From NCBI GenBank assembly GCA_963840455.1, contig CAWIYV010000013.1, forward strand, positions 1-64,000: a stretch of 64,000 nucleotides of DNA, in the 5' to 3' direction. This DNA is from Nitrospirota bacterium. Lineage in GTDB: Bacteria > Nitrospirota > UBA9217. Position 1 is the first letter of the stretch. The number at the start of each line of letters is the position of its first letter. A program made the position numbers and the translations under genes. Below the pieces are notes generated by a model, which saw nothing but the letters and a program-made list of their open reading frames with translations, made no database searches and was not told where the DNA came from. Of this stretch, positions 1 to 64,000 are shown in pieces.

Positions 1-489
1 CACTTCCAACCACGCCGCCTTTTTCACAAAACTCTAATGGCGTGACAATGCCGGAAGTGTGGTCTTGTAGTGCCTGTTTGGATAATTAACTATGAGGAGA
101 TAGTTATATCAATCAAGCACGCATATGGAATATTATCCTGTCAAGCAAATTCTAATAAATATAGAAGGTTACGATAATAGGCATTCTGTAGTATATTTAA
201 AGAAGTCGAGAAGACCGCTGAAGTCTAGAAAAACTACTCAATGATTGGTTAGAGGTGAGCATGATCCAGCACATCGTCTTCGCATTACTGCTGATACCTA
301 AATCTTCACTACCCTTATATTTGTGTGGCGTGACCCAGCGGTCGAGCCATCCTCGTTTGCTCGGGGGCTCAACTCGTCGTTGATAAAAATACAACCGATA
401 TTTTACATCAGTCTTCAACACGCACCACTTCTGAAAATTGCAAAGTACCAGGCCATAGTCAAATTCAGCCTCAATAAAAGGAGATTGCT

Positions 490-1053
490 ATGAAAAAGTC
501 GCTGGGTGCTAAAACGCTTGCGCAGCCAGCACCTGTCTGGGTTGTCGGAAGCTATGACTCGCAGGGGAAGCCGAACATGATGACCATTGCATGGGGCGGG
601 ATATGCTGCTCACAACCTCCCTGCGTCACTATTTCCTTGCGCAAGGCAACGTACACGTACGGGTGCATCAAGGAGCGCAAAGCATATACCATTAACATCC
701 CGTCTGCTGCGCTGGTGAAAGAGGTGGACTATGTCGGCACGACGTCGGGGAAAAATGTCGACAAGTTTGCGATGACGAAACTGACCCCCGTTAAAAGCGA
801 ACTCGTTGACGCTCCGTACATCAAAGAATTCCCTCTGGTGATTGAGTGCAAAGTGCTCCATACGCTTGAGATCGGGCTCCACACGCAATTCATCGGTGAG
901 ATCATGGACATCAAGGCTGAAGAGTCGGTGCTCGGCGAACAGGGAATTGTGGATATCCTAAAGGTCAAGCCCCTTGTTTTCGATGCAGGGCAAGGAGCCT
1001 ACTATGGCATTGGCGAGCGTATCGGCAGGGCTTTTTCGATCGGGAAAAAGTAA
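490..1053 (+). CDS. Flavin reductase family protein (flavoredoxin-like)
   Basis: 187 aa; [29 protein letters not shown] and [10 protein letters not shown] motifs; AAGGAG RBS. Confidence 0.85.
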
Positions 1054-1158
1054 TAAGGCCATGTCAAATGCGAAAGCCAATGCAGCGAGACCATAAAGAC
1101 ATCTGGGACACAACATCCCCTAAGCATTCACATTTGCGTGGAAAGGAGATGAATTTAC

Positions 1159-1620
1159 GTGAATCACAAGAAAATAGCCATGGAACATGATAAAAAGATC
1201 GCCCTCGTCGCGCATGACAATAAAAAGCATGATCTGGTTGAATGGGCAAAATACAATCAAGTGCTCTTGGATCATCACAAGATTTATGCTACGGGGACAA
1301 CCGGCGAGATTTTGGAACAACAGCTTGGCTTCAAGATCAACAAACTCCAGAGCGGACCGTTGGGCGGCGATCAGCAAATCGGCGCCAAGATAGCCGACGG
1401 CGAGATCGACTTTCTTATCTTTTTCTGGGATCCGCTCGAACCGCAGCCTCACGATCCGGATGTTAAGGCGCTCTTGCGCATGGCCGTAGTATGGAATATT
1501 CCAATTGCCTGCAATCGAGCCTCCGCCGATTTCACGATCTCCTCCCCCTTGATGGATGGCGATTATGATCGTCTTGTGCCGGATTACAATGTTTATCGAA
1601 GCCGGAAGATCGGGGGTTAA
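1159..1620 (+). CDS. mgsA: Methylglyoxal synthase
   Basis: [27 protein letters not shown] and [11 protein letters not shown] motifs. Confidence 0.95.
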
Positions 1621-1634
1621 CGAGCTGAGCGAGG

Positions 1635-1650
1635 TGCGCTCGCTCATGGA
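1635..1650 (-). mobile_element. Truncated left end of the two-hairpin MITE (family A)
   Basis: Minus strand reads ATGAA|TCCATGAGCGAGCGCA, matching the TGAA|TCCAGGAGCGAGCGCA start of the full copies. Confidence 0.6.
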
Positions 1651-1850
1651 TTCATCAAGCTCCGCTGCAGCCTTGAAGGTGTCGTTAACTGTATCTCCCC
1701 GTGCGAAACGATACTAGTGCTGTTCCCGGCTAGCAGGGAATGCCGTTATAATCCTTGTCAACATCCGCCGGATATTGTAAGCTTTTCCTGCGACGCGACG
1801 ACCCTTCCCTCGTGGCAGCACGGCATGAGCGCGGCCGGCAGACCTCCATC

Positions 1851-4373
1851 ATGGCCACCTATCCCATCGATGCCATACTGCCTGAACTGAACGAGGCCGT
1901 GCGCGGCCACCCGTCGGTGGTCCTGCACGCGCCGCCGGGCGCGGGCAAGACCACACGCGTCCCTCTGTCGCTCCTCGACGTGCTGCCGCCCGGTCAGGGC
2001 AAGATCATCATGCTCGAGCCGCGCAGGATCGCCGCGGTATCCGCGGCGCGGTGGATGGCGCGCACGCTCGGCGAAGAGGCGGGCGGGACCGTCGGGTACA
2101 CCATCCGATTCGATTCAAAGGTGTCGTCGCGGACGCGCATCGAGGTCGTGACCGAAGGCGTGCTTACCCGCCGTCTTCAGGCGGACCCCGGCCTCGGAGG
2201 CACAGGCCTGGTCATCTTCGACGAGTTCCACGAGCGGAGCATCCACGCCGACCTGGCGCTCGCGCTCTGCCTCGACGTCCGCAAAGGCCTGCGCACGGAC
2301 CTGAAGGTCCTGGTCATGTCGGCCACCCTGGACACCGGCCCTATCGCCGCGCTTCTCGGCGGCGCGCGCGTCATCACCTCCGCCGGCAGGTCCTATCCCG
2401 TGGAAGAGCGCTATCTCGAGGAGGAGCGGCCCGGGCCGCTGCCGCCCCGCATCACTGCTGCGGTCCGGACCGCGCTCCGGGAGACCAACGGCGACATCCT
2501 CGTGTTCCTGCCCGGATCCGGCGAGATCCGCGCCTGCGCCCGCGAGCTGACCAACGCGTTCGATCTGAACGAAGAGCGCATCGCGCTCCACGCGCTCTAC
2601 GGCGACCTGCCCTTCGAGGAACAGGAGCGCGCCATCGTGCCGTCCCGCGATCAACGGAAGATCGTTCTGGCGACGAACATCGCCGAGACGAGCCTGACCA
2701 TCGAGGGCGTCCGGGTGGTCATCGATGGCGGCCTGACGCGAATGCTCCGGTACGACCCTGCGACGGGCATGAACCGGCTCGTGACCGTTCCCGTGTCCCG
2801 GGCCTCGGCGGAGCAGCGCAAGGGCCGCGCAGGTAGGCTCGGACCGGGCGTGTGCTACCGCCTCTACGGCAGGCACAGCCTTCAGAGCATGGTCCCGTTC
2901 ACGCAGCCCGAGGTCCTGGTATCCGACCTTGCCCCTCTTGCCCTGGAGCTCGCGGTCTGGGGCGTGAAGGACCGCATAGCCCTGTCGTGGCTTGACACGC
3001 CGCCTGATGCGGCCTGGAACGCCGGGCTGGGCCTGCTCCGCGAACTGGGCGCTCTAGACGCTTCGGGTTCGGTTCTGCCCCTCGGCCGGGCCATGGCACG
3101 CCTGCCGCTCCATCCGCGGCTCTCACGCCTTATGCTCCGCGCCAAAGAGCTCGGCTGTGTCAGCCTGGGCGCTGACCTCGCGGCCCTCGTCACGGAACGC
3201 GATATCTTCCGGCACAGCTCTGCGGCCCACATCATCGATGACCCTGACTTTACCGAACGGGTCGACGCCCTCCGGGCCTGGCGGCGCAAGAAAGCCGTGG
3301 ACGGGGGAGCGGACCAATCCGCGCTCCGTTCCGTGGAGCGGACAGCGACTCAGCTCAAGCACTTGATGCCCGAAGCCACAGGGAGCGATGCCGCGGACCC
3401 GGAGACCGTGTCACGCCTCCTGCTGGCCGCATTTCCCGACCGGGTCTGCAAGCGCCGCAGCGAAGGCGGGGGACGCTTCGTCCATGTGCAGGGAAGGGGC
3501 GTGCGACTGTCGAAGGACAGTTACCTGGGCGACAGTCCGTACATCATCGCCGTATCCGTAGATGCCGGGGAGCGGGCCGAAGGCTTCGTCCACCTGGCGG
3601 CGCCGGTCACGGAGGAGCTTCTGCGCGAAGAATGCGCTGACCGCATCGAGACCGTACGGCGAGCGGAGTGGGACCGCAAGGAGAACAGGGTCGCCGCAGC
3701 CAAAGAGGAACGCTACGGATCGCTCCTGCTGTCCAGCAGGACCTCCATACCGGGAGATGACGAGGTCACGCCCATTCTGTGCGAGGTCATAAGGACCATG
3801 CCGGGCATGCTCGCCCTGACCAGCGAAACGAGACAGTTCCAAGCCAGGGTGGAGCTTCTGAAAAAAGCGTTTCCGGAAGAGCCCTGGCCGGACCTTTCGG
3901 ACGCTGAACTTCTCTCCCGGCCTGAAGCATGGCTCGTGCCATGGCTGGGAGGCATCAGGACCGGCCAGCAGCTTTCCGGACTGAACATCCTGCCCGCGCT
4001 CAGGGCCCGGCTGACGCGGGAGCAGGGACGGCTGCTGGAAGAGCGCGCGCCAGCGGCTATCGTTGTGCCGAGCGGCAGCCGCGTGACGATCGACTATGCA
4101 TCCGGCAGCCAGCCGGTGCTTGCCGTGAAGCTCCAGGAGATGTTCGGGCTTGCCGACACGCCGATGATCGCGGGCAACAGGGTGAAGCTCCTGCTCCATC
4201 TTCTCTCGCCCGCGCGCAGGCCGGTCCAGATCACGCAGGACCTGAAGGGTTTCTGGAATAACAGCTATCCGCTGGTGAAGAAGGACCTGAAGGGCCGCTA
4301 TCCGAAGCATCCCTGGCCCGACGATCCCTGGAATGCCGTGCCCACGCGCCGCGCAAAGCCCCGGGGGATGTAG
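1851..4373 (+). CDS. hrpB: ATP-dependent RNA helicase HrpB
   Basis: GAGKTT, DEFHER, SAT, QRKGRAGR motifs and the HrpB C-terminus (YPKHPWPDDP); ATG 1851 chosen over the ORF-track start at 1755. Confidence 0.95.
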   Translation: MATYPIDAILPELNEAVRGHPSVVLHAPPGAGKTTRVPLSLLDVLPPGQGKIIMLEPRRIAAVSAARWMARTLGEEAGGTVGYTIRFDSKVSSRTRIEVVTEGVLTRRLQADPGLGGTGLVIFDEFHERSIHADLALALCLDVRKGLRTDLKVLVMSATLDTGPIAALLGGARVITSAGRSYPVEERYLEEERPGPLPPRITAAVRTALRETNGDILVFLPGSGEIRACARELTNAFDLNEERIALHALYGDLPFEEQERAIVPSRDQRKIVLATNIAETSLTIEGVRVVIDGGLTRMLRYDPATGMNRLVTVPVSRASAEQRKGRAGRLGPGVCYRLYGRHSLQSMVPFTQPEVLVSDLAPLALELAVWGVKDRIALSWLDTPPDAAWNAGLGLLRELGALDASGSVLPLGRAMARLPLHPRLSRLMLRAKELGCVSLGADLAALVTERDIFRHSSAAHIIDDPDFTERVDALRAWRRKKAVDGGADQSALRSVERTATQLKHLMPEATGSDAADPETVSRLLLAAFPDRVCKRRSEGGGRFVHVQGRGVRLSKDSYLGDSPYIIAVSVDAGERAEGFVHLAAPVTEELLREECADRIETVRRAEWDRKENRVAAAKEERYGSLLLSSRTSIPGDDEVTPILCEVIRTMPGMLALTSETRQFQARVELLKKAFPEEPWPDLSDAELLSRPEAWLVPWLGGIRTGQQLSGLNILPALRARLTREQGRLLEERAPAAIVVPSGSRVTIDYASGSQPVLAVKLQEMFGLADTPMIAGNRVKLLLHLLSPARRPVQITQDLKGFWNNSYPLVKKDLKGRYPKHPWPDDPWNAVPTRRAKPRGM

Positions 4374-4549
4374 CTCAAGATGACCACCGCCACGGGCTTC
4401 ATTAGGACGTTCTCCGTAGCGTTCCATGAAAGACTACGTGAGCAACCTTCACAGATCCGCACCGAATAATCTCTCACCACATTGCGATCCTATACCCCCT
4501 TTTGGTGAAAAGCTACCGCAAATATATGAAAATAATTTACTATTTTTTC

Positions 4550-4577
4550 TTGCTTTTTGTATTTTTTTTGGTATAAT
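4550..4577 (+). promoter_or_regulatory. Sigma70-type promoter of the Gly-rich lipoprotein gene
   Basis: TTGCTT-16 bp-TATAAT with extended -10 TG, in an AT-rich context. Confidence 0.55.
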
Positions 4578-4725
4578 TCTGTCAATCACTCGGCAAGCAG
4601 TAAGAAGCGTAGATAGACCAGCCCCCGGCTTCGCCACATGGAGCCGGGAGGAGAAGCTTGGATAACATCCCCTGTACAGGTCTGGAAGGGACCGGCAGGG
4701 CACCCTACACGAGGAGGTAGATATC

Positions 4726-6840
4726 ATGAAATTTACAAGGATCCTGATCATTATGGTCTTAGCAATGGCGCTTGCTGCATGCGGCACCAACACCAGCACC
4801 AGCACCAGCAACAATAACAACAATAATAACAGTGCAAACGATCCGGTGCCGGTGATACCGACTCTCCTGGCAAGCGGCGGCACAAGCACCAGCGGCACGG
4901 GCGGAAGCGGAGGGTACGTGTACGTTCAATCGTACGGAGCGGTCAAAGTACTGAAATCCGGCACCGTGGACGCGAGCTTCGACTCTTCAGTATCGACGCC
5001 CCCGCTGGAAATTGGTGCCAATCCTGCGGTTGTCAGCGGCGGCACAACGACGCTCGAACTGGTCAGCGATCTCACCAGCACCATAACCGGTCTGTACGCG
5101 AAGCCCGGTGATCCTTATCTGTACCTGGGAGACGGGGACGGCGATACGACAAATGACCTTGCGGTAACGGACCTCACTATAAACGCCGGCGCTACCCTTG
5201 TTCTCGCTGACCAGGGATATTGGGGGGGATACGGAGCGGTCTGGCTATCGAACTACCTGGTGATCAACGGCACGATCACTTCCACAGCACCATCAGTTTA
5301 TGTTGAGGCGAATGTGATCGACGTCAAGAGCAGCGGCAGGATCACCACCTCTGCGACAAATGATGGGTCGAATGCGGGGGACATATGCCTGGGCAACGGG
5401 AACAACATTACCAAGACCATCATCAACCGCGGCACGATCGAGGCAAAGGGCCTCGGCACGGGGAGCGGCGGGTACCTGTATTTTGACGCCGATGACCTTA
5501 TTGTCAATTACGGCACGATCGATGCCAGCGGCGGGAGCAGCGCCGCTGGTTCTGGAGGTAACGGAAATGAGATGGATATTTACGTCAATAATGACGGCGG
5601 CAAATTCTACTCCTTCGGCAGCATTCTCGCGAAGGGCGGCGATAGCACCGACAGCTCCGGCTCAAATGGCGGTACTGGCGGCTACCTCTATATCGATGTC
5701 CCCGACCTAGTTGTCAACACCGGTACCATTGACGTCAGCGGAGGAGGCAGCGATACTGGCGCAGGCGGAAGCGGTGGAGAATTTGACGTCTATGTCAACT
5801 ACGGTGATTTCTATTCCTCGGGCATCGTGCGCATGAACGGAGGTAAAGGGGCGACAAACGGCGGCGACACTGAATCCTGGAACGAATACTGGTATGGATA
5901 CTCGGCATGGATCGAGACCGCATATTCCGACAATACCCGGGGCAGGAACGGTGATATCATCATCAGCGGGACCTGGGAAGCCAATGGCGGTGACGGTGGT
6001 AATGGCAGTGGTGGTTACGGCGGCTATATATACCTCGAGACCGACGCAATGGGAGCTGTAACGATCAACGCAACCATGTCCGCAAAGGGTGGGAATAGCT
6101 CACAAGCAGGATATTCCGGCGGCAGCGCGGCATATGGTATTGAGATCTATTCTTACAACTATTACAGCGATCCCGCAACGCCCGGCAAGATCCGCATTGC
6201 CGGCCAGTACGATCTCCGGGGCGGCAATGGCGACGAAATGGGCGGCAACGGAGGATATTTCTACGTCTACAGCGGCGGCTACAACTCGTCCAATATCGGG
6301 TCTGATGTGGAACTTGTCGGTTTTCCGGCGATGAACCTGAATGGCGGGGATGGAGCGAATGGCGGCAGCGCAGCTTCATACGCAGTCCAGCTCAACACGA
6401 ATTCTCCTAACGGAATGCCGGCAGGTCCTATCACGAACGAGGCCAATATCGAGGCGCGGGGCGGGAATGCCGCCGCGACAACGGGGAGCACAGGCGGTTC
6501 GGGCGGCACCGTGGAGATGATAACGAGCGGAATTAGTGATCCCTCTGAGGTCATCACCAACTCCGGCAGCATTGATATATCGGCCGGCACGGGTGATACG
6601 GGCGGCAGCGACAACAATATGATCTGGTTTTGGGCGCAGCACGTTACGAACTCCGGCAATCTCACAGCCAATGGCGGAAACGTGACAACAGGCGGGACAA
6701 CAGGCGGTGGGAGCGGCGGGAACATCTATCTTACGTCCGACGACGGCATGACTACGAATACCGGTACCCTGAGCGTGACCGGGGGCACGCCGGACGGTTC
6801 GGATGGTTCTGTCAACATAGACGCAGGCGGTCCTACATAA
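4726..6840 (+). CDS. Glycine-rich repetitive surface lipoprotein (probable beta-solenoid)
   Basis: Lipobox LAAC, Asn-rich tether, recurring G-x-I-x-A-x-GG...GGxGGxxxI units; GGAGG RBS. Confidence 0.75.
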   Translation: MKFTRILIIMVLAMALAACGTNTSTSTSNNNNNNNSANDPVPVIPTLLASGGTSTSGTGGSGGYVYVQSYGAVKVLKSGTVDASFDSSVSTPPLEIGANPAVVSGGTTTLELVSDLTSTITGLYAKPGDPYLYLGDGDGDTTNDLAVTDLTINAGATLVLADQGYWGGYGAVWLSNYLVINGTITSTAPSVYVEANVIDVKSSGRITTSATNDGSNAGDICLGNGNNITKTIINRGTIEAKGLGTGSGGYLYFDADDLIVNYGTIDASGGSSAAGSGGNGNEMDIYVNNDGGKFYSFGSILAKGGDSTDSSGSNGGTGGYLYIDVPDLVVNTGTIDVSGGGSDTGAGGSGGEFDVYVNYGDFYSSGIVRMNGGKGATNGGDTESWNEYWYGYSAWIETAYSDNTRGRNGDIIISGTWEANGGDGGNGSGGYGGYIYLETDAMGAVTINATMSAKGGNSSQAGYSGGSAAYGIEIYSYNYYSDPATPGKIRIAGQYDLRGGNGDEMGGNGGYFYVYSGGYNSSNIGSDVELVGFPAMNLNGGDGANGGSAASYAVQLNTNSPNGMPAGPITNEANIEARGGNAAATTGSTGGSGGTVEMITSGISDPSEVITNSGSIDISAGTGDTGGSDNNMIWFWAQHVTNSGNLTANGGNVTTGGTTGGGSGGNIYLTSDDGMTTNTGTLSVTGGTPDGSDGSVNIDAGGPT

Positions 6841-6886
6841 AGAATAAGGAACACGAGAGGTCGTCCTGTAGAAAAGATGATAATTT

Positions 6887-6922
6887 GAGCGGGGCAGGAG
6901 AGATCCTGCCCTGCTCTTTTTG
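6887..6922 (+). terminator. Intrinsic terminator
   Basis: GAGCGGGGCAGGA-GAGA-TCCTGCCCTGCTC followed by a T run. Confidence 0.8.
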
Positions 6923-7021
6923 TTCATACGAACGTCTGTCAACAGGATTTCCTGGTATCTTGCATTGACACGCTTGTCTCTGGCCTTAATTCGCCGCGTA
7001 ATAATCGGAAAGACCGCCTGT

Positions 7022-7083
7022 AGCACCCCTGGCCCGACGATCCCTGCAAGGCCGTGCCCACGCGCCGTGCCAAGCCTCCGGGT
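7022..7083 (+). repeat. Degenerate direct copy of the hrpB 3' end (4306-4365)
   Basis: agcacccctggcccgacgatccctgcaaggccgtgcccacgcgccgtgccaagcc vs agcatccctggcccgacgatccctggaatgccgtgcccacgcgccgcgcaaagcc. Confidence 0.9.
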
Positions 7084-7330
7084 ACTCTCTGGTCACTGCC
7101 GGCGAAACAAAATGAGGACGGTTGATTCGCGCGTAAGAAAGACACTGCAAAAGATCCGCATATTTCCCCCTCCGAATGACGTCTTCTCCTGTTCATCCTC
7201 CCCTGGTCCTGCTAATAAAGTTGCACGGAATTGCGCCGGGGTCATACACACATTGGATCATCTGCGCTATAATCTACCTATAACAATGTGCTCTATTCCA
7301 TTCATGATCCTGGACAAGGAGGGGACCGCC

Positions 7331-8383
7331 ATGAAATGCTCGAAAGATGCACTCCCGATAGCGATCGTATCAGTTTTCTGTGCTGTCTTGTATTGCGCGG
7401 CACCGCTGCTCGCCGCGGGCCCTGACGACGACCTCATGAACAGGGCCAAAACGATTTTCGGGCCATTGCCAGCTTCTATGCCGTCCCCGGACAATCCCAT
7501 CACCCCGGAGAAGGTGAAGCTCGGGAACATGCTCTTCTTCGAATCCCGGATATCCATCGACAGGACCGTGAGCTGCGCCAAGTGCCATCCCCCGGGGCTT
7601 TACGCCGCAGACGGGCTTCGGAAGGCGCTCGGCAACCACTGCAAGGAGAATCCGCGCAACTCGCCCACGATCCTGAATGCGGCGGACCAGATCTCGGAGC
7701 ACTGGATCGGGAACCGGACGAGCGTTGAGGACCAGGCAAGACAGGCGGTGACCGGTCCGCCTGCCTTCGGCATGCCGAACAACGAAGCGGTCGAAAAGGT
7801 CCTGAAGGGAATGAAGGACTACGTGACCCTGTTCAAGGCGGCTTTTCCCAATGACAAGGAGCCGGTGACGGTGGAGAACTTCGCGAAGGCGATCGGCGCC
7901 TTTGAGCGGACGCTCATGACGCCGGCGCCTTTCGACGACTTCCTGCAGGGTAACGCCAAAGCACTCACGGACCAGCAGAAGCGGGGCCTCAAGACCTTCA
8001 TGGATACGGGTTGCATGACCTGCCACTTCAGCCCCTACCTGGGGGGCAAGATGTACCAGAAGTTCGGTGTCTTCGAGCCTTACCAGAAGTACACGAAGAG
8101 CGTGCAGGTCGATGATGGCAGGTTCGCGGTGACGAAGAGCGAGGCGGACAGGTTCGTGTTCAAGGTCCCGGTGCTCAGAAACGTGGCCATGACGCCGCCA
8201 TACTTCCATGATGGGTCCGTTGATCGACTTGTGGATGCGGTCACGATCATGTCCAAAGTACAGCTGGCCAGGGACCTAACCACCGGCCAGGCCGACGACA
8301 TTGTGGCCTTCCTGCAATCACTGACCGGGAAAATGCCGGAATCGATTATCAGGACACCGGTCCTTCCGGCAGAGGACCGATAA
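7331..8383 (+). CDS. Dihaem cytochrome c peroxidase (CcpA/MauG family)
   Basis: Signal peptide, CAKCH and CMTCH haem motifs, RNSPT and FKVPVLRNVAMTPPYFHDGS; ATG 7331 follows a GGAGG RBS. Confidence 0.9.
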   Translation: MKCSKDALPIAIVSVFCAVLYCAAPLLAAGPDDDLMNRAKTIFGPLPASMPSPDNPITPEKVKLGNMLFFESRISIDRTVSCAKCHPPGLYAADGLRKALGNHCKENPRNSPTILNAADQISEHWIGNRTSVEDQARQAVTGPPAFGMPNNEAVEKVLKGMKDYVTLFKAAFPNDKEPVTVENFAKAIGAFERTLMTPAPFDDFLQGNAKALTDQQKRGLKTFMDTGCMTCHFSPYLGGKMYQKFGVFEPYQKYTKSVQVDDGRFAVTKSEADRFVFKVPVLRNVAMTPPYFHDGSVDRLVDAVTIMSKVQLARDLTTGQADDIVAFLQSLTGKMPESIIRTPVLPAEDR

Positions 8384-8478
8384 CGGGCAGCGTTGAGAAG
8401 GGAAGCAGGGACAGGATCGGATCATAAACGTTCCGCCACTCCCTGCCGCGGAGAGGGCTTCTCACGGGACGACGTCAG

Positions 8479-9381
8479 CTAGCCTTTGGCTGCTCGCCGG
8501 TAACCACGCTCCTGAGCAACGGCGTCGAGGCGAAGCGTGGCCAGGTCTTCCACGGGCAGCAGGTCGACCGGGGTGGGGGAGAAGGCGGGGATGACCTTCA
8601 CATAGGTCATGCATCGGTCGCAGGCCTCGATGCGCGGCCCGGCTGGATCATTCTGGAAGAACACCTTGAGAGAGCGATGATCCTCATTCCCGCAGTGAAT
8701 GCAGGACAGCCGCGCGACCCGCCAGTCAGCTCCGCAGAGGCCGCAGCGAAGATGCCGCTCCTGATTATTTCCCTGAAGCTCGGCAAAGAGGGGCGCCGAG
8801 CCGCAGACGAAGCAGGTCCCCCGGTCCCATTTCACGTCCACAACCAGCGGAGCGACGCGGCGGCACCACGCCCGCAGCAGGGGGCTCAGTGCGGTCTGTG
8901 CCAGGAACCCGCATAGATCGCTGTCCAGGCCAATCCGTTCCAATCTGTTCCCGAGCAGTTCGTCATTGTGCGCCAGGATGGTTTGGAATGCCGCGCTTGC
9001 ATCGTCGTCACGCTCTTCGTCGAGCAACAAGCTGATCTTCTCGGCGATCTCCCTGGCGCCGGCCTTTTCCGCAGCCGCTGCGAGCCTTGTCAGAAGACCG
9101 GTTAATCGCTGGATATCGACCTCCAGTTCGAGGCCTTCCAGGTACGGGAGACCCTGTTCAAGTCGCGTTCTCACCTCGTCCTGAGAAAGACCTGTCGGAA
9201 GAACAAGCAATTCCTCGCCGCGAAGAATCGGAAGGATGGCACCGTACAGCCGAGCGGTTTGCGCCATATCTGGAAAGCTATCTGCGATCACCTTCAGACG
9301 TTCGCGCAGTATTTCATCGCCATCGATGGTTCCGGTGTGCATAGCGTCTTTCCGCATCCCGATACCGGGATCGCATCGCAT
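8479..9381 (-). CDS. fdhE: Formate dehydrogenase accessory protein FdhE
   Basis: Four CxxC pairs (CFVC, CGLC, CIHC, CDRC) and DLATLRLD..A...GY C-terminus; last gene of the fdh operon; start uncertain (9342, 9357 or 9381). Confidence 0.85.
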   Translation of the reverse strand: MRCDPGIGMRKDAMHTGTIDGDEILRERLKVIADSFPDMAQTARLYGAILPILRGEELLVLPTGLSQDEVRTRLEQGLPYLEGLELEVDIQRLTGLLTRLAAAAEKAGAREIAEKISLLLDEERDDDASAAFQTILAHNDELLGNRLERIGLDSDLCGFLAQTALSPLLRAWCRRVAPLVVDVKWDRGTCFVCGSAPLFAELQGNNQERHLRCGLCGADWRVARLSCIHCGNEDHRSLKVFFQNDPAGPRIEACDRCMTYVKVIPAFSPTPVDLLPVEDLATLRLDAVAQERGYRRAAKG

Positions 9382-9411
9382 GATCCGACCGGTACAGGAC
9401 CTGCGATATCA

Positions 9412-9771
9412 TTACTCGGCGATTATCGTGCCTGACATTCCTTCGTGGCCGTCGCCGCAGAAGATATCACAGTGGAATTCATAGGTGCCGGCTTTCGGGG
9501 CGAGGATGGTCACCCTGTTGACCTTCCCGGGTTCGATGGTCAAACGAATGCCTCCCAGGTCCGGGACGGTGAAACCATGCACCCTGTCCAGCGAAGTGAA
9601 CTCGAAGATTACCGGAACGCCCGCCTTGATCCTGATCTCGTTCGGCGAATATTCGAACTTTTTCGCGGTTATCTTGATGACCTGCAGTTGGCCGGCCGTG
9701 TCCGCGGCGTACGCCGAGATGACGAAGACAACCAATGCGAGAAGTGCGATCGCGATCTTTCCCTTGCTCAT
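9412..9771 (-). CDS. Exported CuA-type cupredoxin (cytochrome oxidase subunit II-like soluble domain)
   Basis: Signal peptide; HGF ... CDIFCGDGHEGM fits the H..CxxxCxxxHxxM CuA ligand set. Confidence 0.8.
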   Translation of the reverse strand: MSKGKIAIALLALVVFVISAYAADTAGQLQVIKITAKKFEYSPNEIRIKAGVPVIFEFTSLDRVHGFTVPDLGGIRLTIEPGKVNRVTILAPKAGTYEFHCDIFCGDGHEGMSGTIIAE

Positions 9772-9775
9772 GGTG

Positions 9776-10666
9776 CTATCCTTTCTGGACCGGGAATTCG
9801 GTGATCCCATATTCCGCTGTGCTGGTCCGTGCCTGAATGCTTCTGTAACCAAGCCCCTTATAGGGTGCCGCGGGATCCCACGGGATCGGTACGCGCTTTG
9901 GCACGGAACCCGGCGCAGGAAGCGGGAACATCAGGCCGTGAGCGGCATGGTGCGGAATGTGACCGGTTATTTGATGGTGTTCCTGATGGATATGCCCGTA
10001 GAAGACCGTGACATTCTTGTACGGCATCAGGAGGTCGATGGCCTTGTCACCGTCGCGGGTCCACCAGTCCCAGTTCGGATAGAGACTGAAGAGGGGGCGG
10101 TGCGTAAGCACGATGATCCGGGAGTCCTTCTTAAGCTTCTTCAGTTCATCGCCAAGCCATTGCAATTGCGGGTCCGTGATGCTCGACGTCGGGTCAGAGA
10201 CATTGTCGATAACGATGAAATGCACTCCCTTGTAATCGAAGGTGTAGTGGGTCTTGCCAAAATACTCCTGGAAGGCCTCGCCGTTGTCAAGCCCGGCGTC
10301 ATGTTCCCCTGCCATGAACTTCACGTTCTTCACCTTCAGACTGCCGATGATGTCGCGCGCTTCGGCCATGCGCTTCCGCCTCTCCTTGGGGTCGTCCGTC
10401 GTATGCGTGATGTCGCCGGTGAATACGACGAAATCAGGCTGCGCTTTCATGCCATTGACCGCAGCGATGGCCTTCTTCAGCGTGCCCGCAAAGTCGGGAT
10501 TGATCTTGGGGTCCGAGAAGCCCCAATGTGTGTCCGAGAGCTGGACGAAAAAGAAATCATCCTTGCCCATAGCCATCTCATCAGCGCCAGCGCCGCGTGG
10601 TCCTAGAACGACAACAGCGCTTCCAATGCCGATAAGCCTAAGAAAGTCTCTTCTGTCCATCTTCAT
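9776..10666 (-). CDS. Tat-exported metallophosphoesterase (calcineurin-like)
   Basis: DRRDFLR twin-arginine signal; DTH, GD, GEHD, H and GHIH motifs. Confidence 0.85.
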   Translation of the reverse strand: MKMDRRDFLRLIGIGSAVVVLGPRGAGADEMAMGKDDFFFVQLSDTHWGFSDPKINPDFAGTLKKAIAAVNGMKAQPDFVVFTGDITHTTDDPKERRKRMAEARDIIGSLKVKNVKFMAGEHDAGLDNGEAFQEYFGKTHYTFDYKGVHFIVIDNVSDPTSSITDPQLQWLGDELKKLKKDSRIIVLTHRPLFSLYPNWDWWTRDGDKAIDLLMPYKNVTVFYGHIHQEHHQITGHIPHHAAHGLMFPLPAPGSVPKRVPIPWDPAAPYKGLGYRSIQARTSTAEYGITEFPVQKG

Positions 10667-10744
10667 TTCAGCCTCCTTTGTTGAGGATCAATGTATTTCC
10701 GGATAAAGAACCGGGCCGGCGCTCATGGCAACGTTGGTCAACCT

Positions 10745-11659
10745 TCACATCTGCCCTGCCTGTACCAGCGCGATCCTGAGGAAAGCGCTGCCCGCGAGGA
10801 CGAGAACGGACGTGAGCACGATCCCGTTGCCGCCCCCGGCAGGGCGGCTTCTTGCCGTCAATTGTCTGGTGAGAGGAACGAGGATCCCGAGCACAACGGC
10901 CCCGCCCAGGAACAGGACGCCGTAGAGGCCGGTCAGGAGCGGCACAGCGTACCTGCCGGCAAGCGCCAGCATTGCGATGATGATGCCGAGCTCCGCGATC
11001 ATGACCGGCCGTTCAAAGCTTTCCAGCCGGAGGGCAGTATCGGCGGACATGATCCGCTGGCGCGCCATCACGAGAGCGATCGCTGCGGCCCCGGTCGAAG
11101 CTCCGGACACGATGAAGAGCGAGCCGACCCAGGGGTCGGTCCCTGCCCAGAGCGGCCGGGCCGTGGTGTTCAGAAGAACGCCGGTGTAACCGGCCACAAA
11201 GAAACCGAAGAAGGAACCGATGGCAGCGTAGACCTTGTGCGGGACGCGGTTGAAGAGCTTATGGACCTTCTTGAGAGCCGGCGACGTAAGCTTACCGTCT
11301 TCTACGAGCACGTTCAGGAACGAGAGGAGCGACATGCCGCTGAAGATAAGGAGCGCCCAGGTTCCCACGGAAAGCGGGGATGTGTTATTCATATAGGGCA
11401 TGCCTGCACCAGGCGAGAAGAAGAGATGCCAGAAGCGCAACGGCCTGCCGAGATCCGCGATCAGGAGGACCGGTGTGATGCAGATCAGCGGAAAGGCAAT
11501 ATAGTACGCGATCCTGCTCACGTCGCGGTGCTTGTCGTAGCCCAGCAGCTCCACGAGCGAACCGATGAAGTAGGCGCCAGCCGACACGCCGCCAATGAAG
11601 AAGTACATCGCGATGTAGTACCACTCCCAATGGGGAGCCTGCGATTCAAGGGCCATCAT
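10745..11659 (-). CDS. NrfD/PsrC-family membrane anchor subunit
   Basis: W..YIAMYFF.GG, DLGRP.RF and YTGVLL motifs; about 8 TM helices. Confidence 0.9.
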   Translation of the reverse strand: MMALESQAPHWEWYYIAMYFFIGGVSAGAYFIGSLVELLGYDKHRDVSRIAYYIAFPLICITPVLLIADLGRPLRFWHLFFSPGAGMPYMNNTSPLSVGTWALLIFSGMSLLSFLNVLVEDGKLTSPALKKVHKLFNRVPHKVYAAIGSFFGFFVAGYTGVLLNTTARPLWAGTDPWVGSLFIVSGASTGAAAIALVMARQRIMSADTALRLESFERPVMIAELGIIIAMLALAGRYAVPLLTGLYGVLFLGGAVVLGILVPLTRQLTARSRPAGGGNGIVLTSVLVLAGSAFLRIALVQAGQM

Positions 11660-11683
11660 GATTACACCTCCTGAACTTCATTC

Positions 11684-11789
11684 GCCACAGAGGCACGGAG
11701 ACACAGAGGAATTCACAGCCAAAGGCTTTGCCTTAAACCAGGGAGAAAGATATCTTTTGTTTTTCTCTGTGCCTCTGTGTCTCTGTGGC
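11684..11789. repeat. REP-like inverted pair (CACAGAG/CTCTGTG, 9-bp periodic)
   Basis: gccacagaggcacggagacacagag ... ctctgtgcctctgtgtctctgtggc, between fdnH and the NrfD gene. Confidence 0.8.
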
Positions 11790-11799
11790 AGGCCTTCGG

Positions 11800-12609
11800 T
11801 TACTTTTCTTCTTTTGTCGCTCCCCGTTCCCGGAAGGCAAAGACAGCCGCCGCTCCCACGGCGATGGCGGTCGCGACCGTGAGGCCCGAGCTCACATGCA
11901 GCCGGTCCTGCGGGACCACGGGCTTCTCCGGCTGGCCGTAGACCGACGGCTTGTCCATGAAGAGGTAGAAGACGTTCAGGCCACCCGCTTCGTTGTATCC
12001 GTAGATGTTCGCCTTGTCGAATCCCAGGCCGTTGAGCTGGGCAAGCCGGACATCCGCCTTCTTCTTGAGCTCCTCGACCACGCCGAAAGTGATGGACCCC
12101 GTGGGGCAGGCCTTTGCGCAGGCGGTGCCCAGTCCGTTATGGATGCGGTCATTGCAGAGCGTGCACTTGTGCACCGTGCCTGTCCGCTCGCTGAAGGAGA
12201 TCACGCCGTAGGGGCACGAAGGGATGCAGTACTTGCAGCCGATGCAGACCTCCTGCTTGACGACCACGTTGCCCTGGTCGGTCCGCACGATGGCCTGCAC
12301 CGGGCAGGCGTTCAGGCAGCCCGCATTATTGCAGTGCTTGCAGGAATCGCTTGAGAAAAGCCAGCGCGCCTCGGTCCGGTCAGGACTGAACTGCTCGATG
12401 AAGCGGACATGCCGCCAGTCGGTCGCAGAGAGGTTCCCGGTATTGTCGTAGGAGTTGCCGGTGAAGTTCGACGCGACAGTATAGGGTATGCCCGGCCGCT
12501 TCTGAAAATGCGTTGGCTCGCCTTCAAGGCCGTTCCATTCCTTGCACGCCACCTGGCACGCCTTGCAGCCGGTGCAGATGGAGGTGTCGACGAACATTCC
12601 CTTTGCCAT
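11800..12609 (-). CDS. fdnH: Formate dehydrogenase iron-sulfur (beta) subunit
   Basis: CTGCKACQVAC, CKHC....CLNACP, CIGCKYC...CP and KCTLC...C...C clusters; C-terminal TM anchor. Confidence 0.9.
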   Translation of the reverse strand: MAKGMFVDTSICTGCKACQVACKEWNGLEGEPTHFQKRPGIPYTVASNFTGNSYDNTGNLSATDWRHVRFIEQFSPDRTEARWLFSSDSCKHCNNAGCLNACPVQAIVRTDQGNVVVKQEVCIGCKYCIPSCPYGVISFSERTGTVHKCTLCNDRIHNGLGTACAKACPTGSITFGVVEELKKKADVRLAQLNGLGFDKANIYGYNEAGGLNVFYLFMDKPSVYGQPEKPVVPQDRLHVSSGLTVATAIAVGAAAVFAFRERGATKEEK

Positions 12610-15600
12610 TATGCAGCACCTCCTCTCTTGCCAGCGCTGACCCTGCAGGTGAAGACCTTGCCTTCATGGATCGAGACGTTCGGGTCGGCCACGAGAACGC
12701 TCAGGTTGTTCACCACGTCGCTCTGCGCCCGTCCCTGCCAGCCCCAGTGCCAGGGCAGGCCGATCTCATGCACGACCTTGCCGTTGATCATAAAGGGCCG
12801 CATGCGCCGTGTCACCATGGCCCGCGCCTGGATCCTGCCGCGGGCCGTTTCGATCGTCATGTATTCAGCGTTCTTGATCCCCTTCTCCGCAGCGAGTTCG
12901 GGGGATATCTCGCAGAAGAGCTCTGGCATGAGCTCGGCAAGCCACGGCAGCCAGCGTGACATGACGCCGGATAGGTGATGCTCCGTCAACCGGTAGGTCG
13001 AGACGATGATGGGATAATCCGGATCAGCGACCTTATGGTATGGATTGCCGGGGACCTTCCAGGTCTTCGCCACCGGATTCGACTGCTGCTTGTACACCGG
13101 GTTCTCCACGGGAGACTCGTAGGGCTCGTAGTGCGTGGGTAGCGGGCCGTCCACGAGGCCGGCGGGCGCGAAGAGCCACGCCTTGCCGTCAGGCCGCATG
13201 ATGAAAGGATCATTGCCTGAAAGCCAGTCGAAGCCGATGCCGTTGTCCCTGCCGCGGAAGGACGGGGCCTTCGTGGGCTGGAAATCGATGCCTTCTCCCG
13301 ATGGAGCGACCCAGGAGCCACGAAGCGTCTTGCCGCTCGGGTCCTTCACTTCCTTGTCCGGGTCCCAGTACACGAGCTTCTTCTTTTCCGACCACGGCCG
13401 TCCCTGCGGGTCCGCTGAAGCGCGGTTGTACATGATGTGGCGGTTTGCCGGCCAGGCGAATCCCCAGTTCGGTGAGATCCAGTTGTCTCCCTGCCTGCGC
13501 GCGGCGAAGTTCTTTCCCTCCTCGGGGATGACGCCGGTGTAGATCCAGGCGCCGCAGGCAGTGGTCCCGTCCTCTTTCAAGAGCGCGAAGGAGGCGAGCG
13601 GCTTCCTATCGTTCCAGGTGTAGCCGTTGATCTCCTTCAGGAGCTTGTAGGCCGAAGGCTCGTCCTTGATGCGGAAGTTCGCCACCTCGGCAGACTCGGG
13701 TTCGTAATCCCAGAACAGGTTCTTGATCGCCCAGTCGCGATCCTTGCCCGACCCTGCATACATCTTTTTGAGCTGCTTGCCGATATGGTAGGTGAACCAG
13801 ATGTCGCTCCGCGCCTCCTTGGGCGGGTCAGCCGCCTTGTCGTGCTGCTGCAGGAGCCGCTGGGTGTTGGTGAAGGAGCCTTCCATTTCGGAAACCATGG
13901 CGGCAGGCAGGAAGAAGACTTCGGTCTTTATATCCGCGGGCTTGACCTCTCCCTCCTTTACCTCCGGAGAGTTCCGCCAGAAGGACGAGGTCTCGGTCTC
14001 GAAGTAGTCGCGTACGACCATCCAGTCGAGCTTGGCCAGTGCCTTGCGCTGGAACCTCGCGTTCTGGCCGCCTACTGCCGGGTTCTGGCCCATGACGAAG
14101 AAGCCCCTGATCTTTCCGTCCATCATGTCCACGAACATGGGCAGGTGCGAATGGTCGCCGGTGATCTTTGGGTGGTAGTCGTAGCCGTAGTTATTTTCCT
14201 TTGTAGCCGCGTCGCCCCACTGCGCCTTGAAGTAGGAGACCGCGAACTTGGGATAGTTGCCCCAGTAGCTCGTCATGAGCGGCACCGACTCGGTCAGGAT
14301 AAAATCCTTGAGCGTGTCGTGGTTCTTCCTCGCGTCGGGCATGTTGAGATATCCCGGCAGCGAATGGTACAAGGTCGCGATGTCCGTGGAACCCTGGATC
14401 GTGGCATGGCCGCGGAGCGCCAGCACGCCGCCGCCGGGCCTCCCGATGTTGCCCAGCAGTTCCTGGAGCATGCCCGCGCAGCGGATGATCTGGACGCCCA
14501 CGGTATGCTGGGTCCAGCCCACGGCGTAGGTGATGTTCGAGGTCTTGTCGCGTCCGGAGTTGTTCAGCAGCGTCTCGGCTACTTTCAGGAACTTCTCCTT
14601 CGGGCAGCCGCAGACCTTTTCGACCATTTCGGGTGTATACCGGCGGTAGTGCCGCTTCAGGATCTGGAACACCGTGTGCGGGTCCTTGAGCGTGGGGTCC
14701 GTTTTCGGTCTGCCGGGTACTTTTTGCAGGAGCATATCGGTGAAGGTCTTCGGCTCGGCAACGGACGATTGAGGCGCCGGGTTGCGCTGGTAGGTCCAGG
14801 TGGCCGGGGAATAGGCCTTCCCGTCTTCGGACATGCCCGAGAAGAGCCCGTTGAGGTCCTCGGTGTCCATGAAGTCCGGGTTCACGAGCGTTGCGGCGTT
14901 CGTGTAATTGACCACATATTCCTTGAAGAACGGGTCGGTGTTCCACCGCTTGCTGTTGATGACGTGGTTGATGAGCGCACCGAGAAAGGTGATGTCCGAC
15001 CCTGCCCGGATGGGCGCGTGAATGTCGCACATAGCCGTGGTGCGCGTGAAGCGCGGGTCAACGTGCATGAGCACGGCGCCGTGGTCCGTTTTCGCTTTCA
15101 GCGGCCAGCGGAACGCCACGGGATGGCACTCTGCCATGTTGGAGCCCATGATCATGACCGCATCGGAGTTGACGAGATCGCGCGGGAAGGTCGTCGAGCC
15201 GCCGCGACCGAAGGAGACCCCCAGACCGGGGACCGTCGAGGAGTGTCAGATCCGCGCCTGGTTCTCCAGGTAGACCACCCCCAGGGAGTGCATCAACTTC
15301 TGGTGGGCGTAGTTCCATTCATTGTCCATGGTCGCGCCGCCCAGGGAGGCGATGGCGTAGGTGTTCATCACGCGTTTCTTCATCGTGCCGCCCTTGCCGT
15401 CGGGCATATTCTGATACTCGTTGAAATGGGCGTCGCGGGTCTGCTTCGTCAGTTCGGCGATGCGCCGCATGGCCCAGTCAAGCGGCTTGTCCTCCCAGTG
15501 GTCGCTGCCCGGCGCCCGGTACCTGACCGTGGTCCACCGCTGGTCGTTGTTCACGAACTGCCACGTCGCCGCACCCTTGGGGCAGAGGGTCCCCTGATTG

Positions 15601-15848
15601 ATCGGCGAATCGGGATGGCCTTGGATGTCGATGATCTTGCCCTGGTCATCGACCATGACGATCTGGGCGCAGCCGACCGAGCAGTAGGGGCAGAGGCTCG
15701 GGACCTGCCTGCCCGTCTTGATCGGGACAGTATGCGCCTGCTCTTTTCCCGGGGCCGTATTCGCACGCAGGACACCTGCGTCTGCAAGGGCGGCCGTGCC
15801 GAGAGCCCCTGACGAAAACTTCAGGAACTGCCGTCGAGTGACTTTCAT
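12609..15848 (-). CDS. fdnG: Formate dehydrogenase-N type alpha subunit, selenocysteine-containing (1079 aa, Sec at codon 201)
   Basis: ORFs 15246-15848 and 12609-15155 join in frame across the TGA at 15246-15248, giving NQARI-U-HSSTVPGLG; TRRQFLK Tat signal; CPYCSVGC..C cluster; molybdopterin-binding C-terminus. Confidence 0.95.
15216..15234 (-). promoter_or_regulatory. Bacterial SECIS hairpin
   Basis: TGA + 11 nt + GGTCCCC-GGTCT-GGGGGTC stem-loop on the coding strand. Confidence 0.85.
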
Positions 15849-15940
15849 GGTATGCGTTTATTCTCCTTTCGCAGAAGTGGTGAGCGGTCATCTGGAAGAA
15901 CACGCAGGGAAAAACAGGACATGAACGGTATCCTCTAAAA

Positions 15941-15983
15941 AGTTTAGCGCAGCGAAGTGTTTATGTCAAATTCGCTGCGCTAA
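15941..15983 (-). promoter_or_regulatory. fdh operon promoter with a 13-bp inverted-repeat operator
   Basis: Minus strand TTGACA (15964-69)-17 bp-TAAACT (15941-46); TTAGCGCAGCGAA (15944-56) and TTCGCTGCGCTAA (15971-83) bracket the -35. Confidence 0.75.
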
Positions 15984-16157
15984 CGCTGTTCAACTAAAGT
16001 ATGAACCGTATGATTTTTATCCTATTTCCTAGATCCCCGTAATAACTTCACGAAAGCATTCGGGTACGCTTCTTTCCACGGTGTTTCTATGCCCTGTTCT
16101 ACCGCGCATGATGAAGTCACGGGACCGGGGCTTTGGTCAGCCAAACTCGTCCTGTTG

Positions 16158-16490
16158 CTACTGCGTCGGATAGGTATTTCGTGCCAGCCTGATGCGCTCG
16201 CTCAAGGACCTCTCTGTGATGTTCGCGCTCTGCATGCTGTCTTCCTGCCTGTCGGCAAGCTGCCACGCCCGCTTATATAGGTTTCGCGGTTGTTTTACGA
16301 CGATGCGGAACTGTCCTTCCTCATAGGAAACAGGCATGCTCAAACCGGACTCGCGCGCCAGGATATCCGCCTGCACGAGAGCCCATTCGCTCCCCGTTGC
16401 AAAACCGCTGTTCTTTCCGATCGGGAAGCCGGCTGCAAAACCCGCCAGTAACAGAGCGGTCGCCAACACTAACTGTGTGATGATCTTCAT
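16158..16490 (-). CDS. Hypothetical exported or membrane protein
   Basis: ATG 16490 with GGAGGAGG RBS and a hydrophobic N-terminus. Confidence 0.65.
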   Translation of the reverse strand: MKIITQLVLATALLLAGFAAGFPIGKNSGFATGSEWALVQADILARESGLSMPVSYEEGQFRIVVKQPRNLYKRAWQLADRQEDSMQSANITERSLSERIRLARNTYPTQ

Positions 16491-16967
16491 GGCCTCCTCC
16501 TTTGTTTCAGCCGTCGTCTCACGGCGAAATTCGCGGAGGGACGGAACTGAAAGGGTAAATATATAAGGTTCCATAGTTGATCTACCTGTTACTATTGTAG
16601 CAAATCCTTTTCCTCGATGTGGCCGCGATACAACTATTAATGGTCGAACTAGCTAGAAAAGGGTTTCGGAGATGGGTGTTCATCATGAGAGGATCATGTT
16701 TCCGGGTTCGATGTCCAGACGAGATCCACCGTAGTTGACCTGACTATGCTGGTCTCCCGAAGGACCTGCTCCCGGCAGGGCAGGCCGCAGTGCAGAGGAC
16801 GCACTTTCGCGCGGAGCCGTACCTGAAACGCAGGTACCGCCCGTTCTTTTCCGACTAAGCATGCCCAGCGCCCTCGCGCACGGTTTACCCTGACTTGATG
16901 GAGGCCGCATCATATCCTGGAAATGCTGCACAGGGGTGTCCTGCAGCGCCTGCAGAAGTACGCCCAG

Positions 16968-17010
16968 TAATGCCCGTTCTCTTGACAAAGGCACGACCGG
17001 GCATTATGAT
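16968..17010 (+). promoter_or_regulatory. Sigma70 promoter of the cytochrome c gene, with inverted repeat
   Basis: TTGACA (16982)-17 bp-TATGAT (17005); TAATGCCCG/CGGGCATTA inverted repeat around the -35. Confidence 0.65.
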
Positions 17011-17076
17011 GTCCTCGCCGCTGCAGGGGCACGTCCTATTGGCGTACGAAACCTGATCCCCAGAGGAGGTAAGCGT

Positions 17077-17502
17077 ATGGAGGCAAGAAGGATATTGGGC
17101 TTTGGTACAATGCGGAACGAACGGCGGGCAGGGTTTGTTGCCCTTGCGTTGCTGATGCTCATTGCCCTGATGACCGCAGCCGGGCTGCACGCAGGGACGC
17201 CGGCAGCCGGCACTGTTCCCGCGGGCAAGGAAGTGAAGAATCCCTTTGAAGGCAAGCCCGAGGCGATCAAGGAGGGCGACAAGATCTTTGACGCCAGGTG
17301 TTCAGAGTGCCACATGGACGGCACGGGCGGGGCCGGACCTGACCTGACCGACGATACATGGATCTACGGCGGGTCCGATGCCGAGGTGTTCGAGACCATC
17401 TCCGGCGGAAGAAAGGGCGGCATGCCGTCGTGGAAGGGCGTGCTGAGCAGTGATGACATCTGGAAAGTCATGGCATTTATCCGGAGCATCCATAGGAAAT
17501 AA
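17077..17502 (+). CDS. Monohaem c-type cytochrome (CcoP/cytochrome cL-like)
   Basis: CSECH, GPDLTD..WIYGG and GMPSW motifs; signal/TM segment; GGAGG RBS. Confidence 0.85.
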   Translation: MEARRILGFGTMRNERRAGFVALALLMLIALMTAAGLHAGTPAAGTVPAGKEVKNPFEGKPEAIKEGDKIFDARCSECHMDGTGGAGPDLTDDTWIYGGSDAEVFETISGGRKGGMPSWKGVLSSDDIWKVMAFIRSIHRK

Positions 17503-17591
17503 AGAACGGAGAACCAGCGGGAATCGCTTTTCGGACCGGCCGTCCGGTCAACCTGCGGGAAACGGATCGTTACTCTAGGGAAGAGGGCCCC

Positions 17592-18344
17592 ATGGGGACG
17601 AAATGGGAACAGTACCGGTATTTCCTGAAGGACACGGTTCGCCGGACCATTGACTTCTCGATGACCGACCAGAATGCCGGCGTCGCGCCTCCGCCGCTCG
17701 AGAAGCCCGTTCCCGCAGAGGGGGAGCGCATCGGCCTCCTGCGGAAGGGGACCTGGAAAGGTTTCTCGGACATCGATCTCGTGTCGGTCATCGAGGGGCG
17801 CAGAAGCCACCGGCGCTTTACGGCTGAGCCGCTCACGCTGGAAGAGCTCTCGTTCCTGCTCTGGGCAACGCAGGGGATACGGCAGGCGGCGAGCGAGTCC
17901 ACTGCCTTCCGGAACGTCCCCTCTGCCGGCTGCCGCCACGCACTCGAGACCTACCTCTGCGTTCTGAACGTCACGGGGCTTGAAGCGGGGCTCTATCGTT
18001 TCCTTCCGGTGGAGCACCAGCTCCTGACCATCTCGCGGGAAGAGAACCTTTCCGAGCGGCTCGCCGTGGCGGCACTTGGTCAGGTCTTCCTTGCGAAGGC
18101 CCCCGTGACCTTTGTCTGGACCACGATCCCCTATCGCATGGAATGGCGCTACGACATCGCGGCCCACAAGGTCATCGCCCTTGATGCGGGCCATGTTTGC
18201 CAGAACCTCTACCTGGCCAGCGCGGCGATCGGATGTGGAACGTGCGCTGTTGCCGCATATCATCAGGAGCTGATGGACGAGCTCCTGGGCGTGGATGGGG
18301 ACGATGAGTTCACGCTGTACCTGGCGCCAGTCGGCAGGGTGTGA
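17592..18344 (+). CDS. SagB/ThcOx-family nitroreductase-like oxidoreductase
   Basis: RRSHRRF, PSAGCRHALE and LDAGHVCQNLYL motifs. Confidence 0.85.
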   Translation: MGTKWEQYRYFLKDTVRRTIDFSMTDQNAGVAPPPLEKPVPAEGERIGLLRKGTWKGFSDIDLVSVIEGRRSHRRFTAEPLTLEELSFLLWATQGIRQAASESTAFRNVPSAGCRHALETYLCVLNVTGLEAGLYRFLPVEHQLLTISREENLSERLAVAALGQVFLAKAPVTFVWTTIPYRMEWRYDIAAHKVIALDAGHVCQNLYLASAAIGCGTCAVAAYHQELMDELLGVDGDDEFTLYLAPVGRV

Positions 18345-18358
18345 TCGCCTGTGGTGAA

Positions 18359-18625
18359 TCCAGGAGCGAGCGCATTCCCCGCAGCTTGCTGCGGGGCTAG
18401 CGAGTGATTAGAATAACGAACTTCCCTGAGGATCGAAGCTCCATGCAGCTATTCGTAGGGAGCTTAAATCCAGGAGCGAGCGCATTCCCCGCAGCTTGCT
18501 GCGGGGCTAGCGAGCGATTAGAATAACGAACTTCCCTGAGGATCGAAGCTCCATGCAGCTATTCGTTAGGGAGCTTAAATCCAGGAGCGAGCGCATTCCC
18601 CGCAGCTCGGTGCAGGGAGCTTCAA
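18359..18625 (+). mobile_element. Tandem array of two-hairpin MITE family A (110 + 111 + 46 bp)
   Basis: Copies at 18359-18468, 18469-18579 and an internally deleted copy at 18580-18625; follows GTGAA; units end TTAAA or TTCAA. Confidence 0.85.
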
Positions 18626-18711
18626 CGGTACCGTCGCGAAGAACCGGTGCGGGCCGCAGGTCCGGCCGGGAAATTGCTTATTCCGCGGTCCGCTTTGTGG
18701 TAAAATCTGAC

Positions 18712-19242
18712 ATGGAAAAAAAGAGCGACATAAAGAAGCCCGGCGCGGGCGAACCTGACCGGCCCGAAGGACGCGAGGTGATCAAGCCTAGTCTCTATCT
18801 GCGGGCGGTGAGGTCCCATCTCCGGAGCGGGAAACCGAAGGAAGCCTACGGCCTGCTGCTGCAGGCCACCATCCAGTATCCCGACGACCCGCTTATCCTC
18901 TCCTATTTTGGCTGTCTCCAGGCCATTGTGGACAGGAAGTACCGGAGCGGCGTGGAGGCCTGCAAGCGGGCGATCCTGCTGCTGAAGAAGCAGAACGTTT
19001 TCAGCGAAGAGGTGCTCTACCCGGTGTTCTATCTCAACCTCGGCAGGGCATATGTTGCTGCAGGCAAGAAAAAAGACGCCATTGACACGTTCAAGAAAGG
19101 GCTCAAGTACGACAACGGGAACAGCGATCTGAAGAAGGAGCTGCAGGGGCTGGGCGCGAGGAAGCAGCCTCCCGTGCCGTTCCTCGACCGCTCGAACCCG
19201 ATCAACAAGTACATCGGCCTGATCCTGCACAAGACGAAATAG
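18712..19242 (+). CDS. Tetratricopeptide repeat protein
   Basis: TPR-like helices (YLNLGRAY...KKDAIDTFKKGL); the ORF-track N-terminal extension is MITE sequence, so ATG 18712 is used. Confidence 0.75.
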   Translation: MEKKSDIKKPGAGEPDRPEGREVIKPSLYLRAVRSHLRSGKPKEAYGLLLQATIQYPDDPLILSYFGCLQAIVDRKYRSGVEACKRAILLLKKQNVFSEEVLYPVFYLNLGRAYVAAGKKKDAIDTFKKGLKYDNGNSDLKKELQGLGARKQPPVPFLDRSNPINKYIGLILHKTK

Positions 19243-19443
19243 TAGCCGGCGGGATAGAAGGATCGGTAGACCTGACAGAGGACAGGGGACACGAAGAAAA
19301 TCACACACCATTGACGCCCTGTATTCGACCGCCTGGGGTAGTATCCCGGTACAATTTCCCATTTTCAAATAAATATACTGATGGTGTTATCCGTGTTCAT
19401 CCCTATCAATCCGCGGCCAATTCATCCTTGCATGTGAAATATC

Positions 19444-19902
19444 GTGATCGTAACGGACCTTGACCATATGGACCAGCAGGTCCCCATGACGCCTTCCCTG
19501 CGGAAGGCATTCGACTTTCTGCAGGCTAGTGATCTGCTGCAGCTGCCCGATGGCAGGGTGGACATCGATGGAGACCGGGTGTTCGCCCTGGTGCAGCGGT
19601 ATGAGACGGTGAGGACGGACGCCCCGAAGTACGAATGCCATAGGAAGTACATCGACGTGCAGTTCATCGCAACGGGTGAGGAGGTCATCGGCTGGGCGCC
19701 TGCTGAGCGGATGAGCGTGACCGAGGCCTATGACGCCGGCAAGGACGTTTGCTTCGGCACGATCGCGGCGGGGACATGGACGCCGGTGCGGCTGGAAGCG
19801 GGGCAGCTCATGGTGCTTTGGCCCGAGGACGCCCACGCGCCCAGGGGAGCGGCAAGGGAATCGAAGCGCGTCATGAAGATCGTGGTGAAGGTGGCGGTGT
19901 GA
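19444..19902 (+). CDS. YhcH/YjgK/YiaL (DUF386) family protein
   Basis: E.HRKYIDVQ, P.DAHAP and KIVVKV motifs. Confidence 0.9.
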   Translation: MIVTDLDHMDQQVPMTPSLRKAFDFLQASDLLQLPDGRVDIDGDRVFALVQRYETVRTDAPKYECHRKYIDVQFIATGEEVIGWAPAERMSVTEAYDAGKDVCFGTIAAGTWTPVRLEAGQLMVLWPEDAHAPRGAARESKRVMKIVVKVAV

Positions 19903-19977
19903 AGGGGCAAGGGTCATCGGGCCAGGATTCAGGCAAGAGAATGTGAACAGGGAGAGGGAGAAGCTTCAGGGAGCAGG

Positions 19978-20277
19978 GTGACCATGCGGAAAAAGGACCA
20001 GAACGATATCAAGCGGGAATTCCGGCTGCGCCAGACCCGGCAGATCATTGCCGTGACGGTCGCGCTGTTTCTCGTAATGCTGGCTGCGGTGCTCTACAAG
20101 CGGCCGGACCTGGTGGGCGCGTTCTCCAAGGGCACATTGTTCGGGCTGCAGGCCACCAGCATCGCCGCGTTCCTGGGTTATACTGCCTACAACTGGAGAT
20201 GCCCTTCCTGCGACAAGCATCTGGGCAGCAACGTCCATCGGCAGCGCTGCGGTAAATGCGGGGCGCTGCTGCAATAG
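19978..20277 (+). CDS. Small membrane protein with C-terminal zinc ribbon
   Basis: Two TM segments followed by WRCPSC...CGKCG. Confidence 0.7.
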   Translation: MTMRKKDQNDIKREFRLRQTRQIIAVTVALFLVMLAAVLYKRPDLVGAFSKGTLFGLQATSIAAFLGYTAYNWRCPSCDKHLGSNVHRQRCGKCGALLQ

Positions 20278-20340
20278 GGCCTACAGGAAAAAGAACACAA
20301 CTACCAATTCTTACCGCCAAATAACCACCGCTCTCTTTTA

Positions 20341-20526
20341 TGGGCAGCACGGTGGCTCCGCTGTGCTAAGCATGCGGTATGCGGGTACTCGTTCTTGTCA
20401 CGGTCTGTCATTCCCGGCAGCGCTACCCCTGCGGACGCGCTGCTTTATTGTCTGTTCTTGTTCGGACTGGATACCGGCATGCATACGCACAGTCGTCGCA
20501 GCCGAGCTGCCCGGGGTTGGGGGTAA
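20341..20526 (+). repeat. Rod-like palindromic module B, copy 1
   Basis: Near-identical to 20754-20939; nested stems GGGCAGC/GCTGCCC, CTGTGC/GCACAG and GCATGC-GGTAT/ATACC-G-GCATGC; ends GGGGTTGGGGGTAA. Confidence 0.85.
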
Positions 20527-20563
20527 GGCAGGATTTTCAAGCCGCTGAATTATCCAAAGCGCC

Positions 20564-20731
20564 CTGCATCCCGTGAACAGGTCCACGCACAAGCATGCCC
20601 GGGAACAGGATCGGCAAATCATCGATCATGCCTGCGCGTGCGAAGCGAAAGCGCACACGGATTGTAGGAACAGCAGGCTAACGGAGAGGACCTCGTGGCA
20701 TGCCTGCGTGGGCCTGGGAACGGCGGTGCAG
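20564..20731 (+). repeat. Palindromic module C (variant interior)
   Basis: Termini ctgcatcccgtgaacaggtccacgcacaagcatgc ... gcatgcctgcgtgggcctg..ggtgcag-A run are shared with the copies at 43919 and 46430. Confidence 0.8.
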
Positions 20732-20753
20732 AAAAAAAGAGACTCGCTCTTTT

Positions 20754-20939
20754 TTGGCAACCCGGTGGCTCCGCTGTGCTAAGCATGCGGTATACGGGTA
20801 CTCGTTCATGTCACGGTCTGTCATTCCCGGCAGCGCTACCCCTGCGGACGCGCTGCTTTATTGTCTGTTCTTGTTCGGACTGGGTACCGGCATGCATTAC
20901 GCACAGTCGTCGCAGCCGGGCTGCCCGGGGTTTGAGTAA
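20754..20939 (+). repeat. Rod-like palindromic module B, copy 2
   Basis: Direct repeat of 20341-20526; ends GGGGTTTGAGTAA. Confidence 0.85.
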
Positions 20940-20942
20940 AAC

Positions 20943-20977
20943 AAAAAAAGGCAGGTGGTCTTGTCGACCTTCCTGCC
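20943..20977 (-). terminator. Intrinsic terminator of thrC-metB
   Basis: GGCAGG..GGTC/GACC..CCTGCC stem with a T7 run on the minus strand. Confidence 0.6.
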
Positions 20978-21050
20978 CTGCGAATTCTCCCTTTTCGAAT
21001 TTGATCTTATCCGCGTCTATCTGCGTTCATCCGCGCCCAATTCCCCGGGC

Positions 21051-22259
21051 TTAGACTTTTTCCAGCGCCTGCTTCAGGTCGGCGAGGAGGTCGTCCACGT
21101 CCTCAAGGCCCAGTGCCAGCCGGACGAGGTTGTCCGACATGCCAATCTTCTTCCGGTACTCCTCGGGATAGTCGAAGAACGACATCATCCACATCTGGGT
21201 CACCAGGCTCTCGCTCCCACCGAGGCTGGGCGTGATCAAAAAGAGCTCCAGTGCGTCGATGAACTTCCTGGTCTTCGCGTCGTCTCCCTTGAGCAGAAAG
21301 GTGACCACGCTGCCGAACCCCTTCATCTGCTCCTTCGCGATCTTCCGGTCGGGATGGGAGTCCAGGCCGGGGTACCATACCTTCTCGATCTTGGGATGCG
21401 CCTCAAGCATCTTCGCGACGGCGAGCCCGGCTTCGTTGTGATGCTTCATACGGAGGCCAAAGGTCTTGAGGCCGCGCTCCAGCAGGAAGCAGGTGAGCGG
21501 CCCGGGCGTGGCTCCGATCATGCGCTGCATGCGGTAGACATCGTTCATGAGCTTGTCGGAGCCCAGGGTCACGCCGGCGAGCAGGTCGTTGTGGCCGCCC
21601 AGGTACTTGGTGGCCGAGTGGATCACCACGTCCACGCCCAGGTCCAGGGGCCGGATGTTGTAGGGCGTGGCGAGCGTAGCGTCAATGATGGTCTTGACGT
21701 TGTGCTTCTTCGCGACCTTCACCACCGCCGGCAGGTCCAGGCAACGGAGATAGGGATTGGTCGGCGACTCGGTGAAGATGATGTTCGTGTTCGGCTTGAT
21801 GGCCTTTTCGATGGCCTCGGCCGTCGGGTCCGCCATGGAGACCTGGATGCCGAACTCGGCCAGCAGGTTCGCGGCGAAGTCGCGCGTCTGGCGGTAACAG
21901 TCGCTCGTGAAGATGATGTGGCCGTCGCGGCGCATAAAGGTCATGATGGTCAGGATCACGGCTGCCATGCCGGTGGAGAACAGCACCGCGCGCTCGGCGC
22001 CCTCGACGGCGGCCAGCTTGCGCTCGCACTCGGTCTGCGTCGGGTTCCCGTAGCGGCCGTATTCGTGCTCGCGGATGACCCGGCCCTCGCTCTTGGCCTT
22101 CATGAAATCGTAGACTTCCTGGGTGTTGTTGAAATAGTAGTTCGACGTGTGCGCGATCGGCGTGGATACGGCGAAGTGGGCGTGGTGCACGCGGTCCAGG
22201 CCGTGGATGCCGAGCGTGGCGGGGTTCCAGTTCTTCGGATTGGACGGTTTCTTAGCCAT
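21051..22259 (-). CDS. metB: Cystathionine gamma-synthase (plant-type trans-sulfuration PLP enzyme)
   Basis: [28 protein letters not shown] and SLGGSESL motifs. Confidence 0.85.
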
Positions 22260-23598
22260 TGATCGTTCTCCTCTTCTTCAGCGCCTCTTCCAGCGCCTTC
22301 TTCACCGCGCTCATGGTCGGCGGCAGCTCGATGGGCTTGTTGGCGTACGTGCTGGGGAAGCCCAGCTTCTCCTTGTGGTAGTCGACCTTGAAGTCCGTGA
22401 ACTTGAGGCCATGGGCCGTGGAGATGACCACCACGTGCTCGGACCTGTCGATCTTGCCTGCCTTGATCAGCTTGATCATCGCCGCCAGTGCCACGCCGGT
22501 ATGCGGACAGTTGAACATGCCGGTTGTGTCGCCGAGCGCGGCCGCGTCGGCCAGCTCGTGCTCCGTGGCATCCATCACGATGCCGTCGAACTGCCTCAGC
22601 GTGCGGATCGCCTTCTGGATACTCACCGGGTTGCCGATCTGGATGGCGCTGGCCAGCGTCTTTTGTGCCTCCATGGGCTCGAAGCTGTCAAAGTTCTTGA
22701 GGTACGAGCGGTAGAGCGGATTGGCGCGCTCCGCCTGGGCCACGACGATGCGCGGCAGTTTGGTGATGAGACCGAGGTCGCGCATCATCAGCAGGCCGCT
22801 GCCGAGGGCCGAGACGTTCCCCAGGTTGCCTCCGGGGATGATGATGACGTCGGGCACTTCCCAGTCGAACTGCTGGACGATCTCGATGCCCACGGTCTTC
22901 TGGCCCTCGATCCGGAGCGAGTTCATGGAATTGGCGAGGTAGATGGTCTCGTCCTTGGTGATCTCCTGCACCAGGCGCATGCAGCCGTCGAAGTCCGTGT
23001 CGAGCGACAGGACCAGGGCGCCGTTGGCGATAGGCTGGACGAGCTGGGCGATGGAGATCTTGCCCTTCGGCAGCAGCACGATGGACGGGATGCCCGCGGC
23101 GGCGCAGTAGACCGCCAGCGCGGCTGAGGTGTCGCCCGTGGAAGCGCAGGCGACCGCCTGGATCGGTATGCCTTCGCTTATCATCTGCTTGACCTGGGAT
23201 ACGAGCACCGTCATGCCGAGGTCCTTGAACGATCCACTGTGGGAGTTGCCGCACAGCTTCAGCCAGAGGTTGTCCACGCCGACCAGCTTGCCGAACCGCT
23301 CCGCCCAGAACAGGTTGGTGCCACCCTCGTAGAGCGAGACGATGTTGTCGTTGTGGATCTGCGGCAGGACCCATTCCTTCTTGCCCCAGATGCCCGAACC
23401 ATAGGGCCACTGGGTGGACTTGTAGCGGTCTTCGAACAGCTTCATCCAGGCCTTGGCGTCGCGGCGCGCGAGCTTCTGCATGTCGTGCCGCACTTCCAGC
23501 AGCGAATCGCAGTTCTTGCAGCGGTAGATGACCGTATTGAGCGGATACTTCTCGTTGCACTTCTCGTTGATGCATTGGAACCAGGCTTTGTAGGGCAT
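22252..23598 (-). CDS. thrC: Threonine synthase (plant-type)
   Basis: [27 protein letters not shown] and STAHGLKF motifs. Confidence 0.95.
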
Positions 23599-23654
23599 GG
23601 ACGTGAACCTCGTGTATCGTATTGGGAGACAGTTTATTGTAAGAAAAGCATTTA

Positions 23655-23785
23655 GACACGGAAAGATCGGATTTAACGCCAGATAAGGGCGGATAATGAT
23701 CGAAAAAGAGACCTTACAGAAAGATGAAGTGACCTCTCATGAAAAATCCGCTTTTATCCGGTTCTTATCAGATTTGATCCGTGTC
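23655..23785. repeat. REP-like inverted pair (ACACGGA/TCCGTGT type)
   Basis: gacacggaaagatcggattt...ggataa / atccgcttttatcc...gatccgtgtc. Confidence 0.6.
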
Positions 23786-24070
23786 AAAGACCCTTTTCAG
23801 GGTTTATCTGTCTACCGGTTGCACAGGACGGCATGCTTCATCAGGTAAAAAGAAGAATAACATACTGGACAGCCATGAATCAATGATAAAGTGCTTTATA
23901 TCCGGTCACGCCGGCAGCCGCCGGTACAGGTCGGTGCGCGACGGACGCCCCGTGCTCTCTTGCTCTCCCGAAGGGCGGGCAAATTCGCCTTGACTCCAAA
24001 ACACCCTTGCAGGATAATCAACGCCAACCGAGTCTACATTTATCGTGCGAATACGATACGAGTCCTTAGA

Positions 24071-24144
24071 ACCGCGAAGGCGCGAAGAGCACCAGGGGTT
24101 CTTTGGTTCAAAGCAGTCCTTCGCGTCCTTGGCGTCTTCGCGGT
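24071..24144. repeat. REP-like inverted pair (CGCGAAG/CTTCGCG type)
   Basis: accgcgaaggcgcgaag ... cttcgcgtccttggcgtcttcgcggt. Confidence 0.7.
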
Positions 24145-24186
24145 GAACGGGTTTTGATCCTAATCAAGAGGGGACGGCTTGCTAGA

Positions 24187-26172
24187 ATGAAGAAGATACA
24201 AAAGAAGGTCGGCGCCGATGCCTGGCAGAACGAGGTCAAGCGCGTTGCTGCAGGAATCCGGCGTCGGGTGCTGGATCACACGATCAGGAACAACGGAGGC
24301 TACCTCTCCCAGGCCTGCTCGTCTGCCGAGATCTTCGCGACGCTTTACACGAAGGTGATGGACCTCGGCAAGATCAAGACCCCGCTCGTGCCGAAGCCCT
24401 TCCCCGGTGTGCCTGGCCCCAATAATCCCGATTACTTCACCGGTGCTGCCTTCAACGGCCCCGGCCCGGACAAGGACCGGTTCTTCCTTTCACCTGCACA
24501 GTACGCGCTGGTGCTGTACGCTACGCTCATCGAGACGGGCCGCATGGCAGAGGAGGGGCTGACGCAGTTCAACAGAGACGGCAGCGTGGTGGAGATGATC
24601 GGCGCTGAGCATTCTCCCGGCATGGAGACCATGACCGGCTCGCTGGGCCAGGGCATCAGCCAGGCAGCCGGCATCGCAATGGCGCGAAAGCGGAAAGAAG
24701 AGAAGGGCAGGGTGTTCATCTTCATGTCCGACGGCGAGTTCCAGATCGGCCAGACCTGGGAGGCGCTCCAGGCCCTGTCCTTTCACATGCTCGACAACGT
24801 CATTATCTATGTTGATGTGAACGGCTTCCAGTGCGACGGCAAAATGTGCAATGTCATGGACGTGGAACCGCTGGACAGGCGGCTCGACGCCTTCGGCTGC
24901 AGGGTATTCCGTGTGAACGGCCACGACATCGGGAAGCTTGCCGACGCCGGCTCGGTCAGGCCCGACGGCAGGCCCGTGGTCGTTCTGTGCGACACCGATG
25001 CCTGCAGGGGGCTCGACGTGCTCAAGTCCCGGGCGCCGAAGATGCACTATGTGCGGTTCACCTCCCCTGAGGAGAAGGCAAAGTATGCCGCTGCCCTGGA
25101 GCAGCTTTGCGGTGCCAAGGCACCCCTCACCCCGCCCTCTCCCCCAAGGGGAGAGGGAAAAAGAGAAGGCCCGGAGATCGTCTCGCGCGTGCATGCGAAG
25201 AATCTCGTGAAATGGGCGGCTGACAAGCCGAAGGTGCTGGTGCTGTCAGCGGACCTCACCAGCTCCACGGAGATCGATCTTTTCCGCGACACCTATCCGG
25301 ACCGGTTCCTGTCAATGGGCATTGCCGAGCAGAACATGCTTAGCTGGGCGAGCGGGCTCGCGCGCGAAGGCTTCCTGCCTTTTGTTCATACTTTTGCGGT
25401 CTTTATATATAGAAGGGCATTCGACCAGATCGCCATGTCCGTGTCCTATCCGAACCTGCCGGTGCGCATGATCGGGTTCCTGCCGGGCATCACCACGCCG
25501 GGCGGTGCGACGCACCAGGCCATCGAGGATGTGGCGATCATGCGAAGCCTGCCGAATATGACCGTGCTCGAATGCGGCGACGCGACGGACGTGGAGTCCG
25601 TGCTGGGCGTGATGGAGAATATTCATGGGCCGGTGTATGTTCGCATGCTGCGGGGAGAGATCCCGCGGCTGTTCAAGGACCCCATGGTGTTCGGCAGGGC
25701 AAGGGTCCTCTCGAAAGGCGATGACCTAACCGTGCTCAGCTCCGGCATCATGACCGAGGAGGCCATGCGGGCAGTGCAGGCGCTTCAGAAGCGGGGCCTG
25801 TCCATCCAGCACATGCACATCTCGACCTTGAAGCCTTTCAACGACCAGACCGTGATGAAGGCCATTGCCGGGTCGACATACGGCGTCATCACCATGGAGA
25901 ACCACACCATCGTCGGAGGGCTGGGAAGCATCATTGCCGAGCAGATGGCAGAGACGGGCATGGACAAGAAGCTCGTTCGCATCGGGCTCAGGGATGTCTA
26001 TGCCCACGGCGCGAGCAAGAACTACCTCATGAAAAAATATCACATGGACGCCATGGCGCTGATCGCCGAGGCCGAGGCGCTTGTCGGGAAGAAGTTCAAT
26101 ATCTCTGAGGATGAGCTGAAGGAAGTTTTCATCGCAGCAGTGCACAGCACGGCCAAGGCTGAAGCGCTATAA
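24187..26172 (+). CDS. Transketolase-like TPP enzyme; fusion of N- and C-terminal subunits
   Basis: TGSLGQG, SDGE..GQTWE and N.FQ.DG in the N part; GIAEQNM, GGATHQ and MENHTIVGGLG in the C part; ATG 24187. Confidence 0.85.
   Translation: MKKIQKKVGADAWQNEVKRVAAGIRRRVLDHTIRNNGGYLSQACSSAEIFATLYTKVMDLGKIKTPLVPKPFPGVPGPNNPDYFTGAAFNGPGPDKDRFFLSPAQYALVLYATLIETGRMAEEGLTQFNRDGSVVEMIGAEHSPGMETMTGSLGQGISQAAGIAMARKRKEEKGRVFIFMSDGEFQIGQTWEALQALSFHMLDNVIIYVDVNGFQCDGKMCNVMDVEPLDRRLDAFGCRVFRVNGHDIGKLADAGSVRPDGRPVVVLCDTDACRGLDVLKSRAPKMHYVRFTSPEEKAKYAAALEQLCGAKAPLTPPSPPRGEGKREGPEIVSRVHAKNLVKWAADKPKVLVLSADLTSSTEIDLFRDTYPDRFLSMGIAEQNMLSWASGLAREGFLPFVHTFAVFIYRRAFDQIAMSVSYPNLPVRMIGFLPGITTPGGATHQAIEDVAIMRSLPNMTVLECGDATDVESVLGVMENIHGPVYVRMLRGEIPRLFKDPMVFGRARVLSKGDDLTVLSSGIMTEEAMRAVQALQKRGLSIQHMHISTLKPFNDQTVMKAIAGSTYGVITMENHTIVGGLGSIIAEQMAETGMDKKLVRIGLRDVYAHGASKNYLMKKYHMDAMALIAEAEALVGKKFNISEDELKEVFIAAVHSTAKAEAL
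25123..25157 (+). repeat. REP-like palindrome inside the transketolase linker
   Basis: CCCCTCACCCCG + CCCTCTCCCC-CAA-GGGGAGAGGG perfect 10-bp hairpin, read in frame as PLTPPSPPRGEG. Confidence 0.8.
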
Positions 26173-26205
26173 AACAATTGCGGATTTCGGATTGAGGATT
26201 GCGGA

Positions 26206-26667
26206 ATGAAGAGAGAGAAGAACAAAAAGACAGTGGAGAGGGGAAGATCTGCTCTGATCCAGGAGGCCAAAGCGCTCCTGTGCAAGCCTGAACTTGCCGA
26301 TGAACTGGCAGAAGCGCTTGTGGGAAAGAATGGGGAGCTGGGCTTCCTGCTGAAAGTGCTCAAGGATAGACCGCGCACGTTCAACCCCTACCTTCTCAAA
26401 GGCATGACCGTCTACAAGGAACCCAAGGCGCTGGACCGGAAGACCGCTGAGCTGGTGGCGGTGAGCGCTGCTGCTGCGCTCCACTGCGAGCACTGCCTTG
26501 AGGCGCACATGGCGCGGGCCATTGCCGAGGGTGCGACGCTTGACGAGATCATGGACACGATCCTGGTGGCGGGTGCGATCTCGGAATCATCAATGCTCTC
26601 CGTCGCGTTCCGCAAGTACAAGCAGCTGGAAGGGAAGATGAAGAAAGGCGGGGCGGGCAAGGAGTAG
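26206..26667 (+). CDS. Carboxymuconolactone decarboxylase/AhpD family protein
   Basis: LDRKTAELVAV...CEHCLEAH...A...GAT..EI motif. Confidence 0.85.
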   Translation: MKREKNKKTVERGRSALIQEAKALLCKPELADELAEALVGKNGELGFLLKVLKDRPRTFNPYLLKGMTVYKEPKALDRKTAELVAVSAAAALHCEHCLEAHMARAIAEGATLDEIMDTILVAGAISESSMLSVAFRKYKQLEGKMKKGGAGKE

Positions 26668-26846
26668 TACCAATTCATGGGAGATTGTGTGTGAACTGCC
26701 TTTTAACCGACATTAAGAACTTCCTGTAGATGTGGCTCGGAGCTGATTCGCTCGGATTGCAGTATTCACCCAGTATTCTTCATGGCTAAAAAGCATGAAG
26801 CATTAATGTTATTCGTTCTAATAATCACTTGCTAGGAAGGAAGCAT

Positions 26847-27239
26847 ATGCGCCACCTTCAAGTATTAATCTTGGTTGGGCTGTTTGCCATGCTCACTTCA
26901 GCCGCTCTGGCTGGTGACCGCATCTCAGGTATTTATTCGAGCCTGCGGTACATCGAAGAAGGGGGCGATCTCATCGGGATGGAAGTAATCGTTGTTCCAT
27001 CACATAGGACTGCGGGATTGTCTTATTCTGCTTTTGTACAAATTTCCGAAGGCGGTGCGCCTGACGTAGTCTTGGTTGACTTCATGGAAAAGAATGGCAA
27101 GGTGGAGTTTGTCTTTCCGCCTGGTAGCCCATATGCAGGACAAAAGCTCACGGGTACGCTTGTCAAAGGTGAAATGGTGCTTAAGTGGCCAAATGGGGCT
27201 GAGGAGCATTTGAAGCGTGGAAAGAGCTATTGGCAGTAA
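26847..27239 (+). CDS. Hypothetical exported protein (low GC, probable gene cassette)
   Basis: Signal peptide ending ALA; lower GC than the flanking genes. Confidence 0.65.
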   Translation: MRHLQVLILVGLFAMLTSAALAGDRISGIYSSLRYIEEGGDLIGMEVIVVPSHRTAGLSYSAFVQISEGGAPDVVLVDFMEKNGKVEFVFPPGSPYAGQKLTGTLVKGEMVLKWPNGAEEHLKRGKSYWQ

Positions 27240-27502
27240 TTTCGCCCTAGCTATTTCTTTGGGCGATAAATCGGATGCATAGCTTCTTTGTCATGCAGTC
27301 GTAGCAGTAATGTAGCTGCTGCGCAGGCCGCCAGGATCGTCGAAATAGTCTAGAATCCTGCTTGAAACATTCAGTCAAATATACTTCCTGTAGATGTGAT
27401 GCAGGTAGGATTAATCCAGATTGCAATCTACATTCCGTATTTTACATAATCTGTCGCTCATCCGCGGATTTCGGCAGATAGACGAACCCGCATAATCATT
27501 GG

Positions 27503-27898
27503 TTATCCGGGCATTGAAATGACACTATACGAAATCCTTAAATCGATAGAATCACATTCAGAAGAAGCCACAATATTTGCCGAGCGCATTGATGGCAAAT
27601 TTCTTCCCGAATCTCGAGCAGTACTTATTGAAATGACAGACGAAGAACTTTCAATGCCGGTTCGAGAAGTTGCTGCGAGAAAAGCACCGGGGACTGAATA
27701 TTTTTTAGAAATATTAGTGGCCAAAGATGTTTTAGAGGGATGGCAGGAGTATCGTCACGGGGCGGAAATAACCCCTGAAGAACAGACAGAGGTCACGATT
27801 TATTATGCCGAAAATGATGCGTGGCCGATGAAAACCGACGGATAACGACACCGTCGAGAGAGTCGCTAAGAACCGCGCCCCTCACGGCGGTGTTCATG
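27503..27898 (+). mobile_element. Integron gene cassette with 59-bp attC (27840-27898)
   Basis: G|TTATCC at 27502; R'' GGATAAC (its exact complement), 5-bp spacer, L'' CGT-C-GAG, L' CTCACG, spacer, then GTT at 27892. Confidence 0.8.
27519..27845 (+). CDS. Hypothetical acidic protein carried on an integron cassette
   Basis: 108 aa, low GC; the stop codon lies within the R'' site of the attC. Confidence 0.7.
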   Translation: MTLYEILKSIESHSEEATIFAERIDGKFLPESRAVLIEMTDEELSMPVREVAARKAPGTEYFLEILVAKDVLEGWQEYRHGAEITPEEQTEVTIYYAENDAWPMKTDG

Positions 27899-27988
27899 TA
27901 TAAGTTTCAATCAGTAGATCACACCATTGTTGACAATTCGTCCTGTGCAATCAAGTAGGTGAAGTTGTTATATCCCTTGTCGTTTCAT

Positions 27989-28022
27989 AAAAAAGGCAGG
28001 ACGGAAAATCCGTCCTGCCTTT
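27989..28022 (-). terminator. Intrinsic terminator of hcp (possibly bidirectional)
   Basis: GGCAGGACGGA-AAA-TCCGTCCTGCC with an A6 flank. Confidence 0.85.
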
Positions 28023-28043
28023 GTCGTTCTGCGGTCAACCTAA

Positions 28044-29732
28044 TTACGCCGATACAGCATCCGCCTCAGTGCACTCCGCCTTGGTCTTGTTCCAGCAGGA
28101 GCCGAGGATCGTTTCGAGGTCCTCTTCGGCCGTTGCCGCGATGGGCTTGATGTCGAAGTTCTTGACCAGCACGTCGAGCACGTTCGGCGTGATGAATGCC
28201 GGAAGCGTCGGCCCGAGCCGGATGTCCTTGATGCCCAGGGACAGCAGGGAGAGCAGGATGGCCACGGCCTTCTGCTCGTACCACGACAGGACCAGCGACA
28301 GCGGCAGTTCGTTCACCGGAAGGTTGAAGGCCTTGGAAAGCGCCAGGGCGATCTGGATCGCCGAATAGGCGTCGTTGCACTGGCCTATGTCCAGCAGCCG
28401 CGGGATGCCGCCGATGTCTCCCAGGTTCTTGTCGAAGAACCGGAACTTGCCGCACGCCAGGGTCATCACGATGGTGTCCTTGGGCGCTTTTTCCACGAAC
28501 TCCGTATAGTAGTTCCTGCCCGGCTTTGCGCCGTCGCACCCGCCCACGAGGAAGAAGTGGCGGATGTCGCCGTTCTTCACCGCGTCGATCACCTTGTCTG
28601 CCACGCCGAGCACCGCGTTCCGCGCGAAGCCCGCGAACACTTCCTTGCCCGGCGCATCTTCGACAAATCCCGGAAGCGCCAAAGCCTTCTCGATCACGGC
28701 GCTGAAATTACCGTCGCCGATGTGCTTCACATCAGGCCAGCCCACGAGGCCGCAGGTGAAGAGGTTGTCCTTGTACGACGCCAGCGGCTTCTGGATGCAG
28801 TTCGTGGTCATCACGATGGCGCCGGGGAAGTGCGCGAACTCTTTGTGCTGGTTCTGCCAGGCCGTGCCGTAATGGCCGTAGAAGTGCGGATATTTCTTGA
28901 GGCTCGGGTAGCCGTGGGCCGGAAGCATCTCGCCGTGCGTATACACGTTGATGCCCTTGCCTTCGCTCTGCTTCAGGATCATATCAAGGTCCTTCAGGTC
29001 ATGGCCCGAGACTAGGATGGCCTTGCCCTTCTTCGCGCCGAGCGGAACTTTGGTCGGGACCGGATGGCCGTAGGTGCCGGTATTGCCGCTATCGAGGATC
29101 TCCATTGCCTTGAGGTTGACCTCGCCGCACTTGAGCACCATTGCGACCCACTCGTTCAGGCCCATATCAGTGCCGGTCATGGCGGCCAGCGCCTCGGCCA
29201 TGAAGGCGTAGATCGAATCGTCGGTCCTGCCGAGGATCCGGGCATGGTCCGCGTAGGCGGCCACGCCCTTGAGCCCGAAGAGCAGGATGTCCTGGAGCGA
29301 CTGGATGTCGGGGTTGATCATCGCGTCAGGCACGCGCTCGCGCACCTCGCGGCCCTGCTTTGCCAGACCCTCGACGTCAGCCGCCGGCATGTAGGAAGCG
29401 CTGCCGTGGGCAAAGTCCGTCCTTCCACCCGCTGCGGTGACCTTTGCCTTCAGCCCCTCGCGGAGCTCAACGCTCCTCTTGATGAGCTTTTCGAACCGCT
29501 TGGGGTCGAAATCCACGTTCGTGAGCGTAGAGAAGAGCCCCTTGGCCAGGAAGCGGTTCACATCCTCGTCCACGACGCCGTGGCCCCTGCCCTCGACCGC
29601 GACGAGCGAAAGCCCTTTCAGGGAATAGATCAAAAGGTCCTGAAGCGACGAGACCTCCGGGTCCTTGCCGCATACGCCGATCTTGGTGCATCCCTTGCCG
29701 TTTGCCGCCTGTTCACACTGATAACAAAACAT
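28044..29732 (-). CDS. hcp: Hybrid cluster protein (hydroxylamine/NO reductase)
   Basis: MFCYQCEQ...C...GVCGK, SGHDL, THGEMLPAH, GGCDG, GQCND and WYEQKA motifs. Confidence 0.97.
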   Translation of the reverse strand: MFCYQCEQAANGKGCTKIGVCGKDPEVSSLQDLLIYSLKGLSLVAVEGRGHGVVDEDVNRFLAKGLFSTLTNVDFDPKRFEKLIKRSVELREGLKAKVTAAGGRTDFAHGSASYMPAADVEGLAKQGREVRERVPDAMINPDIQSLQDILLFGLKGVAAYADHARILGRTDDSIYAFMAEALAAMTGTDMGLNEWVAMVLKCGEVNLKAMEILDSGNTGTYGHPVPTKVPLGAKKGKAILVSGHDLKDLDMILKQSEGKGINVYTHGEMLPAHGYPSLKKYPHFYGHYGTAWQNQHKEFAHFPGAIVMTTNCIQKPLASYKDNLFTCGLVGWPDVKHIGDGNFSAVIEKALALPGFVEDAPGKEVFAGFARNAVLGVADKVIDAVKNGDIRHFFLVGGCDGAKPGRNYYTEFVEKAPKDTIVMTLACGKFRFFDKNLGDIGGIPRLLDIGQCNDAYSAIQIALALSKAFNLPVNELPLSLVLSWYEQKAVAILLSLLSLGIKDIRLGPTLPAFITPNVLDVLVKNFDIKPIAATAEEDLETILGSCWNKTKAECTEADAVSA

Positions 29733-29804
29733 GATTGCCTCCTTGAGAAGTTGTTGTTGCTCTCGATGGTGAGGGCCATATTACAGGAGGAGGCGCGGAT
29801 CGCA

Positions 29805-29820
29805 TATGACGTAGGTCATA
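29805..29820 (-). promoter_or_regulatory. CRP/FNR-family (HcpR-like) binding site upstream of hcp
   Basis: Perfect TATGAC-N4-GTCATA, centred at about -41.5 relative to a TAATAT -10 (29778-83, minus strand). Confidence 0.75.
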
Positions 29821-29957
29821 AGAGTTGCATATATTTGAAACAAGCGGGGTTAGGTATGAAATTCTCGAAAGGGCAGGATAAGTCAGATGTTTCCGCTGCA
29901 GAGGGTCACTGAAAATCGTTTGACACTCTTCGGCGTGTATGTTATCCATTACTCGTC

Positions 29958-31112
29958 ATGATCATCCAAAAGACCTGTACGCCATCAAACCTCTTCTCCG
30001 GCGACCGCTTTTCCGTCACCTACCGCATCGCAGGCAGCGAGAAGGACGCCCGCGCCAAGGCTGACGACATCTGCATCGAGCAGACCGTGGAGTTCCCGGC
30101 CGATGAAGTTCCTGCCGGTATCATCCGCGACCATGTGTTCGGCAGGATCGAGTCCTTCACGCACGCGGGCAGGGGACACTACGACGCGGTCATCAGCTAT
30201 GCCGTGGAGATCGCGGCGGGCGAGCTGACGCAGCTCCTGAACGTCATCTTCGGGAACAGCAGCATCAAGCCCGGCATTCGGGTCGAGCAACTCAACCTGC
30301 CCGAGTCCCTTCTTCGCACGTTCAAGGGCCCGCGCTTCGGCAGGGAGGGCATCCGGAATCTCTTAAAGGTCCCGAGGCGGCCGCTCCTCTCAACAGCGCT
30401 CAAGCCCATGGGGCTCTCATCGCAAGAACTGGCTGACCTGGCCCGGCAGTTCGTGCTGGGTGGCATGGACATGATCAAGGACGACCACAGCCTGACCGAC
30501 CAGTCCTGTTCGCCCTTCGAAGAGCGGGTGAGTCTCTGCGCGGAAGCCATCAACAAGGCGAGCAAAGAGACGGGTCTTCCTTCTATATATATAGCGAATA
30601 TCACGGCGCCGAATAGAGAGGTCGCCAGGCGTGCCCGGTTCGCGAAGGCAGCGGGCGCTGGTGGCATCATGGTAGCGCCGGGCATCATCGGTCTGGACCT
30701 GATGCGGGAGCTCGCAGACGACGACAGCATCGGCCTGCCCATCCTGTCGCACCCGGCGCTCCAGGGAAGCTTCGTGACCGGCCAGGGCGGCATATCACAC
30801 GGAGTCATCTTTGGTCAGCTCGCGCGGCTCGCCGGCGCTGACGCTACCATCTTCCCGAATTTCGGCGGCAGGTTCTCTTTCAGTCGCGAGGAATGCAGGG
30901 ACATCGCGGAGGAGACGTCCCTCCCCATGGGACACGTGAAGACCATTTTCCCGGCTCCGGGCGGCGGCATGAGCCTGGCCCGGGTGCCCGAGATGCTCGA
31001 GACCTATGGCCGCGACCTGATCTTCCTGATCGGCGGCGGGCTTTTCAAGCACGGCCCGGACTTGATCGAGAACTGCAGGTTTTTCCGGAAAATGGTGGAA
31101 CAGTACGGGTGA
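29958..31112 (+). CDS. RuBisCO-like protein (form IV, KDDH type)
   Basis: EQTVE, FKGP.FG, LKPMGL, GGMDMIKDDH, GRF and PGGG motifs; lacks the canonical KDDE. Confidence 0.9.
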   Translation: MIIQKTCTPSNLFSGDRFSVTYRIAGSEKDARAKADDICIEQTVEFPADEVPAGIIRDHVFGRIESFTHAGRGHYDAVISYAVEIAAGELTQLLNVIFGNSSIKPGIRVEQLNLPESLLRTFKGPRFGREGIRNLLKVPRRPLLSTALKPMGLSSQELADLARQFVLGGMDMIKDDHSLTDQSCSPFEERVSLCAEAINKASKETGLPSIYIANITAPNREVARRARFAKAAGAGGIMVAPGIIGLDLMRELADDDSIGLPILSHPALQGSFVTGQGGISHGVIFGQLARLAGADATIFPNFGGRFSFSREECRDIAEETSLPMGHVKTIFPAPGGGMSLARVPEMLETYGRDLIFLIGGGLFKHGPDLIENCRFFRKMVEQYG

Positions 31113-31139
31113 GCAGAACGAGGCAGGTCAAACCCTTTT

Positions 31140-31292
31140 ACCACAGAGGACACAGAGAGAAGAGGAAGTTCAATTCTTGGTCTCAGTTGAAAAGAATTCA
31201 CCACGAAGACGCTAAGACACAAAGAAAGGCAGATGACAAAGGTTAATGTTCGGAGGCAGTGCGATTCCTTCGTGCCTTCGTGTCTTTGTGGT
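31140..31292. repeat. Cluster of REP-like 9-bp periodic units (CACAGAG; CACGAAG/CTTCGTG)
   Basis: accacagaggacacagag; accacgaagacgctaagacacaaag ... cttcgtgccttcgtgtctttgtggt. Confidence 0.7.
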
Positions 31293-31371
31293 TGAGCGGT
31301 TGTGATCTTCTTGCTATGGCGGCCGTTTGTCCTTCGCCATTCCAACCCCGTCGGTTTACCCCGTGGATTTG

Positions 31372-32199
31372 TTACTGAACAGTTAATCCACTTGGTGCGG
31401 CTGGTGCGGCTGGCGGAGTTGCTCCGCCACCACCCTCGGACGGAGCATAAGCCACCATTCCACAAGCAAAAAGGTCCGAGTTGAAGGTGAATGTACCTGC
31501 GTAGGTTCCTGCTGCTGCGGCGACCTTGTCTTCAACTCCTACTTTCTGATCCGGCTCGCTTCCTGTATTGGGATTGGTTCTCATGGTATATCCGGAACCG
31601 GGTGACCACCCCATGAAGTCACTGTCCGTCCTACAACCAACAACTATCAGACTATTGGGGATCGTGGTTGTAACAGACCCAGCACTCCCAGTTATAGGAG
31701 CACCGCCCGATGGATGAATTTCAGATTGCTTTGAAGTCCGATGAGCTGGAGAATTGGGCGCCACACCAGAGTATTCCAGAACCACCGCGCGAAGTGACCT
31801 GCTTTGGGGCGAAGTAATATAGATTGTCTTGCTTCCAGCAGAGACATTAGAAGCATGGAAAATGTCAAGAGAATCACCTGGATTCTGCGAAACGGTCGAA
31901 TGAATATCGTTGATCCAGGTTTCCCCGGTGCTGCTGGTGACTGCTGTGATTTCCGCAGCACTAAGGCTTGTTATAACAACCAAGAAGTTTCCAGCCTGAA
32001 CACCAGATATCGTGAGAACCCCCTGACCTTGCATTGGAGTATAAGTCTTACCATCTACCACCACACTAGGATCATTCGGACTGATCTTCCCAGCAACTCT
32101 GACAAAAGCTGGCGCAGCGTATACGGGGGTTGCGCTTGCTGCCGCCAAAGCAAATATGATTATTAAAAATATTATTTTTGTTTTTAAAAATTTGGCCAT
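31372..32199 (-). CDS. Hypothetical exported beta-rich protein (low GC)
   Basis: Signal peptide MAKFLKTKIIFLIIIFALAAASA; Ser/Thr/Gly-rich; ends PPAAPAAPSGLTVQ. Confidence 0.7.
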   Translation of the reverse strand: MAKFLKTKIIFLIIIFALAAASATPVYAAPAFVRVAGKISPNDPSVVVDGKTYTPMQGQGVLTISGVQAGNFLVVITSLSAAEITAVTSSTGETWINDIHSTVSQNPGDSLDIFHASNVSAGSKTIYITSPQSRSLRAVVLEYSGVAPNSPAHRTSKQSEIHPSGGAPITGSAGSVTTTIPNSLIVVGCRTDSDFMGWSPGSGYTMRTNPNTGSEPDQKVGVEDKVAAAAGTYAGTFTFNSDLFACGMVAYAPSEGGGGATPPAAPAAPSGLTVQ

Positions 32200-33163
32200 A
32201 ATGTTTTTTATTTCGCCGCCCTTCATCGGCGTCACCGTGCTCCAGAAGCTGATCCTGTCGCTGGACGGATTGATGTGACTGGAGGGATTATAGATAAGGA
32301 GCTGCAGACATGCAGTGATTCAGATCACAATGGAAGGGAATGGACATCATGATATACCAGGCGCCGTTCGGATCAGCATTGATACGCTCGAGATACGGTG
32401 CTTTCGCCGGGACCGAAAGCGCGAGCAGCTCCCCGACGACGACTGAAGCCAGAAAAACGTATATTCCTGAGCGTATGAACCTGTTCATCATGCGCCTCCC
32501 TTATCCGTGAATATTCCCGGTCCCACAGCAGCCGGACCCATCGTATCCACGTCTTCCACGAATGACTATGTTGCCTCGTCCGCAGAACGTCATGTCCGAT
32601 CGAACCTGGATCACATCGCATGGCACACCTCGCAGATCATTCCGCTGTTATGAGTGGAAGAACCTTCATGAGTCTTCTTCACTTTCACTATATATACAAG
32701 TACGATGCCAAACGCGGCCCTGCACGCTAAGTATCTGATGTGCAAAGGATAAGCAGCTGGCCGCCAGTATTGACGAGCATACTTGTTTGCGATGGAGTGC
32801 ATGCATTTCCCTACATTTTTATGAATGATCAGTGAGCGCGGGCTTGATTCTCCCAGTAAAAACAACGAGAAGTCTCCTGCAGGGATAATCATACATGTCC
32901 AAAAAGCTTCCGGGATCGGGTACTGAGGCGGGATATGTTCCAGAATTCTGCCGGGAGGATTTCGATCCTGTCAATGGGTCGCGATTCGATATCGCGATGG
33001 TAGCGCTTGGTTTCTGCCTGAAGGTGAAAAGGATTGACAGCCGTTGGACCTGTATTTATACTCGAAGCATGTTGCCGTCGTCATCGCGTCGGCAGCGCTC
33101 GGCAACAGGCTGCCTGGTCTACCGATGTTTACGGCGGATCGAGGACAAGATCTCCATGCCCCC

Positions 33164-34120
33164 ATGCCCTACACGATCCTGATAACCGGTCTCGGCGCGC
33201 TCGGAACGGTCTTCGCAACGTTCCTGAAAGAAGCGGGCCATGCGGTCCACGCCCTCACGCGGGAAAAGTACCTTTCGGCGCTCGCTGACCGGAAACTCCG
33301 CGTGACCGGCATCTGGGGCAGGCACGAGGCCGTTCTCGACGGCATCCATGGTTCCATCGACCCGCTCAGGCTCACCGCCTTCGACCTCATCATCCTCACG
33401 GTGAAGTCCTATGATACGGCTGCGGCCATCGAGCAGGTGAAGCCGCTCGTGGGCAAGGACACGCTGGTCATGGCAGCCCAGAACGGCTACGGGAATTATG
33501 AGACCGTTGCCGCGTCGATCGGCAAGGAGCACGCGCTTCTTGCTCGGGTCATATTCGGCGTGAAGCTTCCTGCTCCCGGGAGGGCCGAGGTCACGGTTAT
33601 AGCCGATGACGTCCGCATGGGCCAGCCGGAATGCGCGATCGCTCCCGGAAGGGTGAAAATGATCGCCGCAGCGATCAATGCGGCGGGCATACCGACGTCG
33701 TATGCGGAGAATGTTTCCGCCATACTGTGGGACAAGATACTCTATAATGCCGCGCTCAATCCGCTCGGCGCAGTGCTCGAGTGCACCTACGGCCAGCTCG
33801 CGGAGAACCCGGATACAAGACGTCTCATGGATCTGATCATCGACGAGGTCTTCCTGGTCGCGCAGGCGCATACTATCCCCCTGAACTGGAGAACGGCCGA
33901 AGAATACAAGACGCACTTTTACACCCGCCTTGTCCCGCCCACGGCAAAGCATTTCCCGTCCATGTACTACGATGTCAAGGCCGGCAAGCGGCTCGAGATC
34001 GATGCCCTGAACGGCGCCATTGTGCGGCTGGCAGGGGAGAAGGGGATCAGCGTGCCGGTGAACGAGACCATCACGCTGCTCATCAAGGCAAAAGAAGCTA
34101 TGGCGGTGATGGAAAAGTAA
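33164..34120 (+). CDS. panE: 2-dehydropantoate 2-reductase (ketopantoate reductase)
   Basis: GLGALG, VKSYDT, QNG, W.K...N...NP, SMYYD and EIDALNGAIV motifs. Confidence 0.85.
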   Translation: MPYTILITGLGALGTVFATFLKEAGHAVHALTREKYLSALADRKLRVTGIWGRHEAVLDGIHGSIDPLRLTAFDLIILTVKSYDTAAAIEQVKPLVGKDTLVMAAQNGYGNYETVAASIGKEHALLARVIFGVKLPAPGRAEVTVIADDVRMGQPECAIAPGRVKMIAAAINAAGIPTSYAENVSAILWDKILYNAALNPLGAVLECTYGQLAENPDTRRLMDLIIDEVFLVAQAHTIPLNWRTAEEYKTHFYTRLVPPTAKHFPSMYYDVKAGKRLEIDALNGAIVRLAGEKGISVPVNETITLLIKAKEAMAVMEK

Positions 34121-34149
34121 AGTTATTCCCCTGAACTTCTGCAACGATT

Positions 34150-34329
34150 CTTTTGTCACCTTTCTTGCTTGCCCGAAGAAAGGTGACCCAAAGAAGAGCA
34201 CCCGGCGAAAATCCTTTACGGCATGCTCGGTCGTCCTCGGTACATTTTAGAAACTCGCCCTTCGGGCTCAGACAGTCTAAAATGTTTAACCCTCGGACTC
34301 GGTCGCCTGCCTAGATTTTCGCATGGGGA
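34150..34329. repeat. Palindromic module F
   Basis: GTCACCTTTCTT/AAGAAAGGTGAC hairpin, then nested GCGAAAATC/GATTTTCGC and ACATTTTAGA/TCTAAAATGT stems with an AACTCG-CCCTTCGGG-CTCAGACA apex. Confidence 0.75.
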
Positions 34330-34346
34330 CTGCTTAAGTCTTCGCC

Positions 34347-34531
34347 TTACTCAACCCCCGCACGTCTCCGGAGCGGACCTACGAAATTATTGGGCACCCG
34401 TCTTGGCCTAAGGAAGCGTCCCGACAGGGCGTCCGCGCATGTCCGAGGCCGCAGGCCGAGTTTGCGCGGGCGAGCGGACGTGGCCTTAGACGGGTCAATA
34501 ATTTCGTTCAGGACGCGAAGGGGATGTGCAA
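34347..34531 (-). repeat. Rod-like palindromic module D, copy 1
   Basis: Reverse complement matches 43705-43887 and 46214-46399. Confidence 0.9.
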
Positions 34532-34815
34532 AAAAAAGATCACAACGGCAGAGCGATGAGCTGCCCAAAAAAGAAAAAATCATGCATTTTTTCCGACGAC
34601 GATCGGGCATGTAAAGCAGGGCAGAGCACGGCGCTGCTCAATTAAAGAAGATCACGATCAGGCCAAAGGTCAAGCTGGCCCTCTAGGTTCACAGTTTCGA
34701 ATATCATTGACACCCGCCGTTCCTTTTGCTACTGTCATTACAGGGCCAATCAGCGAAGAGGGCGACCATGCCTTCACCCATCAGGCCCGATTTCCGTGAG
34801 CGAAAGGAGCTCCCC

Positions 34816-35730
34816 ATGAAACGTCGTACGATCGTCAGTATGGTACTGGCAAGTCTCGTTCTCTTCTCCCTGGCAGCAATGGCCCAGGCAGAGGGGCTGA
34901 AGCCCTTTGTGCTCGGAGCGGAGCCGCAGCAGACCGACCTGGAGCAGGCTGCCGTGGCGGTGAAGACCAGCCTGCAGGGCCAGGGCTTCGAGGTGGCAGG
35001 GAGCTATGCGCCTTACCCGAACGCCGTGGTGATCGTCGTGACCAGCGAGGCGCTCAAGGCCAACGCCGCAAAGAGCGACTTCGGCGGGTACGGCGCGGCC
35101 ATGCGCGTGGCCGTGACGAAGGTGAAGGACAAGCTCCAGGTCTCCTATACCAACCCTCCCTATTGGGCAGCTGCGTACCGGATGCAGGGGAACCTCGAGG
35201 ACGTGAAGACAAAGCTCGAGGCAGCTTTGGGGAAACAGAAGGAATACGGCTCCCAGGACGGGATCACGGAAAAGAAACTGCGCAAGTACAATTACATGAT
35301 GGGCATGGCCAAGTTCGATAGTCTCGGCGATCATGAGCTTGCTGCGTTCAAGACCTACCAGGAGGCGGTGAACGCCGTTGAAGCGGGCCTCGCCGCTGGC
35401 AAGGCAGGGGTGACCAAGGTGTATCGCATCGATGTTCCGGGCAAGGAAGAGACCGTCTTCGGCGTGGCCATCGCCAAGGGAAAGGGCGCGGACAAGTATG
35501 TCATGGACTACATCGACTTCGCCGACGTCAAGTCCACCGCCCATCTTCCTTACGAGATCCTGGTGTCGGGGAACAAGGTGTATCATCTCTTTGCCAAGTT
35601 CCGCATCGCCATCAGCTTCCCGGACCTCAGCATGATGGGCAGCAACAGCTTCATGTCCATCATGAGCGCGCCGGGCGCCATCAAGGACGCGCTCACCGAG
35701 ACCGTAACGCCGGCTGCCGAGAAGAAATAG
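34816..35730 (+). CDS. Exported conserved hypothetical protein (possibly tandem DUF302-like)
   Basis: Signal peptide, AAGGAG RBS, strongly biased codon use; family assignment is tentative. Confidence 0.7.
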   Translation: MKRRTIVSMVLASLVLFSLAAMAQAEGLKPFVLGAEPQQTDLEQAAVAVKTSLQGQGFEVAGSYAPYPNAVVIVVTSEALKANAAKSDFGGYGAAMRVAVTKVKDKLQVSYTNPPYWAAAYRMQGNLEDVKTKLEAALGKQKEYGSQDGITEKKLRKYNYMMGMAKFDSLGDHELAAFKTYQEAVNAVEAGLAAGKAGVTKVYRIDVPGKEETVFGVAIAKGKGADKYVMDYIDFADVKSTAHLPYEILVSGNKVYHLFAKFRIAISFPDLSMMGSNSFMSIMSAPGAIKDALTETVTPAAEKK

Positions 35731-35820
35731 CCGGTTGTCTTCTTTCCGGGGTCATGGTCCCGGGCTGTCATTCGCGACAATGCGCCGGCTATGACCCCGT
35801 TCCTTTTTCAGCCGCATCGC

Positions 35821-35852
35821 CATTCCCCTCAGAAAGTTGCAGGGAGCTTTAA
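35821..35852 (+). mobile_element. Degenerate minimal copy of MITE family A
   Basis: CATTCCCCTCAG..TTGCAGGGAGCTTTAA resembles the 46-bp copy at 18580. Confidence 0.5.
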
Positions 35853-35915
35853 CGTTTTCGGGTAAACGCCGCTGCCGGCGGTCCTTGCGCGGAAACCGGC
35901 GGACACAGTGGCGCA

Positions 35916-36488
35916 TCATCTGCTCATCCGTTTCTCCCACCGTCCCAGGAAAGAGAACATACCTCCGGCGATGATGATCAACGCGATGATCACGACCCAA
36001 TGGTTCACGCCCAGCAGCCCCGGGACCGTGACCACTCCCATATCAGAGGAGAGGTAGAATCCTTCCAGCATCGGATAGAGGACCGCGAACAGGAGCGAAC
36101 CAGCGCTGACGCCGGCCATCGTGACCAGCGCGTCGAGCCTGCCTGACGCAAAGCCTGTAACGGCCGTGCCCGGACAGTAGCCGCTTACCACAAAACCCAC
36201 GCCGAAGATCAGTCCGCCCACGAGCTGCGGCCAGAAGAAGGTCGGGATGATATAGACCCGCCCAAGATCCATCAGGTGGAGGTCCGAGAGAAGGTAGATG
36301 CCTGTGGAGGCAACGACGATGGCCGTGAACATGACCTTCGGTACGGTAAAGTCCTGGAAATAGAAAACGCCGGTCAACTTGTGCGGGTTGCCGAGGCCGC
36401 TCCGTTCCAGGGAGAGGCCGAAGAAGATCCCGAACAGCAGGGCCAGCCCGAGGCCGGCGGCATCGCTCATTTCAAAGGGCGCAGTCAT
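35916..36488 (-). CDS. YeeE/YedE family sulfur-compound transporter
   Basis: GG.IFGVG....GYCPGT motif; multiple TM segments. Confidence 0.85.
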   Translation of the reverse strand: MTAPFEMSDAAGLGLALLFGIFFGLSLERSGLGNPHKLTGVFYFQDFTVPKVMFTAIVVASTGIYLLSDLHLMDLGRVYIIPTFFWPQLVGGLIFGVGFVVSGYCPGTAVTGFASGRLDALVTMAGVSAGSLLFAVLYPMLEGFYLSSDMGVVTVPGLLGVNHWVVIIALIIIAGGMFSFLGRWEKRMSR

Positions 36489-36994
36489 GACCAGTACCTC
36501 CTGAACAGCGCAGCGAAAAGGAAGCCGCTCACGAACATGGCGATCACGAAGACCCACCCCGCCAGTGCCAGCTGCGATCCGCCGGTCAGGGCAACGCCGC
36601 TCGTGCATCCGCGGGCAAGCCTCGCCGCGAAGCCGATCAGCATCCCCCCTCCGAAGGCCGTGAACACCCGCGTGCGAACGCTCATCGACGCGCTTTTATC
36701 GAACATAAGCCTGAAGTTCCGGCTGGCCAGAGCGCCTGCCAGACCACCCAGAAACACTCCGATGAGCAAAAAGAGGCCCCAATCCAGCAGCGGGTGAGGA
36801 AGGTCCAGATAGCGAGAAAAATACTTCAGGCTACCTGCATAATCGGGGGCCACGGCGTTCGTGCCCACGCCCGCGATGAGAGAAAAAGGGCCTGATGCGC
36901 CGAAGCCCCTGCCCGCTGCGTAGAACGATGCCAGCAGGCTTAAACCGAGGATGGTCCCCGTAACATAGGGCGACAAATAGGTTCCTTTTCTCAT
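36485..36994 (-). CDS. YeeE/YedE family sulfur-compound transporter
   Basis: GG.L.GF.ARLA.GCTSG motif; ATGA overlap with the next gene. Confidence 0.85.
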   Translation of the reverse strand: MRKGTYLSPYVTGTILGLSLLASFYAAGRGFGASGPFSLIAGVGTNAVAPDYAGSLKYFSRYLDLPHPLLDWGLFLLIGVFLGGLAGALASRNFRLMFDKSASMSVRTRVFTAFGGGMLIGFAARLARGCTSGVALTGGSQLALAGWVFVIAMFVSGFLFAALFRRYWS

Positions 36995-37157
36995 CTCTTG
37001 CCTCCGTCTCTCTTCACCAAGCATGAAATAGAAGACCCAATTTCTCTTATATATATTCACGCTTCTCTTCTGTTTTGTCAATACCGGGAAAGGGGATCGG
37101 AACGGAATCGCCAGGAACGCGGGAGGGGCGCTGCGAAACAGGAGACAGGTCCTGAGC

Positions 37158-37838
37158 TCAAGGTCCTCGCTTTGTTGCCACATATACTACGTGCCGCAAA
37201 CCGCCACGGCCGGGCCGCAGGCGCTCTACGGTGAATCTGGCCGACGAGAGCCGCTTCTCGAACGCGGCATCGGGATTCTCCCCCCAAACAGCGAGGATCC
37301 CGCCCGGGGTGAGGGCGTGTGCGGTCGTCTGAAGCGCGAGGCTCCCGTAAAAGGGGTCATAGTGCTCATCCGTGTCCACGCCGGGGCCGACATAGAGGTC
37401 GATGATGATGGCGTCGTACCGCTCCGCGCCCTTGCGTGAGGCGCCGATGATCACGGCGGCTACATCATCCGTCTCGATCGAGACCCTCGGGTCGCTCGCC
37501 GCGCTCCTCGTCAGGTCCGCAAGAGGGCCGCAGCACCATTTCACCACGACAGGATTGAGCTCGGCCACGACGACCCGGGCGTCAGGCGGGAGGACATCGA
37601 GAGCGGCGCGCAGGGTGAACCCCATGCCCAGGCCGCCGATCAGCACGCGCGGCCGGGGGCGGTCAACTACCAGCCTGCAGGCGTGCTCGCCCAGGGTCAG
37701 CTCGGAACGGTTCGCGCTGCTGTTCATCAGCACGCGGCCGTTGACCAGGAGCAGAAAATCCCGTTCGCTCCGCTTGCGCAGTTCGAGGAAGTTCTCTCCC
37801 GTATCGATCTTGTCTATTGTCTGCCACGGCAGTGCCAT
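37158..37838 (-). CDS. Spermidine synthase-like SAM-dependent protein
   Basis: VLIGGLGMGFT, VVAEL, YDAIIIDLY.GP and PGG.LAVW motifs. Confidence 0.8.
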   Translation of the reverse strand: MALPWQTIDKIDTGENFLELRKRSERDFLLLVNGRVLMNSSANRSELTLGEHACRLVVDRPRPRVLIGGLGMGFTLRAALDVLPPDARVVVAELNPVVVKWCCGPLADLTRSAASDPRVSIETDDVAAVIIGASRKGAERYDAIIIDLYVGPGVDTDEHYDPFYGSLALQTTAHALTPGGILAVWGENPDAAFEKRLSSARFTVERLRPGRGGLRHVVYVATKRGP

Positions 37839-37883
37839 GCCCGAGTTCCTTCTCCCGATGATGCGGTCCTGGGTCGCTGTCCA

Positions 37884-37907
37884 GCAGCTTGCCACAGGGA
37901 GCTTCAA
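37884..37907 (+). mobile_element. Isolated right end of MITE family A
   Basis: GCAGCTTGCCACAGGGAGCTTCAA vs consensus GCAGCTTGCTGCAGGGAGCTTCAA, in intergenic DNA. Confidence 0.6.
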
Positions 37908-38005
37908 TGCGGCTATCAATCTACACCAGTCGGCAGGCGGACTCAAGCGGAAAGACCGCATTGCCATCTGCTTGACAGCGTATCGACCCCGTGGTACGTT
38001 GCTCA

Positions 38006-38890
38006 ATGGCCCCGATCCTTGAAGCACGCAGCATCGTGAAAACCTATCCCGGCGTCACAGCAGTTGACCGCGTGGACCTCGCGATCGAGGCGGGCGCCTG
38101 TTTCGGCCTGCTCGGGCCGAACGGCGCGGGCAAGACCACGCTCATCGAGATCATGGAAGGGATCAAGCGGGCCGATGCCGGGACGGCCTTGTACGAGGGC
38201 GCGCCCGTGGGCGCGAAGTTCCGCAGGGAAGCGGGCATCCAGTTCCAGGCCACGTCGCTCCAGGAGTTCCTGACGGTACGGGAGACCATTACCCTGTTCC
38301 GGGAACTCTATCCGAAGGCGATGGCGATGAGCGACCTGGTCAGGCTCCTGAGCCTCGACGAGTTCCTGGACCGGGACACGCGCAAGCTTTCCGGCGGCCA
38401 GCGCCAGCGGCTGTTGATGGCCCTGGCCCTGGTCAACGACCCGGTCGTGCTGTTCCTCGACGAGCCGACGACCGGGCTCGACCCCCAGGCGCGCAGGAAC
38501 TTCTGGGACCTCATCCGCATGATCAAGTCTCAGGGCAAGACCATCGTACTTACCACCCATTACATGGAAGAGGCTTACGAGCTGTGCGATGAGATCGCCA
38601 TCATGGACCGCGGGCGGTTCATCGCCCGGGGAACGCCTCAGCAGCTGCTGCGGGATCACTTTGGGACCGTGATCCTGCAGTTCCCGAAGGAGGACGTGGA
38701 GGGGCGGCTCGACGGTCTGCCGGATCCCGTGGTCCGCAGGGACGGCGAGATCGAGGTCAAGACGAACGACGTGGACCGGACCGTGAAGCAGCTGCTGGAG
38801 CGCGGCGTGCCGTTATCGCGGATGAAGATGCGGTCCTGGAACCTGGAGGACCTGTTCATCGCGCTGACGGGGAAGGGCCTGAGGGGATGA
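38006..38890 (+). CDS. ABC transporter ATP-binding protein (ABC-2 type)
   Basis: GPNGAGKT, LSGGQ, DEPT and TTHYMEEA motifs. Confidence 0.95.
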   Translation: MAPILEARSIVKTYPGVTAVDRVDLAIEAGACFGLLGPNGAGKTTLIEIMEGIKRADAGTALYEGAPVGAKFRREAGIQFQATSLQEFLTVRETITLFRELYPKAMAMSDLVRLLSLDEFLDRDTRKLSGGQRQRLLMALALVNDPVVLFLDEPTTGLDPQARRNFWDLIRMIKSQGKTIVLTTHYMEEAYELCDEIAIMDRGRFIARGTPQQLLRDHFGTVILQFPKEDVEGRLDGLPDPVVRRDGEIEVKTNDVDRTVKQLLERGVPLSRMKMRSWNLEDLFIALTGKGLRG

Positions 38891-39059
38891 AAGGACGGAC
38901 GCGGAGACACAGAGACTTTGAGATATGAGATACTAACAAGCGCATGAAATTCTTTGCTTCATCGAGGTTACTGAGGAAGTCTAAAAACCGCTTCTCATGG
39001 TCTTCCTCTGTGAACTCTGTGTTCTCTGTGGCAGATGTTGGCGTTATAGGAACGATACT

Positions 39060-40067
39060 ATGAAACGATTTCTCGCGGTCATGCATGCAAGGAACATGGA
39101 GTTCATCCGGGACAAGTCGTCCCTGGGCTGGAACATCCTGTTCCCGCTCCTGCTCGTGCTGGGGTTTGCCGTGGTGTTCTCGGGCGATGACAAGCCCCTG
39201 TACAAGGTCGGTGTTCTGGGCGATCCGGCGCGCCTGAGCTCCCGGGAAAGCCGGTTCTTCTCCACACGGTACATCCAGTTCATTCCCGTGACCGACCTGG
39301 ACAAGGGCATCGACAAAGTGGAGCACTTCCAGATCGACATGCTGGTCGACGTGCGTGAAGGCCGGCGGTACTGGGTGAACGGAACATCGCCCAACGGCTA
39401 CCTGCTCGAGCGCATCCTGGGCGGCGAACACGCAAATGAGTTCCAGCGGGTGGAGGTACGGGGCAGGAAGATCCGCTACGTGGACTGGGTCGTGCCGGGC
39501 GTGCTGGCCATGAACATGATGTTCAGTTGTCTCTTCGGCGTGGGATATGTGATCGTGCGGTACCGGAAGAACGGCTTTTTGAAACGGCTCAAGGCGACGC
39601 CGCTCAATCCCTTCGAGTTCCTGCTGGCCCAGATGACGTCGCGTCTGATCCTGATCCTGGCCATTACGGTCGCGGTCTATGCCGGCTGCAACTACTTCAT
39701 CCAGTTCGAGATGCGGGGAGCCTATGCCAGCCTCTTCCTCCTGACCGTGCTGGGAGCGGTCTGCCTGATCTCGTGCGGCCTGCTCGTCTCGGCGCGCCTT
39801 TCCAGCGAGGAGCTCGCCGGCGGCATCCTGAACCTGTTAACGTGGCCCATGATGCTGCTCTCCGGCGTGTGGTTCTCCCTGGAAGGCACGAACCCGGTCA
39901 TTCAGAGGATCGCCCAGTTCCTTCCGCTCACCCATATCGTGGACGGAGCGCGGGCGATCATGACCGAGGGTGCCGGGCTGGCCGAGATAGCGCCCCACCT
40001 TGTCGTGCTCTCGCTGATGAGTACGGTCTTTCTGGGAGTCGGCTCGCTGATCTTCCGGTGGGAATAG
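39060..40067 (+). CDS. ABC-2 type transporter permease
   Basis: YVDWVVPG.LAM and LKRLKATP motifs; six TM segments. Confidence 0.9.
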   Translation: MKRFLAVMHARNMEFIRDKSSLGWNILFPLLLVLGFAVVFSGDDKPLYKVGVLGDPARLSSRESRFFSTRYIQFIPVTDLDKGIDKVEHFQIDMLVDVREGRRYWVNGTSPNGYLLERILGGEHANEFQRVEVRGRKIRYVDWVVPGVLAMNMMFSCLFGVGYVIVRYRKNGFLKRLKATPLNPFEFLLAQMTSRLILILAITVAVYAGCNYFIQFEMRGAYASLFLLTVLGAVCLISCGLLVSARLSSEELAGGILNLLTWPMMLLSGVWFSLEGTNPVIQRIAQFLPLTHIVDGARAIMTEGAGLAEIAPHLVVLSLMSTVFLGVGSLIFRWE

Positions 40068-40170
40068 CAGGGGATGGGGGGCAGAAGACAGAATTAAGAA
40101 GGAAGAATCAGGAAAGGAGGCAGCAGGAAACAGGCGACTGCTCCCGCAGAGGACCAGGCGGACGAAAACC

Positions 40171-40557
40171 CTATTTCCCGTTCTTGCTGTACTGGATGTT
40201 GATCTCGTAGGCGATGCTGGCGTGGCCGTGGCCGAGGTTCTCGGTCTTGCCGTGACAGTTGATGTTCCCCTTGACCGTGGGCTTCCGGTTCTTCACCAGG
40301 GAGGCGACGACGGGGGCAAGGTCGAAGCCGCCGTTGGTGCATTCGTCACGCATGCAGTCCAGGCGGAAGAAGGCATAGTTCGTGGGACAGAAGCTGACGG
40401 TGCGCTTCATCAGGACCGGGTCCGCGGTCTTCTGGTAATAGGTCATGCGGAACTCGATGTTCGCGACGCCGGGAAAGCGGTCCGAGACGAGGCCGGCCGC
40501 CAGCATGATGTTTTTCTTTACTTCAAGTTGTTCGCGGTAGCTCTGCTTGCGTATCAT
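40171..40557 (-). CDS. Conserved hypothetical Cys-containing protein
   Basis: 128 aa with GC3-biased codons; C....C..GGFDL....C motif. Confidence 0.7.
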   Translation of the reverse strand: MIRKQSYREQLEVKKNIMLAAGLVSDRFPGVANIEFRMTYYQKTADPVLMKRTVSFCPTNYAFFRLDCMRDECTNGGFDLAPVVASLVKNRKPTVKGNINCHGKTENLGHGHASIAYEINIQYSKNGK

Positions 40558-40584
40558 TTTTCCCCCATCGGCCCCGCCGTTGCC

Positions 40585-40623
40585 AAAAATAAAAGGCCGC
40601 AAAGACGCAGGTCTTTGTGGCCT
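40585..40623 (-). terminator. Terminator-like hairpin in the leader of the 40557 gene
   Basis: Minus strand AGGCCACAAAGAC-CTGC-GTCTTTGCGGCCT followed by TTTATTTTT. Confidence 0.6.
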
Positions 40624-40686
40624 GTCCAGTACAACCTTGATATATCCTTGCATATAGTATCCCACTTTTCACGCGAAATAGCAACA

Positions 40687-40740
40687 TATGTTTATATGTG
40701 CTGTCAAGCCAAAGTAGAAATGTCCTATGTTTATATGTGC
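40687..40740. promoter_or_regulatory. Two copies of a 15-bp operator-like motif in a divergent promoter region
   Basis: TATGTTTATATGTGC at 40687 and 40726; TTGACA (minus, 40702-07) and TGnTATAAT (plus, 40754-62) are adjacent. Confidence 0.65.
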
Positions 40741-40802
40741 CCGGAAGGTGATTTGCTATAATAGAGCAAGGAATCGCGGTCCGCAAAACAGGGAGGCTCA
40801 CC

Positions 40803-41450
40803 ATGAGGGTCCCGTTCTTATCCGCATTGATCATAGCCCTGCTCCTCTGCGATGCAGTTGCAGCCGAACAGCAGCTTACATCGCTGCAGCTGCCCGCGCC
40901 TCAGACCGATAGCGGCCGCCCCCTCATGCAGGTGCTGAAGGAGCGGAGCACGTCCAGGTCCTTCAGCTCCCGGAAGCTCCCTCCCCAGGTCCTGTCCAAT
41001 CTTCTCTGGGCCGCCTTCGGCATCAACCGGCCGGAGAGCGGACACCGGACCGCGCCTTCTGCCATGGACCGCCAGGAGATCGATATCTATGTCGCCATGG
41101 CGGAGGGACTGTATGTCTACGAGGCGAAGACCCATGTGCTCCAGCCGGTGCTCGCTGTGGACATCCGGGCCATGACCGGCCGCCAGTCCTTCGTTGCCGA
41201 TGCGCCTGTGAACCTCGTTTACGTGGCGGACCTTGGCCGCATGGGCAAGGCTTCGAAGGAGGAGCAGGACCTTTACTCAGCCGCAGACACGGGTTTCATC
41301 AGCGAGAACGTCTACCTGTTCTGCGCCTCCGAGGGTCTGGCAACGGTGGTGCGTGGGTCGGTTGACCGGGAGACCCTGGCGAAGGCGATGCGGCTCCGGC
41401 CAGACCAGAAGATTATCCTCGCCCAGACGGTCGGCTATCCGAAAAAATAG
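40803..41450 (+). CDS. Exported nitroreductase family (SagB-like) protein
   Basis: Signal peptide; R.TSRSF, LLWAA.GINR, RTAPSA and QTVGYP motifs. Confidence 0.85.
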   Translation: MRVPFLSALIIALLLCDAVAAEQQLTSLQLPAPQTDSGRPLMQVLKERSTSRSFSSRKLPPQVLSNLLWAAFGINRPESGHRTAPSAMDRQEIDIYVAMAEGLYVYEAKTHVLQPVLAVDIRAMTGRQSFVADAPVNLVYVADLGRMGKASKEEQDLYSAADTGFISENVYLFCASEGLATVVRGSVDRETLAKAMRLRPDQKIILAQTVGYPKK

Positions 41451-41464
41451 GGGAGGCTCGGGGG

Positions 41465-42463
41465 ATGGACCGGCGTGAGTTCCTGATCGCCGCGGGAGCG
41501 GGCCTGGCCCTGGCGGCAACAGACATACGGGGAGGGACAGAGGTGGCGCCGCAGAAACATCGCGAAACAAAGCAAGGGAAGACGAAGGTCTCGCTCATCA
41601 GGACCGCAGACCGCGCTAGCGGCATCCAGCGGGCCGTCGACCTGCTCGGTATCAATCCCGCCAAGGGAAAGGACGTGCTGCTCAAGCCGAACTTCAATAC
41701 GGCGGACCCCTTCCCCGGCTCAACGCACAACGACACGCTCACCCACCTAATCCTTCAGCTGAAGACCATGGGCGCAAAAAGCATTACCATCGGAGAGCGC
41801 AGCGGCCCGCCGGACACGGCCGACGTCCTGCAGGACAAGGGGATTTACGGCCTTAGCGAGAAGCTCGGTGTCGAGCTCATCGATTTCGAAAAGCTCCCCG
41901 CCAGCGACTGGGTGCGGATCACGCCCGAGAAGAGCAGCTGGAGGAACGGCTTCGAGGTTGCCCGGCCCGTAGTGGAGTCTCCCTGCGTGGTCACGACGTG
42001 CTGCCTCAAGACCCACGGTTTCGGCGGCGTCTTTACCATGTCCCTGAAGCTCTCGGTAGGCGTCACGCGCAAGCGGAACATGACCGAGCTTCATACCTCC
42101 TTCCTGAGCATGCGGCAGATGATCGCCGAGATCAACCAGGCCTACGCGCCGAAGCTCATCCTGCTGGACGGTATCGAAGCCTTCGTGGACGGCGGGCCAG
42201 GAAAGGGGACGAGAAGGAAAGCCGATGTCATCCTGGCCGGGACCGACCGTATCGCCATCGACGCCGTCGGCATTGCCATCCTCAAGGAACTGGGCAGCAA
42301 CAGCGCCATCATGGGGAAAAAGATCTTCGAGCAGGAGCAGATCAGCCGGGCCGTGGAGGTGGGGCTGGGCGTGTCGCGGCCCCGGGACATCGCGATCGTG
42401 ACGGATGACGCAGGGGGAAAACATTATGCTGAGCGACTGCGGGCCATTCTCGATGAGGGCTGA
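41465..42463 (+). CDS. Tat-exported DUF362 protein
   Basis: DRREFL signal; LLKPN, LKTH...FTMSLK and D.IAIDA motifs. Confidence 0.85.
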   Translation: MDRREFLIAAGAGLALAATDIRGGTEVAPQKHRETKQGKTKVSLIRTADRASGIQRAVDLLGINPAKGKDVLLKPNFNTADPFPGSTHNDTLTHLILQLKTMGAKSITIGERSGPPDTADVLQDKGIYGLSEKLGVELIDFEKLPASDWVRITPEKSSWRNGFEVARPVVESPCVVTTCCLKTHGFGGVFTMSLKLSVGVTRKRNMTELHTSFLSMRQMIAEINQAYAPKLILLDGIEAFVDGGPGKGTRRKADVILAGTDRIAIDAVGIAILKELGSNSAIMGKKIFEQEQISRAVEVGLGVSRPRDIAIVTDDAGGKHYAERLRAILDEG

Positions 42464-42511
42464 CCTGCGCGACCAGCGGCTATAATGCAACGTGCGGAAT
42501 AAGGAGGGAAC

Positions 42512-42898
42512 ATGAACTATCTGGTATTGCTGGGGAGGATATTGTATGCGTTGATCTTCGTGATGGCAGGGCCGGGGCATTTCACGGCGAACACCATCGC
42601 ATTTGCGGCGAGCAAGGGTGTGCCGCTGGCATCCATTGCCGTGCCGCTGTCGGGCATCATCGCCACGGCGGGAGGGTTGAGCATCGCTGCAGGATACAAT
42701 GCAAAATGGGGCGGCTGGCTGATCGTACTCTTTCTCGTCCCGGTCACGGTCATGATCCACAACTTCTGGGCAATGACCGACCCCAACATGTCGCAAGTGA
42801 ACCAGATCATGTTCATGAAGAACCTCTCGATGCTGGGTGCGGCGCTCCTCATCACGTACTTCGGGTCCGGGCCGCTGAGCGTAGACAACAGGAAATAG
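42512..42898 (+). CDS. DoxX family membrane protein
   Basis: LGRIL...IF, HNFW, FMKNLSMLG and G.GPLSVD motifs. Confidence 0.9.
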   Translation: MNYLVLLGRILYALIFVMAGPGHFTANTIAFAASKGVPLASIAVPLSGIIATAGGLSIAAGYNAKWGGWLIVLFLVPVTVMIHNFWAMTDPNMSQVNQIMFMKNLSMLGAALLITYFGSGPLSVDNRK

Positions 42899-42914
42899 GT
42901 TGCGGGAGGTCCTT

Positions 42915-43490
42915 ATGCAGACGACCCTGATCGCCATTGTGGCCTTGTCCGTGCTCTTTCAGTTTGTCGCGGCCCTCTTTGCCTTGCGGTTGATCCCGAT
43001 CACCGGAAAGAAAACTGCATGGCTGCTGGTCGCGGTCGCGATCTCGCTGATGACGGTGAGGCGGTTCCAGTCCCTGGTCCTCCTGGTCTCGGGGCAGTCG
43101 TCCGCAGCTCCCGACGCGTTCTTCGAGGCGGTCGGCCTGGTCATCTCTTGCTGCATGATGGCCGGGATCTACCTCATCCAGCCGCTGTTCAGAGCGGTGG
43201 CCTCTTCCCGGGACGAGCTTCGGGGCATGAACGAGAAGCTGTCGTCCCTGTCCGCAGAGCAGACAACGCTCATTGTCAAACTGCAGGATGCCCTTGCCAA
43301 GATCAAGACCTTGCGGGGGATGCTGCCGATCTGCGCGTCCTGCAAGAAGGTCCGCGATGACAAGGGCTACTGGAGCCAGATCGAGGTCTATGTCCGCGAC
43401 CACACCGATGCCGAGTTCACCCATGGCCTGTGCCCGGACTGCGCGAAGAAATATTTTGATGAGATTTCATTATTGAAACCGAAGACGTAA
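42915..43490 (+). CDS. Membrane protein with C-terminal PICxxCK...HGxCPxC metal-binding signalling domain
   Basis: Three TM segments, a coiled coil, then LPICASCKKVRDDKGYW...THGLCPDC. Confidence 0.8.
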   Translation: MQTTLIAIVALSVLFQFVAALFALRLIPITGKKTAWLLVAVAISLMTVRRFQSLVLLVSGQSSAAPDAFFEAVGLVISCCMMAGIYLIQPLFRAVASSRDELRGMNEKLSSLSAEQTTLIVKLQDALAKIKTLRGMLPICASCKKVRDDKGYWSQIEVYVRDHTDAEFTHGLCPDCAKKYFDEISLLKPKT

Positions 43491-43564
43491 ATGGCAGGGA
43501 CCGCAGCCCGGTAAGGGTGTTGATCCGGACGGGGCTGGGCGGGACGATGGAAAAGACGAATGGG

Positions 43565-43599
43565 ACGGCAGGGGCGGGAACAGGCCTTTGCCGTTTTTT
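43565..43599 (+). terminator. Intrinsic terminator
   Basis: ACGGCAGGGGC...GCCTTTGCCGT followed by a T run. Confidence 0.6.
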
Positions 43600-43704
43600 A
43601 TTATTCTGCAGACCTAGCGCACAGCAATACATTATTATGAGGAAATTGGTTTTGTTCAGAGCAGCACGTGTCTAGCTATTGCGCCTGGTTGTTTGTGGAT
43701 GTTG

Positions 43705-44164
43705 TTGCACATCTCTTTCGCGTCCTGAATGCGTTTCTTGACCCATCTAAGGCCACGTCCGCTCGATCGCGCAAACTCGGCCTTCGGCCTCGAACATGCG
43801 CATCGCCCTGCGGGACGCGGCCTTAGGCCAAGATGGGTGCCCAAGAAACGCATAGGTCCGCTCCAGAGACGTGCGGAGTTTGGGTAAAAGCCTCAAGCTT
43901 CTGCCTTTCCTAAGGCCTCTGCATCCCGTGAGCAGGTACGCGCACACGCATGCGGAAGCAACAACAGCCAGTGCCACCACGAAGACAGGCAGACACGGCC
44001 GAGCACTGATCCTCAGTGCGAGGGGAAGTGCTGCGATGTCTGAAAAAGCCCGTTATCAGAACCGGCAGTGCATGCCTGCGCGGACCTGTGAGCCGGGGTG
44101 CAGAAAAAAAATCATCGCCGTGTATACTCGACCCACTTGCGAAGGAGAAGACCCGAAAAAAATA
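43705..44164 (+). repeat. Composite repeat D + C + E, copy 1 (no MITE insertions)
   Basis: D 43705-43887, C 43919-44103, tail to 44164; colinear with 46214-46888. Confidence 0.9.
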
Positions 44165-44180
44165 TGAATGAGGTGCTCTC

Positions 44181-46115
44181 TTATTCACGGTTTCCCAATC
44201 CTTCAAAGAACCTCCTGAACTCCTCCCGGTCGTCGGTGATGCGGCATTTGGGGATCGATCGTAAGAAGGACCTGCCGTAGTTCTTCGTCATGATGCGCGA
44301 GTCCAGCACGGCGACCGCCCCTTTGTCCGTCTTCGTCCTGATGAGCCTGCCGAACCCCTGCCGGAACAACAGCGTCGCCTGCGGCACCTGATACTCATAG
44401 AACGGGTTCTTCAGCCGCTCCATGCGCGCCTCGATGAGCGGCTCGTCGGGCACGGCAAAGGGGAGCTTGGCGATCACGACGCACTGGAGTGCCTCGCCCG
44501 GGATATCGATGCCCTGCCAGAACGAGGCGGTGCCGAGCAGCACGGCGTTCGGGACCTCCTTGAACTGCTCTACCAGGCGGTAGGCCGGCATCTCGCCCTG
44601 GCACAGGATGCCGAGCTGCGGCAAGGCGCCTCGCAGCGTTCCCTTTGTCTTCCTGAGCTGGCTGTAGCTCGTGAACAGCACGAGCGTCCGGCCGCCGGTG
44701 ACGCCGAGTATCGTGAGGAGCTCCTTCTCGAACCGCTCCTGATATCCTGCAGCCTGCTGGTCGTCAAGGCCCGGCGAGATGTAGAGCAGGGCCTGGTTCT
44801 CGAAGTCGAAGGGCGAATCGAGCAGCAGCTCCGCGGGCGCGTCCAGGCCGACCCTTCCTTTTATATACTCGAAGGACCCAGCTGCCGAGAGCGTGGCCGA
44901 GGTCAGCACCGCGGTGTCGAGCCTGCCGAAGAGATGCTCCCGCAGGGTCTCGGCGATGTCGATGGGCGAGGCCACAAGGCGGTACTTCTTGTTCTCGCGC
45001 TCGGCCCAGTAGACAAAGCCCTCCTGCCCCTGGTCAAGATTGTGACGGATGGCGGACGCGAGACCGCCTGCCCTGCCCGCGAAGGCCCGCACCTCCTGCT
45101 CTTCCTCGTGCGTGTTCGCCTTGAGCGACAGGAGTGTGTCCTTCAGCTGGCTGAGGGGACCGGAAAGGATGTCGGGGACGATGTTCGGCCGGCGCACCCG
45201 GAGGACCGGCTCCTGCTTCAGCGCGTCGTGGAGGTTCAGGAAGAAGTTCTCGGCGGTGAGCCGGAGATCGTCCACGAGGTCGCGCGCGGTCCGGGCCGTG
45301 TGGTCCTGGATGGCGAGCCGGGTGAGCATCCCTTTGCGAGTCCGCTGGCTCAGGAGATTGTCCAGGAGGTAGCGGACCGAGTAGTTGGACACCTCGACGC
45401 CCAGGTAGTCCGTGGCCACGTCCTCGATCTGATGCGCTTCGTCGAACACGACGGCCTGGTGCTGGGGCAGGACGTTCCCGCCCGTGGCCATGTCGGCAAA
45501 GAAGAGGTGGTGGTTCGCCACGAGCACCTGGGCCTGCTGCTCCAGGAGCTTCCCCTTCTGGTAGAAACAGTCCTTGTAGCTGTGGCACTCCCTGCCGAAG
45601 CAGAGGTCCGCCTCGCGGTTCGCCTTTGCCCAGAGCGCCCCGGTGGGTTCGAAGGACAGCTCGCTCCGGAGGCCGGTGCGGGTATGCGTGGACCATTCGA
45701 AGAGCCGGTTCAGCGGTTCCACCTCGTTCTGCTCATAGAGGTCGCCCATGCGCAGCTGGTCGAAGCGCCGGAGGCAGAGGTAGTTCTCGCCGCCTACGCA
45801 GAGCGCCACACGGAAGTCGCCGATCACGGTCTTGAGGAAGGGGATGTCCTTTTTCACGATCTGCTGCTGGAGGGCCTTGGTGTAGGTGGCAACGACGACG
45901 CGGCAGTTCTCCTCGCGCGCCCAGAGTACGAGAGGCACAAGGTAGGCAAGGCTCTTGCCCACGCCGGTGCCCGCCTCGACGACGAGGTGGGTCTTGCTGC
46001 GGAGCGCCTTCTGGACGGCCTCGGCCATTTCCAGCTGCTGGGGCCGAAACTCGTAGTCATCGCCCATGGCGGCGGCGACGAGCCCGGCCTCTCCGAGGAT
46101 GTCGGTTATCTTCAT
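44181..46115 (-). CDS. dinG: DinG/YoaA-family ATP-dependent DNA helicase
   Basis: EAGTGVGKS, Fe-S cysteines, DEAH, TSATL and QGFGRLIR motifs. Confidence 0.9.
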   Translation of the reverse strand: MKITDILGEAGLVAAAMGDDYEFRPQQLEMAEAVQKALRSKTHLVVEAGTGVGKSLAYLVPLVLWAREENCRVVVATYTKALQQQIVKKDIPFLKTVIGDFRVALCVGGENYLCLRRFDQLRMGDLYEQNEVEPLNRLFEWSTHTRTGLRSELSFEPTGALWAKANREADLCFGRECHSYKDCFYQKGKLLEQQAQVLVANHHLFFADMATGGNVLPQHQAVVFDEAHQIEDVATDYLGVEVSNYSVRYLLDNLLSQRTRKGMLTRLAIQDHTARTARDLVDDLRLTAENFFLNLHDALKQEPVLRVRRPNIVPDILSGPLSQLKDTLLSLKANTHEEEQEVRAFAGRAGGLASAIRHNLDQGQEGFVYWAERENKKYRLVASPIDIAETLREHLFGRLDTAVLTSATLSAAGSFEYIKGRVGLDAPAELLLDSPFDFENQALLYISPGLDDQQAAGYQERFEKELLTILGVTGGRTLVLFTSYSQLRKTKGTLRGALPQLGILCQGEMPAYRLVEQFKEVPNAVLLGTASFWQGIDIPGEALQCVVIAKLPFAVPDEPLIEARMERLKNPFYEYQVPQATLLFRQGFGRLIRTKTDKGAVAVLDSRIMTKNYGRSFLRSIPKCRITDDREEFRRFFEGLGNRE

Positions 46116-46443
46116 GGGCAGGTACAGTACCACGGGGAAGGGGAGAAGGCAAACGGTTTCCTGAAAGACCCTTTGAAAGAAGGGAAGGGAAGGACACAAT
46201 CTGTTTGTTTATTTTGCACATCCCTTTCACGTCCTTAACGAAATTTCTGACCCGTCTAAGGTCACGTCCGCTCGCCCGCACAAACTCGGCCTGAGGCCTC
46301 AGACATGCGCGTTCGCCCTGACGGGACGCTACCTTTGGCCATGACAGGTGCCCCAGAAATTTCGTAGGTCCGCTCCAGGGACGTACGGAGTTTGGGTAAA
46401 GCCTTAAGCTTCTGTCTTTCCCAAGGCCCCTGCATCCCGTGAA

Positions 46444-46546
46444 TCCAGGAGCGAGCTCAGCCCCGCAGTTTGGGCTCAGCGAGCGACTAGAATAAAGACT
46501 ACCCTGAGGATCGAAGCTCCATGCAGTTTGCTTTTGGGAGCTTCAA
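46444..46546 (+). mobile_element. MITE family A inserted in module C
   Basis: catcccGTGAA|element|CAGGT vs the empty site catcccGTGAA|CAGGT at 20573. Confidence 0.9.
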
Positions 46547-46706
46547 CAGGTGCGCGCACAAGCATGCGAAAGCAAAAAAAGCCAGTGCCACCACGAAGGC
46601 AGGCAGACACGGCCGAGCCCGGCTGTGCCGGGCGAGGGGAAGTGCTGCGATGTCTGAAAAAGCTCAGTATCAGAACCAGCAGTGCATGCCTGCGCGAACC
46701 TGTGAA

Positions 46707-46812
46707 TCCAGGAGCGAGCGCATCCCGCGTGTTTTCGCGGGATTAGCGAACGATTAGGATAAACTTACCTTGAGGATCGTATCTCCATGCCTCTTGCTGC
46801 TGGGAGATACAA
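46707..46812 (+). mobile_element. MITE family A (divergent copy) inserted in module C
   Basis: acctGTGAA|element|CCGGGGTGCAG vs the empty site acctGTGAG|CCGGGGTGCAG at 44088. Confidence 0.9.
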
Positions 46813-46969
46813 CCGGGGTGCAGAAAAAAGAAGAGCAGCGCGGTGCATACTCGACTCACTTTCGATGGAAAAGACCCGAAAGAAAATAGTGCCTTTTTTA
46901 CGGCCGTACGTTTCCGCCTCGTAATGCAATGCCTTTTCAACTGACGGCAAGTGTTGTATCATACCTCCC

Positions 46970-47416
46970 ATGATCGCCGTGCTGCAACGGGTCTCCCAGG
47001 CCAAGGTCCTGATCAGGGGCGCCGGATCCTCCGCCATCGGCAAGGGTCTGCTGGTCCTGCTCTGCGCTGTGAAGGGCGACGGTGATGCGGACGTAGACTA
47101 CATGGTGAAAAAGACCTCCCAGCTCAGGGTCTTTGAGGACGAGGGCGGTAAAATGAACCGCTCCGTGGCGGACATCGGCGGCGAGGTGCTCATGGTATCG
47201 CAGTTCACGCTCGCCGGTGATACGAGGAAGGGGAACCGTCCGTCCTTTGGTGCGGCGGAAGTCCCTGAGCGGGCGAAAGAGCTTTATGAGGAGGTCGTGC
47301 GGAGGCTCGGGGAGGCCGGGTTGACCGTTCGAACCGGCGTCTTCGGCGAGATGATGGAGGTCTCGCTCGTCAACGACGGGCCGGTCACGGTGCTGCTCGA
47401 TTCGCGGGACCGGTAA
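46970..47416 (+). CDS. dtd: D-aminoacyl-tRNA deacylase
   Basis: QRVS.A.V, SQFTL, KGNRPSF and NDGPVT motifs. Confidence 0.97.
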   Translation: MIAVLQRVSQAKVLIRGAGSSAIGKGLLVLLCAVKGDGDADVDYMVKKTSQLRVFEDEGGKMNRSVADIGGEVLMVSQFTLAGDTRKGNRPSFGAAEVPERAKELYEEVVRRLGEAGLTVRTGVFGEMMEVSLVNDGPVTVLLDSRDR

Positions 47417-47581
47417 GGCCCGACAACTCTTTCTTGGTGTTCCCTTTTTGGGGTTGACAGTACCGATGTCTTACGGTACGATTGCAGCTACGATTCTGTC
47501 AACCAAAGGGACACGCTCCGGACAACCGGCGCATGCCCTTCGCATGAAAGACCTTTCCATCGTTGCTTCCAGGAGGCATAC

Positions 47582-48973
47582 ATGGGCATACGATTCTGCC
47601 GTATCATTCTACTCGTAGCGGCGACCTCGGTGATCGGAGGCTGTGCGATACCGCACATGCCGTTCCCGACGGACCCGAGCAATCCGCTCAAAAGGGTCGC
47701 GGTCCTTCCTATGCGGAACGACACGGACGACGTGGACGGCCCGAACGTGGTGCGGGAGAAGATGGCCGAGGCCCTGAGGAACCGGTCCTATGTTGTCATG
47801 GACGTCAAGGAATCGGACCAGATCCTCCGCGACCGGATGGGCATCAACCTGGGCGGGCAGCTCGAGATGACGACGCCGCAGAAGCTGGGCGAGACGCTGG
47901 GCGTCGAGGGCGTGCTGTACGGGACGCTGATGGACTTTGATGAGACGACCACGGGTGTATACAACGCGAGGAAGGTGCGCGGCATGTTCATGCTCGTGAA
48001 CACGGCGACGGGCCAGCCCATATGGTCGAGGGGCCTCGGCGTCAAGACCGAGCAGGGGACGTCGAGCATGGGGAGCGGCCTCGTGAAGCTCGGCGCGAGA
48101 GCGGCCGATGCACGAGAGAAAGATGCGCCGTGGGTCCTCCTCCAGAACACGACCACGAACCAGAGCACGAAGGATTCGTTCATCATGGGCCTGGGGGCCA
48201 AACTGCTTACCAAGGCCGTCGGCATCCACCTCGACTATGAGTCCAAGGAGCTTGCCCGCAGGGTGACGGACAACCTGCCGTGGGGCCCGGGCACAGGAGC
48301 CGGTCCTGGTGCGCCGGCCATCAAGATAGCCCTGCCGGAGATCAAGATGCCCGAGCCGCCCTCCTTCGGCTATATGGACTGGGAAGGGAAGAAGGACTTC
48401 TACGCGGTCGTGCATTCCGTAAGCCTCAACAAGAGCGACAATAAGAGCTGGGTCTTCGATGCGCCCCTCTGGATCACCGGCCCCAAGATGAAGATGGAAA
48501 TGGACATGACCAAGATGATGGAAGCGTCCGGCGGGAAGGATGCATCGCAGTCGCCCATGAGCAGGATGACCATGCTGAACCGCGGCGATAAGAAGACGAG
48601 CTACACGCTCTACCCGAACACCCGGAAGTACATCGTCCATACCGAGGCGGAGACGCATGATGAGAAGCCGAAGGTGGAGAAGGTCAAGGTCGGCAGCGAG
48701 ACCATCGACGGCCATCCCTGCGACAAGTACAAGGTAACGGTCACCTACAAGAGCGAGAAGCCGCAGGAAGGGTTCATCTGGAACGCCAGGGACCTGGGCG
48801 GCATGACGATCAGGAGCGAAGTGGAGAACAAGGACTTCAAGATCACGACGGACCTCAAGAACATCGTGCTCAAGTCGTCTCCCGCGGCGGTCTTCGAGAT
48901 CCCGCAGGGGTATACCGAGGCAAAGGATTTCATGGAGCTTATGATGTCCTCGGGGCAGCAGAAGCAGAAATAA
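47582..48973 (+). CDS. Lipoprotein: GNA1162/DUF799-like N domain plus DUF4412-like C domain
   Basis: Lipobox IGGC; VAVLP..N and LG..LGVEGVLYG; C-terminal G.ETIDGHPC.KY...FEIP.GY. Confidence 0.7.
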   Translation: MGIRFCRIILLVAATSVIGGCAIPHMPFPTDPSNPLKRVAVLPMRNDTDDVDGPNVVREKMAEALRNRSYVVMDVKESDQILRDRMGINLGGQLEMTTPQKLGETLGVEGVLYGTLMDFDETTTGVYNARKVRGMFMLVNTATGQPIWSRGLGVKTEQGTSSMGSGLVKLGARAADAREKDAPWVLLQNTTTNQSTKDSFIMGLGAKLLTKAVGIHLDYESKELARRVTDNLPWGPGTGAGPGAPAIKIALPEIKMPEPPSFGYMDWEGKKDFYAVVHSVSLNKSDNKSWVFDAPLWITGPKMKMEMDMTKMMEASGGKDASQSPMSRMTMLNRGDKKTSYTLYPNTRKYIVHTEAETHDEKPKVEKVKVGSETIDGHPCDKYKVTVTYKSEKPQEGFIWNARDLGGMTIRSEVENKDFKITTDLKNIVLKSSPAAVFEIPQGYTEAKDFMELMMSSGQQKQK

Positions 48974-49005
48974 CGGACGATCACAATCACGCAAGGAGGA
49001 TCCCT

Positions 49006-49977
49006 ATGAAAGCGTTGCTACGGGTAATGGTAGTGCTGATGGTCGCAGCGGCTATGGTCTCGATGGCCGGCTGCGCGCCGAAGATCTCGGGTGCAGTGAA
49101 GGACGATACAACGGTCACCGGAACATCGAAGGAACTTGCCAAGACGACGTCAGACGTCGAAGAATACCAGGGGCCGAAGCTCAGGGTCGGCGTCGTGAAC
49201 TTCCAGAACAAGACCCCTTCCAAGGTCCTGGGCATCGGTGAGGCGGCGGCGGACATCCTGGGCACGATCCTGCAGAAGACGGGCCGGTTCATCGTGATCC
49301 CGCAGCAGGACATCGAGTCCATCATGCAACAGCAGCATATGGGCGCCACCGGCGCTGTGAACCCCGATACGGCGGCGAAGATGGGCGAGATCCTCGGCCT
49401 GAACGCCATCGTGACCGGCGCGGTGACGGCTTACTCCGAAGCGGAGGAGGGGTCGGACTACCTGGTCGTGAAGAGCAAGAAGCAGATTGCCAGGGTCACC
49501 GTTGACTACCGCATCGTGGATACGACGACAGGCGTGCAGCTCATGGCCGACTCCGGCGCCGGCATCTACGAGAAGTCGCAGACGAAGGCGCTGGGCATGG
49601 GCGGCAAGGCGGGCTACGATCCGGACCTGCGCGACGGCGCGCTCCGCGATGCGCTCACCAAGGCCATGGTCAACATGCAGAAGCAGCTCGGTAAGCGGAA
49701 GTGGCAGGGCCGGATCGCCCAAGTGGAAGGCCGCGACCTCTACATCAACGCAGGCGAGAAGTCGGGGCTCCAGGTCGGGACCAAGCTCGATGTGTTCCGG
49801 GCGGGCAAGGCCATCATCGACCCGGTGACCAAGGTGAAGAAGGGCACGACGGAGACCAAGATCGGCCAGGCCCTCGTCACCAGGAATGACCTTGGCGATG
49901 ATGCTGACCTGTCCATCGCGACGCCTTCTTCCGGCACCGGATTCTCGGCCGGCGACATCGTGAAGATTGTGAAATAG
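49006..49977 (+). CDS. CsgG/HfaB-family lipoprotein with FlgT-like C-terminal domain
   Basis: Lipobox MAGC; V.V.NF.N, L..TGRF.V and G.ILG..AIVTG.VT; YINAG..SGL..G. Confidence 0.75.
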   Translation: MKALLRVMVVLMVAAAMVSMAGCAPKISGAVKDDTTVTGTSKELAKTTSDVEEYQGPKLRVGVVNFQNKTPSKVLGIGEAAADILGTILQKTGRFIVIPQQDIESIMQQQHMGATGAVNPDTAAKMGEILGLNAIVTGAVTAYSEAEEGSDYLVVKSKKQIARVTVDYRIVDTTTGVQLMADSGAGIYEKSQTKALGMGGKAGYDPDLRDGALRDALTKAMVNMQKQLGKRKWQGRIAQVEGRDLYINAGEKSGLQVGTKLDVFRAGKAIIDPVTKVKKGTTETKIGQALVTRNDLGDDADLSIATPSSGTGFSAGDIVKIVK

Positions 49978-49998
49978 TACAAGCAGCGAGGGTTCTCT

Positions 49999-50033
49999 AA
50001 GCCCCTTTGGGTCTCGCCCAAAGGGGCTTTTTT
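49999..50033 (+). terminator. Intrinsic terminator
   Basis: AAGCCCCTTTGGG-TCTCG-CCCAAAGGGGCTT followed by a T run. Confidence 0.9.
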
Positions 50034-50079
50034 ATCGAGCGGGACGGCAGAGACGATTGGACGATGATCTCCGATTGAA

Positions 50080-50302
50080 TCCAGGAGCGAGCGCATTCCC
50101 CGTAGCTTGCTGCGGGGTTAGCAAGCGATTAGAATAACGTTGTTCCCTGAGGATCGAAGCTCCATGCCTCTCGCAGTAGGGAGCTTCAATCCAGGAGCGA
50201 GCGCATTCCCCGTAGCCTGCTGCGGGGTTAGCAATCGATTAGAATAAATAGTTCTACCTTGAGGATCGAAGATTCCGTGCAGCTTGCTGCAGGGAGCTTA
50301 TT
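50080..50302 (+). mobile_element. Tandem pair of MITE family A
   Basis: TTGAA|50080-50189 (ends TTCAA)|50190-50302. Confidence 0.85.
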
Positions 50303-50402
50303 CGCGGACAAGTTTTCGCGGATGAACGCCCCCGACCGAGACGTTCGGGGACAGGCTGACCTGATAATCAAGGCACAGGAACTGCTCCTGCCACAGAAAC
50401 CA

Positions 50403-51260
50403 ATGATGAAACCCTTCTGTCGCATCATACTCATTCTCTTCCTCTTTGCCCTGACGGGCTGCACCTCGCTCTTCTTCCATCCGTCGAGGGACATGCAGGA
50501 GGGGCCTGCGGTGAAGCTGTTTGCGCACCATGATGTTGTGTTTCCGTCATCCGACGGCGTTCCTATCCACGGATGGTACTTCCCGGCGGAGAACGCACGC
50601 TGCAGCATCCTGGTCCTGCACGGCAACGCACAGAACCTGAGCACCCACGTGAACAGCGTGCTGTGGCTGGTGAAGGAAGGCTTTAACATCTTCATCATCG
50701 ATTACCGCGGGTACGGCTGGTCCGGCGGGGAACCGTCCCTTGAAGGCGTGCACCGCGACGCCGAGGCAGCTCTCGAGAAGCTGTTCAGCATGCCGGAAAC
50801 GGACCCGGACCGCGTCGTGGTCCTGGGCCAGAGCCTCGGCGGCTCAGTAGCCGTTTACACGGTCGCCCGATCGCCGCGCAAGGACCGCATCCGCGCCCTG
50901 GTCATTGACAGCGCATTCTCAAGCTACCGCCGCATCGCCCGGGAAAAGCTCGGCGATTTCTGGCTCACCTGGCCGCTCCAGGTCCCGCTGTCCTGGACCG
51001 TTAACGACTCCTACAGCGCCGAGAAGTGGATCGGGCAGGTCTCACCCGTGCCGGTTCTCGTCCTTCACGGCCTCGACGATCCGGTGGTGCCAACGCACCA
51101 CGGCAGGATGCTTCTCGAGGCCGCCCGGGAGCCGAAAGGGCTTTGGCTCACGGCCCGTCCCGGGCACGTCCAGTCCTTCGGCGACGATGCGGTGCGGCCG
51201 CAGCTGGTCCGATTCCTGGGGGAGGTCCTCGGGCAGGAGGCTGGAACGAAAAAATTGTGA
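50403..51260 (+). CDS. Alpha/beta hydrolase lipoprotein
   Basis: LTGC lipobox; HGNA, DYRGYG, GQSLGG, HG.DD.VVP and catalytic His. Confidence 0.9.
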   Translation: MMKPFCRIILILFLFALTGCTSLFFHPSRDMQEGPAVKLFAHHDVVFPSSDGVPIHGWYFPAENARCSILVLHGNAQNLSTHVNSVLWLVKEGFNIFIIDYRGYGWSGGEPSLEGVHRDAEAALEKLFSMPETDPDRVVVLGQSLGGSVAVYTVARSPRKDRIRALVIDSAFSSYRRIAREKLGDFWLTWPLQVPLSWTVNDSYSAEKWIGQVSPVPVLVLHGLDDPVVPTHHGRMLLEAAREPKGLWLTARPGHVQSFGDDAVRPQLVRFLGEVLGQEAGTKKL

Positions 51261-51261
51261 C

Positions 51262-51290
51262 TTGACAAGACCCGCAAGTATTGGTTTAAT
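51262..51290 (+). promoter_or_regulatory. Sigma70 promoter
   Basis: TTGACA-17 bp-TTTAAT with extended TG. Confidence 0.65.
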
Positions 51291-51327
51291 AGCACTACAG
51301 AACTTCATTTCTTTCAAGGAGGAGCAT

Positions 51328-51804
51328 ATGAAAAGAGTTTTCATGGTAGTGGCAGTTGTGACCGTGTCGCTTGTGTTCGTTGGTGCCGCGTTCGCCGCCG
51401 GACAGGCTAAACAGAATACGGGCTGCGGTCTTGGCAGCATGCTGTTCGAGAATAACGCCGACGACAAGGTGTTGCTCCAGACATTCCAGGCGACTACCAA
51501 TGGCATCTACGGCAACCAGACCTTCGGCATCACGACCGGCACCTCCGGATGCCAGCAGCCGAAGAATTTCGTGAGCAACCAGCAGCTGAACGAGTTCATG
51601 GTCGCCAACATGGACAACCTGGCCCGTGACATCGCCCAGGGCCGGGGCGAGACGCTGGACGCCTTTGCCGAGCTCCTCGGCGTGCCGGCGGAGAAGCGGC
51701 CTGAGTTCTACAGCCAGCTCCAGTCCGGCTTCTCCCGCATCTTCACGTCGCCTGGCGTGCAGATGGCGAGCGTGATGGACAACATCTCGACCGTTTCGAA
51801 ATAG
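51328..51804 (+). CDS. DUF3015 family exported protein
   Basis: GCGLGS, TTNG..GNQTFGITTGTSGC and LARDIAQGRGETL motifs. Confidence 0.85.
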   Translation: MKRVFMVVAVVTVSLVFVGAAFAAGQAKQNTGCGLGSMLFENNADDKVLLQTFQATTNGIYGNQTFGITTGTSGCQQPKNFVSNQQLNEFMVANMDNLARDIAQGRGETLDAFAELLGVPAEKRPEFYSQLQSGFSRIFTSPGVQMASVMDNISTVSK

Positions 51805-53762
51805 TGGCGGTGATTGTGCCTCGTCTTGAAGGGGCATGCAGAACATTCCGTTCTGCATGCCTTTTTCTTTGTCTTGCGGTCTTCTCCATCCTGCTTCCTG
51901 CGGGCGGTGCCGCGTCGGGGACCGCTCCGGACGGGTACCTCGGCGAGCTGCAGCGGCTCGCGCAGGAGAAGGGGCTCGCGCGTGCCCGGACCTGGGAGGT
52001 GCTGCTCCACTACAAGCCCGCGGGCTCCGGCATTAAGAGCCTGGTGGACGACCCCCGATTCTTCAACGCGCCGAACGGCAGCCGGGACCCGGAGGCGGAG
52101 CTGTCCGCCACGCTTGCGTCCTTCTTCCGCACGGACGTAAAGGAAGACGAGGAGCATCCCCAGTGCCGGTTCATCGCGCGGTATACGTGGCTGAACGAGC
52201 AGCTCGGCTTCGACCCGGCGCGCCTGCCGAAGGCCTCGTGCGCCAAGTTCGACAAGGCGCTTGCCGCAGTGAACCCGCGGTCGGTCGTGCTGGTCTTCCC
52301 GAACACCCTCCTGAACCTCCCGTCGTCCATGTTCGGTCACACGCTGCTTCGGATCAATACGGCCTACCAGAGCGATCTCCTGTCCCACGCGGTCAACTAC
52401 GCCGCCATCACGGGCGACAGCCTCGGCCTCTTCTACGTGTTCAAGGGCATCTTCGGCTTCTACCATGGACGGTATTCCAACCTGCCGTACTACGAGAAGG
52501 TCCAGGAGTACAGCGACCTGGAGCATCGCGACATCTGGGAATACCATTTGAACCTGACGCCCGACGAGGCGTACCGCGTGTTCCTGCACATCTGGGAGAT
52601 GAAGGACTTTTACGCGAACTACTACTTCTTCGACCAGAACTGCTCCTTCAACCTCCTGTTCCTGATCGAGGCGGGCAGGCCGTCGCTGCGTCTCACTGAC
52701 GAGTTCTACGGCAAGTCGAGGTTCTGGGTGATACCGGTGGACACGGTACGCGCCGCACAGAAGTTCGGGATCGTCGACCGGGTGACCTACCGTCCGTCGC
52801 GGGCCACGAAGATCCTTCGGATCGCCAAAGAGATGGACGACGGGCTTGTGCGCATGAGCTATGATATCGCCGACGCGAAGCGGCCTCCCGGGGACGCGCT
52901 GTCCTCCGGCCTGGACGCCGAACAGAAGCGGGAGGTGCTGGATCTGTCCACCGAGCTGACGCAGTACCGGTTCTCGAAGCGAAAACTGGACAAGGCACAG
53001 TACGAAAAGCAATTCCTCGACATCCTGGCAGCGCGCAGCACCCTGGGCGTGTTCCCGGCGGACGCCTATCCCGTCGCGATGCCCGTGCAGCCGGACCAGG
53101 GGCACCGGTCGGGCCGCTTCCGCATGGGAGGCGGCTACCGGACCGACACGTGGTTCACCGAGGTCGAGTGGCGTGCTGCCTACCACGAGCTCGCCGACTT
53201 CGACGAGGGCTATGTTCGGGGCGCGCAGATCAATTTCATGGACCTTTCATTTCGGTACTATTATGACGATGAGCGGCTCCGGTTGCACCGCTGGCGCATC
53301 GTGGACATCGTTTCGCTCTTCCCCTGGAACAGTATCTTCAAGCCGATATCCTGGAAGGTGCTCTTCGGCGTCGATGAGATGCTGCTCCGGGACGGCAGGG
53401 AGCACCCGGTGCCGCGCCTGAACGCGGGAGGCGGGTTGACAATCGGCCCGGGAGACAACGTGCGCTTCTACCTCTTCGGTGAAGGGGACATCCAGGCGAG
53501 CACGCGGCTGGAGCAGGATTACGCCGTGGGCTTCGGCGGCACCGCCGGCATGATCGCGAACATCGTGAAGGACTGGAAGGTGAACCTCTGGACGCAGGCG
53601 CTGTTCTACGGAGCAGGGGACGAGCACCGGAGCGCGGTGGCGGGCCTGCAGCAGAATTTCCGCATCACGACCGACACGAGCATTTCGCTCGACGCCCAGC
53701 GCGAGCGTGCCTACAATTTCTACAAGACCGACATCACGGCGCGGGTGAACTGGTACTATTGA
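51804..53762 (+). CDS. DUF4105 (Lnb N-terminal-like) protein with C-terminal beta-barrel-like region
   Basis: SMFGHTLLR, R.IWEY.LNL and YYFFDQNCS (His/Cys) motifs; amphipathic strands ending in aromatic WYY. Confidence 0.8.
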   Translation: MAVIVPRLEGACRTFRSACLFLCLAVFSILLPAGGAASGTAPDGYLGELQRLAQEKGLARARTWEVLLHYKPAGSGIKSLVDDPRFFNAPNGSRDPEAELSATLASFFRTDVKEDEEHPQCRFIARYTWLNEQLGFDPARLPKASCAKFDKALAAVNPRSVVLVFPNTLLNLPSSMFGHTLLRINTAYQSDLLSHAVNYAAITGDSLGLFYVFKGIFGFYHGRYSNLPYYEKVQEYSDLEHRDIWEYHLNLTPDEAYRVFLHIWEMKDFYANYYFFDQNCSFNLLFLIEAGRPSLRLTDEFYGKSRFWVIPVDTVRAAQKFGIVDRVTYRPSRATKILRIAKEMDDGLVRMSYDIADAKRPPGDALSSGLDAEQKREVLDLSTELTQYRFSKRKLDKAQYEKQFLDILAARSTLGVFPADAYPVAMPVQPDQGHRSGRFRMGGGYRTDTWFTEVEWRAAYHELADFDEGYVRGAQINFMDLSFRYYYDDERLRLHRWRIVDIVSLFPWNSIFKPISWKVLFGVDEMLLRDGREHPVPRLNAGGGLTIGPGDNVRFYLFGEGDIQASTRLEQDYAVGFGGTAGMIANIVKDWKVNLWTQALFYGAGDEHRSAVAGLQQNFRITTDTSISLDAQRERAYNFYKTDITARVNWYY

Positions 53763-53856
53763 GACGGATAGGGTATTCGTCTCGCCTGCTAAAACGGGCA
53801 TTCAGAAAGTGCCAATAGCTCTGAATTTCCGCTTGCGCAGGACTGACGGAAGAAAG

Positions 53857-53883
53857 AAAGGCCGCGTCGATGACGCGGCCTTT
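53857..53883. terminator. Bidirectional intrinsic terminator
   Basis: AAAGGCCGCGTC-GAT-GACGCGGCCTTT between convergent genes. Confidence 0.8.
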
Positions 53884-53916
53884 GTGGTTTTCAAGCAAGA
53901 AATATCCTGCGTTTCG

Positions 53917-54786
53917 CTACTCCCGCCGGAAGAAGCGGGGTATGGGAATGAGGCCCCGGCGCTCACCCGAGTCCTGCTGAATGGACTTCTCATCCTTCTC
54001 GGGCAAGTCCAGGCTGTCCTTGGTCGAGCTCCGGACCATGCTCCCGTACGCAACGGCGTTCGGCGTGGTCTCCTGGATGATCACGCCCATCGCGGTCTTC
54101 TCCTTCACGTCCCTGATCTCGATCAGGCCGGTCTCGATCGTTTCCACGTCGAGCACTTCCCCCGTCTTCGGGTGCTTGATGATCTTCCCTTCCTTGAAGA
54201 CGATGAACTTCATGCCGGGCCTGACGCCGATCTGCCTGCCCAGGTCGATCGCCACTTTCTTGTCGGTCCGCTGGACGACGTAGCCCTCCATGGGGAAGGC
54301 GAGGACGATCTTGTCGGTGATCTTTGTGACGAGGTCGCGGAGCTTCTCGGCGCTGCTGGCCCGTACCTTCTCGGCCGCGATGATCGATGCCGTGTCCACG
54401 TTGATCAGGCGGGCATTGATCTCCGTGTATCCCTCGAGGCTCGTTACGGTGCCCGAGACGATGATCTTGACGCCCAGGACCTTGCCGAGCTGGGCCGCGC
54501 TGTTCGGGTCGATGGCGCCGGTGACGCCGAGCTTCTGCTCCTCGAGGAGCTTTTCGAGCAGGCGCCGTTCGATCACATCGAACCTGCCGGTCTCCACCAG
54601 GCCGGTGATGAGCCATTCGGCGACGATCTTGCCCATGTCCTTTGAGTTCGTCTGCTCGCCCTGCATCTGGAAATCGAGCACGGCGATCTTGGTCTTCTTG
54701 AAGTCGGCCCGGGCCGGCGGGGGGTACAGGACGAAGTGGGAGAGCGCGAGAATTGCGGCAGCGAGGATCGTTCGGCGAATGTTCAT
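53917..54786 (-). CDS. CsgG/FlgO-like exported protein with FlgT-like C-terminal domain
   Basis: IAVLDF, GRFDVIERR.L..LL.EQKL and A.LGKVLG; IDLG...G. Confidence 0.75.
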   Translation of the reverse strand: MNIRRTILAAAILALSHFVLYPPPARADFKKTKIAVLDFQMQGEQTNSKDMGKIVAEWLITGLVETGRFDVIERRLLEKLLEEQKLGVTGAIDPNSAAQLGKVLGVKIIVSGTVTSLEGYTEINARLINVDTASIIAAEKVRASSAEKLRDLVTKITDKIVLAFPMEGYVVQRTDKKVAIDLGRQIGVRPGMKFIVFKEGKIIKHPKTGEVLDVETIETGLIEIRDVKEKTAMGVIIQETTPNAVAYGSMVRSSTKDSLDLPEKDEKSIQQDSGERRGLIPIPRFFRRE

Positions 54787-54824
54787 AGGGAGTTCCTTTT
54801 CTTCAGAGAGCTCGATTGACGGAT

Positions 54825-54904
54825 ATTCTATCGGTGCTCCCCAGGTTTGTCAAGGCAAGATGGGCCTGGCCGCGCTTGACAGGGATTCCGCAGGGACCTA
54901 TAAT
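54825..54904. promoter_or_regulatory. Back-to-back sigma70 promoters
   Basis: Plus strand TTGACA (54876)-17-TATAAT (54899); minus strand TTGACA (54848-53)-17-TAGAAT (54825-30). Confidence 0.8.
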
Positions 54905-54927
54905 TGCCGTGCAAAGGGGGGACCTTC

Positions 54928-55299
54928 ATGAAACCATTGGCCGCTTTGTCCCTCCTGCTGCTGCTCGGAGCGCAGGGATGCGGGACACTTGTTCACGGAA
55001 CGTCGCAGGAACTGAAGATCAGTACCACGCCCCCCGGCGCTACGGCAACGATCGGCACCCAGTCGTGCAAAACGCCGTGCACCTTGACGGTGAAACGGGA
55101 CTCGCAGAATCTTCTCGTGCAGAAGGGGGCCTCCAAGCGGATGTATGATATCGAGAAGGACTTCAATTTCGGCGCAACGATCTGCGGGAACATCCTCTGG
55201 ATCGTTCCGGGGGCGGTCATCGATCTCGCTACGGGCGGAGCCTGGGAGATCAGGCCCATCAATCTGCGTTTGGACGCATCCGACGAGAGGGCTCGATAG
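54928..55299 (+). CDS. PEGA-domain lipoprotein
   Basis: AQGC lipobox; I.T.PPGA...I....C.TPC.L; C-terminal ID.ATG. Confidence 0.75.
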   Translation: MKPLAALSLLLLLGAQGCGTLVHGTSQELKISTTPPGATATIGTQSCKTPCTLTVKRDSQNLLVQKGASKRMYDIEKDFNFGATICGNILWIVPGAVIDLATGGAWEIRPINLRLDASDERAR

Positions 55300-55355
55300 G
55301 CGCTGGGCCGCGCAGAGATCGATGGCGCTGGGAGGCACGTCTGGTGATTTATCCA

Positions 55356-55384
55356 TTGACAAAACCGCTGTTTCTCTTTAATAT
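55356..55384 (+). promoter_or_regulatory. tRNA promoter
   Basis: TTGACA-17 bp-TAATAT followed by a GC-rich discriminator. Confidence 0.7.
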
Positions 55385-55393
55385 GAGCCCCGT

Positions 55394-55480
55394 GCCGAAG
55401 TGGTGGAACTGGTAGACGCGCTGCGTTCAGGGCGCAGTGGGAGCAATCCCGTGGGGGTTCGAGTCCCCCCTTCGGCACCA
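55394..55480 (+). tRNA. tRNA-Leu (CAG)
   Basis: Acceptor stem GCCGAAG/CTTCGGC, anticodon arm CTGCG-TTCAGGG-CGCAG, long variable arm, GGTTCGAGTCC, encoded CCA. Confidence 0.98.
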
Positions 55481-55587
55481 TTTCCCAAACCCCAAGCTCC
55501 TTCCACGGATTTCACTGATGACCGCAGATGCAGTCAAAGCCATACGACAATCGGTGAGATCTGTGCAATCTCCATGAGTCATTCCCG

Positions 55588-56313
55588 ATGAAAAAGATCC
55601 TGACCATATTTCTCCTCGTCCTTCTCGCCGCTTGCGCCAAGGAGCCGCCCTTTGACCCGGTGGACAAGTTCAAGGACGCCGAGAAGAAGATGCAGAAGTT
55701 CAAATACGAGGAAGCGCGCAAGGCCTACCAGGAGATCCAGGAGAAGGCCCCGGACCGGAGCTATGACGCGGACATCATGCTCCGGATCGCGGACACCTAC
55801 TACGGCGAGGAAAAGTACGCCGAGGCGCAGGTCGAGTACCAGGCTTTCATCAATTTCCACCCCGTCCACCGCGATGCCTCGTATGCCCAGTACCAGATCG
55901 GCATGTGCAGCTACCAGGAGATCACGACCATCGACCGCGATCCCGCGCTCACCCGCACCGCGCTCAAGGAGTTCCAGGCCCTTCTGACAAAATATCCCGG
56001 GAGCCCCTACGAGGAGGAGGCGAGGAAGTACATCGCCGTCTGCCGGGACAAGCTCGCCGAGTACGAGCTGTACGTCGGCAGGTTCTATCACAAGAAGGGG
56101 TCCTATCTGGCCGCCGTGGGACGGTTCGAGAAGCTTCTGAAGGACTATCCCGGCTCTACCGCAGAGAAGGACGCCCTGTACTATGCAGGGCTCTCCTACC
56201 GGGAACTGGGCGAAAAGGCCAAGGCGATCAGCGATTTCGAGACCCTTGCGGCGAAATATCCCGCCATGGCCAAAGAGGCCCATTCTCTTATCGCGAAGCT
56301 CAAAACGAAATGA
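55588..56313 (+). CDS. bamD: Outer membrane protein assembly factor BamD
   Basis: LAAC lipobox, TPRs, DRD...T..A...F..L...YP.S.Y, LAEYELYVGRFY. Confidence 0.9.
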   Translation: MKKILTIFLLVLLAACAKEPPFDPVDKFKDAEKKMQKFKYEEARKAYQEIQEKAPDRSYDADIMLRIADTYYGEEKYAEAQVEYQAFINFHPVHRDASYAQYQIGMCSYQEITTIDRDPALTRTALKEFQALLTKYPGSPYEEEARKYIAVCRDKLAEYELYVGRFYHKKGSYLAAVGRFEKLLKDYPGSTAEKDALYYAGLSYRELGEKAKAISDFETLAAKYPAMAKEAHSLIAKLKTK

Positions 56314-56969
56314 AGTATTATCCCGTCTTCCTTGACGTGCGCGAACGGCCGTGCGTGGTCATGGGCGGCGGCCAGGTCGCCGAGCGCAAGGCCATCGCCC
56401 TCTTCGACGCCGGCGCGGAACTCACCATCGTAAGCCCCTCGCTCACTCCTGCACTCCGCGAGCTTGCCGGCAAGGGCAAGATCACCCACCATCAGAAGGA
56501 CTTCGAAGAACAGGACATCGCCGGCGCCTACCTGGTGATCGCGGCGACCAATGATGCCGTCGTGAACGCGGCTGTTGCGCGGGCATGCCGGAAGCACGGC
56601 ATCCTGGTCAATGCGGCGACGTCGCCTGACGAGGGCACCTTCGTCGTGCCATCCGTGGTGGAGCGGGGCGACCTCCTGATCGCCATTTCGACCTGCGGGG
56701 ACAGCCCTGCGCTGGCCCGGAAGGTCCGGGAGGAGCTGGAGCGGACCTACGGCCCTGAGTACGGTGTCTTTCTCGAGAAGATGGCGAACCTGCGAAGGCG
56801 GCTCCTCACGGAGGTGGCGGAGGAGGATGTGCGGAGGAAGGTCTATCAGGCCGTGGTGGATTCCGATGTTCTCTATCTGCTGAAGGCAGGGCAGACCCAC
56901 GAGGCGGACATGCGGATCGCGGAGATCGTGAAGGCGGTTGCAGGCGGGACGGCTACTTCTCCTTCTTGA
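56310..56969 (+). CDS. Precorrin-2 dehydrogenase / sirohydrochlorin ferrochelatase (CysG N-terminal, SirC-like)
   Basis: YYPVFL, GGG.VAERK, AATND..VN and AIST.G.SPALAR motifs. Confidence 0.9.
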   Translation: MKYYPVFLDVRERPCVVMGGGQVAERKAIALFDAGAELTIVSPSLTPALRELAGKGKITHHQKDFEEQDIAGAYLVIAATNDAVVNAAVARACRKHGILVNAATSPDEGTFVVPSVVERGDLLIAISTCGDSPALARKVREELERTYGPEYGVFLEKMANLRRRLLTEVAEEDVRRKVYQAVVDSDVLYLLKAGQTHEADMRIAEIVKAVAGGTATSPS

Positions 56970-58608
56970 AGAGCTTGGAGAACATCCCTCCCTTCTTTTC
57001 TTCTGCTGCAGACCCCGTGACGGTCCCGCCGGCTGCCTTGAGGGCGTCCTTGAGCTTCGGCGAATCGGGGTTGCGCATCAGGGCATTGTTCAATACACCG
57101 ACGGCCTTGGTCCTGAGGTTGCTTTTGAGGTAGAGGTTGCTAAGCTCGATATGGTACTCCACCTTGGCAGGATCGAGCTTGATGGCCTTCTGGAGGCTCT
57201 CTTCAGCCTCATGCTTCCGCCGCGGAATGTTGGCCAGGCAGATCCCGTGATAGTAGAAATAGGGCGCCTTGCGGGGGTCCAGCCGCGTCGCCCAGGTAAA
57301 CGCCTCCACCGCGCCCCAGTAGTTCCCGGCCTTGAACTCCCGCATGCCGTTGTTGAACTGGTCGGCTGCGCGCGCCACCTTCTCCTTATCTTCCTCCTGG
57401 TAGCCTGCCGCCTGTTTTTTCACGAACTCGTCAGCTGCCTTCGTCGCGGGCCCGTGCGTCTTTTTCTTCGCGGCCATATCGTACTCGGCACGCTTCATCT
57501 GGTCGCCCAGGATCGTGTAGGCCTTGTGGATCCGGTCGAAGAGGGCCTCGAGCTTGTTCTTGAGGTCTGCCATGGTCGCGTCGAAATGCCGGTCCGGATG
57601 GTAGGACTTGGCCAGGCGGAAATAGGCCTTCCTCAGCTCCGGGGGGGTGACGGCGACCGTGACGCCGAGAACCTGGTAGTGGTCCTGGCCGGGCAGGGCG
57701 TCGAAGGCCTTCTCGATCATCTCGCGCGTTGCGATCACTTCGGGCTCGGCAGGACGCGACGGCGTCTCGGCCTTCCTTTCCTCACGTATTGCCTCCACGC
57801 GCGCGGCCACCCGCACGGCTTCGCGCGCGAACTCCATTTCAGATTCGCTCTTGCTTTCCCCGATCTCAGCCATCCGGAGGGCGAGCAGCAGGTGTATGGT
57901 CTTGAGGGTGTTGAAATCCCCGACGCCGGAAAGGCCGCAGATCTCCTCGATGCTCCGTTTGCCGTCGATGAAGGAGAAGACCGTCTTCTGCTCATCCGTC
58001 AGGCTGGCGTCCTGGAAGAGCGTCGAGGGGTCGGTGGCCGGCCGGACAATGGTCGTGGGTGCGGGGAGGGCCCTTCGGATAGCCTGCCACTCGAGGCTGG
58101 TGATGCCCTCGAGGATCAGGTTGCCCGTGCTCATCTGCAGCGGTATGATGTCCGCCATGGGGAGCGGGGCCTCGTCGAACCGGTAACTCCCCATGCGGAG
58201 CGAAAAGAGCATCAGGATAATGCGCTTCACCTGGTCCTTGACCGCGTTCACGAGATCCTGGGGCTTGATGAATCCCCGTTCCACCAGGATCGCGCCCTGC
58301 TTCTTCCCGGTCTGCTTGATGATCTCCGTGGAGGCATCGAACTGGGCCTGGGTAAGCTTGCCCGCGCGGAGCAGGAAATCCCCGAGCCGGTCCTCCGCCA
58401 GGCTGGACGAGGCGAAGACGATGTCGCCGTTCTTGAAATAGACCTTCTTGACGACCTTTTCTGCGGTCTGGTCCTGGATGTACTCGAAGAACACCGTACC
58501 CGTCTTGGACTGTGTCCGGAGCCCCTGGAACAGCCAGGGGATGGTCATCTGCTTGATTTCGCCGGCCAGGGCAACAGGCACCCGGTCGTTTTGGGAACTC
58601 TCAGACAT
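56953..58608 (-). CDS. DUF4388 + J-domain + TPR protein
   Basis: KVYFKNGDIVFASS (DUF4388/PATAN-like); HYQVLGV...YHPD J domain; C-terminal TPRs. Confidence 0.85.
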   Translation of the reverse strand: MSESSQNDRVPVALAGEIKQMTIPWLFQGLRTQSKTGTVFFEYIQDQTAEKVVKKVYFKNGDIVFASSSLAEDRLGDFLLRAGKLTQAQFDASTEIIKQTGKKQGAILVERGFIKPQDLVNAVKDQVKRIILMLFSLRMGSYRFDEAPLPMADIIPLQMSTGNLILEGITSLEWQAIRRALPAPTTIVRPATDPSTLFQDASLTDEQKTVFSFIDGKRSIEEICGLSGVGDFNTLKTIHLLLALRMAEIGESKSESEMEFAREAVRVAARVEAIREERKAETPSRPAEPEVIATREMIEKAFDALPGQDHYQVLGVTVAVTPPELRKAYFRLAKSYHPDRHFDATMADLKNKLEALFDRIHKAYTILGDQMKRAEYDMAAKKKTHGPATKAADEFVKKQAAGYQEEDKEKVARAADQFNNGMREFKAGNYWGAVEAFTWATRLDPRKAPYFYYHGICLANIPRRKHEAEESLQKAIKLDPAKVEYHIELSNLYLKSNLRTKAVGVLNNALMRNPDSPKLKDALKAAGGTVTGSAAEEKKGGMFSKLFKKEK

Positions 58609-58721
58609 GGCACGGATTATACCAGTTTTATGCAGTTATTTGTAGGGATTATCGTGTTCTTGTGCGGTCACGGGGCGTTTCCCCCTTTACCTTGAGCTCC
58701 GGTCTGTGCTAATATGCGTCC

Positions 58722-60179
58722 GTGAACGACAAGCCCGTCATCATCCCCAGGACAGAACATCCCATCTCCCGCAAGTGGATCAGCCCCAACGCAGTCCGGG
58801 TCCTCTACCGCCTCAAGGAATCGGGGCATCTTGCCTACCTTGTCGGCGGCGGTGTGCGCGATCTGCTCCTCGGACGCGAGCCCAAGGACTTCGATATCGC
58901 CACGGACGCCAGCCCCAACGAGGTGAAGAAGATCTTCCGGAACTGCAGGCTCATCGGCAGGCGGTTCCGCCTCGCCCACATCCACTTCCATGATGAGATC
59001 ATCGAGGTCGCCACGTTCCGCTCCAACATCACCGACGAGCCGGAGGCACCGGCAGCATCCGGAGCCGTCGCCGTCGCGCCGGAACCGCCCGCACCCGCGC
59101 CCGGGGGGCAATCGACGCCCGTGTCGGCCGAAGCTGCTGTTACCGCGCGGCCCCGTCCGCCCCGCATGCTCAAGACCGAGGAAGGCATGATCCTCCGGGA
59201 CAACGTCTTCGGCACGCCGGAACAGGACGCGATCCGCAGGGACTTCACCGTGAACGCCCTGTTCTACAGCATCGCCGACTATTCGGTCATCGATTACGTG
59301 AACGGCATGGAGGACATCCGGAGGGGCCTCATCCGCATCATCGGCGATCCCGTGGTCCGGTTCACCGAGGACCCGGTGCGCATGGTGCGCGCCGTGCGGT
59401 TCGCGGCCCTGCTGGGCTTCGAGATCGAGGCGAAAACATACGTAGCCCTGCTGGAGCACAAGGATAAGATCGCCCTGGCGTCGCCGGCGCGGATGTACGA
59501 GGAGGTGCAGAAGCTCTTCCTGCTTGGCGAGGGAGAGAAGACCTTCCAGGTGCTGCGCCACACCGGCATGTTCGGCGTGTTGTTCCCGCACATCAACGCG
59601 TGGATCGACTCCGAGGAAGGCGGTTTTCCGCACACCTGGGTGGGCAAGGCGCTCGAGTGGGTGGACACGTGCGTGCAGGCGGGCAGGAAGGTGGAGCCGC
59701 ACATCCTGTTCAGCCTCATGTTCGGACAGTATATCGAGGAGAAGTGGACGCGGCTCCGGGACTCCGGCATGGTCCCGCTCGACGCGTTGGACAAGGCTGT
59801 CGCGGAGTTCCTCGGCGAGGTTGTCCCCCGCGTGCAGATCCCGCGCAAGGCCGCGCTCGCGATCCGGGATATCCTTTGGAACCAGGGACGGTTCGAGAAG
59901 ACCCAGGGCAAGGCGCCGCTGTATTTCCTGCGGCGTCCCGGTTTCAGCGGCACCTTCGAGTACCTCCGGTTCACGAGCGAGCTCACCGGCGAGCGGCTCG
60001 AGCTCCGGGCCTGGTGGAAGGACTTCATCCGGTCCCATCCGGAGGTGCCGGGAGAGGCCCCGCTGCCCGCACCAGCGAAGGGCCCGGCCCGGCCGGCCCA
60101 GTCGAAACGGCCGGACGAACGGAAGCGGCGCAGACGGCCGCGCAGAAGAGGGCCAAAGCCGGGAGCACCTCAGGCCTGA
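58722..60179 (+). CDS. pcnB: Poly(A) polymerase I
   Basis: GGGVRD...KDFDIAT, PAP signature LIGRRFRLAHIHF, RRDFTVN and EDPVRM; Arg-rich tail. Confidence 0.92.
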   Translation: MNDKPVIIPRTEHPISRKWISPNAVRVLYRLKESGHLAYLVGGGVRDLLLGREPKDFDIATDASPNEVKKIFRNCRLIGRRFRLAHIHFHDEIIEVATFRSNITDEPEAPAASGAVAVAPEPPAPAPGGQSTPVSAEAAVTARPRPPRMLKTEEGMILRDNVFGTPEQDAIRRDFTVNALFYSIADYSVIDYVNGMEDIRRGLIRIIGDPVVRFTEDPVRMVRAVRFAALLGFEIEAKTYVALLEHKDKIALASPARMYEEVQKLFLLGEGEKTFQVLRHTGMFGVLFPHINAWIDSEEGGFPHTWVGKALEWVDTCVQAGRKVEPHILFSLMFGQYIEEKWTRLRDSGMVPLDALDKAVAEFLGEVVPRVQIPRKAALAIRDILWNQGRFEKTQGKAPLYFLRRPGFSGTFEYLRFTSELTGERLELRAWWKDFIRSHPEVPGEAPLPAPAKGPARPAQSKRPDERKRRRRPRRRGPKPGAPQA

Positions 60180-60369
60180 TCCCTCGACTCAGGATCAAGA
60201 ACGTTGGACCGCTATGGCCAAAAAGAGGGCCACGCTGACGCGCAAAGAGCGCCAAGAACAGCTTCAGCGGTCTATTCGAGAGTTAAGATTTCCTTCGCGA
60301 TCTTCGCGCCTTCGCAGTAGAAGCCGTACCCTTTTGAATCTTGAATCTTGAATTTTTATTGTGACCCTC

Positions 60370-61110
60370 ATGTCCAAGCCCCCCCGATTCTTCATAGCTC
60401 CCGACCAGGTCCGCGATCCCTCCATTTCGATCATGGGTGAAGATGTGCGCCATATCCGCACGGTCCTCAGGAAAGGGCCGGGAGACCAGCTCATCCTGCT
60501 GGACGGACAAGGCAGGGAATATACCGTCAGGATCACGATGATAGAACGATCGAAGATCGACACCGAGATCATCGACCGGAAGGAGCGGACGACCGCTCCC
60601 CCCGTCGTCATCCTGGGGCAGGGCCTGCCCAAGTCCGACAAGATGGACTGGATCGTACAGAAGTCCACGGAGCTGGGCGTGTCCGCCATCGTACCGCTTG
60701 TCACCGAGCGGACGGTCGTGAAGATCAGAGATGAGGAGAAACGCGTCGCCCGCTGGCAGAAGATCTGCCGCGAAGCAGCCATGCAGAGCGACCGGCCGGA
60801 CATCCCGATGGTCGAGGCTGTCCGGCCATTCGGCGAATTCGTCGGGACCCTGGCCCCTGGCCCCCAGACACTGCTTCTTTTTCCCTGGGAAGAGGGGACG
60901 CAGCCCATCAAAGTGGTCCTTCGGAGGACGCAGGGCATCGAGAAGGTCATCGTTCTCATCGGGCCCGAGGGCGGGTTCTCGCAGGCAGAGGCGGACCTTG
61001 CGGAAAAAAAAGGGTTCCACCTCATCAGCCTCGGTCCGAACATTCTGCGCACCGAGACCGCCGCAGTGGCGGTGCTCAGCATGGTCCTCTATGAAACAAG
61101 CACCACATAG
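60370..61110 (+). CDS. rsmE: 16S rRNA m3U1498 methyltransferase
   Basis: HIRTVLR, QKSTELGV, IGPEGGF and LGPNILRTETA motifs. Confidence 0.95.
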   Translation: MSKPPRFFIAPDQVRDPSISIMGEDVRHIRTVLRKGPGDQLILLDGQGREYTVRITMIERSKIDTEIIDRKERTTAPPVVILGQGLPKSDKMDWIVQKSTELGVSAIVPLVTERTVVKIRDEEKRVARWQKICREAAMQSDRPDIPMVEAVRPFGEFVGTLAPGPQTLLLFPWEEGTQPIKVVLRRTQGIEKVIVLIGPEGGFSQAEADLAEKKGFHLISLGPNILRTETAAVAVLSMVLYETSTT

Positions 61111-61276
61111 CAGATCCCAAATTATCAAGAATGCTCAAAGGACAATACGTTTGGAGATTATTTTGGACAGGGAAATTGAGATTGGACCTTCCGTTCCGGT
61201 ATTTCCCTTGACACTACAATATAGGGGATGTTAATATCAAGGCCTTGTCGATACGGGGGAAAGGACGTTTAGCTCC

Positions 61277-61732
61277 ATGAAACTGGCCATTGGCGCGGAC
61301 CACGGCGGCTACGTGTTGAAGAAAGAGGTCGTCGACTTCCTCAGCAAGATCAAGAACATCGAGGTCGTTGACTACGGGACATCGGGTCCGGAGTCCGTGG
61401 ATTATCCTGACTTCGGCAAGAAGGTGTCCGAGGCCGTATCGAACGGCACCGCGGACCGGGGCATCCTCATCTGCGGCACTGGCATCGGCATGTCCATCGT
61501 CGCCAACCGCTTCCCCAGGGTGCGGGCCGCGCTCTGCCACGACAACTTCACGGCACGGATGAGCCGCCTGCACAATGACGCCAACGTCCTGGTGATGGGC
61601 GAACGGGTCATCGGCAGGGGGGTGGCCCTCGACATCGTCAAGACATGGCTCGAGACCGAGTTCGAGGGGAGCCGGCACCAGCGCCGTCTCGAAAAGATCG
61701 AGCAGATCGAGAAGTCCCTCACGTCGAAATAA
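61277..61732 (+). CDS. rpiB: Ribose-5-phosphate isomerase B
   Basis: DHGG, DYPD, CGTGIGM and HNDANVL motifs. Confidence 0.97.
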   Translation: MKLAIGADHGGYVLKKEVVDFLSKIKNIEVVDYGTSGPESVDYPDFGKKVSEAVSNGTADRGILICGTGIGMSIVANRFPRVRAALCHDNFTARMSRLHNDANVLVMGERVIGRGVALDIVKTWLETEFEGSRHQRRLEKIEQIEKSLTSK

Positions 61733-61750
61733 CCGTAAAAGACTGTTTTA

Positions 61751-61834
61751 CCGCTGAGCACGCGGAGCTCGCGGAAAAAAAAGGTTATTATTCTTATTAC
61801 CGAAAAAACTCTGCGTCCTCTGCGGTCTCAGCGG
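61751..61834. repeat. REP-like inverted pair (CGCGGAG/CTCTGCG type)
   Basis: ccgctgagcacgcggagctcgcgga ... tctgcgtcctctgcggtctcagcgg. Confidence 0.7.
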
Positions 61835-61878
61835 CAACGCCGGGTTGGTAATTTTAAAGAGAGTAAAAGGATAGCATC

Positions 61879-63132
61879 ATGTCAGAGCTGCAGGATACGG
61901 ACGTCGAGGTCTACAACGCCATCAGGAGCGAGGAACAGCGCGAGCTCACCAAGATCCTTCTGATCGCGTCGGAGAACTGCGTGAGCAAGGCGGTCCTGGA
62001 GGCGCAGGGATCGGTGTTCACGAACAAGTACGCGGAAGGGTATCCCAACCGGCGCTACTACGGCGGCTGCGAGTTCGCCGACAGGGTGGAATCCCTGGCC
62101 ATCGAGCGGGCGAGGCGGCTCTTCGGCTGCGAGCACGTGAACGTCCAGCCGCACTCCGGCTCGTCAGCGAATATGGCGGTCTATTTCAGCGTGCTCCAGC
62201 CGGGCGACGCCATCCTCGGCATGGCACTGCCTCACGGCGGCCACCTGACCCACGGCGCATCCGTGAGCTTCTCGGGCCAGCTCTACAAGTCCTTTTCTTA
62301 CCCCGTGGACAAGAAGACCGAACTGCTCGACTATGACGAGGTGGAGCGGCTCGCCTTGGAGCACAAGCCCAAGATGATCGTGGCGGGCTATAGCGCCTAT
62401 TCGCGGGCCATCGACTTCGGCCGGTTCCGGAGGATCGCAGACAAGGTCGGCGCCTACCTCATGGCCGACATCGCCCATATCGCCGGCCTCGTTGCCGCGG
62501 GCGAGCACCCGAGCCCGGTGCCCCATGCCGATTTCGTGACCACGACCACGCACAAGACGCTGCGCGGTCCGCGCGGAGGCATGATCATGTGCAAGGAGAA
62601 GTTCGCGAAGGCCGTGGACAAGGTCATCTTCCCCGGCATCCAGGGAGGACCGCTGGTGCACGTCATCGCTGCCAAGGCCGTTTCTTTCAAGGAAGCGCTC
62701 ATGCCGGAGTTCAGGGACTATCAGCGCCAGGTCGTGAAGAACGCGAAGGCGCTGGCGAAGCGTTTGGCCGAGGACGGCTTCCGCATCGTCTCGGGCGGCA
62801 CGGACAACCACCTCATGCTCGTGGACCTGACACCCAAGAACATAACGGGCCGCGACGCCGAGATCGCCCTCGACGCAGCAGGGATCACGGTGAACAAGAA
62901 CAGCATCCCCTATGACCAGAAGCCGCCGGTCACCACAAGCGGCATCCGGCTCGGCACGCCCCTGGTCACCACGCGCGGCATGCGCGAACCGGAGATGAAG
63001 ATCGTCGGCGATCTCATCTGCGATGCGTTGGCGAACATCAGCGACGCCGAGAAACTGGCGGCCATCAAGCAGCGTACGAAGGAGTTCTGCGGCAAATACC
63101 CCATGTTCGCGATGGACAAGGTCAGTGCCTAA
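61879..63132 (+). CDS. glyA: Serine hydroxymethyltransferase
   Basis: [14 protein letters not shown] and [13 protein letters not shown] motifs. Confidence 0.98.
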
Positions 63133-63589
63133 ACACGAGCGTCCCTCGTGGGACGAATACTTCATGGAGATCGCGCACCTGGTGAAGAAGCGCGCCACGT
63201 GCCTCCGCCGCCAGGTGGGCGCGGTGCTGGTGAAGGACAAGAACATCCTGGCAACGGGGTACAACGGCACGCCGTCAGGCATCGAACACTGCCTCACCCG
63301 CGGCTGCCTCCGGGAACAGCTCGGCATTCCCTCGGGCGAGCGCCACGAGATCTGCCGGGGCCTCCACGCCGAGCAGAACGCCATCATCCAGGCGGCCAAG
63401 CACGGCACGAACATCGAGGGCGCGACCCTCTACTGTACGAACCAGCCCTGCGGCATCTGCGCCAAGATGATCATCAACGCGGGCATCAAGAAGCTCATCT
63501 TCGATGACGGGTATCCCGACCAGCTCGCAGCCGAGATGATCAAGGAATCGGGGCTCGAGGTGGTGCAATACAAGAAGGCCAGTTCATAG
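63125..63589 (+). CDS. dCMP deaminase family protein (ComEB-like)
   Basis: [16 protein letters not shown] and PCGIC motifs; GTG start overlaps the glyA stop. Confidence 0.9.
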
Positions 63590-63651
63590 CTGATAGCTCA
63601 TCGTCACTGCAGTTGCTATGACCTGTGAGCCAGGAGCAAAGAGCTAAAATC

Positions 63652-64000
63652 ATGCGCTGCCCCTACTGCACCAGCATCGACAACAAAGTGGTTGACTCCC
63701 GGTTGGGGAAGGAAGGCGAAACCATCCGCCGGAGGCGAGAGTGCCTCAAGTGCGAAGGCCGCTTCACCACCTACGAGCGCGTCGAGGAGGTCCTGCCCTC
63801 GGTCATCAAGAAGGACGGCCGGCGCGAGCCTTACGACCGCATGAAGATCCTGAGCGGCCTCACGAAGGCCTGCGAAAAACGCCCCATCAGTGTCGAGGTC
63901 CTCGAGAAGTGCGTCGACAATATTGAGAAATCCATGCAGGAAAAGGGCTTCAAGGAGATCCCGAGCAAGGCCATCGGCGAAGAAGTGATGAACCAGCTCC
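63652..64000 (+). CDS. nrdR: Transcriptional repressor NrdR (runs off the window end)
   Basis: MRCPYC...VVDSR...[16 protein letters not shown] followed by an ATP-cone. Confidence 0.95.

Follow-up and report, generated by a model that had tools for sequence, protein, structure and literature searches.

What is a rod-like hairpin of about 185 nucleotides, present in three diverged but well paired copies between the genes of an uncultured Nitrospirota? The copies lie in the window, the stretch of 64,000 nucleotides analyzed here, which belongs to a genome (G000, the source genome) of 4.03 Mb in 14 contigs with ~58% GC. An earlier note on this DNA proposed that the repeat is either a structured non-coding RNA or a single-stranded DNA (ssDNA) substrate for a mobilizing enzyme. 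Our analysis identifies the ~185-nt rod as the conserved internal core of a MITE, a miniature transposon, and not as a free-standing element. We consider it probable that this MITE is moved by an ISL3-family DDE transposase and that the fold of its core is kept by selection.

Copies, fold and distribution of the rod

Similarity searches located rod copies at 43700-43890 (copy 1, plus strand, the feature under study), 46212-46399 (copy 2, plus strand) and 34347-34534 (copy 3, minus strand), confirming the places given earlier (43705-43887, 46214-46399 and, on the minus strand, 34347-34531). For copy 1, a long imperfect hairpin, the assignment also draws on its fold and on alignments A3 and A4, described below. 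The 12-bp stems quoted in the earlier note are perfectly complementary in each of the three copies, and the apical motif AACTCG-GCC-nnn-GGC-CTC(G/A)(G/A)ACA is present as described. The quoted stem pairs as claimed but is not the outermost, with three more helices extending the rod to its TTGCAC.../...GTGCGG ends. Similarly, the motif G(A/G)GTT(T)G(G/A)GTAA has the sequence reported but does not end the element, since similarity continues beyond it. Covariation had been called complete, a slight overstatement as copy 2 carries two mismatches in the second stem (pairs 49/142 and 53/138). The aligned window copies show 82% mean column identity, and RNAalifold run on these three alone returned 69 pairs, 11 with two-sided change. 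Folding of 236 nt from 43700 yielded -108.3 kcal/mol for copy 1 versus -77.8 ± 4.7 kcal/mol for 200 dinucleotide shuffles, none of which was as good; across the window copies, the ~185-nt rod fold has a z of about -6.5. The reverse strand of copy 1 folds to -114.9 kcal/mol (z -6.6) and the longer interval 43640-44170 to -221.8 kcal/mol (z -5.4).

In the source genome, 44 BLAST and 42 nhmmer matches merged into 39 rod elements, every one of which (39/39) is intergenic by a crude gene call (3335 genes, 80% coding). Within the same family, 32 of 64 genomes had the rod, representing 11 of 19 genera. An exact 20-mer of the core, searched with one genome per species over 185,579 species, returned 61 stretches, all in MAGs labeled Nitrospirota, Nitrospirae or Nitrospiraceae; plasmid and phage collections contained no rod match. 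The earlier view that the rod belongs to no named Rfam family held, with no match on either strand in gathering or E-value mode. Rfam 15 cmscan of the whole window reported only a tRNA at 55394-55477, and copies searched with their flanks in E-value mode gave only chance-level matches (11.9-13.8 bits, E 1.1-9.5), far below thresholds. Literature searches found no description of a rod MITE in Nitrospirota. The earlier note had also suggested looking for a recurrent neighboring gene, and none adjoins the copies: 73 neighbors gave only a few weak paralogue pairs. Among 59 rod loci, the only real shared neighbor families were sigma-54 activators and response regulators.

Architecture, ends and movement of the MITE

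Similarity around copy 1 spans 43653-44160, well past the rod borders. Immediately upstream is module U2 (43653-43699, plus strand), common to six other copies with matches starting at 43653-43658. Downstream are tail hairpins and module G (43891-44109, plus strand), the latter a long hairpin of its own that follows the rod in longer composites and has 44 matches in the source genome. Elsewhere the rod is followed by module F, itself a rod of ~180 bp with 37 BLAST matches in the source genome; the rod+F pairing recurs in another genus (G072), where F is 95% identical. Target duplications were absent directly at the borders of 13 rod+F units (the T-run and the end of F), and the true borders lie further out, at inverted repeats. 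These repeats contain a motif of the type GGGTCTTC...GTGGGT that lies outside the rod composites and was first noticed in a comparison of one locus between the source genome and G003, a genome of the same genus. The pattern had 16 matches in the source genome as opposed to 0 for a reversed control pattern. All non-IS inward-facing motif pairs 100-1700 bp apart in this genome, six pairs with spacings of 514-760 bp, enclose exactly one rod each. The MITE unit is 480-830 bp long, with ~24-bp terminal inverted repeats (TIRs) and 8-bp AT-rich target duplications, and is ordered as left TIR, sometimes a short module, rod, then either F or a tail with G, and right TIR. Every rod adjoins either F or the tail. 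Rod composites fall within the definition of MITEs given in two reviews (PMC3184786, PMC10969869). The rod, earlier treated as an element in its own right, lies within a larger unit bounded by TIRs with ISL3-like ends and by 8-bp target duplications.

The ends of individual copies were located by pattern searches, as nhmmer with a 43-nt end module recovered only 7 same-strand copies and was too insensitive. A looser TIR search, with thresholds set after the motif had been seen, covered 36 rods of the source genome (35 of the 39 merged elements and one insert-riddled copy; four 5'-truncated fragments were left out). A left TIR was detected in 14, a right TIR in 11 and both in 8, versus 0 and 0 in reversed sequences, and 19 of 36 had no detectable TIR. 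All eight rods with both TIRs displayed a target duplication matching at 7 of 8 bases; for mismatched partners of the same genome the mean was 4.38, and 5.4% of 56 pairs reached 7 or more. In relatives, a left TIR was detected at 36 of 66 rods, a right TIR at 34 and both at 23. The 22 target duplications scored there, with one place counted twice, comprised 11 that were perfect (8/8), 5 that matched at 7/8 and the rest at 6, 6, 6, 4, 4 and 2, compared to a null mean of 4.4 with 2.8% at 7 or more.

Within the window, the right TIR of MITE copy 1 (44131-44154, minus strand) has 0 mismatches to the pattern and can be aligned with ISL3 ends; the left TIR is degenerate, with none detected upstream of U2. 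MITE copy 2 is 696 bp long (46182-46877, plus strand), and its right TIR (46854-46877, minus strand) carries 4 substitutions. Its exact borders are marked by GAAAGAA at 46175-46181 and 46878-46884, and the corresponding sequence occurs once in G003, where the site is empty. Neither inverted repeat was detected for MITE copy 3, whose rod is followed by module F (34150-34330, minus strand), a second rod-like hairpin with a perfect 12-bp terminal hairpin. MITE copies differ by indels of 1-2 bases. Small open reading frames (ORFs) at 43871-44167, across copy 1, and at 46521-46757, in copy 2, were rejected as genes: neither translation is protein-like, the first judged from reading the translation only, and the second has no Pfam match.

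All three window sites are empty in G003, in which the helicase gene is 96.5% identical in DNA to that of the source genome. The third site, occupied here by the copy 3 intergenic insert, is also empty in G002, G004 and G005. MITE copy 1 adjoins the 3' end of the DinG-like helicase gene (window 44155-44199), where the last codons read GLGNRE-stop as opposed to GLR-stop in G003. The first 18 nt of the longest helicase ORF (46182-46199) fall within MITE copy 2; the true start of the helicase is probably further in, at an ATG near 46115. The same subfamily is present near C8:79 kb in both G000 and G003, ~110 bp apart and in opposite orientation.

Rod composites were also seen at sites of larger rearrangement. 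A ~2-kb block of the source genome (L183, C4:102203-104262) consists of rod+F, a gene of 256 aa and a second rod+F. It is absent at the matching G003 site, which has only a truncated F, and the 256-aa gene is found on another G003 contig, an arrangement that suggests repeat-mediated movement of a gene. At a second locus (L045, G003 C519), synteny with G000 C8:47938-49592 and C11:262854-263997 breaks exactly at a rod composite; the source-genome copy at that break (C8:49520-50020) contains three inserts and has lost its 3' arm.

The source genome harbors two 1378-bp IS copies whose protein matches Pfam DDE_Tnp_ISL3 at 2.8e-71. Both carry the TIR motif and perfect 8-bp target duplications (TTTTTTCT and ATTAATCA), the same duplication length as the MITE. 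Of the two MITE ends, one resembles IRL (best match 17/24) and the other IRR (best match 22/24). Other multi-copy IS of the genome (rve-type and IS30-like) were considered as a source of the ends and rejected, having ends unlike those of the MITE. Among genomes with a transposase homologue of at least 79% identity, G000, G011 and G058 have rods and G062, G002, G054 and G075 have none (E ≤ 1e-25), whereas rod-rich G003, G072 and G064 have no such homologue. Rods were found in 3 of 7 genomes with a homologue and in 29 of 57 without one, a comparison that carries little weight either way, given the frequent loss of IS copies from MAGs, many of them fragmented here. Because homologues do not track rods, the mobilizing partner was deduced from the MITE ends and not from co-occurrence, and by resemblance of these ends an ISL3 transposase is the most likely mobilizer.

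Rods and their partners are themselves accompanied, and interrupted, by other repeats. Repeat family E, with units of ~85-110 bp, is much more common than rods (294 nhmmer matches in the source genome, 256 with an intact start). Its units start with GAATCCAGGAGCGAGC, end with GGGAGCTT, enclose a variable inner hairpin and often form head-to-tail arrays (e.g., G000 C1:6574-6936). In the window, family E matched nothing in Rfam, and none of its copies is near the Y1 genes. Two fixed places in rods harbor nested E units, and one E unit follows the tail of copy 2 (46443-46546, plus strand), beyond which the sequence equivalent to 43933-44091 resumes at 46547-46705. The insert-riddled rod without a 3' arm, at the synteny break above, is another such case. 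Tiny hairpin inserts of 20-45 bp, ending in sequences like CCTGCAC/GTGCAGG or CCCCGAC/GTCGGG, occupy recurrent places in rods, the apical loop included, both in relatives (L086, L089, L108, L109, L070, L069 and L087) and in G000 (C14:206435-206683, C14:527823-527979 and C11:869373-869592). G-type modules also occur without a rod. At 20545-20946 of the window, an inverted pair of ~200 bp each makes a ~400-bp palindrome, and similar pairs lie at C11:180546-180957, C11:507198-507613, C4:165498-165916 and C6:8939-9323.

Covariation and the maintenance of the fold

We compiled the 23 uninterrupted copies of the source genome (alignment A3) and combined them with 61 of 62 full-length relative copies (alignment A4), leaving out one 266-nt copy with a large insert. 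A4 contains 84 sequences, 80 of them distinct, from 11 genera. A 59-pair structure was tested against 500 shuffles and against slid controls, using a pair-count measure with false positives of 0-1% in trials. Overall, 91.7% of cells in the 84 copies were paired (shuffles, 87.7 ± 0.1%; slid controls, at most 48%). Two-sided change was found at 27 pairs, versus 14.3 ± 1.7 in shuffles, with 0/500 as high and slid controls at no more than 14, and in 200 cells, versus 58.5 ± 5.7 in shuffles and at most 32 in slid controls. Thus, the covariation first seen in three copies is retained in a larger alignment, and in the lower stems pairing is kept rather than sequence. The signal resides in the lower two-thirds of the rod, where one 9-pair helix, the variable stem, shows two-sided changes at 8 pairs. 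For the apical third, two candidate pairings can be drawn, one 48% paired with some two-sided changes versus one 87.5% paired with none. Mapped onto a FastTree tree built from the other columns, nine covarying pairs change from one Watson-Crick state to another 2 to 15 times; given how short and poorly resolved the tree is, these counts are upper estimates. A single founder split is insufficient for the covarying pairs of the rod.

Outside the variable stem, which exists in 40 distinct versions among the 84 copies, conservation is high: of 188 rod positions, 138 reach 90% conservation or more, with the unpaired apical bases among them. The core is also more conserved than the MITE ends, with mean column identity of 86% in A3 versus 74% in A5. 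Core identity between genera is 85-94%, with other-genus copies reaching 92-94%, whereas DNA identity of the orthologous helicase gene is only ~85% between members of the genus. For DDE transposition the ends suffice; it explains neither a core conserved above the ends nor its covariation. The rod may, tentatively, be a functional folded module on which the MITE family depends, whether as a cis-acting fold for the transposition machinery or a host factor or as a cargo RNA spread by the transposon. Such a role, if true, would explain why the core is conserved beyond the ends across 11 genera, why it is shared among different ends and partners, and why it has a covarying stem with so many versions.

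Somewhat doubtful is the specific proposal that the rod is a cargo non-coding RNA carried by the MITE, with a transcript that stabilizes or terminates neighboring mRNAs, serves as a processing site or acts in trans. Consistent with a cargo are the identity of the core across genera, as compared with the helicase gene, and its occurrence in composites with different TIR subtypes and with either partner module, F or G. Stable MITE transcript stem-loops are described in reviews, along with transcription of bcr1 and compensatory changes in it (PMC3184786, PMC10969869). The strand preference of the fold points the same way. With RNA parameters, 77 of 78 copies fold better as the reverse strand (mean -88.8 versus -77.0 kcal/mol), as do 76 of 78 when DNA parameters are used, an advantage of 10-12 kcal/mol that arises in part because a conserved A x C mismatch of the plus strand becomes G.U on the reverse strand. 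With one consensus common to all 78 copies, this preference is a property of the family and not the outcome of 78 independent tests. Against a cargo RNA, the rod matches no Rfam family, a conserved promoter-like or terminator-like signal was not found in rod copies, and orientation relative to the two neighboring genes is unbiased (14 opposite/opposite, 13 same/same and 8 + 4 mixed among 39 elements). Moreover, departures from pairing confined to single copies comprise 55 G.U, 90 A.C and 106 others. G.U is not in excess on either strand, which suggests decay in place and not selection at the level of the host, and the single-copy mismatches look random, like decay after insertion.

Covariation could also be only apparent, with no selection on the fold, if the arms of a palindrome were kept alike by repair or template switching in the hairpin. 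Two-sided changes are indeed frequent, G.U intermediates are not favored over A.C, and the variable stem is AT-rich and nearly self-palindromic. Nonetheless, we judge this unlikely because homogenization of the arms should erase asymmetric bulges, internal loops and unpaired apical bases, yet these are conserved in the 84 copies of 11 genera. Variation, in addition, falls mainly in one stem and not evenly on all arms, and single copies decay by unpaired single changes.

Least probable, and unsupported as the earlier note's suggestion of a mobilizing enzyme of HUH/RAYT type, is that the rod is a mobile hairpin, the ssDNA substrate of a HUH/Y1 (RAYT or IS200/IS605-type) enzyme, that invaded the MITE as family E invaded rods: its long hairpin, conserved apex and covarying stem recall REPINs, in which compensatory changes are described as common (PMC3116915), other small repeats do nest inside rods and the source genome has two Y1_Tnp matches, but neither Y1 gene is flanked by rods, E units or other modules, the TnpB domain (PF07282) has 0 matches there, orientation relative to local GC skew is split 21:17 without replication-strand bias, direct repeats and a fixed target are absent from the borders of the rod itself in 13 rod+F units, and each rod inside the six TIR pairs is single and, like all others, joined to F or the tail. 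The weaker Y1_Tnp match adjoins another repeat of ~110 bp, unrelated to rods, at G000 C14:237525-237640, and that repeat recurs at ~20 other places.

Two ideas about parts of the rod were also discarded. As a 'guide' matching its flanks, the variable stem shared a longest word of 6.27 with them compared to 6.17 ± 0.08 for permuted partners, with 23 of 200 permutations as high. Likeness to an integron attC site, considered on sequence alone, failed at the 5' end, which does not have the expected core-site partner.

We return to the rod as the core of a MITE probably mobilized by an ISL3-family transposase. According to this model, the DDE transposase, supplied in trans, would bind the ~24-bp TIRs and insert the MITE into AT-rich intergenic DNA, creating the 8-bp target duplication. 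The rod fold would be a cis-acting module of the MITE, read in folded form as ssDNA or as a transcript. Its maintenance would result from selection among element lineages, with only those copies that have an intact hairpin and an intact apical sequence giving rise to new copies, and single copies presumably decaying after insertion.

Comparison with known systems

A striking signal of 'covarying structured RNA' can arise from the core of a miniature transposon, and a DDE transposase of the ISL3 type replaces the hairpin-cutting enzymes suggested at first as the probable mobilizer. Between the genes of this uncultured Nitrospirota lineage lie several families of rod-like repeats, nested within one another and located at rearrangement points, which matters for assembly, annotation and comparison of these MAGs. 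BOX elements are another mosaic intergenic repeat. Like the BIMEs of E. coli and the NIMEs of Neisseria, as summarized in PMC3184786, the rods form intergenic clusters of several short structured modules in varying order; BIME and NIME units as described there are much shorter, whereas the rods here are ~100-200 nt and transposon ends delimit at least one of the assemblies.

Hairpin elements of two other kinds resemble the rod in part. REPINs consist of paired short REPs and are associated with a Y1 transposase gene that is present once and flanked by REPs (PMC3116915). In that account they share with rods an intergenic location, conserved parts joined by a freely varying paired segment and persistence within a lineage. 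Unlike the REPIN/RAYT system portrayed there, the rod MITE has DDE-type ends and target duplications, and Y1 genes have no flanking rods. IS200/IS605-type hairpin elements (PATE) differ similarly, in that the rod unit has TIRs and target duplications and shows neither strand bias nor TnpB.

A closer parallel in fold is bcr1 of the Bacillus cereus group, a ~155-bp element described as a cruciform with two stem-loops and 5-bp direct repeats, for which transcription is reported (PMC3184786). Going by that description, both elements are mobile, flanked by direct repeats and variable in position between close strains, and in both compensatory changes keep a double-stranded fold. The rod MITE differs from the bcr1 described there in its 8-bp duplications and single long rod. 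With ISL3-family IS it shares GGnTCTTC...TGGG-type ends and 8-bp AT-rich target duplications but, unlike these, has no transposase gene and an interior of unrelated hairpin modules.

Prokaryotic MITEs such as Correia, ERIC, Chunjie and QMITE, as presented in two reviews (PMC3184786, PMC10969869), likewise have TIRs, a target-site duplication and no transposase gene, and are found as many copies in AT-rich intergenic DNA with ends like those of a resident IS and a very stable predicted stem-loop. Unlike the MITEs covered there, the rod unit is modular (rod + F, or rod + tail + G) and is itself a target of small repeats, and its core persists throughout 11 genera. Very stable hairpin folds are well known among MITEs, and the rod MITE belongs to this known kind, here from an uncultured Nitrospirota lineage. 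What sets it apart is a core better conserved than its ends and common to composites with different ends and partner modules, which raises the wider question of why the core of a MITE should be more constrained than its ends.

Follow-up and report, generated by a model that had tools for sequence, protein, structure and literature searches.

A protein-less two-hairpin repeat family of a Nitrospirota genome, probably derived from IS200-group elements

In the 64,000-nt stretch of Nitrospirota DNA analysed here (the window), one copy of a ~450-nt repeat, "module C", is interrupted twice by related inserts of little more than 100 nt. This raises the question of what these inserts are and how they came to lie there. 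The initial annotation had taken them for a non-autonomous derivative of IS200/IS605 elements, inserted 3' of TGAA with nothing duplicated.

Two inserts in a single copy of module C

Both inserts are present as described, in the same copy of module C (Table 1). Copy 1 lies between gtgaa (46439-46443) and caggtgcg, copy 2 between gtgaa (46702-46706) and ccggggtgc. By comparing them with module C copies in which the insert is missing, we could confirm the empty alleles reported at 20573 and 44088, with exact boundaries. Further exact empty sites were found elsewhere in the genome: the one predicted for site 1, gcatcccgtgaa^caggt (the caret marks the insertion point), is present in a module C copy at C11:117757, and the one predicted for site 2, cctgtgaa^ccgggg, in other module C copies at C13:117614, C7:423808 and C9:196674.

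Copies 1 and 2 are members of a diverged "type 1" subfamily and are not private to this locus. The match columns of copy 1 are identical to those of C4:107787. At least five module C copies carry the site-1 insert with 99-100% identity, so that it was inserted once and later spread together with module C. The stem of copy 2 reads GTATCTCC/GGAGATAC as against GAAGCTCC/GGAGCTTC, a variant also found in C14:12656; two pairs are altered on both sides, so that the hairpin is indeed kept through compensatory changes, as had been noticed.

The window holds other, more or less complete occurrences (Table 1). The TGAA flanks previously listed at 18354-18358, at 50075-50079 and on the minus strand at 1651-1655 are all correct, but what follows the last of them is merely a left-end fragment of ~16 nt and not a full copy. 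At the place orthologous to 18359-18625, genome G003 carries the 46-nt form alone and the two-unit array is absent. For the array starting at 50080, the orthologous intergenic DNA of G001, G003, G004 and G005 is ~130-200 nt shorter than that of G000 and too diverged for a clean alignment.

Table 1. Copies, target motifs, empty sites and fragments of the family in the window
Feature	Position	Strand	Remarks
Copy 1	46444-46546	+	103 nt; type 1 right module, ends TCAA; module C site 1; nhmmer positions 1-112, E 3.5e-22
Copy 2	46707-46812	+	106 nt; type 1 right module, ends ACAA; module C site 2; nhmmer E 7.5e-20
TGAA target tetranucleotide 5' of copy 1	46440-46443	+	TGAA^C or TGAG^C in the empty alleles
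TGAA target tetranucleotide 5' of copy 2	46703-46706	+	Matched by empty alleles
Empty site 1, partial module C copy	20574-20578	+	cccgtgaa^caggt (TGAA^C), 20574-20577^20578
Empty site 1, uninterrupted module C copy	43929-43933	+	cccgtgag^caggt (TGAG^C), 43929-43932^43933
Empty site 2, uninterrupted module C copy	44089-44093	+	cctgtgag^ccgggg (TGAG^C), 44089-44092^44093
Two head-to-tail type 1 units (18359-18468, 18469-18579)	18359-18579	+	98% alike; junction TAAA^TCC
46-nt "terminal-only" form	18580-18625	+	18-nt left end, one hybrid hairpin, AGCTTCAA
Two-unit array: type 1, then type 2 with decayed right tip	50080-50302	+	Preceded by TTGAA
ATGAA and ~16-nt left-end fragment alone	1635-1655	-	Not detected by nhmmer
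Fragment: CATT, one hairpin, AGCTTTAA	35821-35852	+	Left 14 nt missing; repeat family D2
Right-end fragment with terminal AGCTTCAA	37876-37907	+	Repeat family D2

Distribution, flanks and ends across the genome

By searching the whole genome with nhmmer, we found 396 matches, corresponding to 355 non-overlapping units at 288 loci, 10 of them within crude ORFs; the family makes up ~1% of the 4-Mb genome. Units are 103-113 nt long, which leaves no room for a transposase gene, with a consensus of 112 positions, and they form head-to-tail arrays of up to four units (six adjacent matches at one locus). For one tenth of the copies the nearest neighbour is at least 98% identical, and near-identical copies are found at unrelated loci. 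The loci lie between co-directional genes in 166 cases, convergent genes in 56 and divergent genes in 54, an unremarkable split.

The preference for TGAA, noticed in a handful of left ends, holds genome-wide: the tetranucleotide precedes 159 of the 239 leftmost copies, against 1.1 expected, with base counts of T198, G207, A217 and A226 and random sequence farther upstream. At the other end, TCAA is the terminus of most copies, as stated earlier (152 of 185 terminal copies), and the base that follows is a pyrimidine in 173 of these 185 (T in 99, C in 74). The consensus ends are unrelated (TCCAGG... and ...GCTTCAA) and form no terminal inverted repeats. The last two nucleotides of the left flank equal the first two of the right flank in one of 163 loci. 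Flank duplication is thus absent, and the claim that nothing is duplicated stands to that extent, but a duplication of 1-2 nt (A or AA) cannot be separated from none because element and target both end in AA.

Taking positive GC skew to mark the leading strand in this organism, we observed that the top strand of the element lies on the G-rich strand at 195 of the 288 loci (p 2e-9), and also at 76 of the 110 loci between convergent or divergent genes (p 8e-5). The bias is of the kind that single-strand insertion at a replication fork would produce.

Hairpins, guide pairing and tnpA-bearing relatives

The two hairpins lie on the same strand in consensus columns 19-38 and 85-104, share the core GCAGCTTGCTGC and are separated from the tips of the element by 18 nt on the left and 8 nt on the right. 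Both appear in the predicted DNA fold (-19.5 kcal/mol, z -2.1). Such an anatomy is that of IS608 of Helicobacter pylori, a member of the IS200/IS605 group, for which the cited parts of PMC3201880 and PMC5027513 describe subterminal hairpins on one strand, a left cut in the flanking DNA, 18-19 nt to the 5' side of the hairpin, a right cut inside the element a few nucleotides 3' of its hairpin, and a guide tetranucleotide at the hairpin foot that pairs with bases 1, 2 and 4 of the cleavage site. The right cleavage site TCAA, the AG after the right hairpin and an orientation tied to the lagging-strand template are likewise common to both. Unlike IS608, the family has neither tnpA nor tnpB; it targets TGAA (TTAC in IS608), its guide has T and not A in third place, and the predicted right cut lies 8 nt and not 10 nt from the foot.

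In IS608, bases 1, 2 and 4 of the cleavage site pair with guide bases 2, 1 and 4, as described in PMC3201880, so that a TGAA target requires a CAnT guide, as the initial annotation had reasoned. CATT abuts the foot of the left hairpin in 135 of 230 leftmost copies. At the right end of the main subfamily (type 2), GATT abuts the hairpin and is followed by AGCT and then TCAA. The rule fits the left end in all subfamilies (CATT/TGAA) and the right end in type 2 (GATT/TCAA), and these two combinations differ exactly at the two positions predicted to pair. The right module of type 1 departs from the rule: in its stem, GAAG is paired with CTTC. The idea that units of type 1 occur only inside arrays was rejected, as no further unit follows 24 of the 71 copies of this type. 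Within the genome we found no covariation of flank and guide (CGAA, for instance, goes with CATT nine times), a comparison that has little power and in which the flank changes are probably later mutations.

The family is present in 21 of the 61 genomes sampled from the bacterial family. The copies found in five other genera all have the form TGAA^...TCAA, with CATT and GATT kept despite adjoining indels. The same bacterial family, together with wetland and sediment metagenomes, also contains tnpA-only IS200-type elements (L008-L012, L014, L015, L021, L024, L242, L259/L261 and L282) whose hairpin cores are identical to those of our element or 1-2 nt off, and which follow the same pairing rule with a 14-nt linker and a 4-nt guide on the left and a 4-nt linker and a 4-nt site on the right. 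Both hairpins of L242 are identical to the left hairpin of the element, and its right linker is AGCT; the hairpins of L008, L011 and L282 are 0-2 nt away, and a deletion derivative of L282 exists in G016 (L113/L115). The relatives differ from the element in carrying a 140-147-aa Y1 gene and other termini, with the targets TTAT, TCAT, TTAC and TCAC; none has the element's termini, and the hairpin-matched clade is absent from the element-rich genus.

How the pairing rule holds in these relatives was seen on both sides. Seven of the 84 hairpins at loci of the bacterial family fit it, five of them just 3' of tnpA, and of the 34 rule-fitting hairpins among 313 at 80 metagenome loci, 31 are right-end hairpins, which combine GATG or GAAG with TCAC and AATG or AAAG with TTAC, always with a 4-nt linker. 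The length of the left linker in tnpA-bearing elements peaks at 14 nt (11 of 26 loci), which is also the element's own. Their left ends combine AATA with TTAT, GATA with TCAT, AATG with TTAC, and GAAG or GATG with TCAC; in 12 copies of G076 the left-end register is ambiguous (flank ...TTTAT, guide AATA), and the wider set settles on TTAT. With CATT/TGAA and GATT/TCAA here, the pairs AATA/TTAT, GATA/TCAT, AATG/TTAC and GAAG/TCAC form a natural series of guides and targets that is consistent with the experimentally established pairing rule of IS608.

Most probably, then, the element derives from the IS200 group (IS200/IS605), codes for no protein and is non-autonomous: a bacterial PATE (palindrome-associated transposable element), presumably moved by a Y1 enzyme acting in trans. 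What the sequences show are the precise insertions, the target motif, ends that are not inverted, flanks that are not duplicated, the guide/cleavage matches on both sides, the strand bias, and an architecture and hairpins shared with tnpA-bearing relatives. Single-strand chemistry, the trans-acting enzyme and the way in which arrays grow are what we infer. A Y1 HUH transposase would bind the two subterminal hairpins and cut out the + strand, as written, as single-stranded DNA. DNA-DNA pairing would determine where it cuts: on the left, CATT at the hairpin foot would pair with the TGAA that lies in the flank, 18 nt farther 5', and on the right, GATT at the foot of the second hairpin with the TCAA that lies 8 nt 3' of this hairpin. 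The excised strand would then be joined to the 3' side of TGAA, with a preference for TGAA^Y, in the template of the lagging strand. Since TGAA survives 5' of each insertion it can be used again, and head-to-tail arrays may be built by such re-use together with local duplication; the 46-nt terminal-only forms may have arisen when the two hairpins, being alike, recombined with each other. The family is new, its kind is already known, and it reveals no new mechanism.

The closest counterparts are the PATEs of Haloquadratum walsbyi (e.g. HqIRS46). According to the relevant parts of PMC3119063, these too are without inverted ends or target duplication, have near-terminal palindromes similar to each other, with the longer distance between tip and palindrome at the 5' end, and have a targeting sequence of 4-5 nt on the 5' side. 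The same source reports 52-bp terminal-only forms arising from deletion between the two palindromes, other small repeats inserted into palindromes, and differences between strains although the IS200-type genes are broken. The present family differs in its host, a Nitrospirota and not a haloarchaeon, in its unrelated sequence, its TGAA target, its head-to-tail arrays and its two flavours of right end, and its relatives have tnpA only and no tnpB. It repeats in bacteria the puzzle posed by Haloquadratum, in which PATEs abound and an intact transposase is missing.

The partner transposase and other readings

A Y1 HUH transposase gene bounded by the same two ends, for which the initial annotation had proposed a search, was found neither in the element's own genome nor in the genus nor at any locus examined. 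In its own genome, the Y1 matches are limited to an IS200-type gene (L001, orthologous to L027), whose reading frame contains a TAG and whose hairpin is a different one, besides a 76-aa fragment and a match below threshold. With nhmmer, no element sequence was detected at E<=1 within 1.5 kb either side of 37 loci (L027-L063, including 30 Y1 loci of the genus), and the sole element match at 32 Y1 loci (L001-L003, L008-L036) was weak (E 0.095) and fell on the hairpin of L008. Of 80 left-end matches in public genomes, none has a tnpA homologue within 1.2 kb, and no tnpA with the element's termini was found among 80 metagenome tnpA loci. The element-richest genomes (genus g1, G045 and G018) are without an intact gene of the 147-aa clade, and G045 has the frameshifted remnant L282 alone. 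No TnpB zinc-ribbon (PF07282) was found in the genome; a Y2 transposase (PF04986) was not matched either, which is uninformative since 14 control genomes likewise gave no match. Distant left and right ends at C11:706779-707904 enclose an ordinary gene, and those at C11:232988-233432 belong to an element interrupted by a piece of module C; both were rejected as autonomous copies. The Chloroflexia-labelled genome G077 was set aside as well, having three copies within 20 kb and its Y1 matches more than 950 kb from them. The family therefore appears orphaned in its own genome and genus. The initial annotation had counted random or duplicated flanks, or the lack of an HUH transposase with these ends in the genome and its relatives, as evidence against an IS200/IS605 origin. 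The flanks are neither random nor duplicated; as for the transposase, none with these ends was found, and the relatives that agree in hairpins and architecture have different termini. The fit of the right end of the main subfamily to the guide rule, the rule, spacing and hairpins of the relatives, and the orientation bias all speak for that origin.

We consider it unlikely, if not negligibly so, that the family is still active or under selection in a genus that has no cognate IS200-type transposase. On that reading, its movement or upkeep would depend on something not so far connected with ends of this type, such as the divergent ~330-aa Y1-HTH paralogues or host replication and repair, or it would have been co-opted as a structural or regulatory repeat; the type 1 right end would present the cut site in a different way, by canonical stem pairing.

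The linear segments of the element (columns 1-15, 41-50 and 67-81) are 91-99% conserved and the hairpin stems 51-89%, an order that simple recognition of hairpin sequence would not predict. This conservation, which extends across genera, would suit a structured DNA or RNA repeat with a cellular role comparable to that of REP/BIME, now kept by selection and not by transposition, and spread only by recombination or as a passenger of other repeats. The lack of a cognate transposase in the genus, the many solitary type 1 copies carried along with module C and the old copies that keep their hairpins through two-sided changes point the same way. However, a role acquired after insertion leaves the arrival of the copies unexplained, and 288 dispersed loci have the same exact boundary beside TGAA, with near-identical copies at unrelated places. 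In addition, no Rfam family corresponds to the element (tRNA alone reached the gathering score, and a 14.9-bit c-di-AMP match, E 0.35, was taken as chance), no T run follows the hairpins, and the split of gene contexts is unremarkable. We thus hold such a host-retained repeat to be quite improbable.

Another proposal, which we judge very unlikely, is a REP/REPIN-like element moved by a RAYT-type or otherwise divergent Y1 protein, such as the multi-copy ~330-aa proteins whose C-terminal part is a helix-turn-helix; no other Y1 genes are common in the genus (17 matches in G005, 12 in G004). REP/BIME and REPINs with RAYT (PMC3116915, PMC3333891) share with our family a high copy number, intergenic positions, hairpins and a link, here presumed, to Y1 HUH enzymes, whose chemistry would suit the anatomy of the element. 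REPs are single hairpins of 20-40 nt, typically in inverted pairs, that flank a single-copy RAYT gene, whereas the family consists of 110-nt units with two hairpins, arranged head to tail and associated with no gene. The ~330-aa genes are diverged paralogues (about 65-95% DNA identity) without shared flanks, no element sequence was detected at loci L027-L063 with their 30 Y1 loci of the genus, and the genome with the most copies has the 76-aa fragment alone.

The 5' TC, the A that ends the left flank in 226 of 239 cases, the T or C that follows the right end, the missing duplication and the 3' subterminal hairpin would fit a non-autonomous rolling-circle element (IS91/Helitron-like), a class with a Y2/Rep HUH enzyme and a single 3' hairpin. 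That the left end has a hairpin too, with the spacing of IS200 and with guide matches, and that hairpins are held in common with tnpA (Y1) elements make this most improbable. We give hardly any credence to an ordinary MITE of a DDE transposase with a 2-bp AA target duplication: the filled and empty sites can formally be written as ...gtg AA [element minus AA] AA cagg..., but there are no terminal inverted repeats, the 4-nt motif stands on one side alone, the AA is lost from the left flank in 14 of 163 loci as against 4 of 163 on the right, the two loci in which both dinucleotides differ show no match between them, and the strand bias also speaks against it.

In public runs made of short contigs (X1, X3, X5 and X6), we found no clean joint of right end and left end as expected for a circle, a junction that tandem arrays mimic and already contain in the forms TCAA^TCC and TAAA^TCC. 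Joints near 46652-46811 and 50116-50257 derive from copies or repeats elsewhere, and a loose end at 46705 is the same as the paralogue at 44088. The family breaks assemblies of Nitrospirota MAGs, in which it needs to be masked or annotated.

Two copies within module C and their empty sites

Direct reading of 46200-47100 confirmed the two copies of the element, a gene-less two-hairpin repeat of ~110 nt, that the initial annotation had placed within module C: a single module C copy is broken by both. Its use of uninterrupted module C as the empty allele was also borne out, in the window and elsewhere in the genome. The module C copy at 43680-44180 is intact at both places (cccgtgag^caggt and cctgtgag^ccgggg, ^ marking the insertion point), and the partial copy reads cccgtgaa^caggt at 20574-20578, that is, empty site 1, the insertion point of copy 1. 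A genome-wide search with 45-nt anchors flanking each of the two sites yielded exactly the alleles predicted for empty sites, gcatcccgtgaa^caggt for site 1 at C11:117757 and cctgtgaa^ccgggg for site 2 (that of copy 2) at C13:117614, C7:423808 and C9:196674. The boundaries had further been called exact, with nothing duplicated. The exact empty alleles stand, but the filled sites read ...gtgAA[TCC...C]AA^c... and, since the boundary may be shifted by as many as two bases, a duplicated A or AA is indistinguishable from no duplication; filled and empty sites alone fit either. The other copies listed at the outset were as described, except that the one at 1651-1655 (minus strand) comprises no more than a ~16-nt piece of left end.

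Most solitary copies of type 1, one of two right-end subfamilies, lie within module C copies, at least five of which share a site-1 insert at 99-100% identity; such type 1 copies are therefore a few old events carried by module C, and this may count against the IS200/IS605 reading. In G003, the closest relative (flanks ~90% identical), the orthologous counterpart of 18359-18625 holds a 46-nt form only; two type 1 units were therefore gained or lost upstream of this form between G003 and G000, the genome studied here. The 50080 locus has no alignable orthologous place in the relatives.

Module C itself is an intergenic repeat of ~410-470 nt, present in the genome as roughly 25-30 copies or fragments. 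Invasion has gone both ways between the two families, since an element copy at C11:232988-233432 contains a piece of module C. Two direct module C copies flank a DinG-like helicase gene (44181-46199, minus strand), and a 148-nt direct repeat, 95% identical (20337-20484 and 20750-20897), brackets the partial copy; it is prolonged by 35 nt at 20484/20898, and similar sequence occurs near C11 706800.

Anatomy, flanks and strand of the element

Parts of the element and positions of its copies and of module C (window coordinates unless a contig is named)
Feature	Position	Strand	Description
Element part 1			left arm, 18 nt, ending CATT
Element part 2			hairpin 1, consensus CCCCGCAGCTTGCTGCGGGG
Element part 3			conserved linker
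Element part 4			GATT
Element part 5			hairpin 2, CCCTGCAGCTTGCTGCAGGG
Element part 6			AGCT, then TCAA
Copy 1	46444-46546	+	103 nt; gtgaa 5'; ends TCAA
Copy 2	46707-46812	+	106 nt; gtgaa 5'; ends ACAA
Module C	43680-44180		
Module C	46200-46900		interrupted
Module C	20553-20740		partial
Module C	34344-34537		inverted
~150-nt variant	C10:136657-136811, C11:114753-114905 (G000)		and about 7 further loci
Copies in G077	G077:C8:55201-74086 (L126/L197-L199)		on 4.18-Mb contig

The assembly comprises 4.03 Mb in 14 contigs, the window being C13:1-64000. With a profile of 112 positions built from 141 full-length BLAST hits, we found 396 matches (E<=0.01), or 355 once overlaps were removed. These units form 288 loci (241 single, 33 double, 8 triple and 6 quadruple), just 10 of which lie within ORFs by a crude gene call (3044 ORFs, 77% coverage). 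The genome-wide 5' flanks bore out the expected target: TGAA precedes 159 of 239 leftmost copies vs 1.1 expected (by position T198 G207 A217 A226), and the bases upstream of it are random. TCAA is the right end in 152 of 185 terminal copies; the next base in the 185 is T in 99 and C in 74. Adjoining units are separated by a single tetranucleotide (TAAA in 33, TCAA in 9 and TGAA in 2 of 44). The element has no terminal inverted repeats, and a classical 2-nt flank duplication was seen at 1 of 163 loci only. AA has been lost from the left flank at 14 of the 163 loci vs from the right end at 4, an asymmetry that a target-derived left AA and an element-derived right AA fit slightly better than a duplicated AA.

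The two halves of the element are homologous to each other (AGGA.CGA...ATT + hairpin). Both hairpins form in a DNA fold prediction of the element strand (-19.5 kcal/mol, z = -2.1). Watson-Crick or G-T pairs occupy 1365 of 1541 non-gap cells of hairpin 1, and all but 4 of the 172 genomic occurrences of the two 12-nt hairpin cores fall within element copies. G-T exceeds A-C in hairpin 1 (138 vs 55) and hairpin 2 (99 vs 64), which hints that the written strand is the functional one, the counts being inflated by subfamily markers. Linear segments (91-99%) are more conserved than hairpin stems (51-89%), and this may count against the IS200/IS605 reading.

Type 2 right ends, GATT followed by a perfect hairpin, are mostly solitary or terminal, with another unit following in 8 of 100, whereas type 1 right ends (GAAG-CTCCATGC...GGGAGCTT[A/C]AA) are mostly array-internal, with another unit in 47 of 71 (Fisher p 4e-16). 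The conserved feature of type 1 is an 8-bp stem (GAAGCTCC/GGAGCTTC), compensated in copy 2 and at C14:12656. Among 40 left-end-only matches, 16 are short forms (~46 nt) in which the left arm is joined to a single hybrid hairpin and AGCTTCAA; others belong to a ~150-nt variant, which carries a conserved 38-nt insert (TCTTGCCCCCAGCG...GTGCAGGGG) directly 3' of hairpin 1.

The locally G-rich strand carries the written sequence at 195 of 288 loci (p 1.8e-9). This bias remains where gene direction offers no explanation, at 39:17 where the neighbouring genes converge and 37:17 where they diverge (76 of 110 in all, p 7.7e-5). The leading strand is as a general rule the G-rich one, as we assume for this organism, and its sequence is that of the lagging-strand template. 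The active strand of IS608 and its relatives is described as inserting on the lagging-strand template (PMC5027513).

Guide pairing and tnpA-bearing relatives

At the IS608 right end, C-3 is reported to pair with G-35 and T-4 with A-34, A-2 being unpaired (He et al. 2011, PMC3201880). Taken together with the site/guide pairs TCAA/GAAT and TTAC/AAAG, these pairings make the guide at the hairpin foot the complement of base 2 of the cleavage site, the complement of base 1, any base, and the complement of base 4; this last pair is putative, being our own reading of the two sequence pairs. By this rule, the initial annotation was right that a TGAA site needs a CAnT guide, and in 135 of 230 leftmost copies CATT lies directly against hairpin 1. 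The guide for TCAA must be GAnT, and type 2 has GATT directly against hairpin 2; CATT/TGAA and GATT/TCAA (guide/site) differ at precisely the two positions predicted to pair (C/G vs G/C). Type 1 right ends, including those of copies 1 and 2, do not satisfy the rule, and no variant flanks with matching variant guides were found within the genome; both points may count against the IS200/IS605 reading.

Among 84 perfect hairpins (stem of at least 8, both strands) from 21 loci of the same bacterial family encoding Y1, the IS200/IS605 HUH transposase, 7 satisfy the rule at a 4-nt linker; 5 of these are the hairpin just 3' of tnpA (L009, L011, L014, L015 and L021; GATG/TCAC, CAAG/TGAC). Inspection by eye adds four right ends whose stems have one mismatch (L008 and L012, AATG/TTAC; L010 and L024, GATG/TCAC). 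In 80 metagenome loci encoding TnpA relatives, 34 of 313 hairpins satisfy the rule, 31 of them right-end hairpins by position, with GATG or GAAG paired to TCAC and AATG or AAAG to TTAC. For left ends, the guide-predicted tetranucleotide was sought 13-16 nt upstream in 26 loci with both ends: the linker count peaks at 14 nt (11 of 26), and the pairs co-vary (AATA/TTAT, GATA/TCAT, AATG/TTAC, GAAG or GATG/TCAC). In L259 and L261, two copies of one element, the boundary lies 18 nt from the hairpin foot, as in the element studied here. Rule and spacing hold in tnpA-bearing IS200-type loci, so the element has the clade's architecture at its two ends, combined with its own guide/site pairs.

Hairpins are also alike. 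Those of the IS200-type locus L008 differ from the element's by 1-2 nt, and hairpin 1 of the element recurs at either end of another such locus, L242, together with an identical AGCT linker. In L282, a frameshifted IS200-type element of the element-rich genome G045, the left hairpin is 1 nt off the common CCCCGTAGCTTGCTGCGGGG variant, the right hairpin is decayed and the right end reads GATA...AGGT TCAT. L113 and L115, in another genus (G016), are a ~130-nt gene-less derivative of L282 with the same ends; with L282 (G045:C60; guide GATA, site TCAT) they form a second pair of insertion sequence and palindrome-associated transposable element (PATE) in the family.

A tnpA gene bounded by the element's own ends had been anticipated, and no such partner enzyme was found in the genome, the genus or the loci examined, which may count against the IS200/IS605 reading. 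The genome has three Y1_Tnp matches, one below the family cut-off. An in-frame TAG interrupts the IS200-type gene matched in L001 (G000:C10:392228-395587), and the hairpin of its intact ortholog in G004 is a different one (CCCCCGGCTCCTGCCGGGGG); a second match is a 76-aa fragment of the long Y1 type. The L001 element is decayed and AT-richer, has lost its left hairpin and adjoins a tRNA gene, and sequence like the right end of our element (...GCAAGCTTCAAC) lies just upstream. No element sequence was found (nhmmer, E<=1) in 37 loci (L027-L063), which include 30 genus loci drawn from 38 Y1 matches, and the sole match in 32 Y1 loci was weak, at the L008 hairpin. Among the matches listed (one genome per species), none of 80 left-end loci has a homologue of tnpA at a distance of up to 1.2 kb. 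No intact gene of the 147-aa clade is present in the most element-rich genomes, G045 having the frameshifted L282 remnant only. Proteins of ~330 aa, with a Y1 HUH domain at the N-terminus and a helix-turn-helix-like tail at the C-terminus, form a paralogous family (L032-L063, from G001-G005) that is multi-copy across the genus, with 17 matches in G005 and 12 in G004; G000 has only the 76-aa fragment. Their genes are diverged paralogues with no shared flanks.

PATEs were defined by Dyall-Smith et al. 2011 (PMC3119063). As described there, they have no inverted ends and no duplications, near-terminal palindromes akin to IS605-type elements, a 4-5 bp targeting sequence 5' and a 5' tip longer than the 3' one; 52-bp terminal-only forms arise via deletion between the two palindromes, small repeats are inserted in the palindromes (targeted by SMR-A repeats in Haloquadratum), and insertions are strain-specific despite broken IS200-type genes. 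Each of these features listed in PMC3119063 has a counterpart in the element family. PATE-like minimal elements are also reported in Geobacillus (Meers et al., PMC10055086). No published description of the element family turned up in the literature covered by a search on Nitrospirae/Nitrospirota with IS200, MITE, intergenic repeat or PATE. The element is real, and is a new family of a known class; anatomy and comparison lend good support to the IS200/IS605-type mechanism first proposed for it, in which enzyme and chemistry are putative.

Hairpin loops of the element host exact insertions of other short sequences (G000 C10:59297 and C14:263129; L089, L137, L139, L147, L189, L098 and L101), such as GGCTCGAC...GCCGAAGTC in a GCAGC^TTGCTGC loop (24 to about 120 nt) and TCCCGCCAGAGCGGGAC within hairpin 2; they recall the SMR-A repeats of Haloquadratum PATEs (PMC3119063).

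Distribution

The element is present in 5 of 5 genomes of the genus and in 17 of 24 of the family vs 0 of 16 from ten other families of the phylum; a wider family sample gave 21 of 61 genomes, G000 included (E<=1e-6). Copies in five other genera all read TGAA^...TCAA, and CATT and GATT are kept there despite indels in neighbouring bases. In one subfamily TCC... becomes TTC... together with GGAT to GAAT (columns 73-76), which is compensatory for a putative stem across the right end-left end junction.

An exact left-end pattern scan (one genome per species) gave at least 80 stretches. Among the matches listed, 79 of 80 carry titles naming Nitrospirae, Nitrospirota, Nitrospiraceae or Nitrospiria, and the remaining one is from a Chloroflexia-labelled MAG. 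This 6.5-Mb MAG (G077) holds three element copies in 20 kb, one near-consensus, a pattern suggestive of either a chimeric stretch or transfer out of a Nitrospirota genome.

In wetland, freshwater and subsurface metagenomes (runs X1, X3, X5 and X6), summed contig depth at 50056-50443 reaches 900-8900 over element bins vs about 1-70 in the flanks, and the loose ends begin at (T)TGAA (50075-50077). Both fit very many copies sharing the TGAA boundary, the depth being summed over all organisms of a sample.
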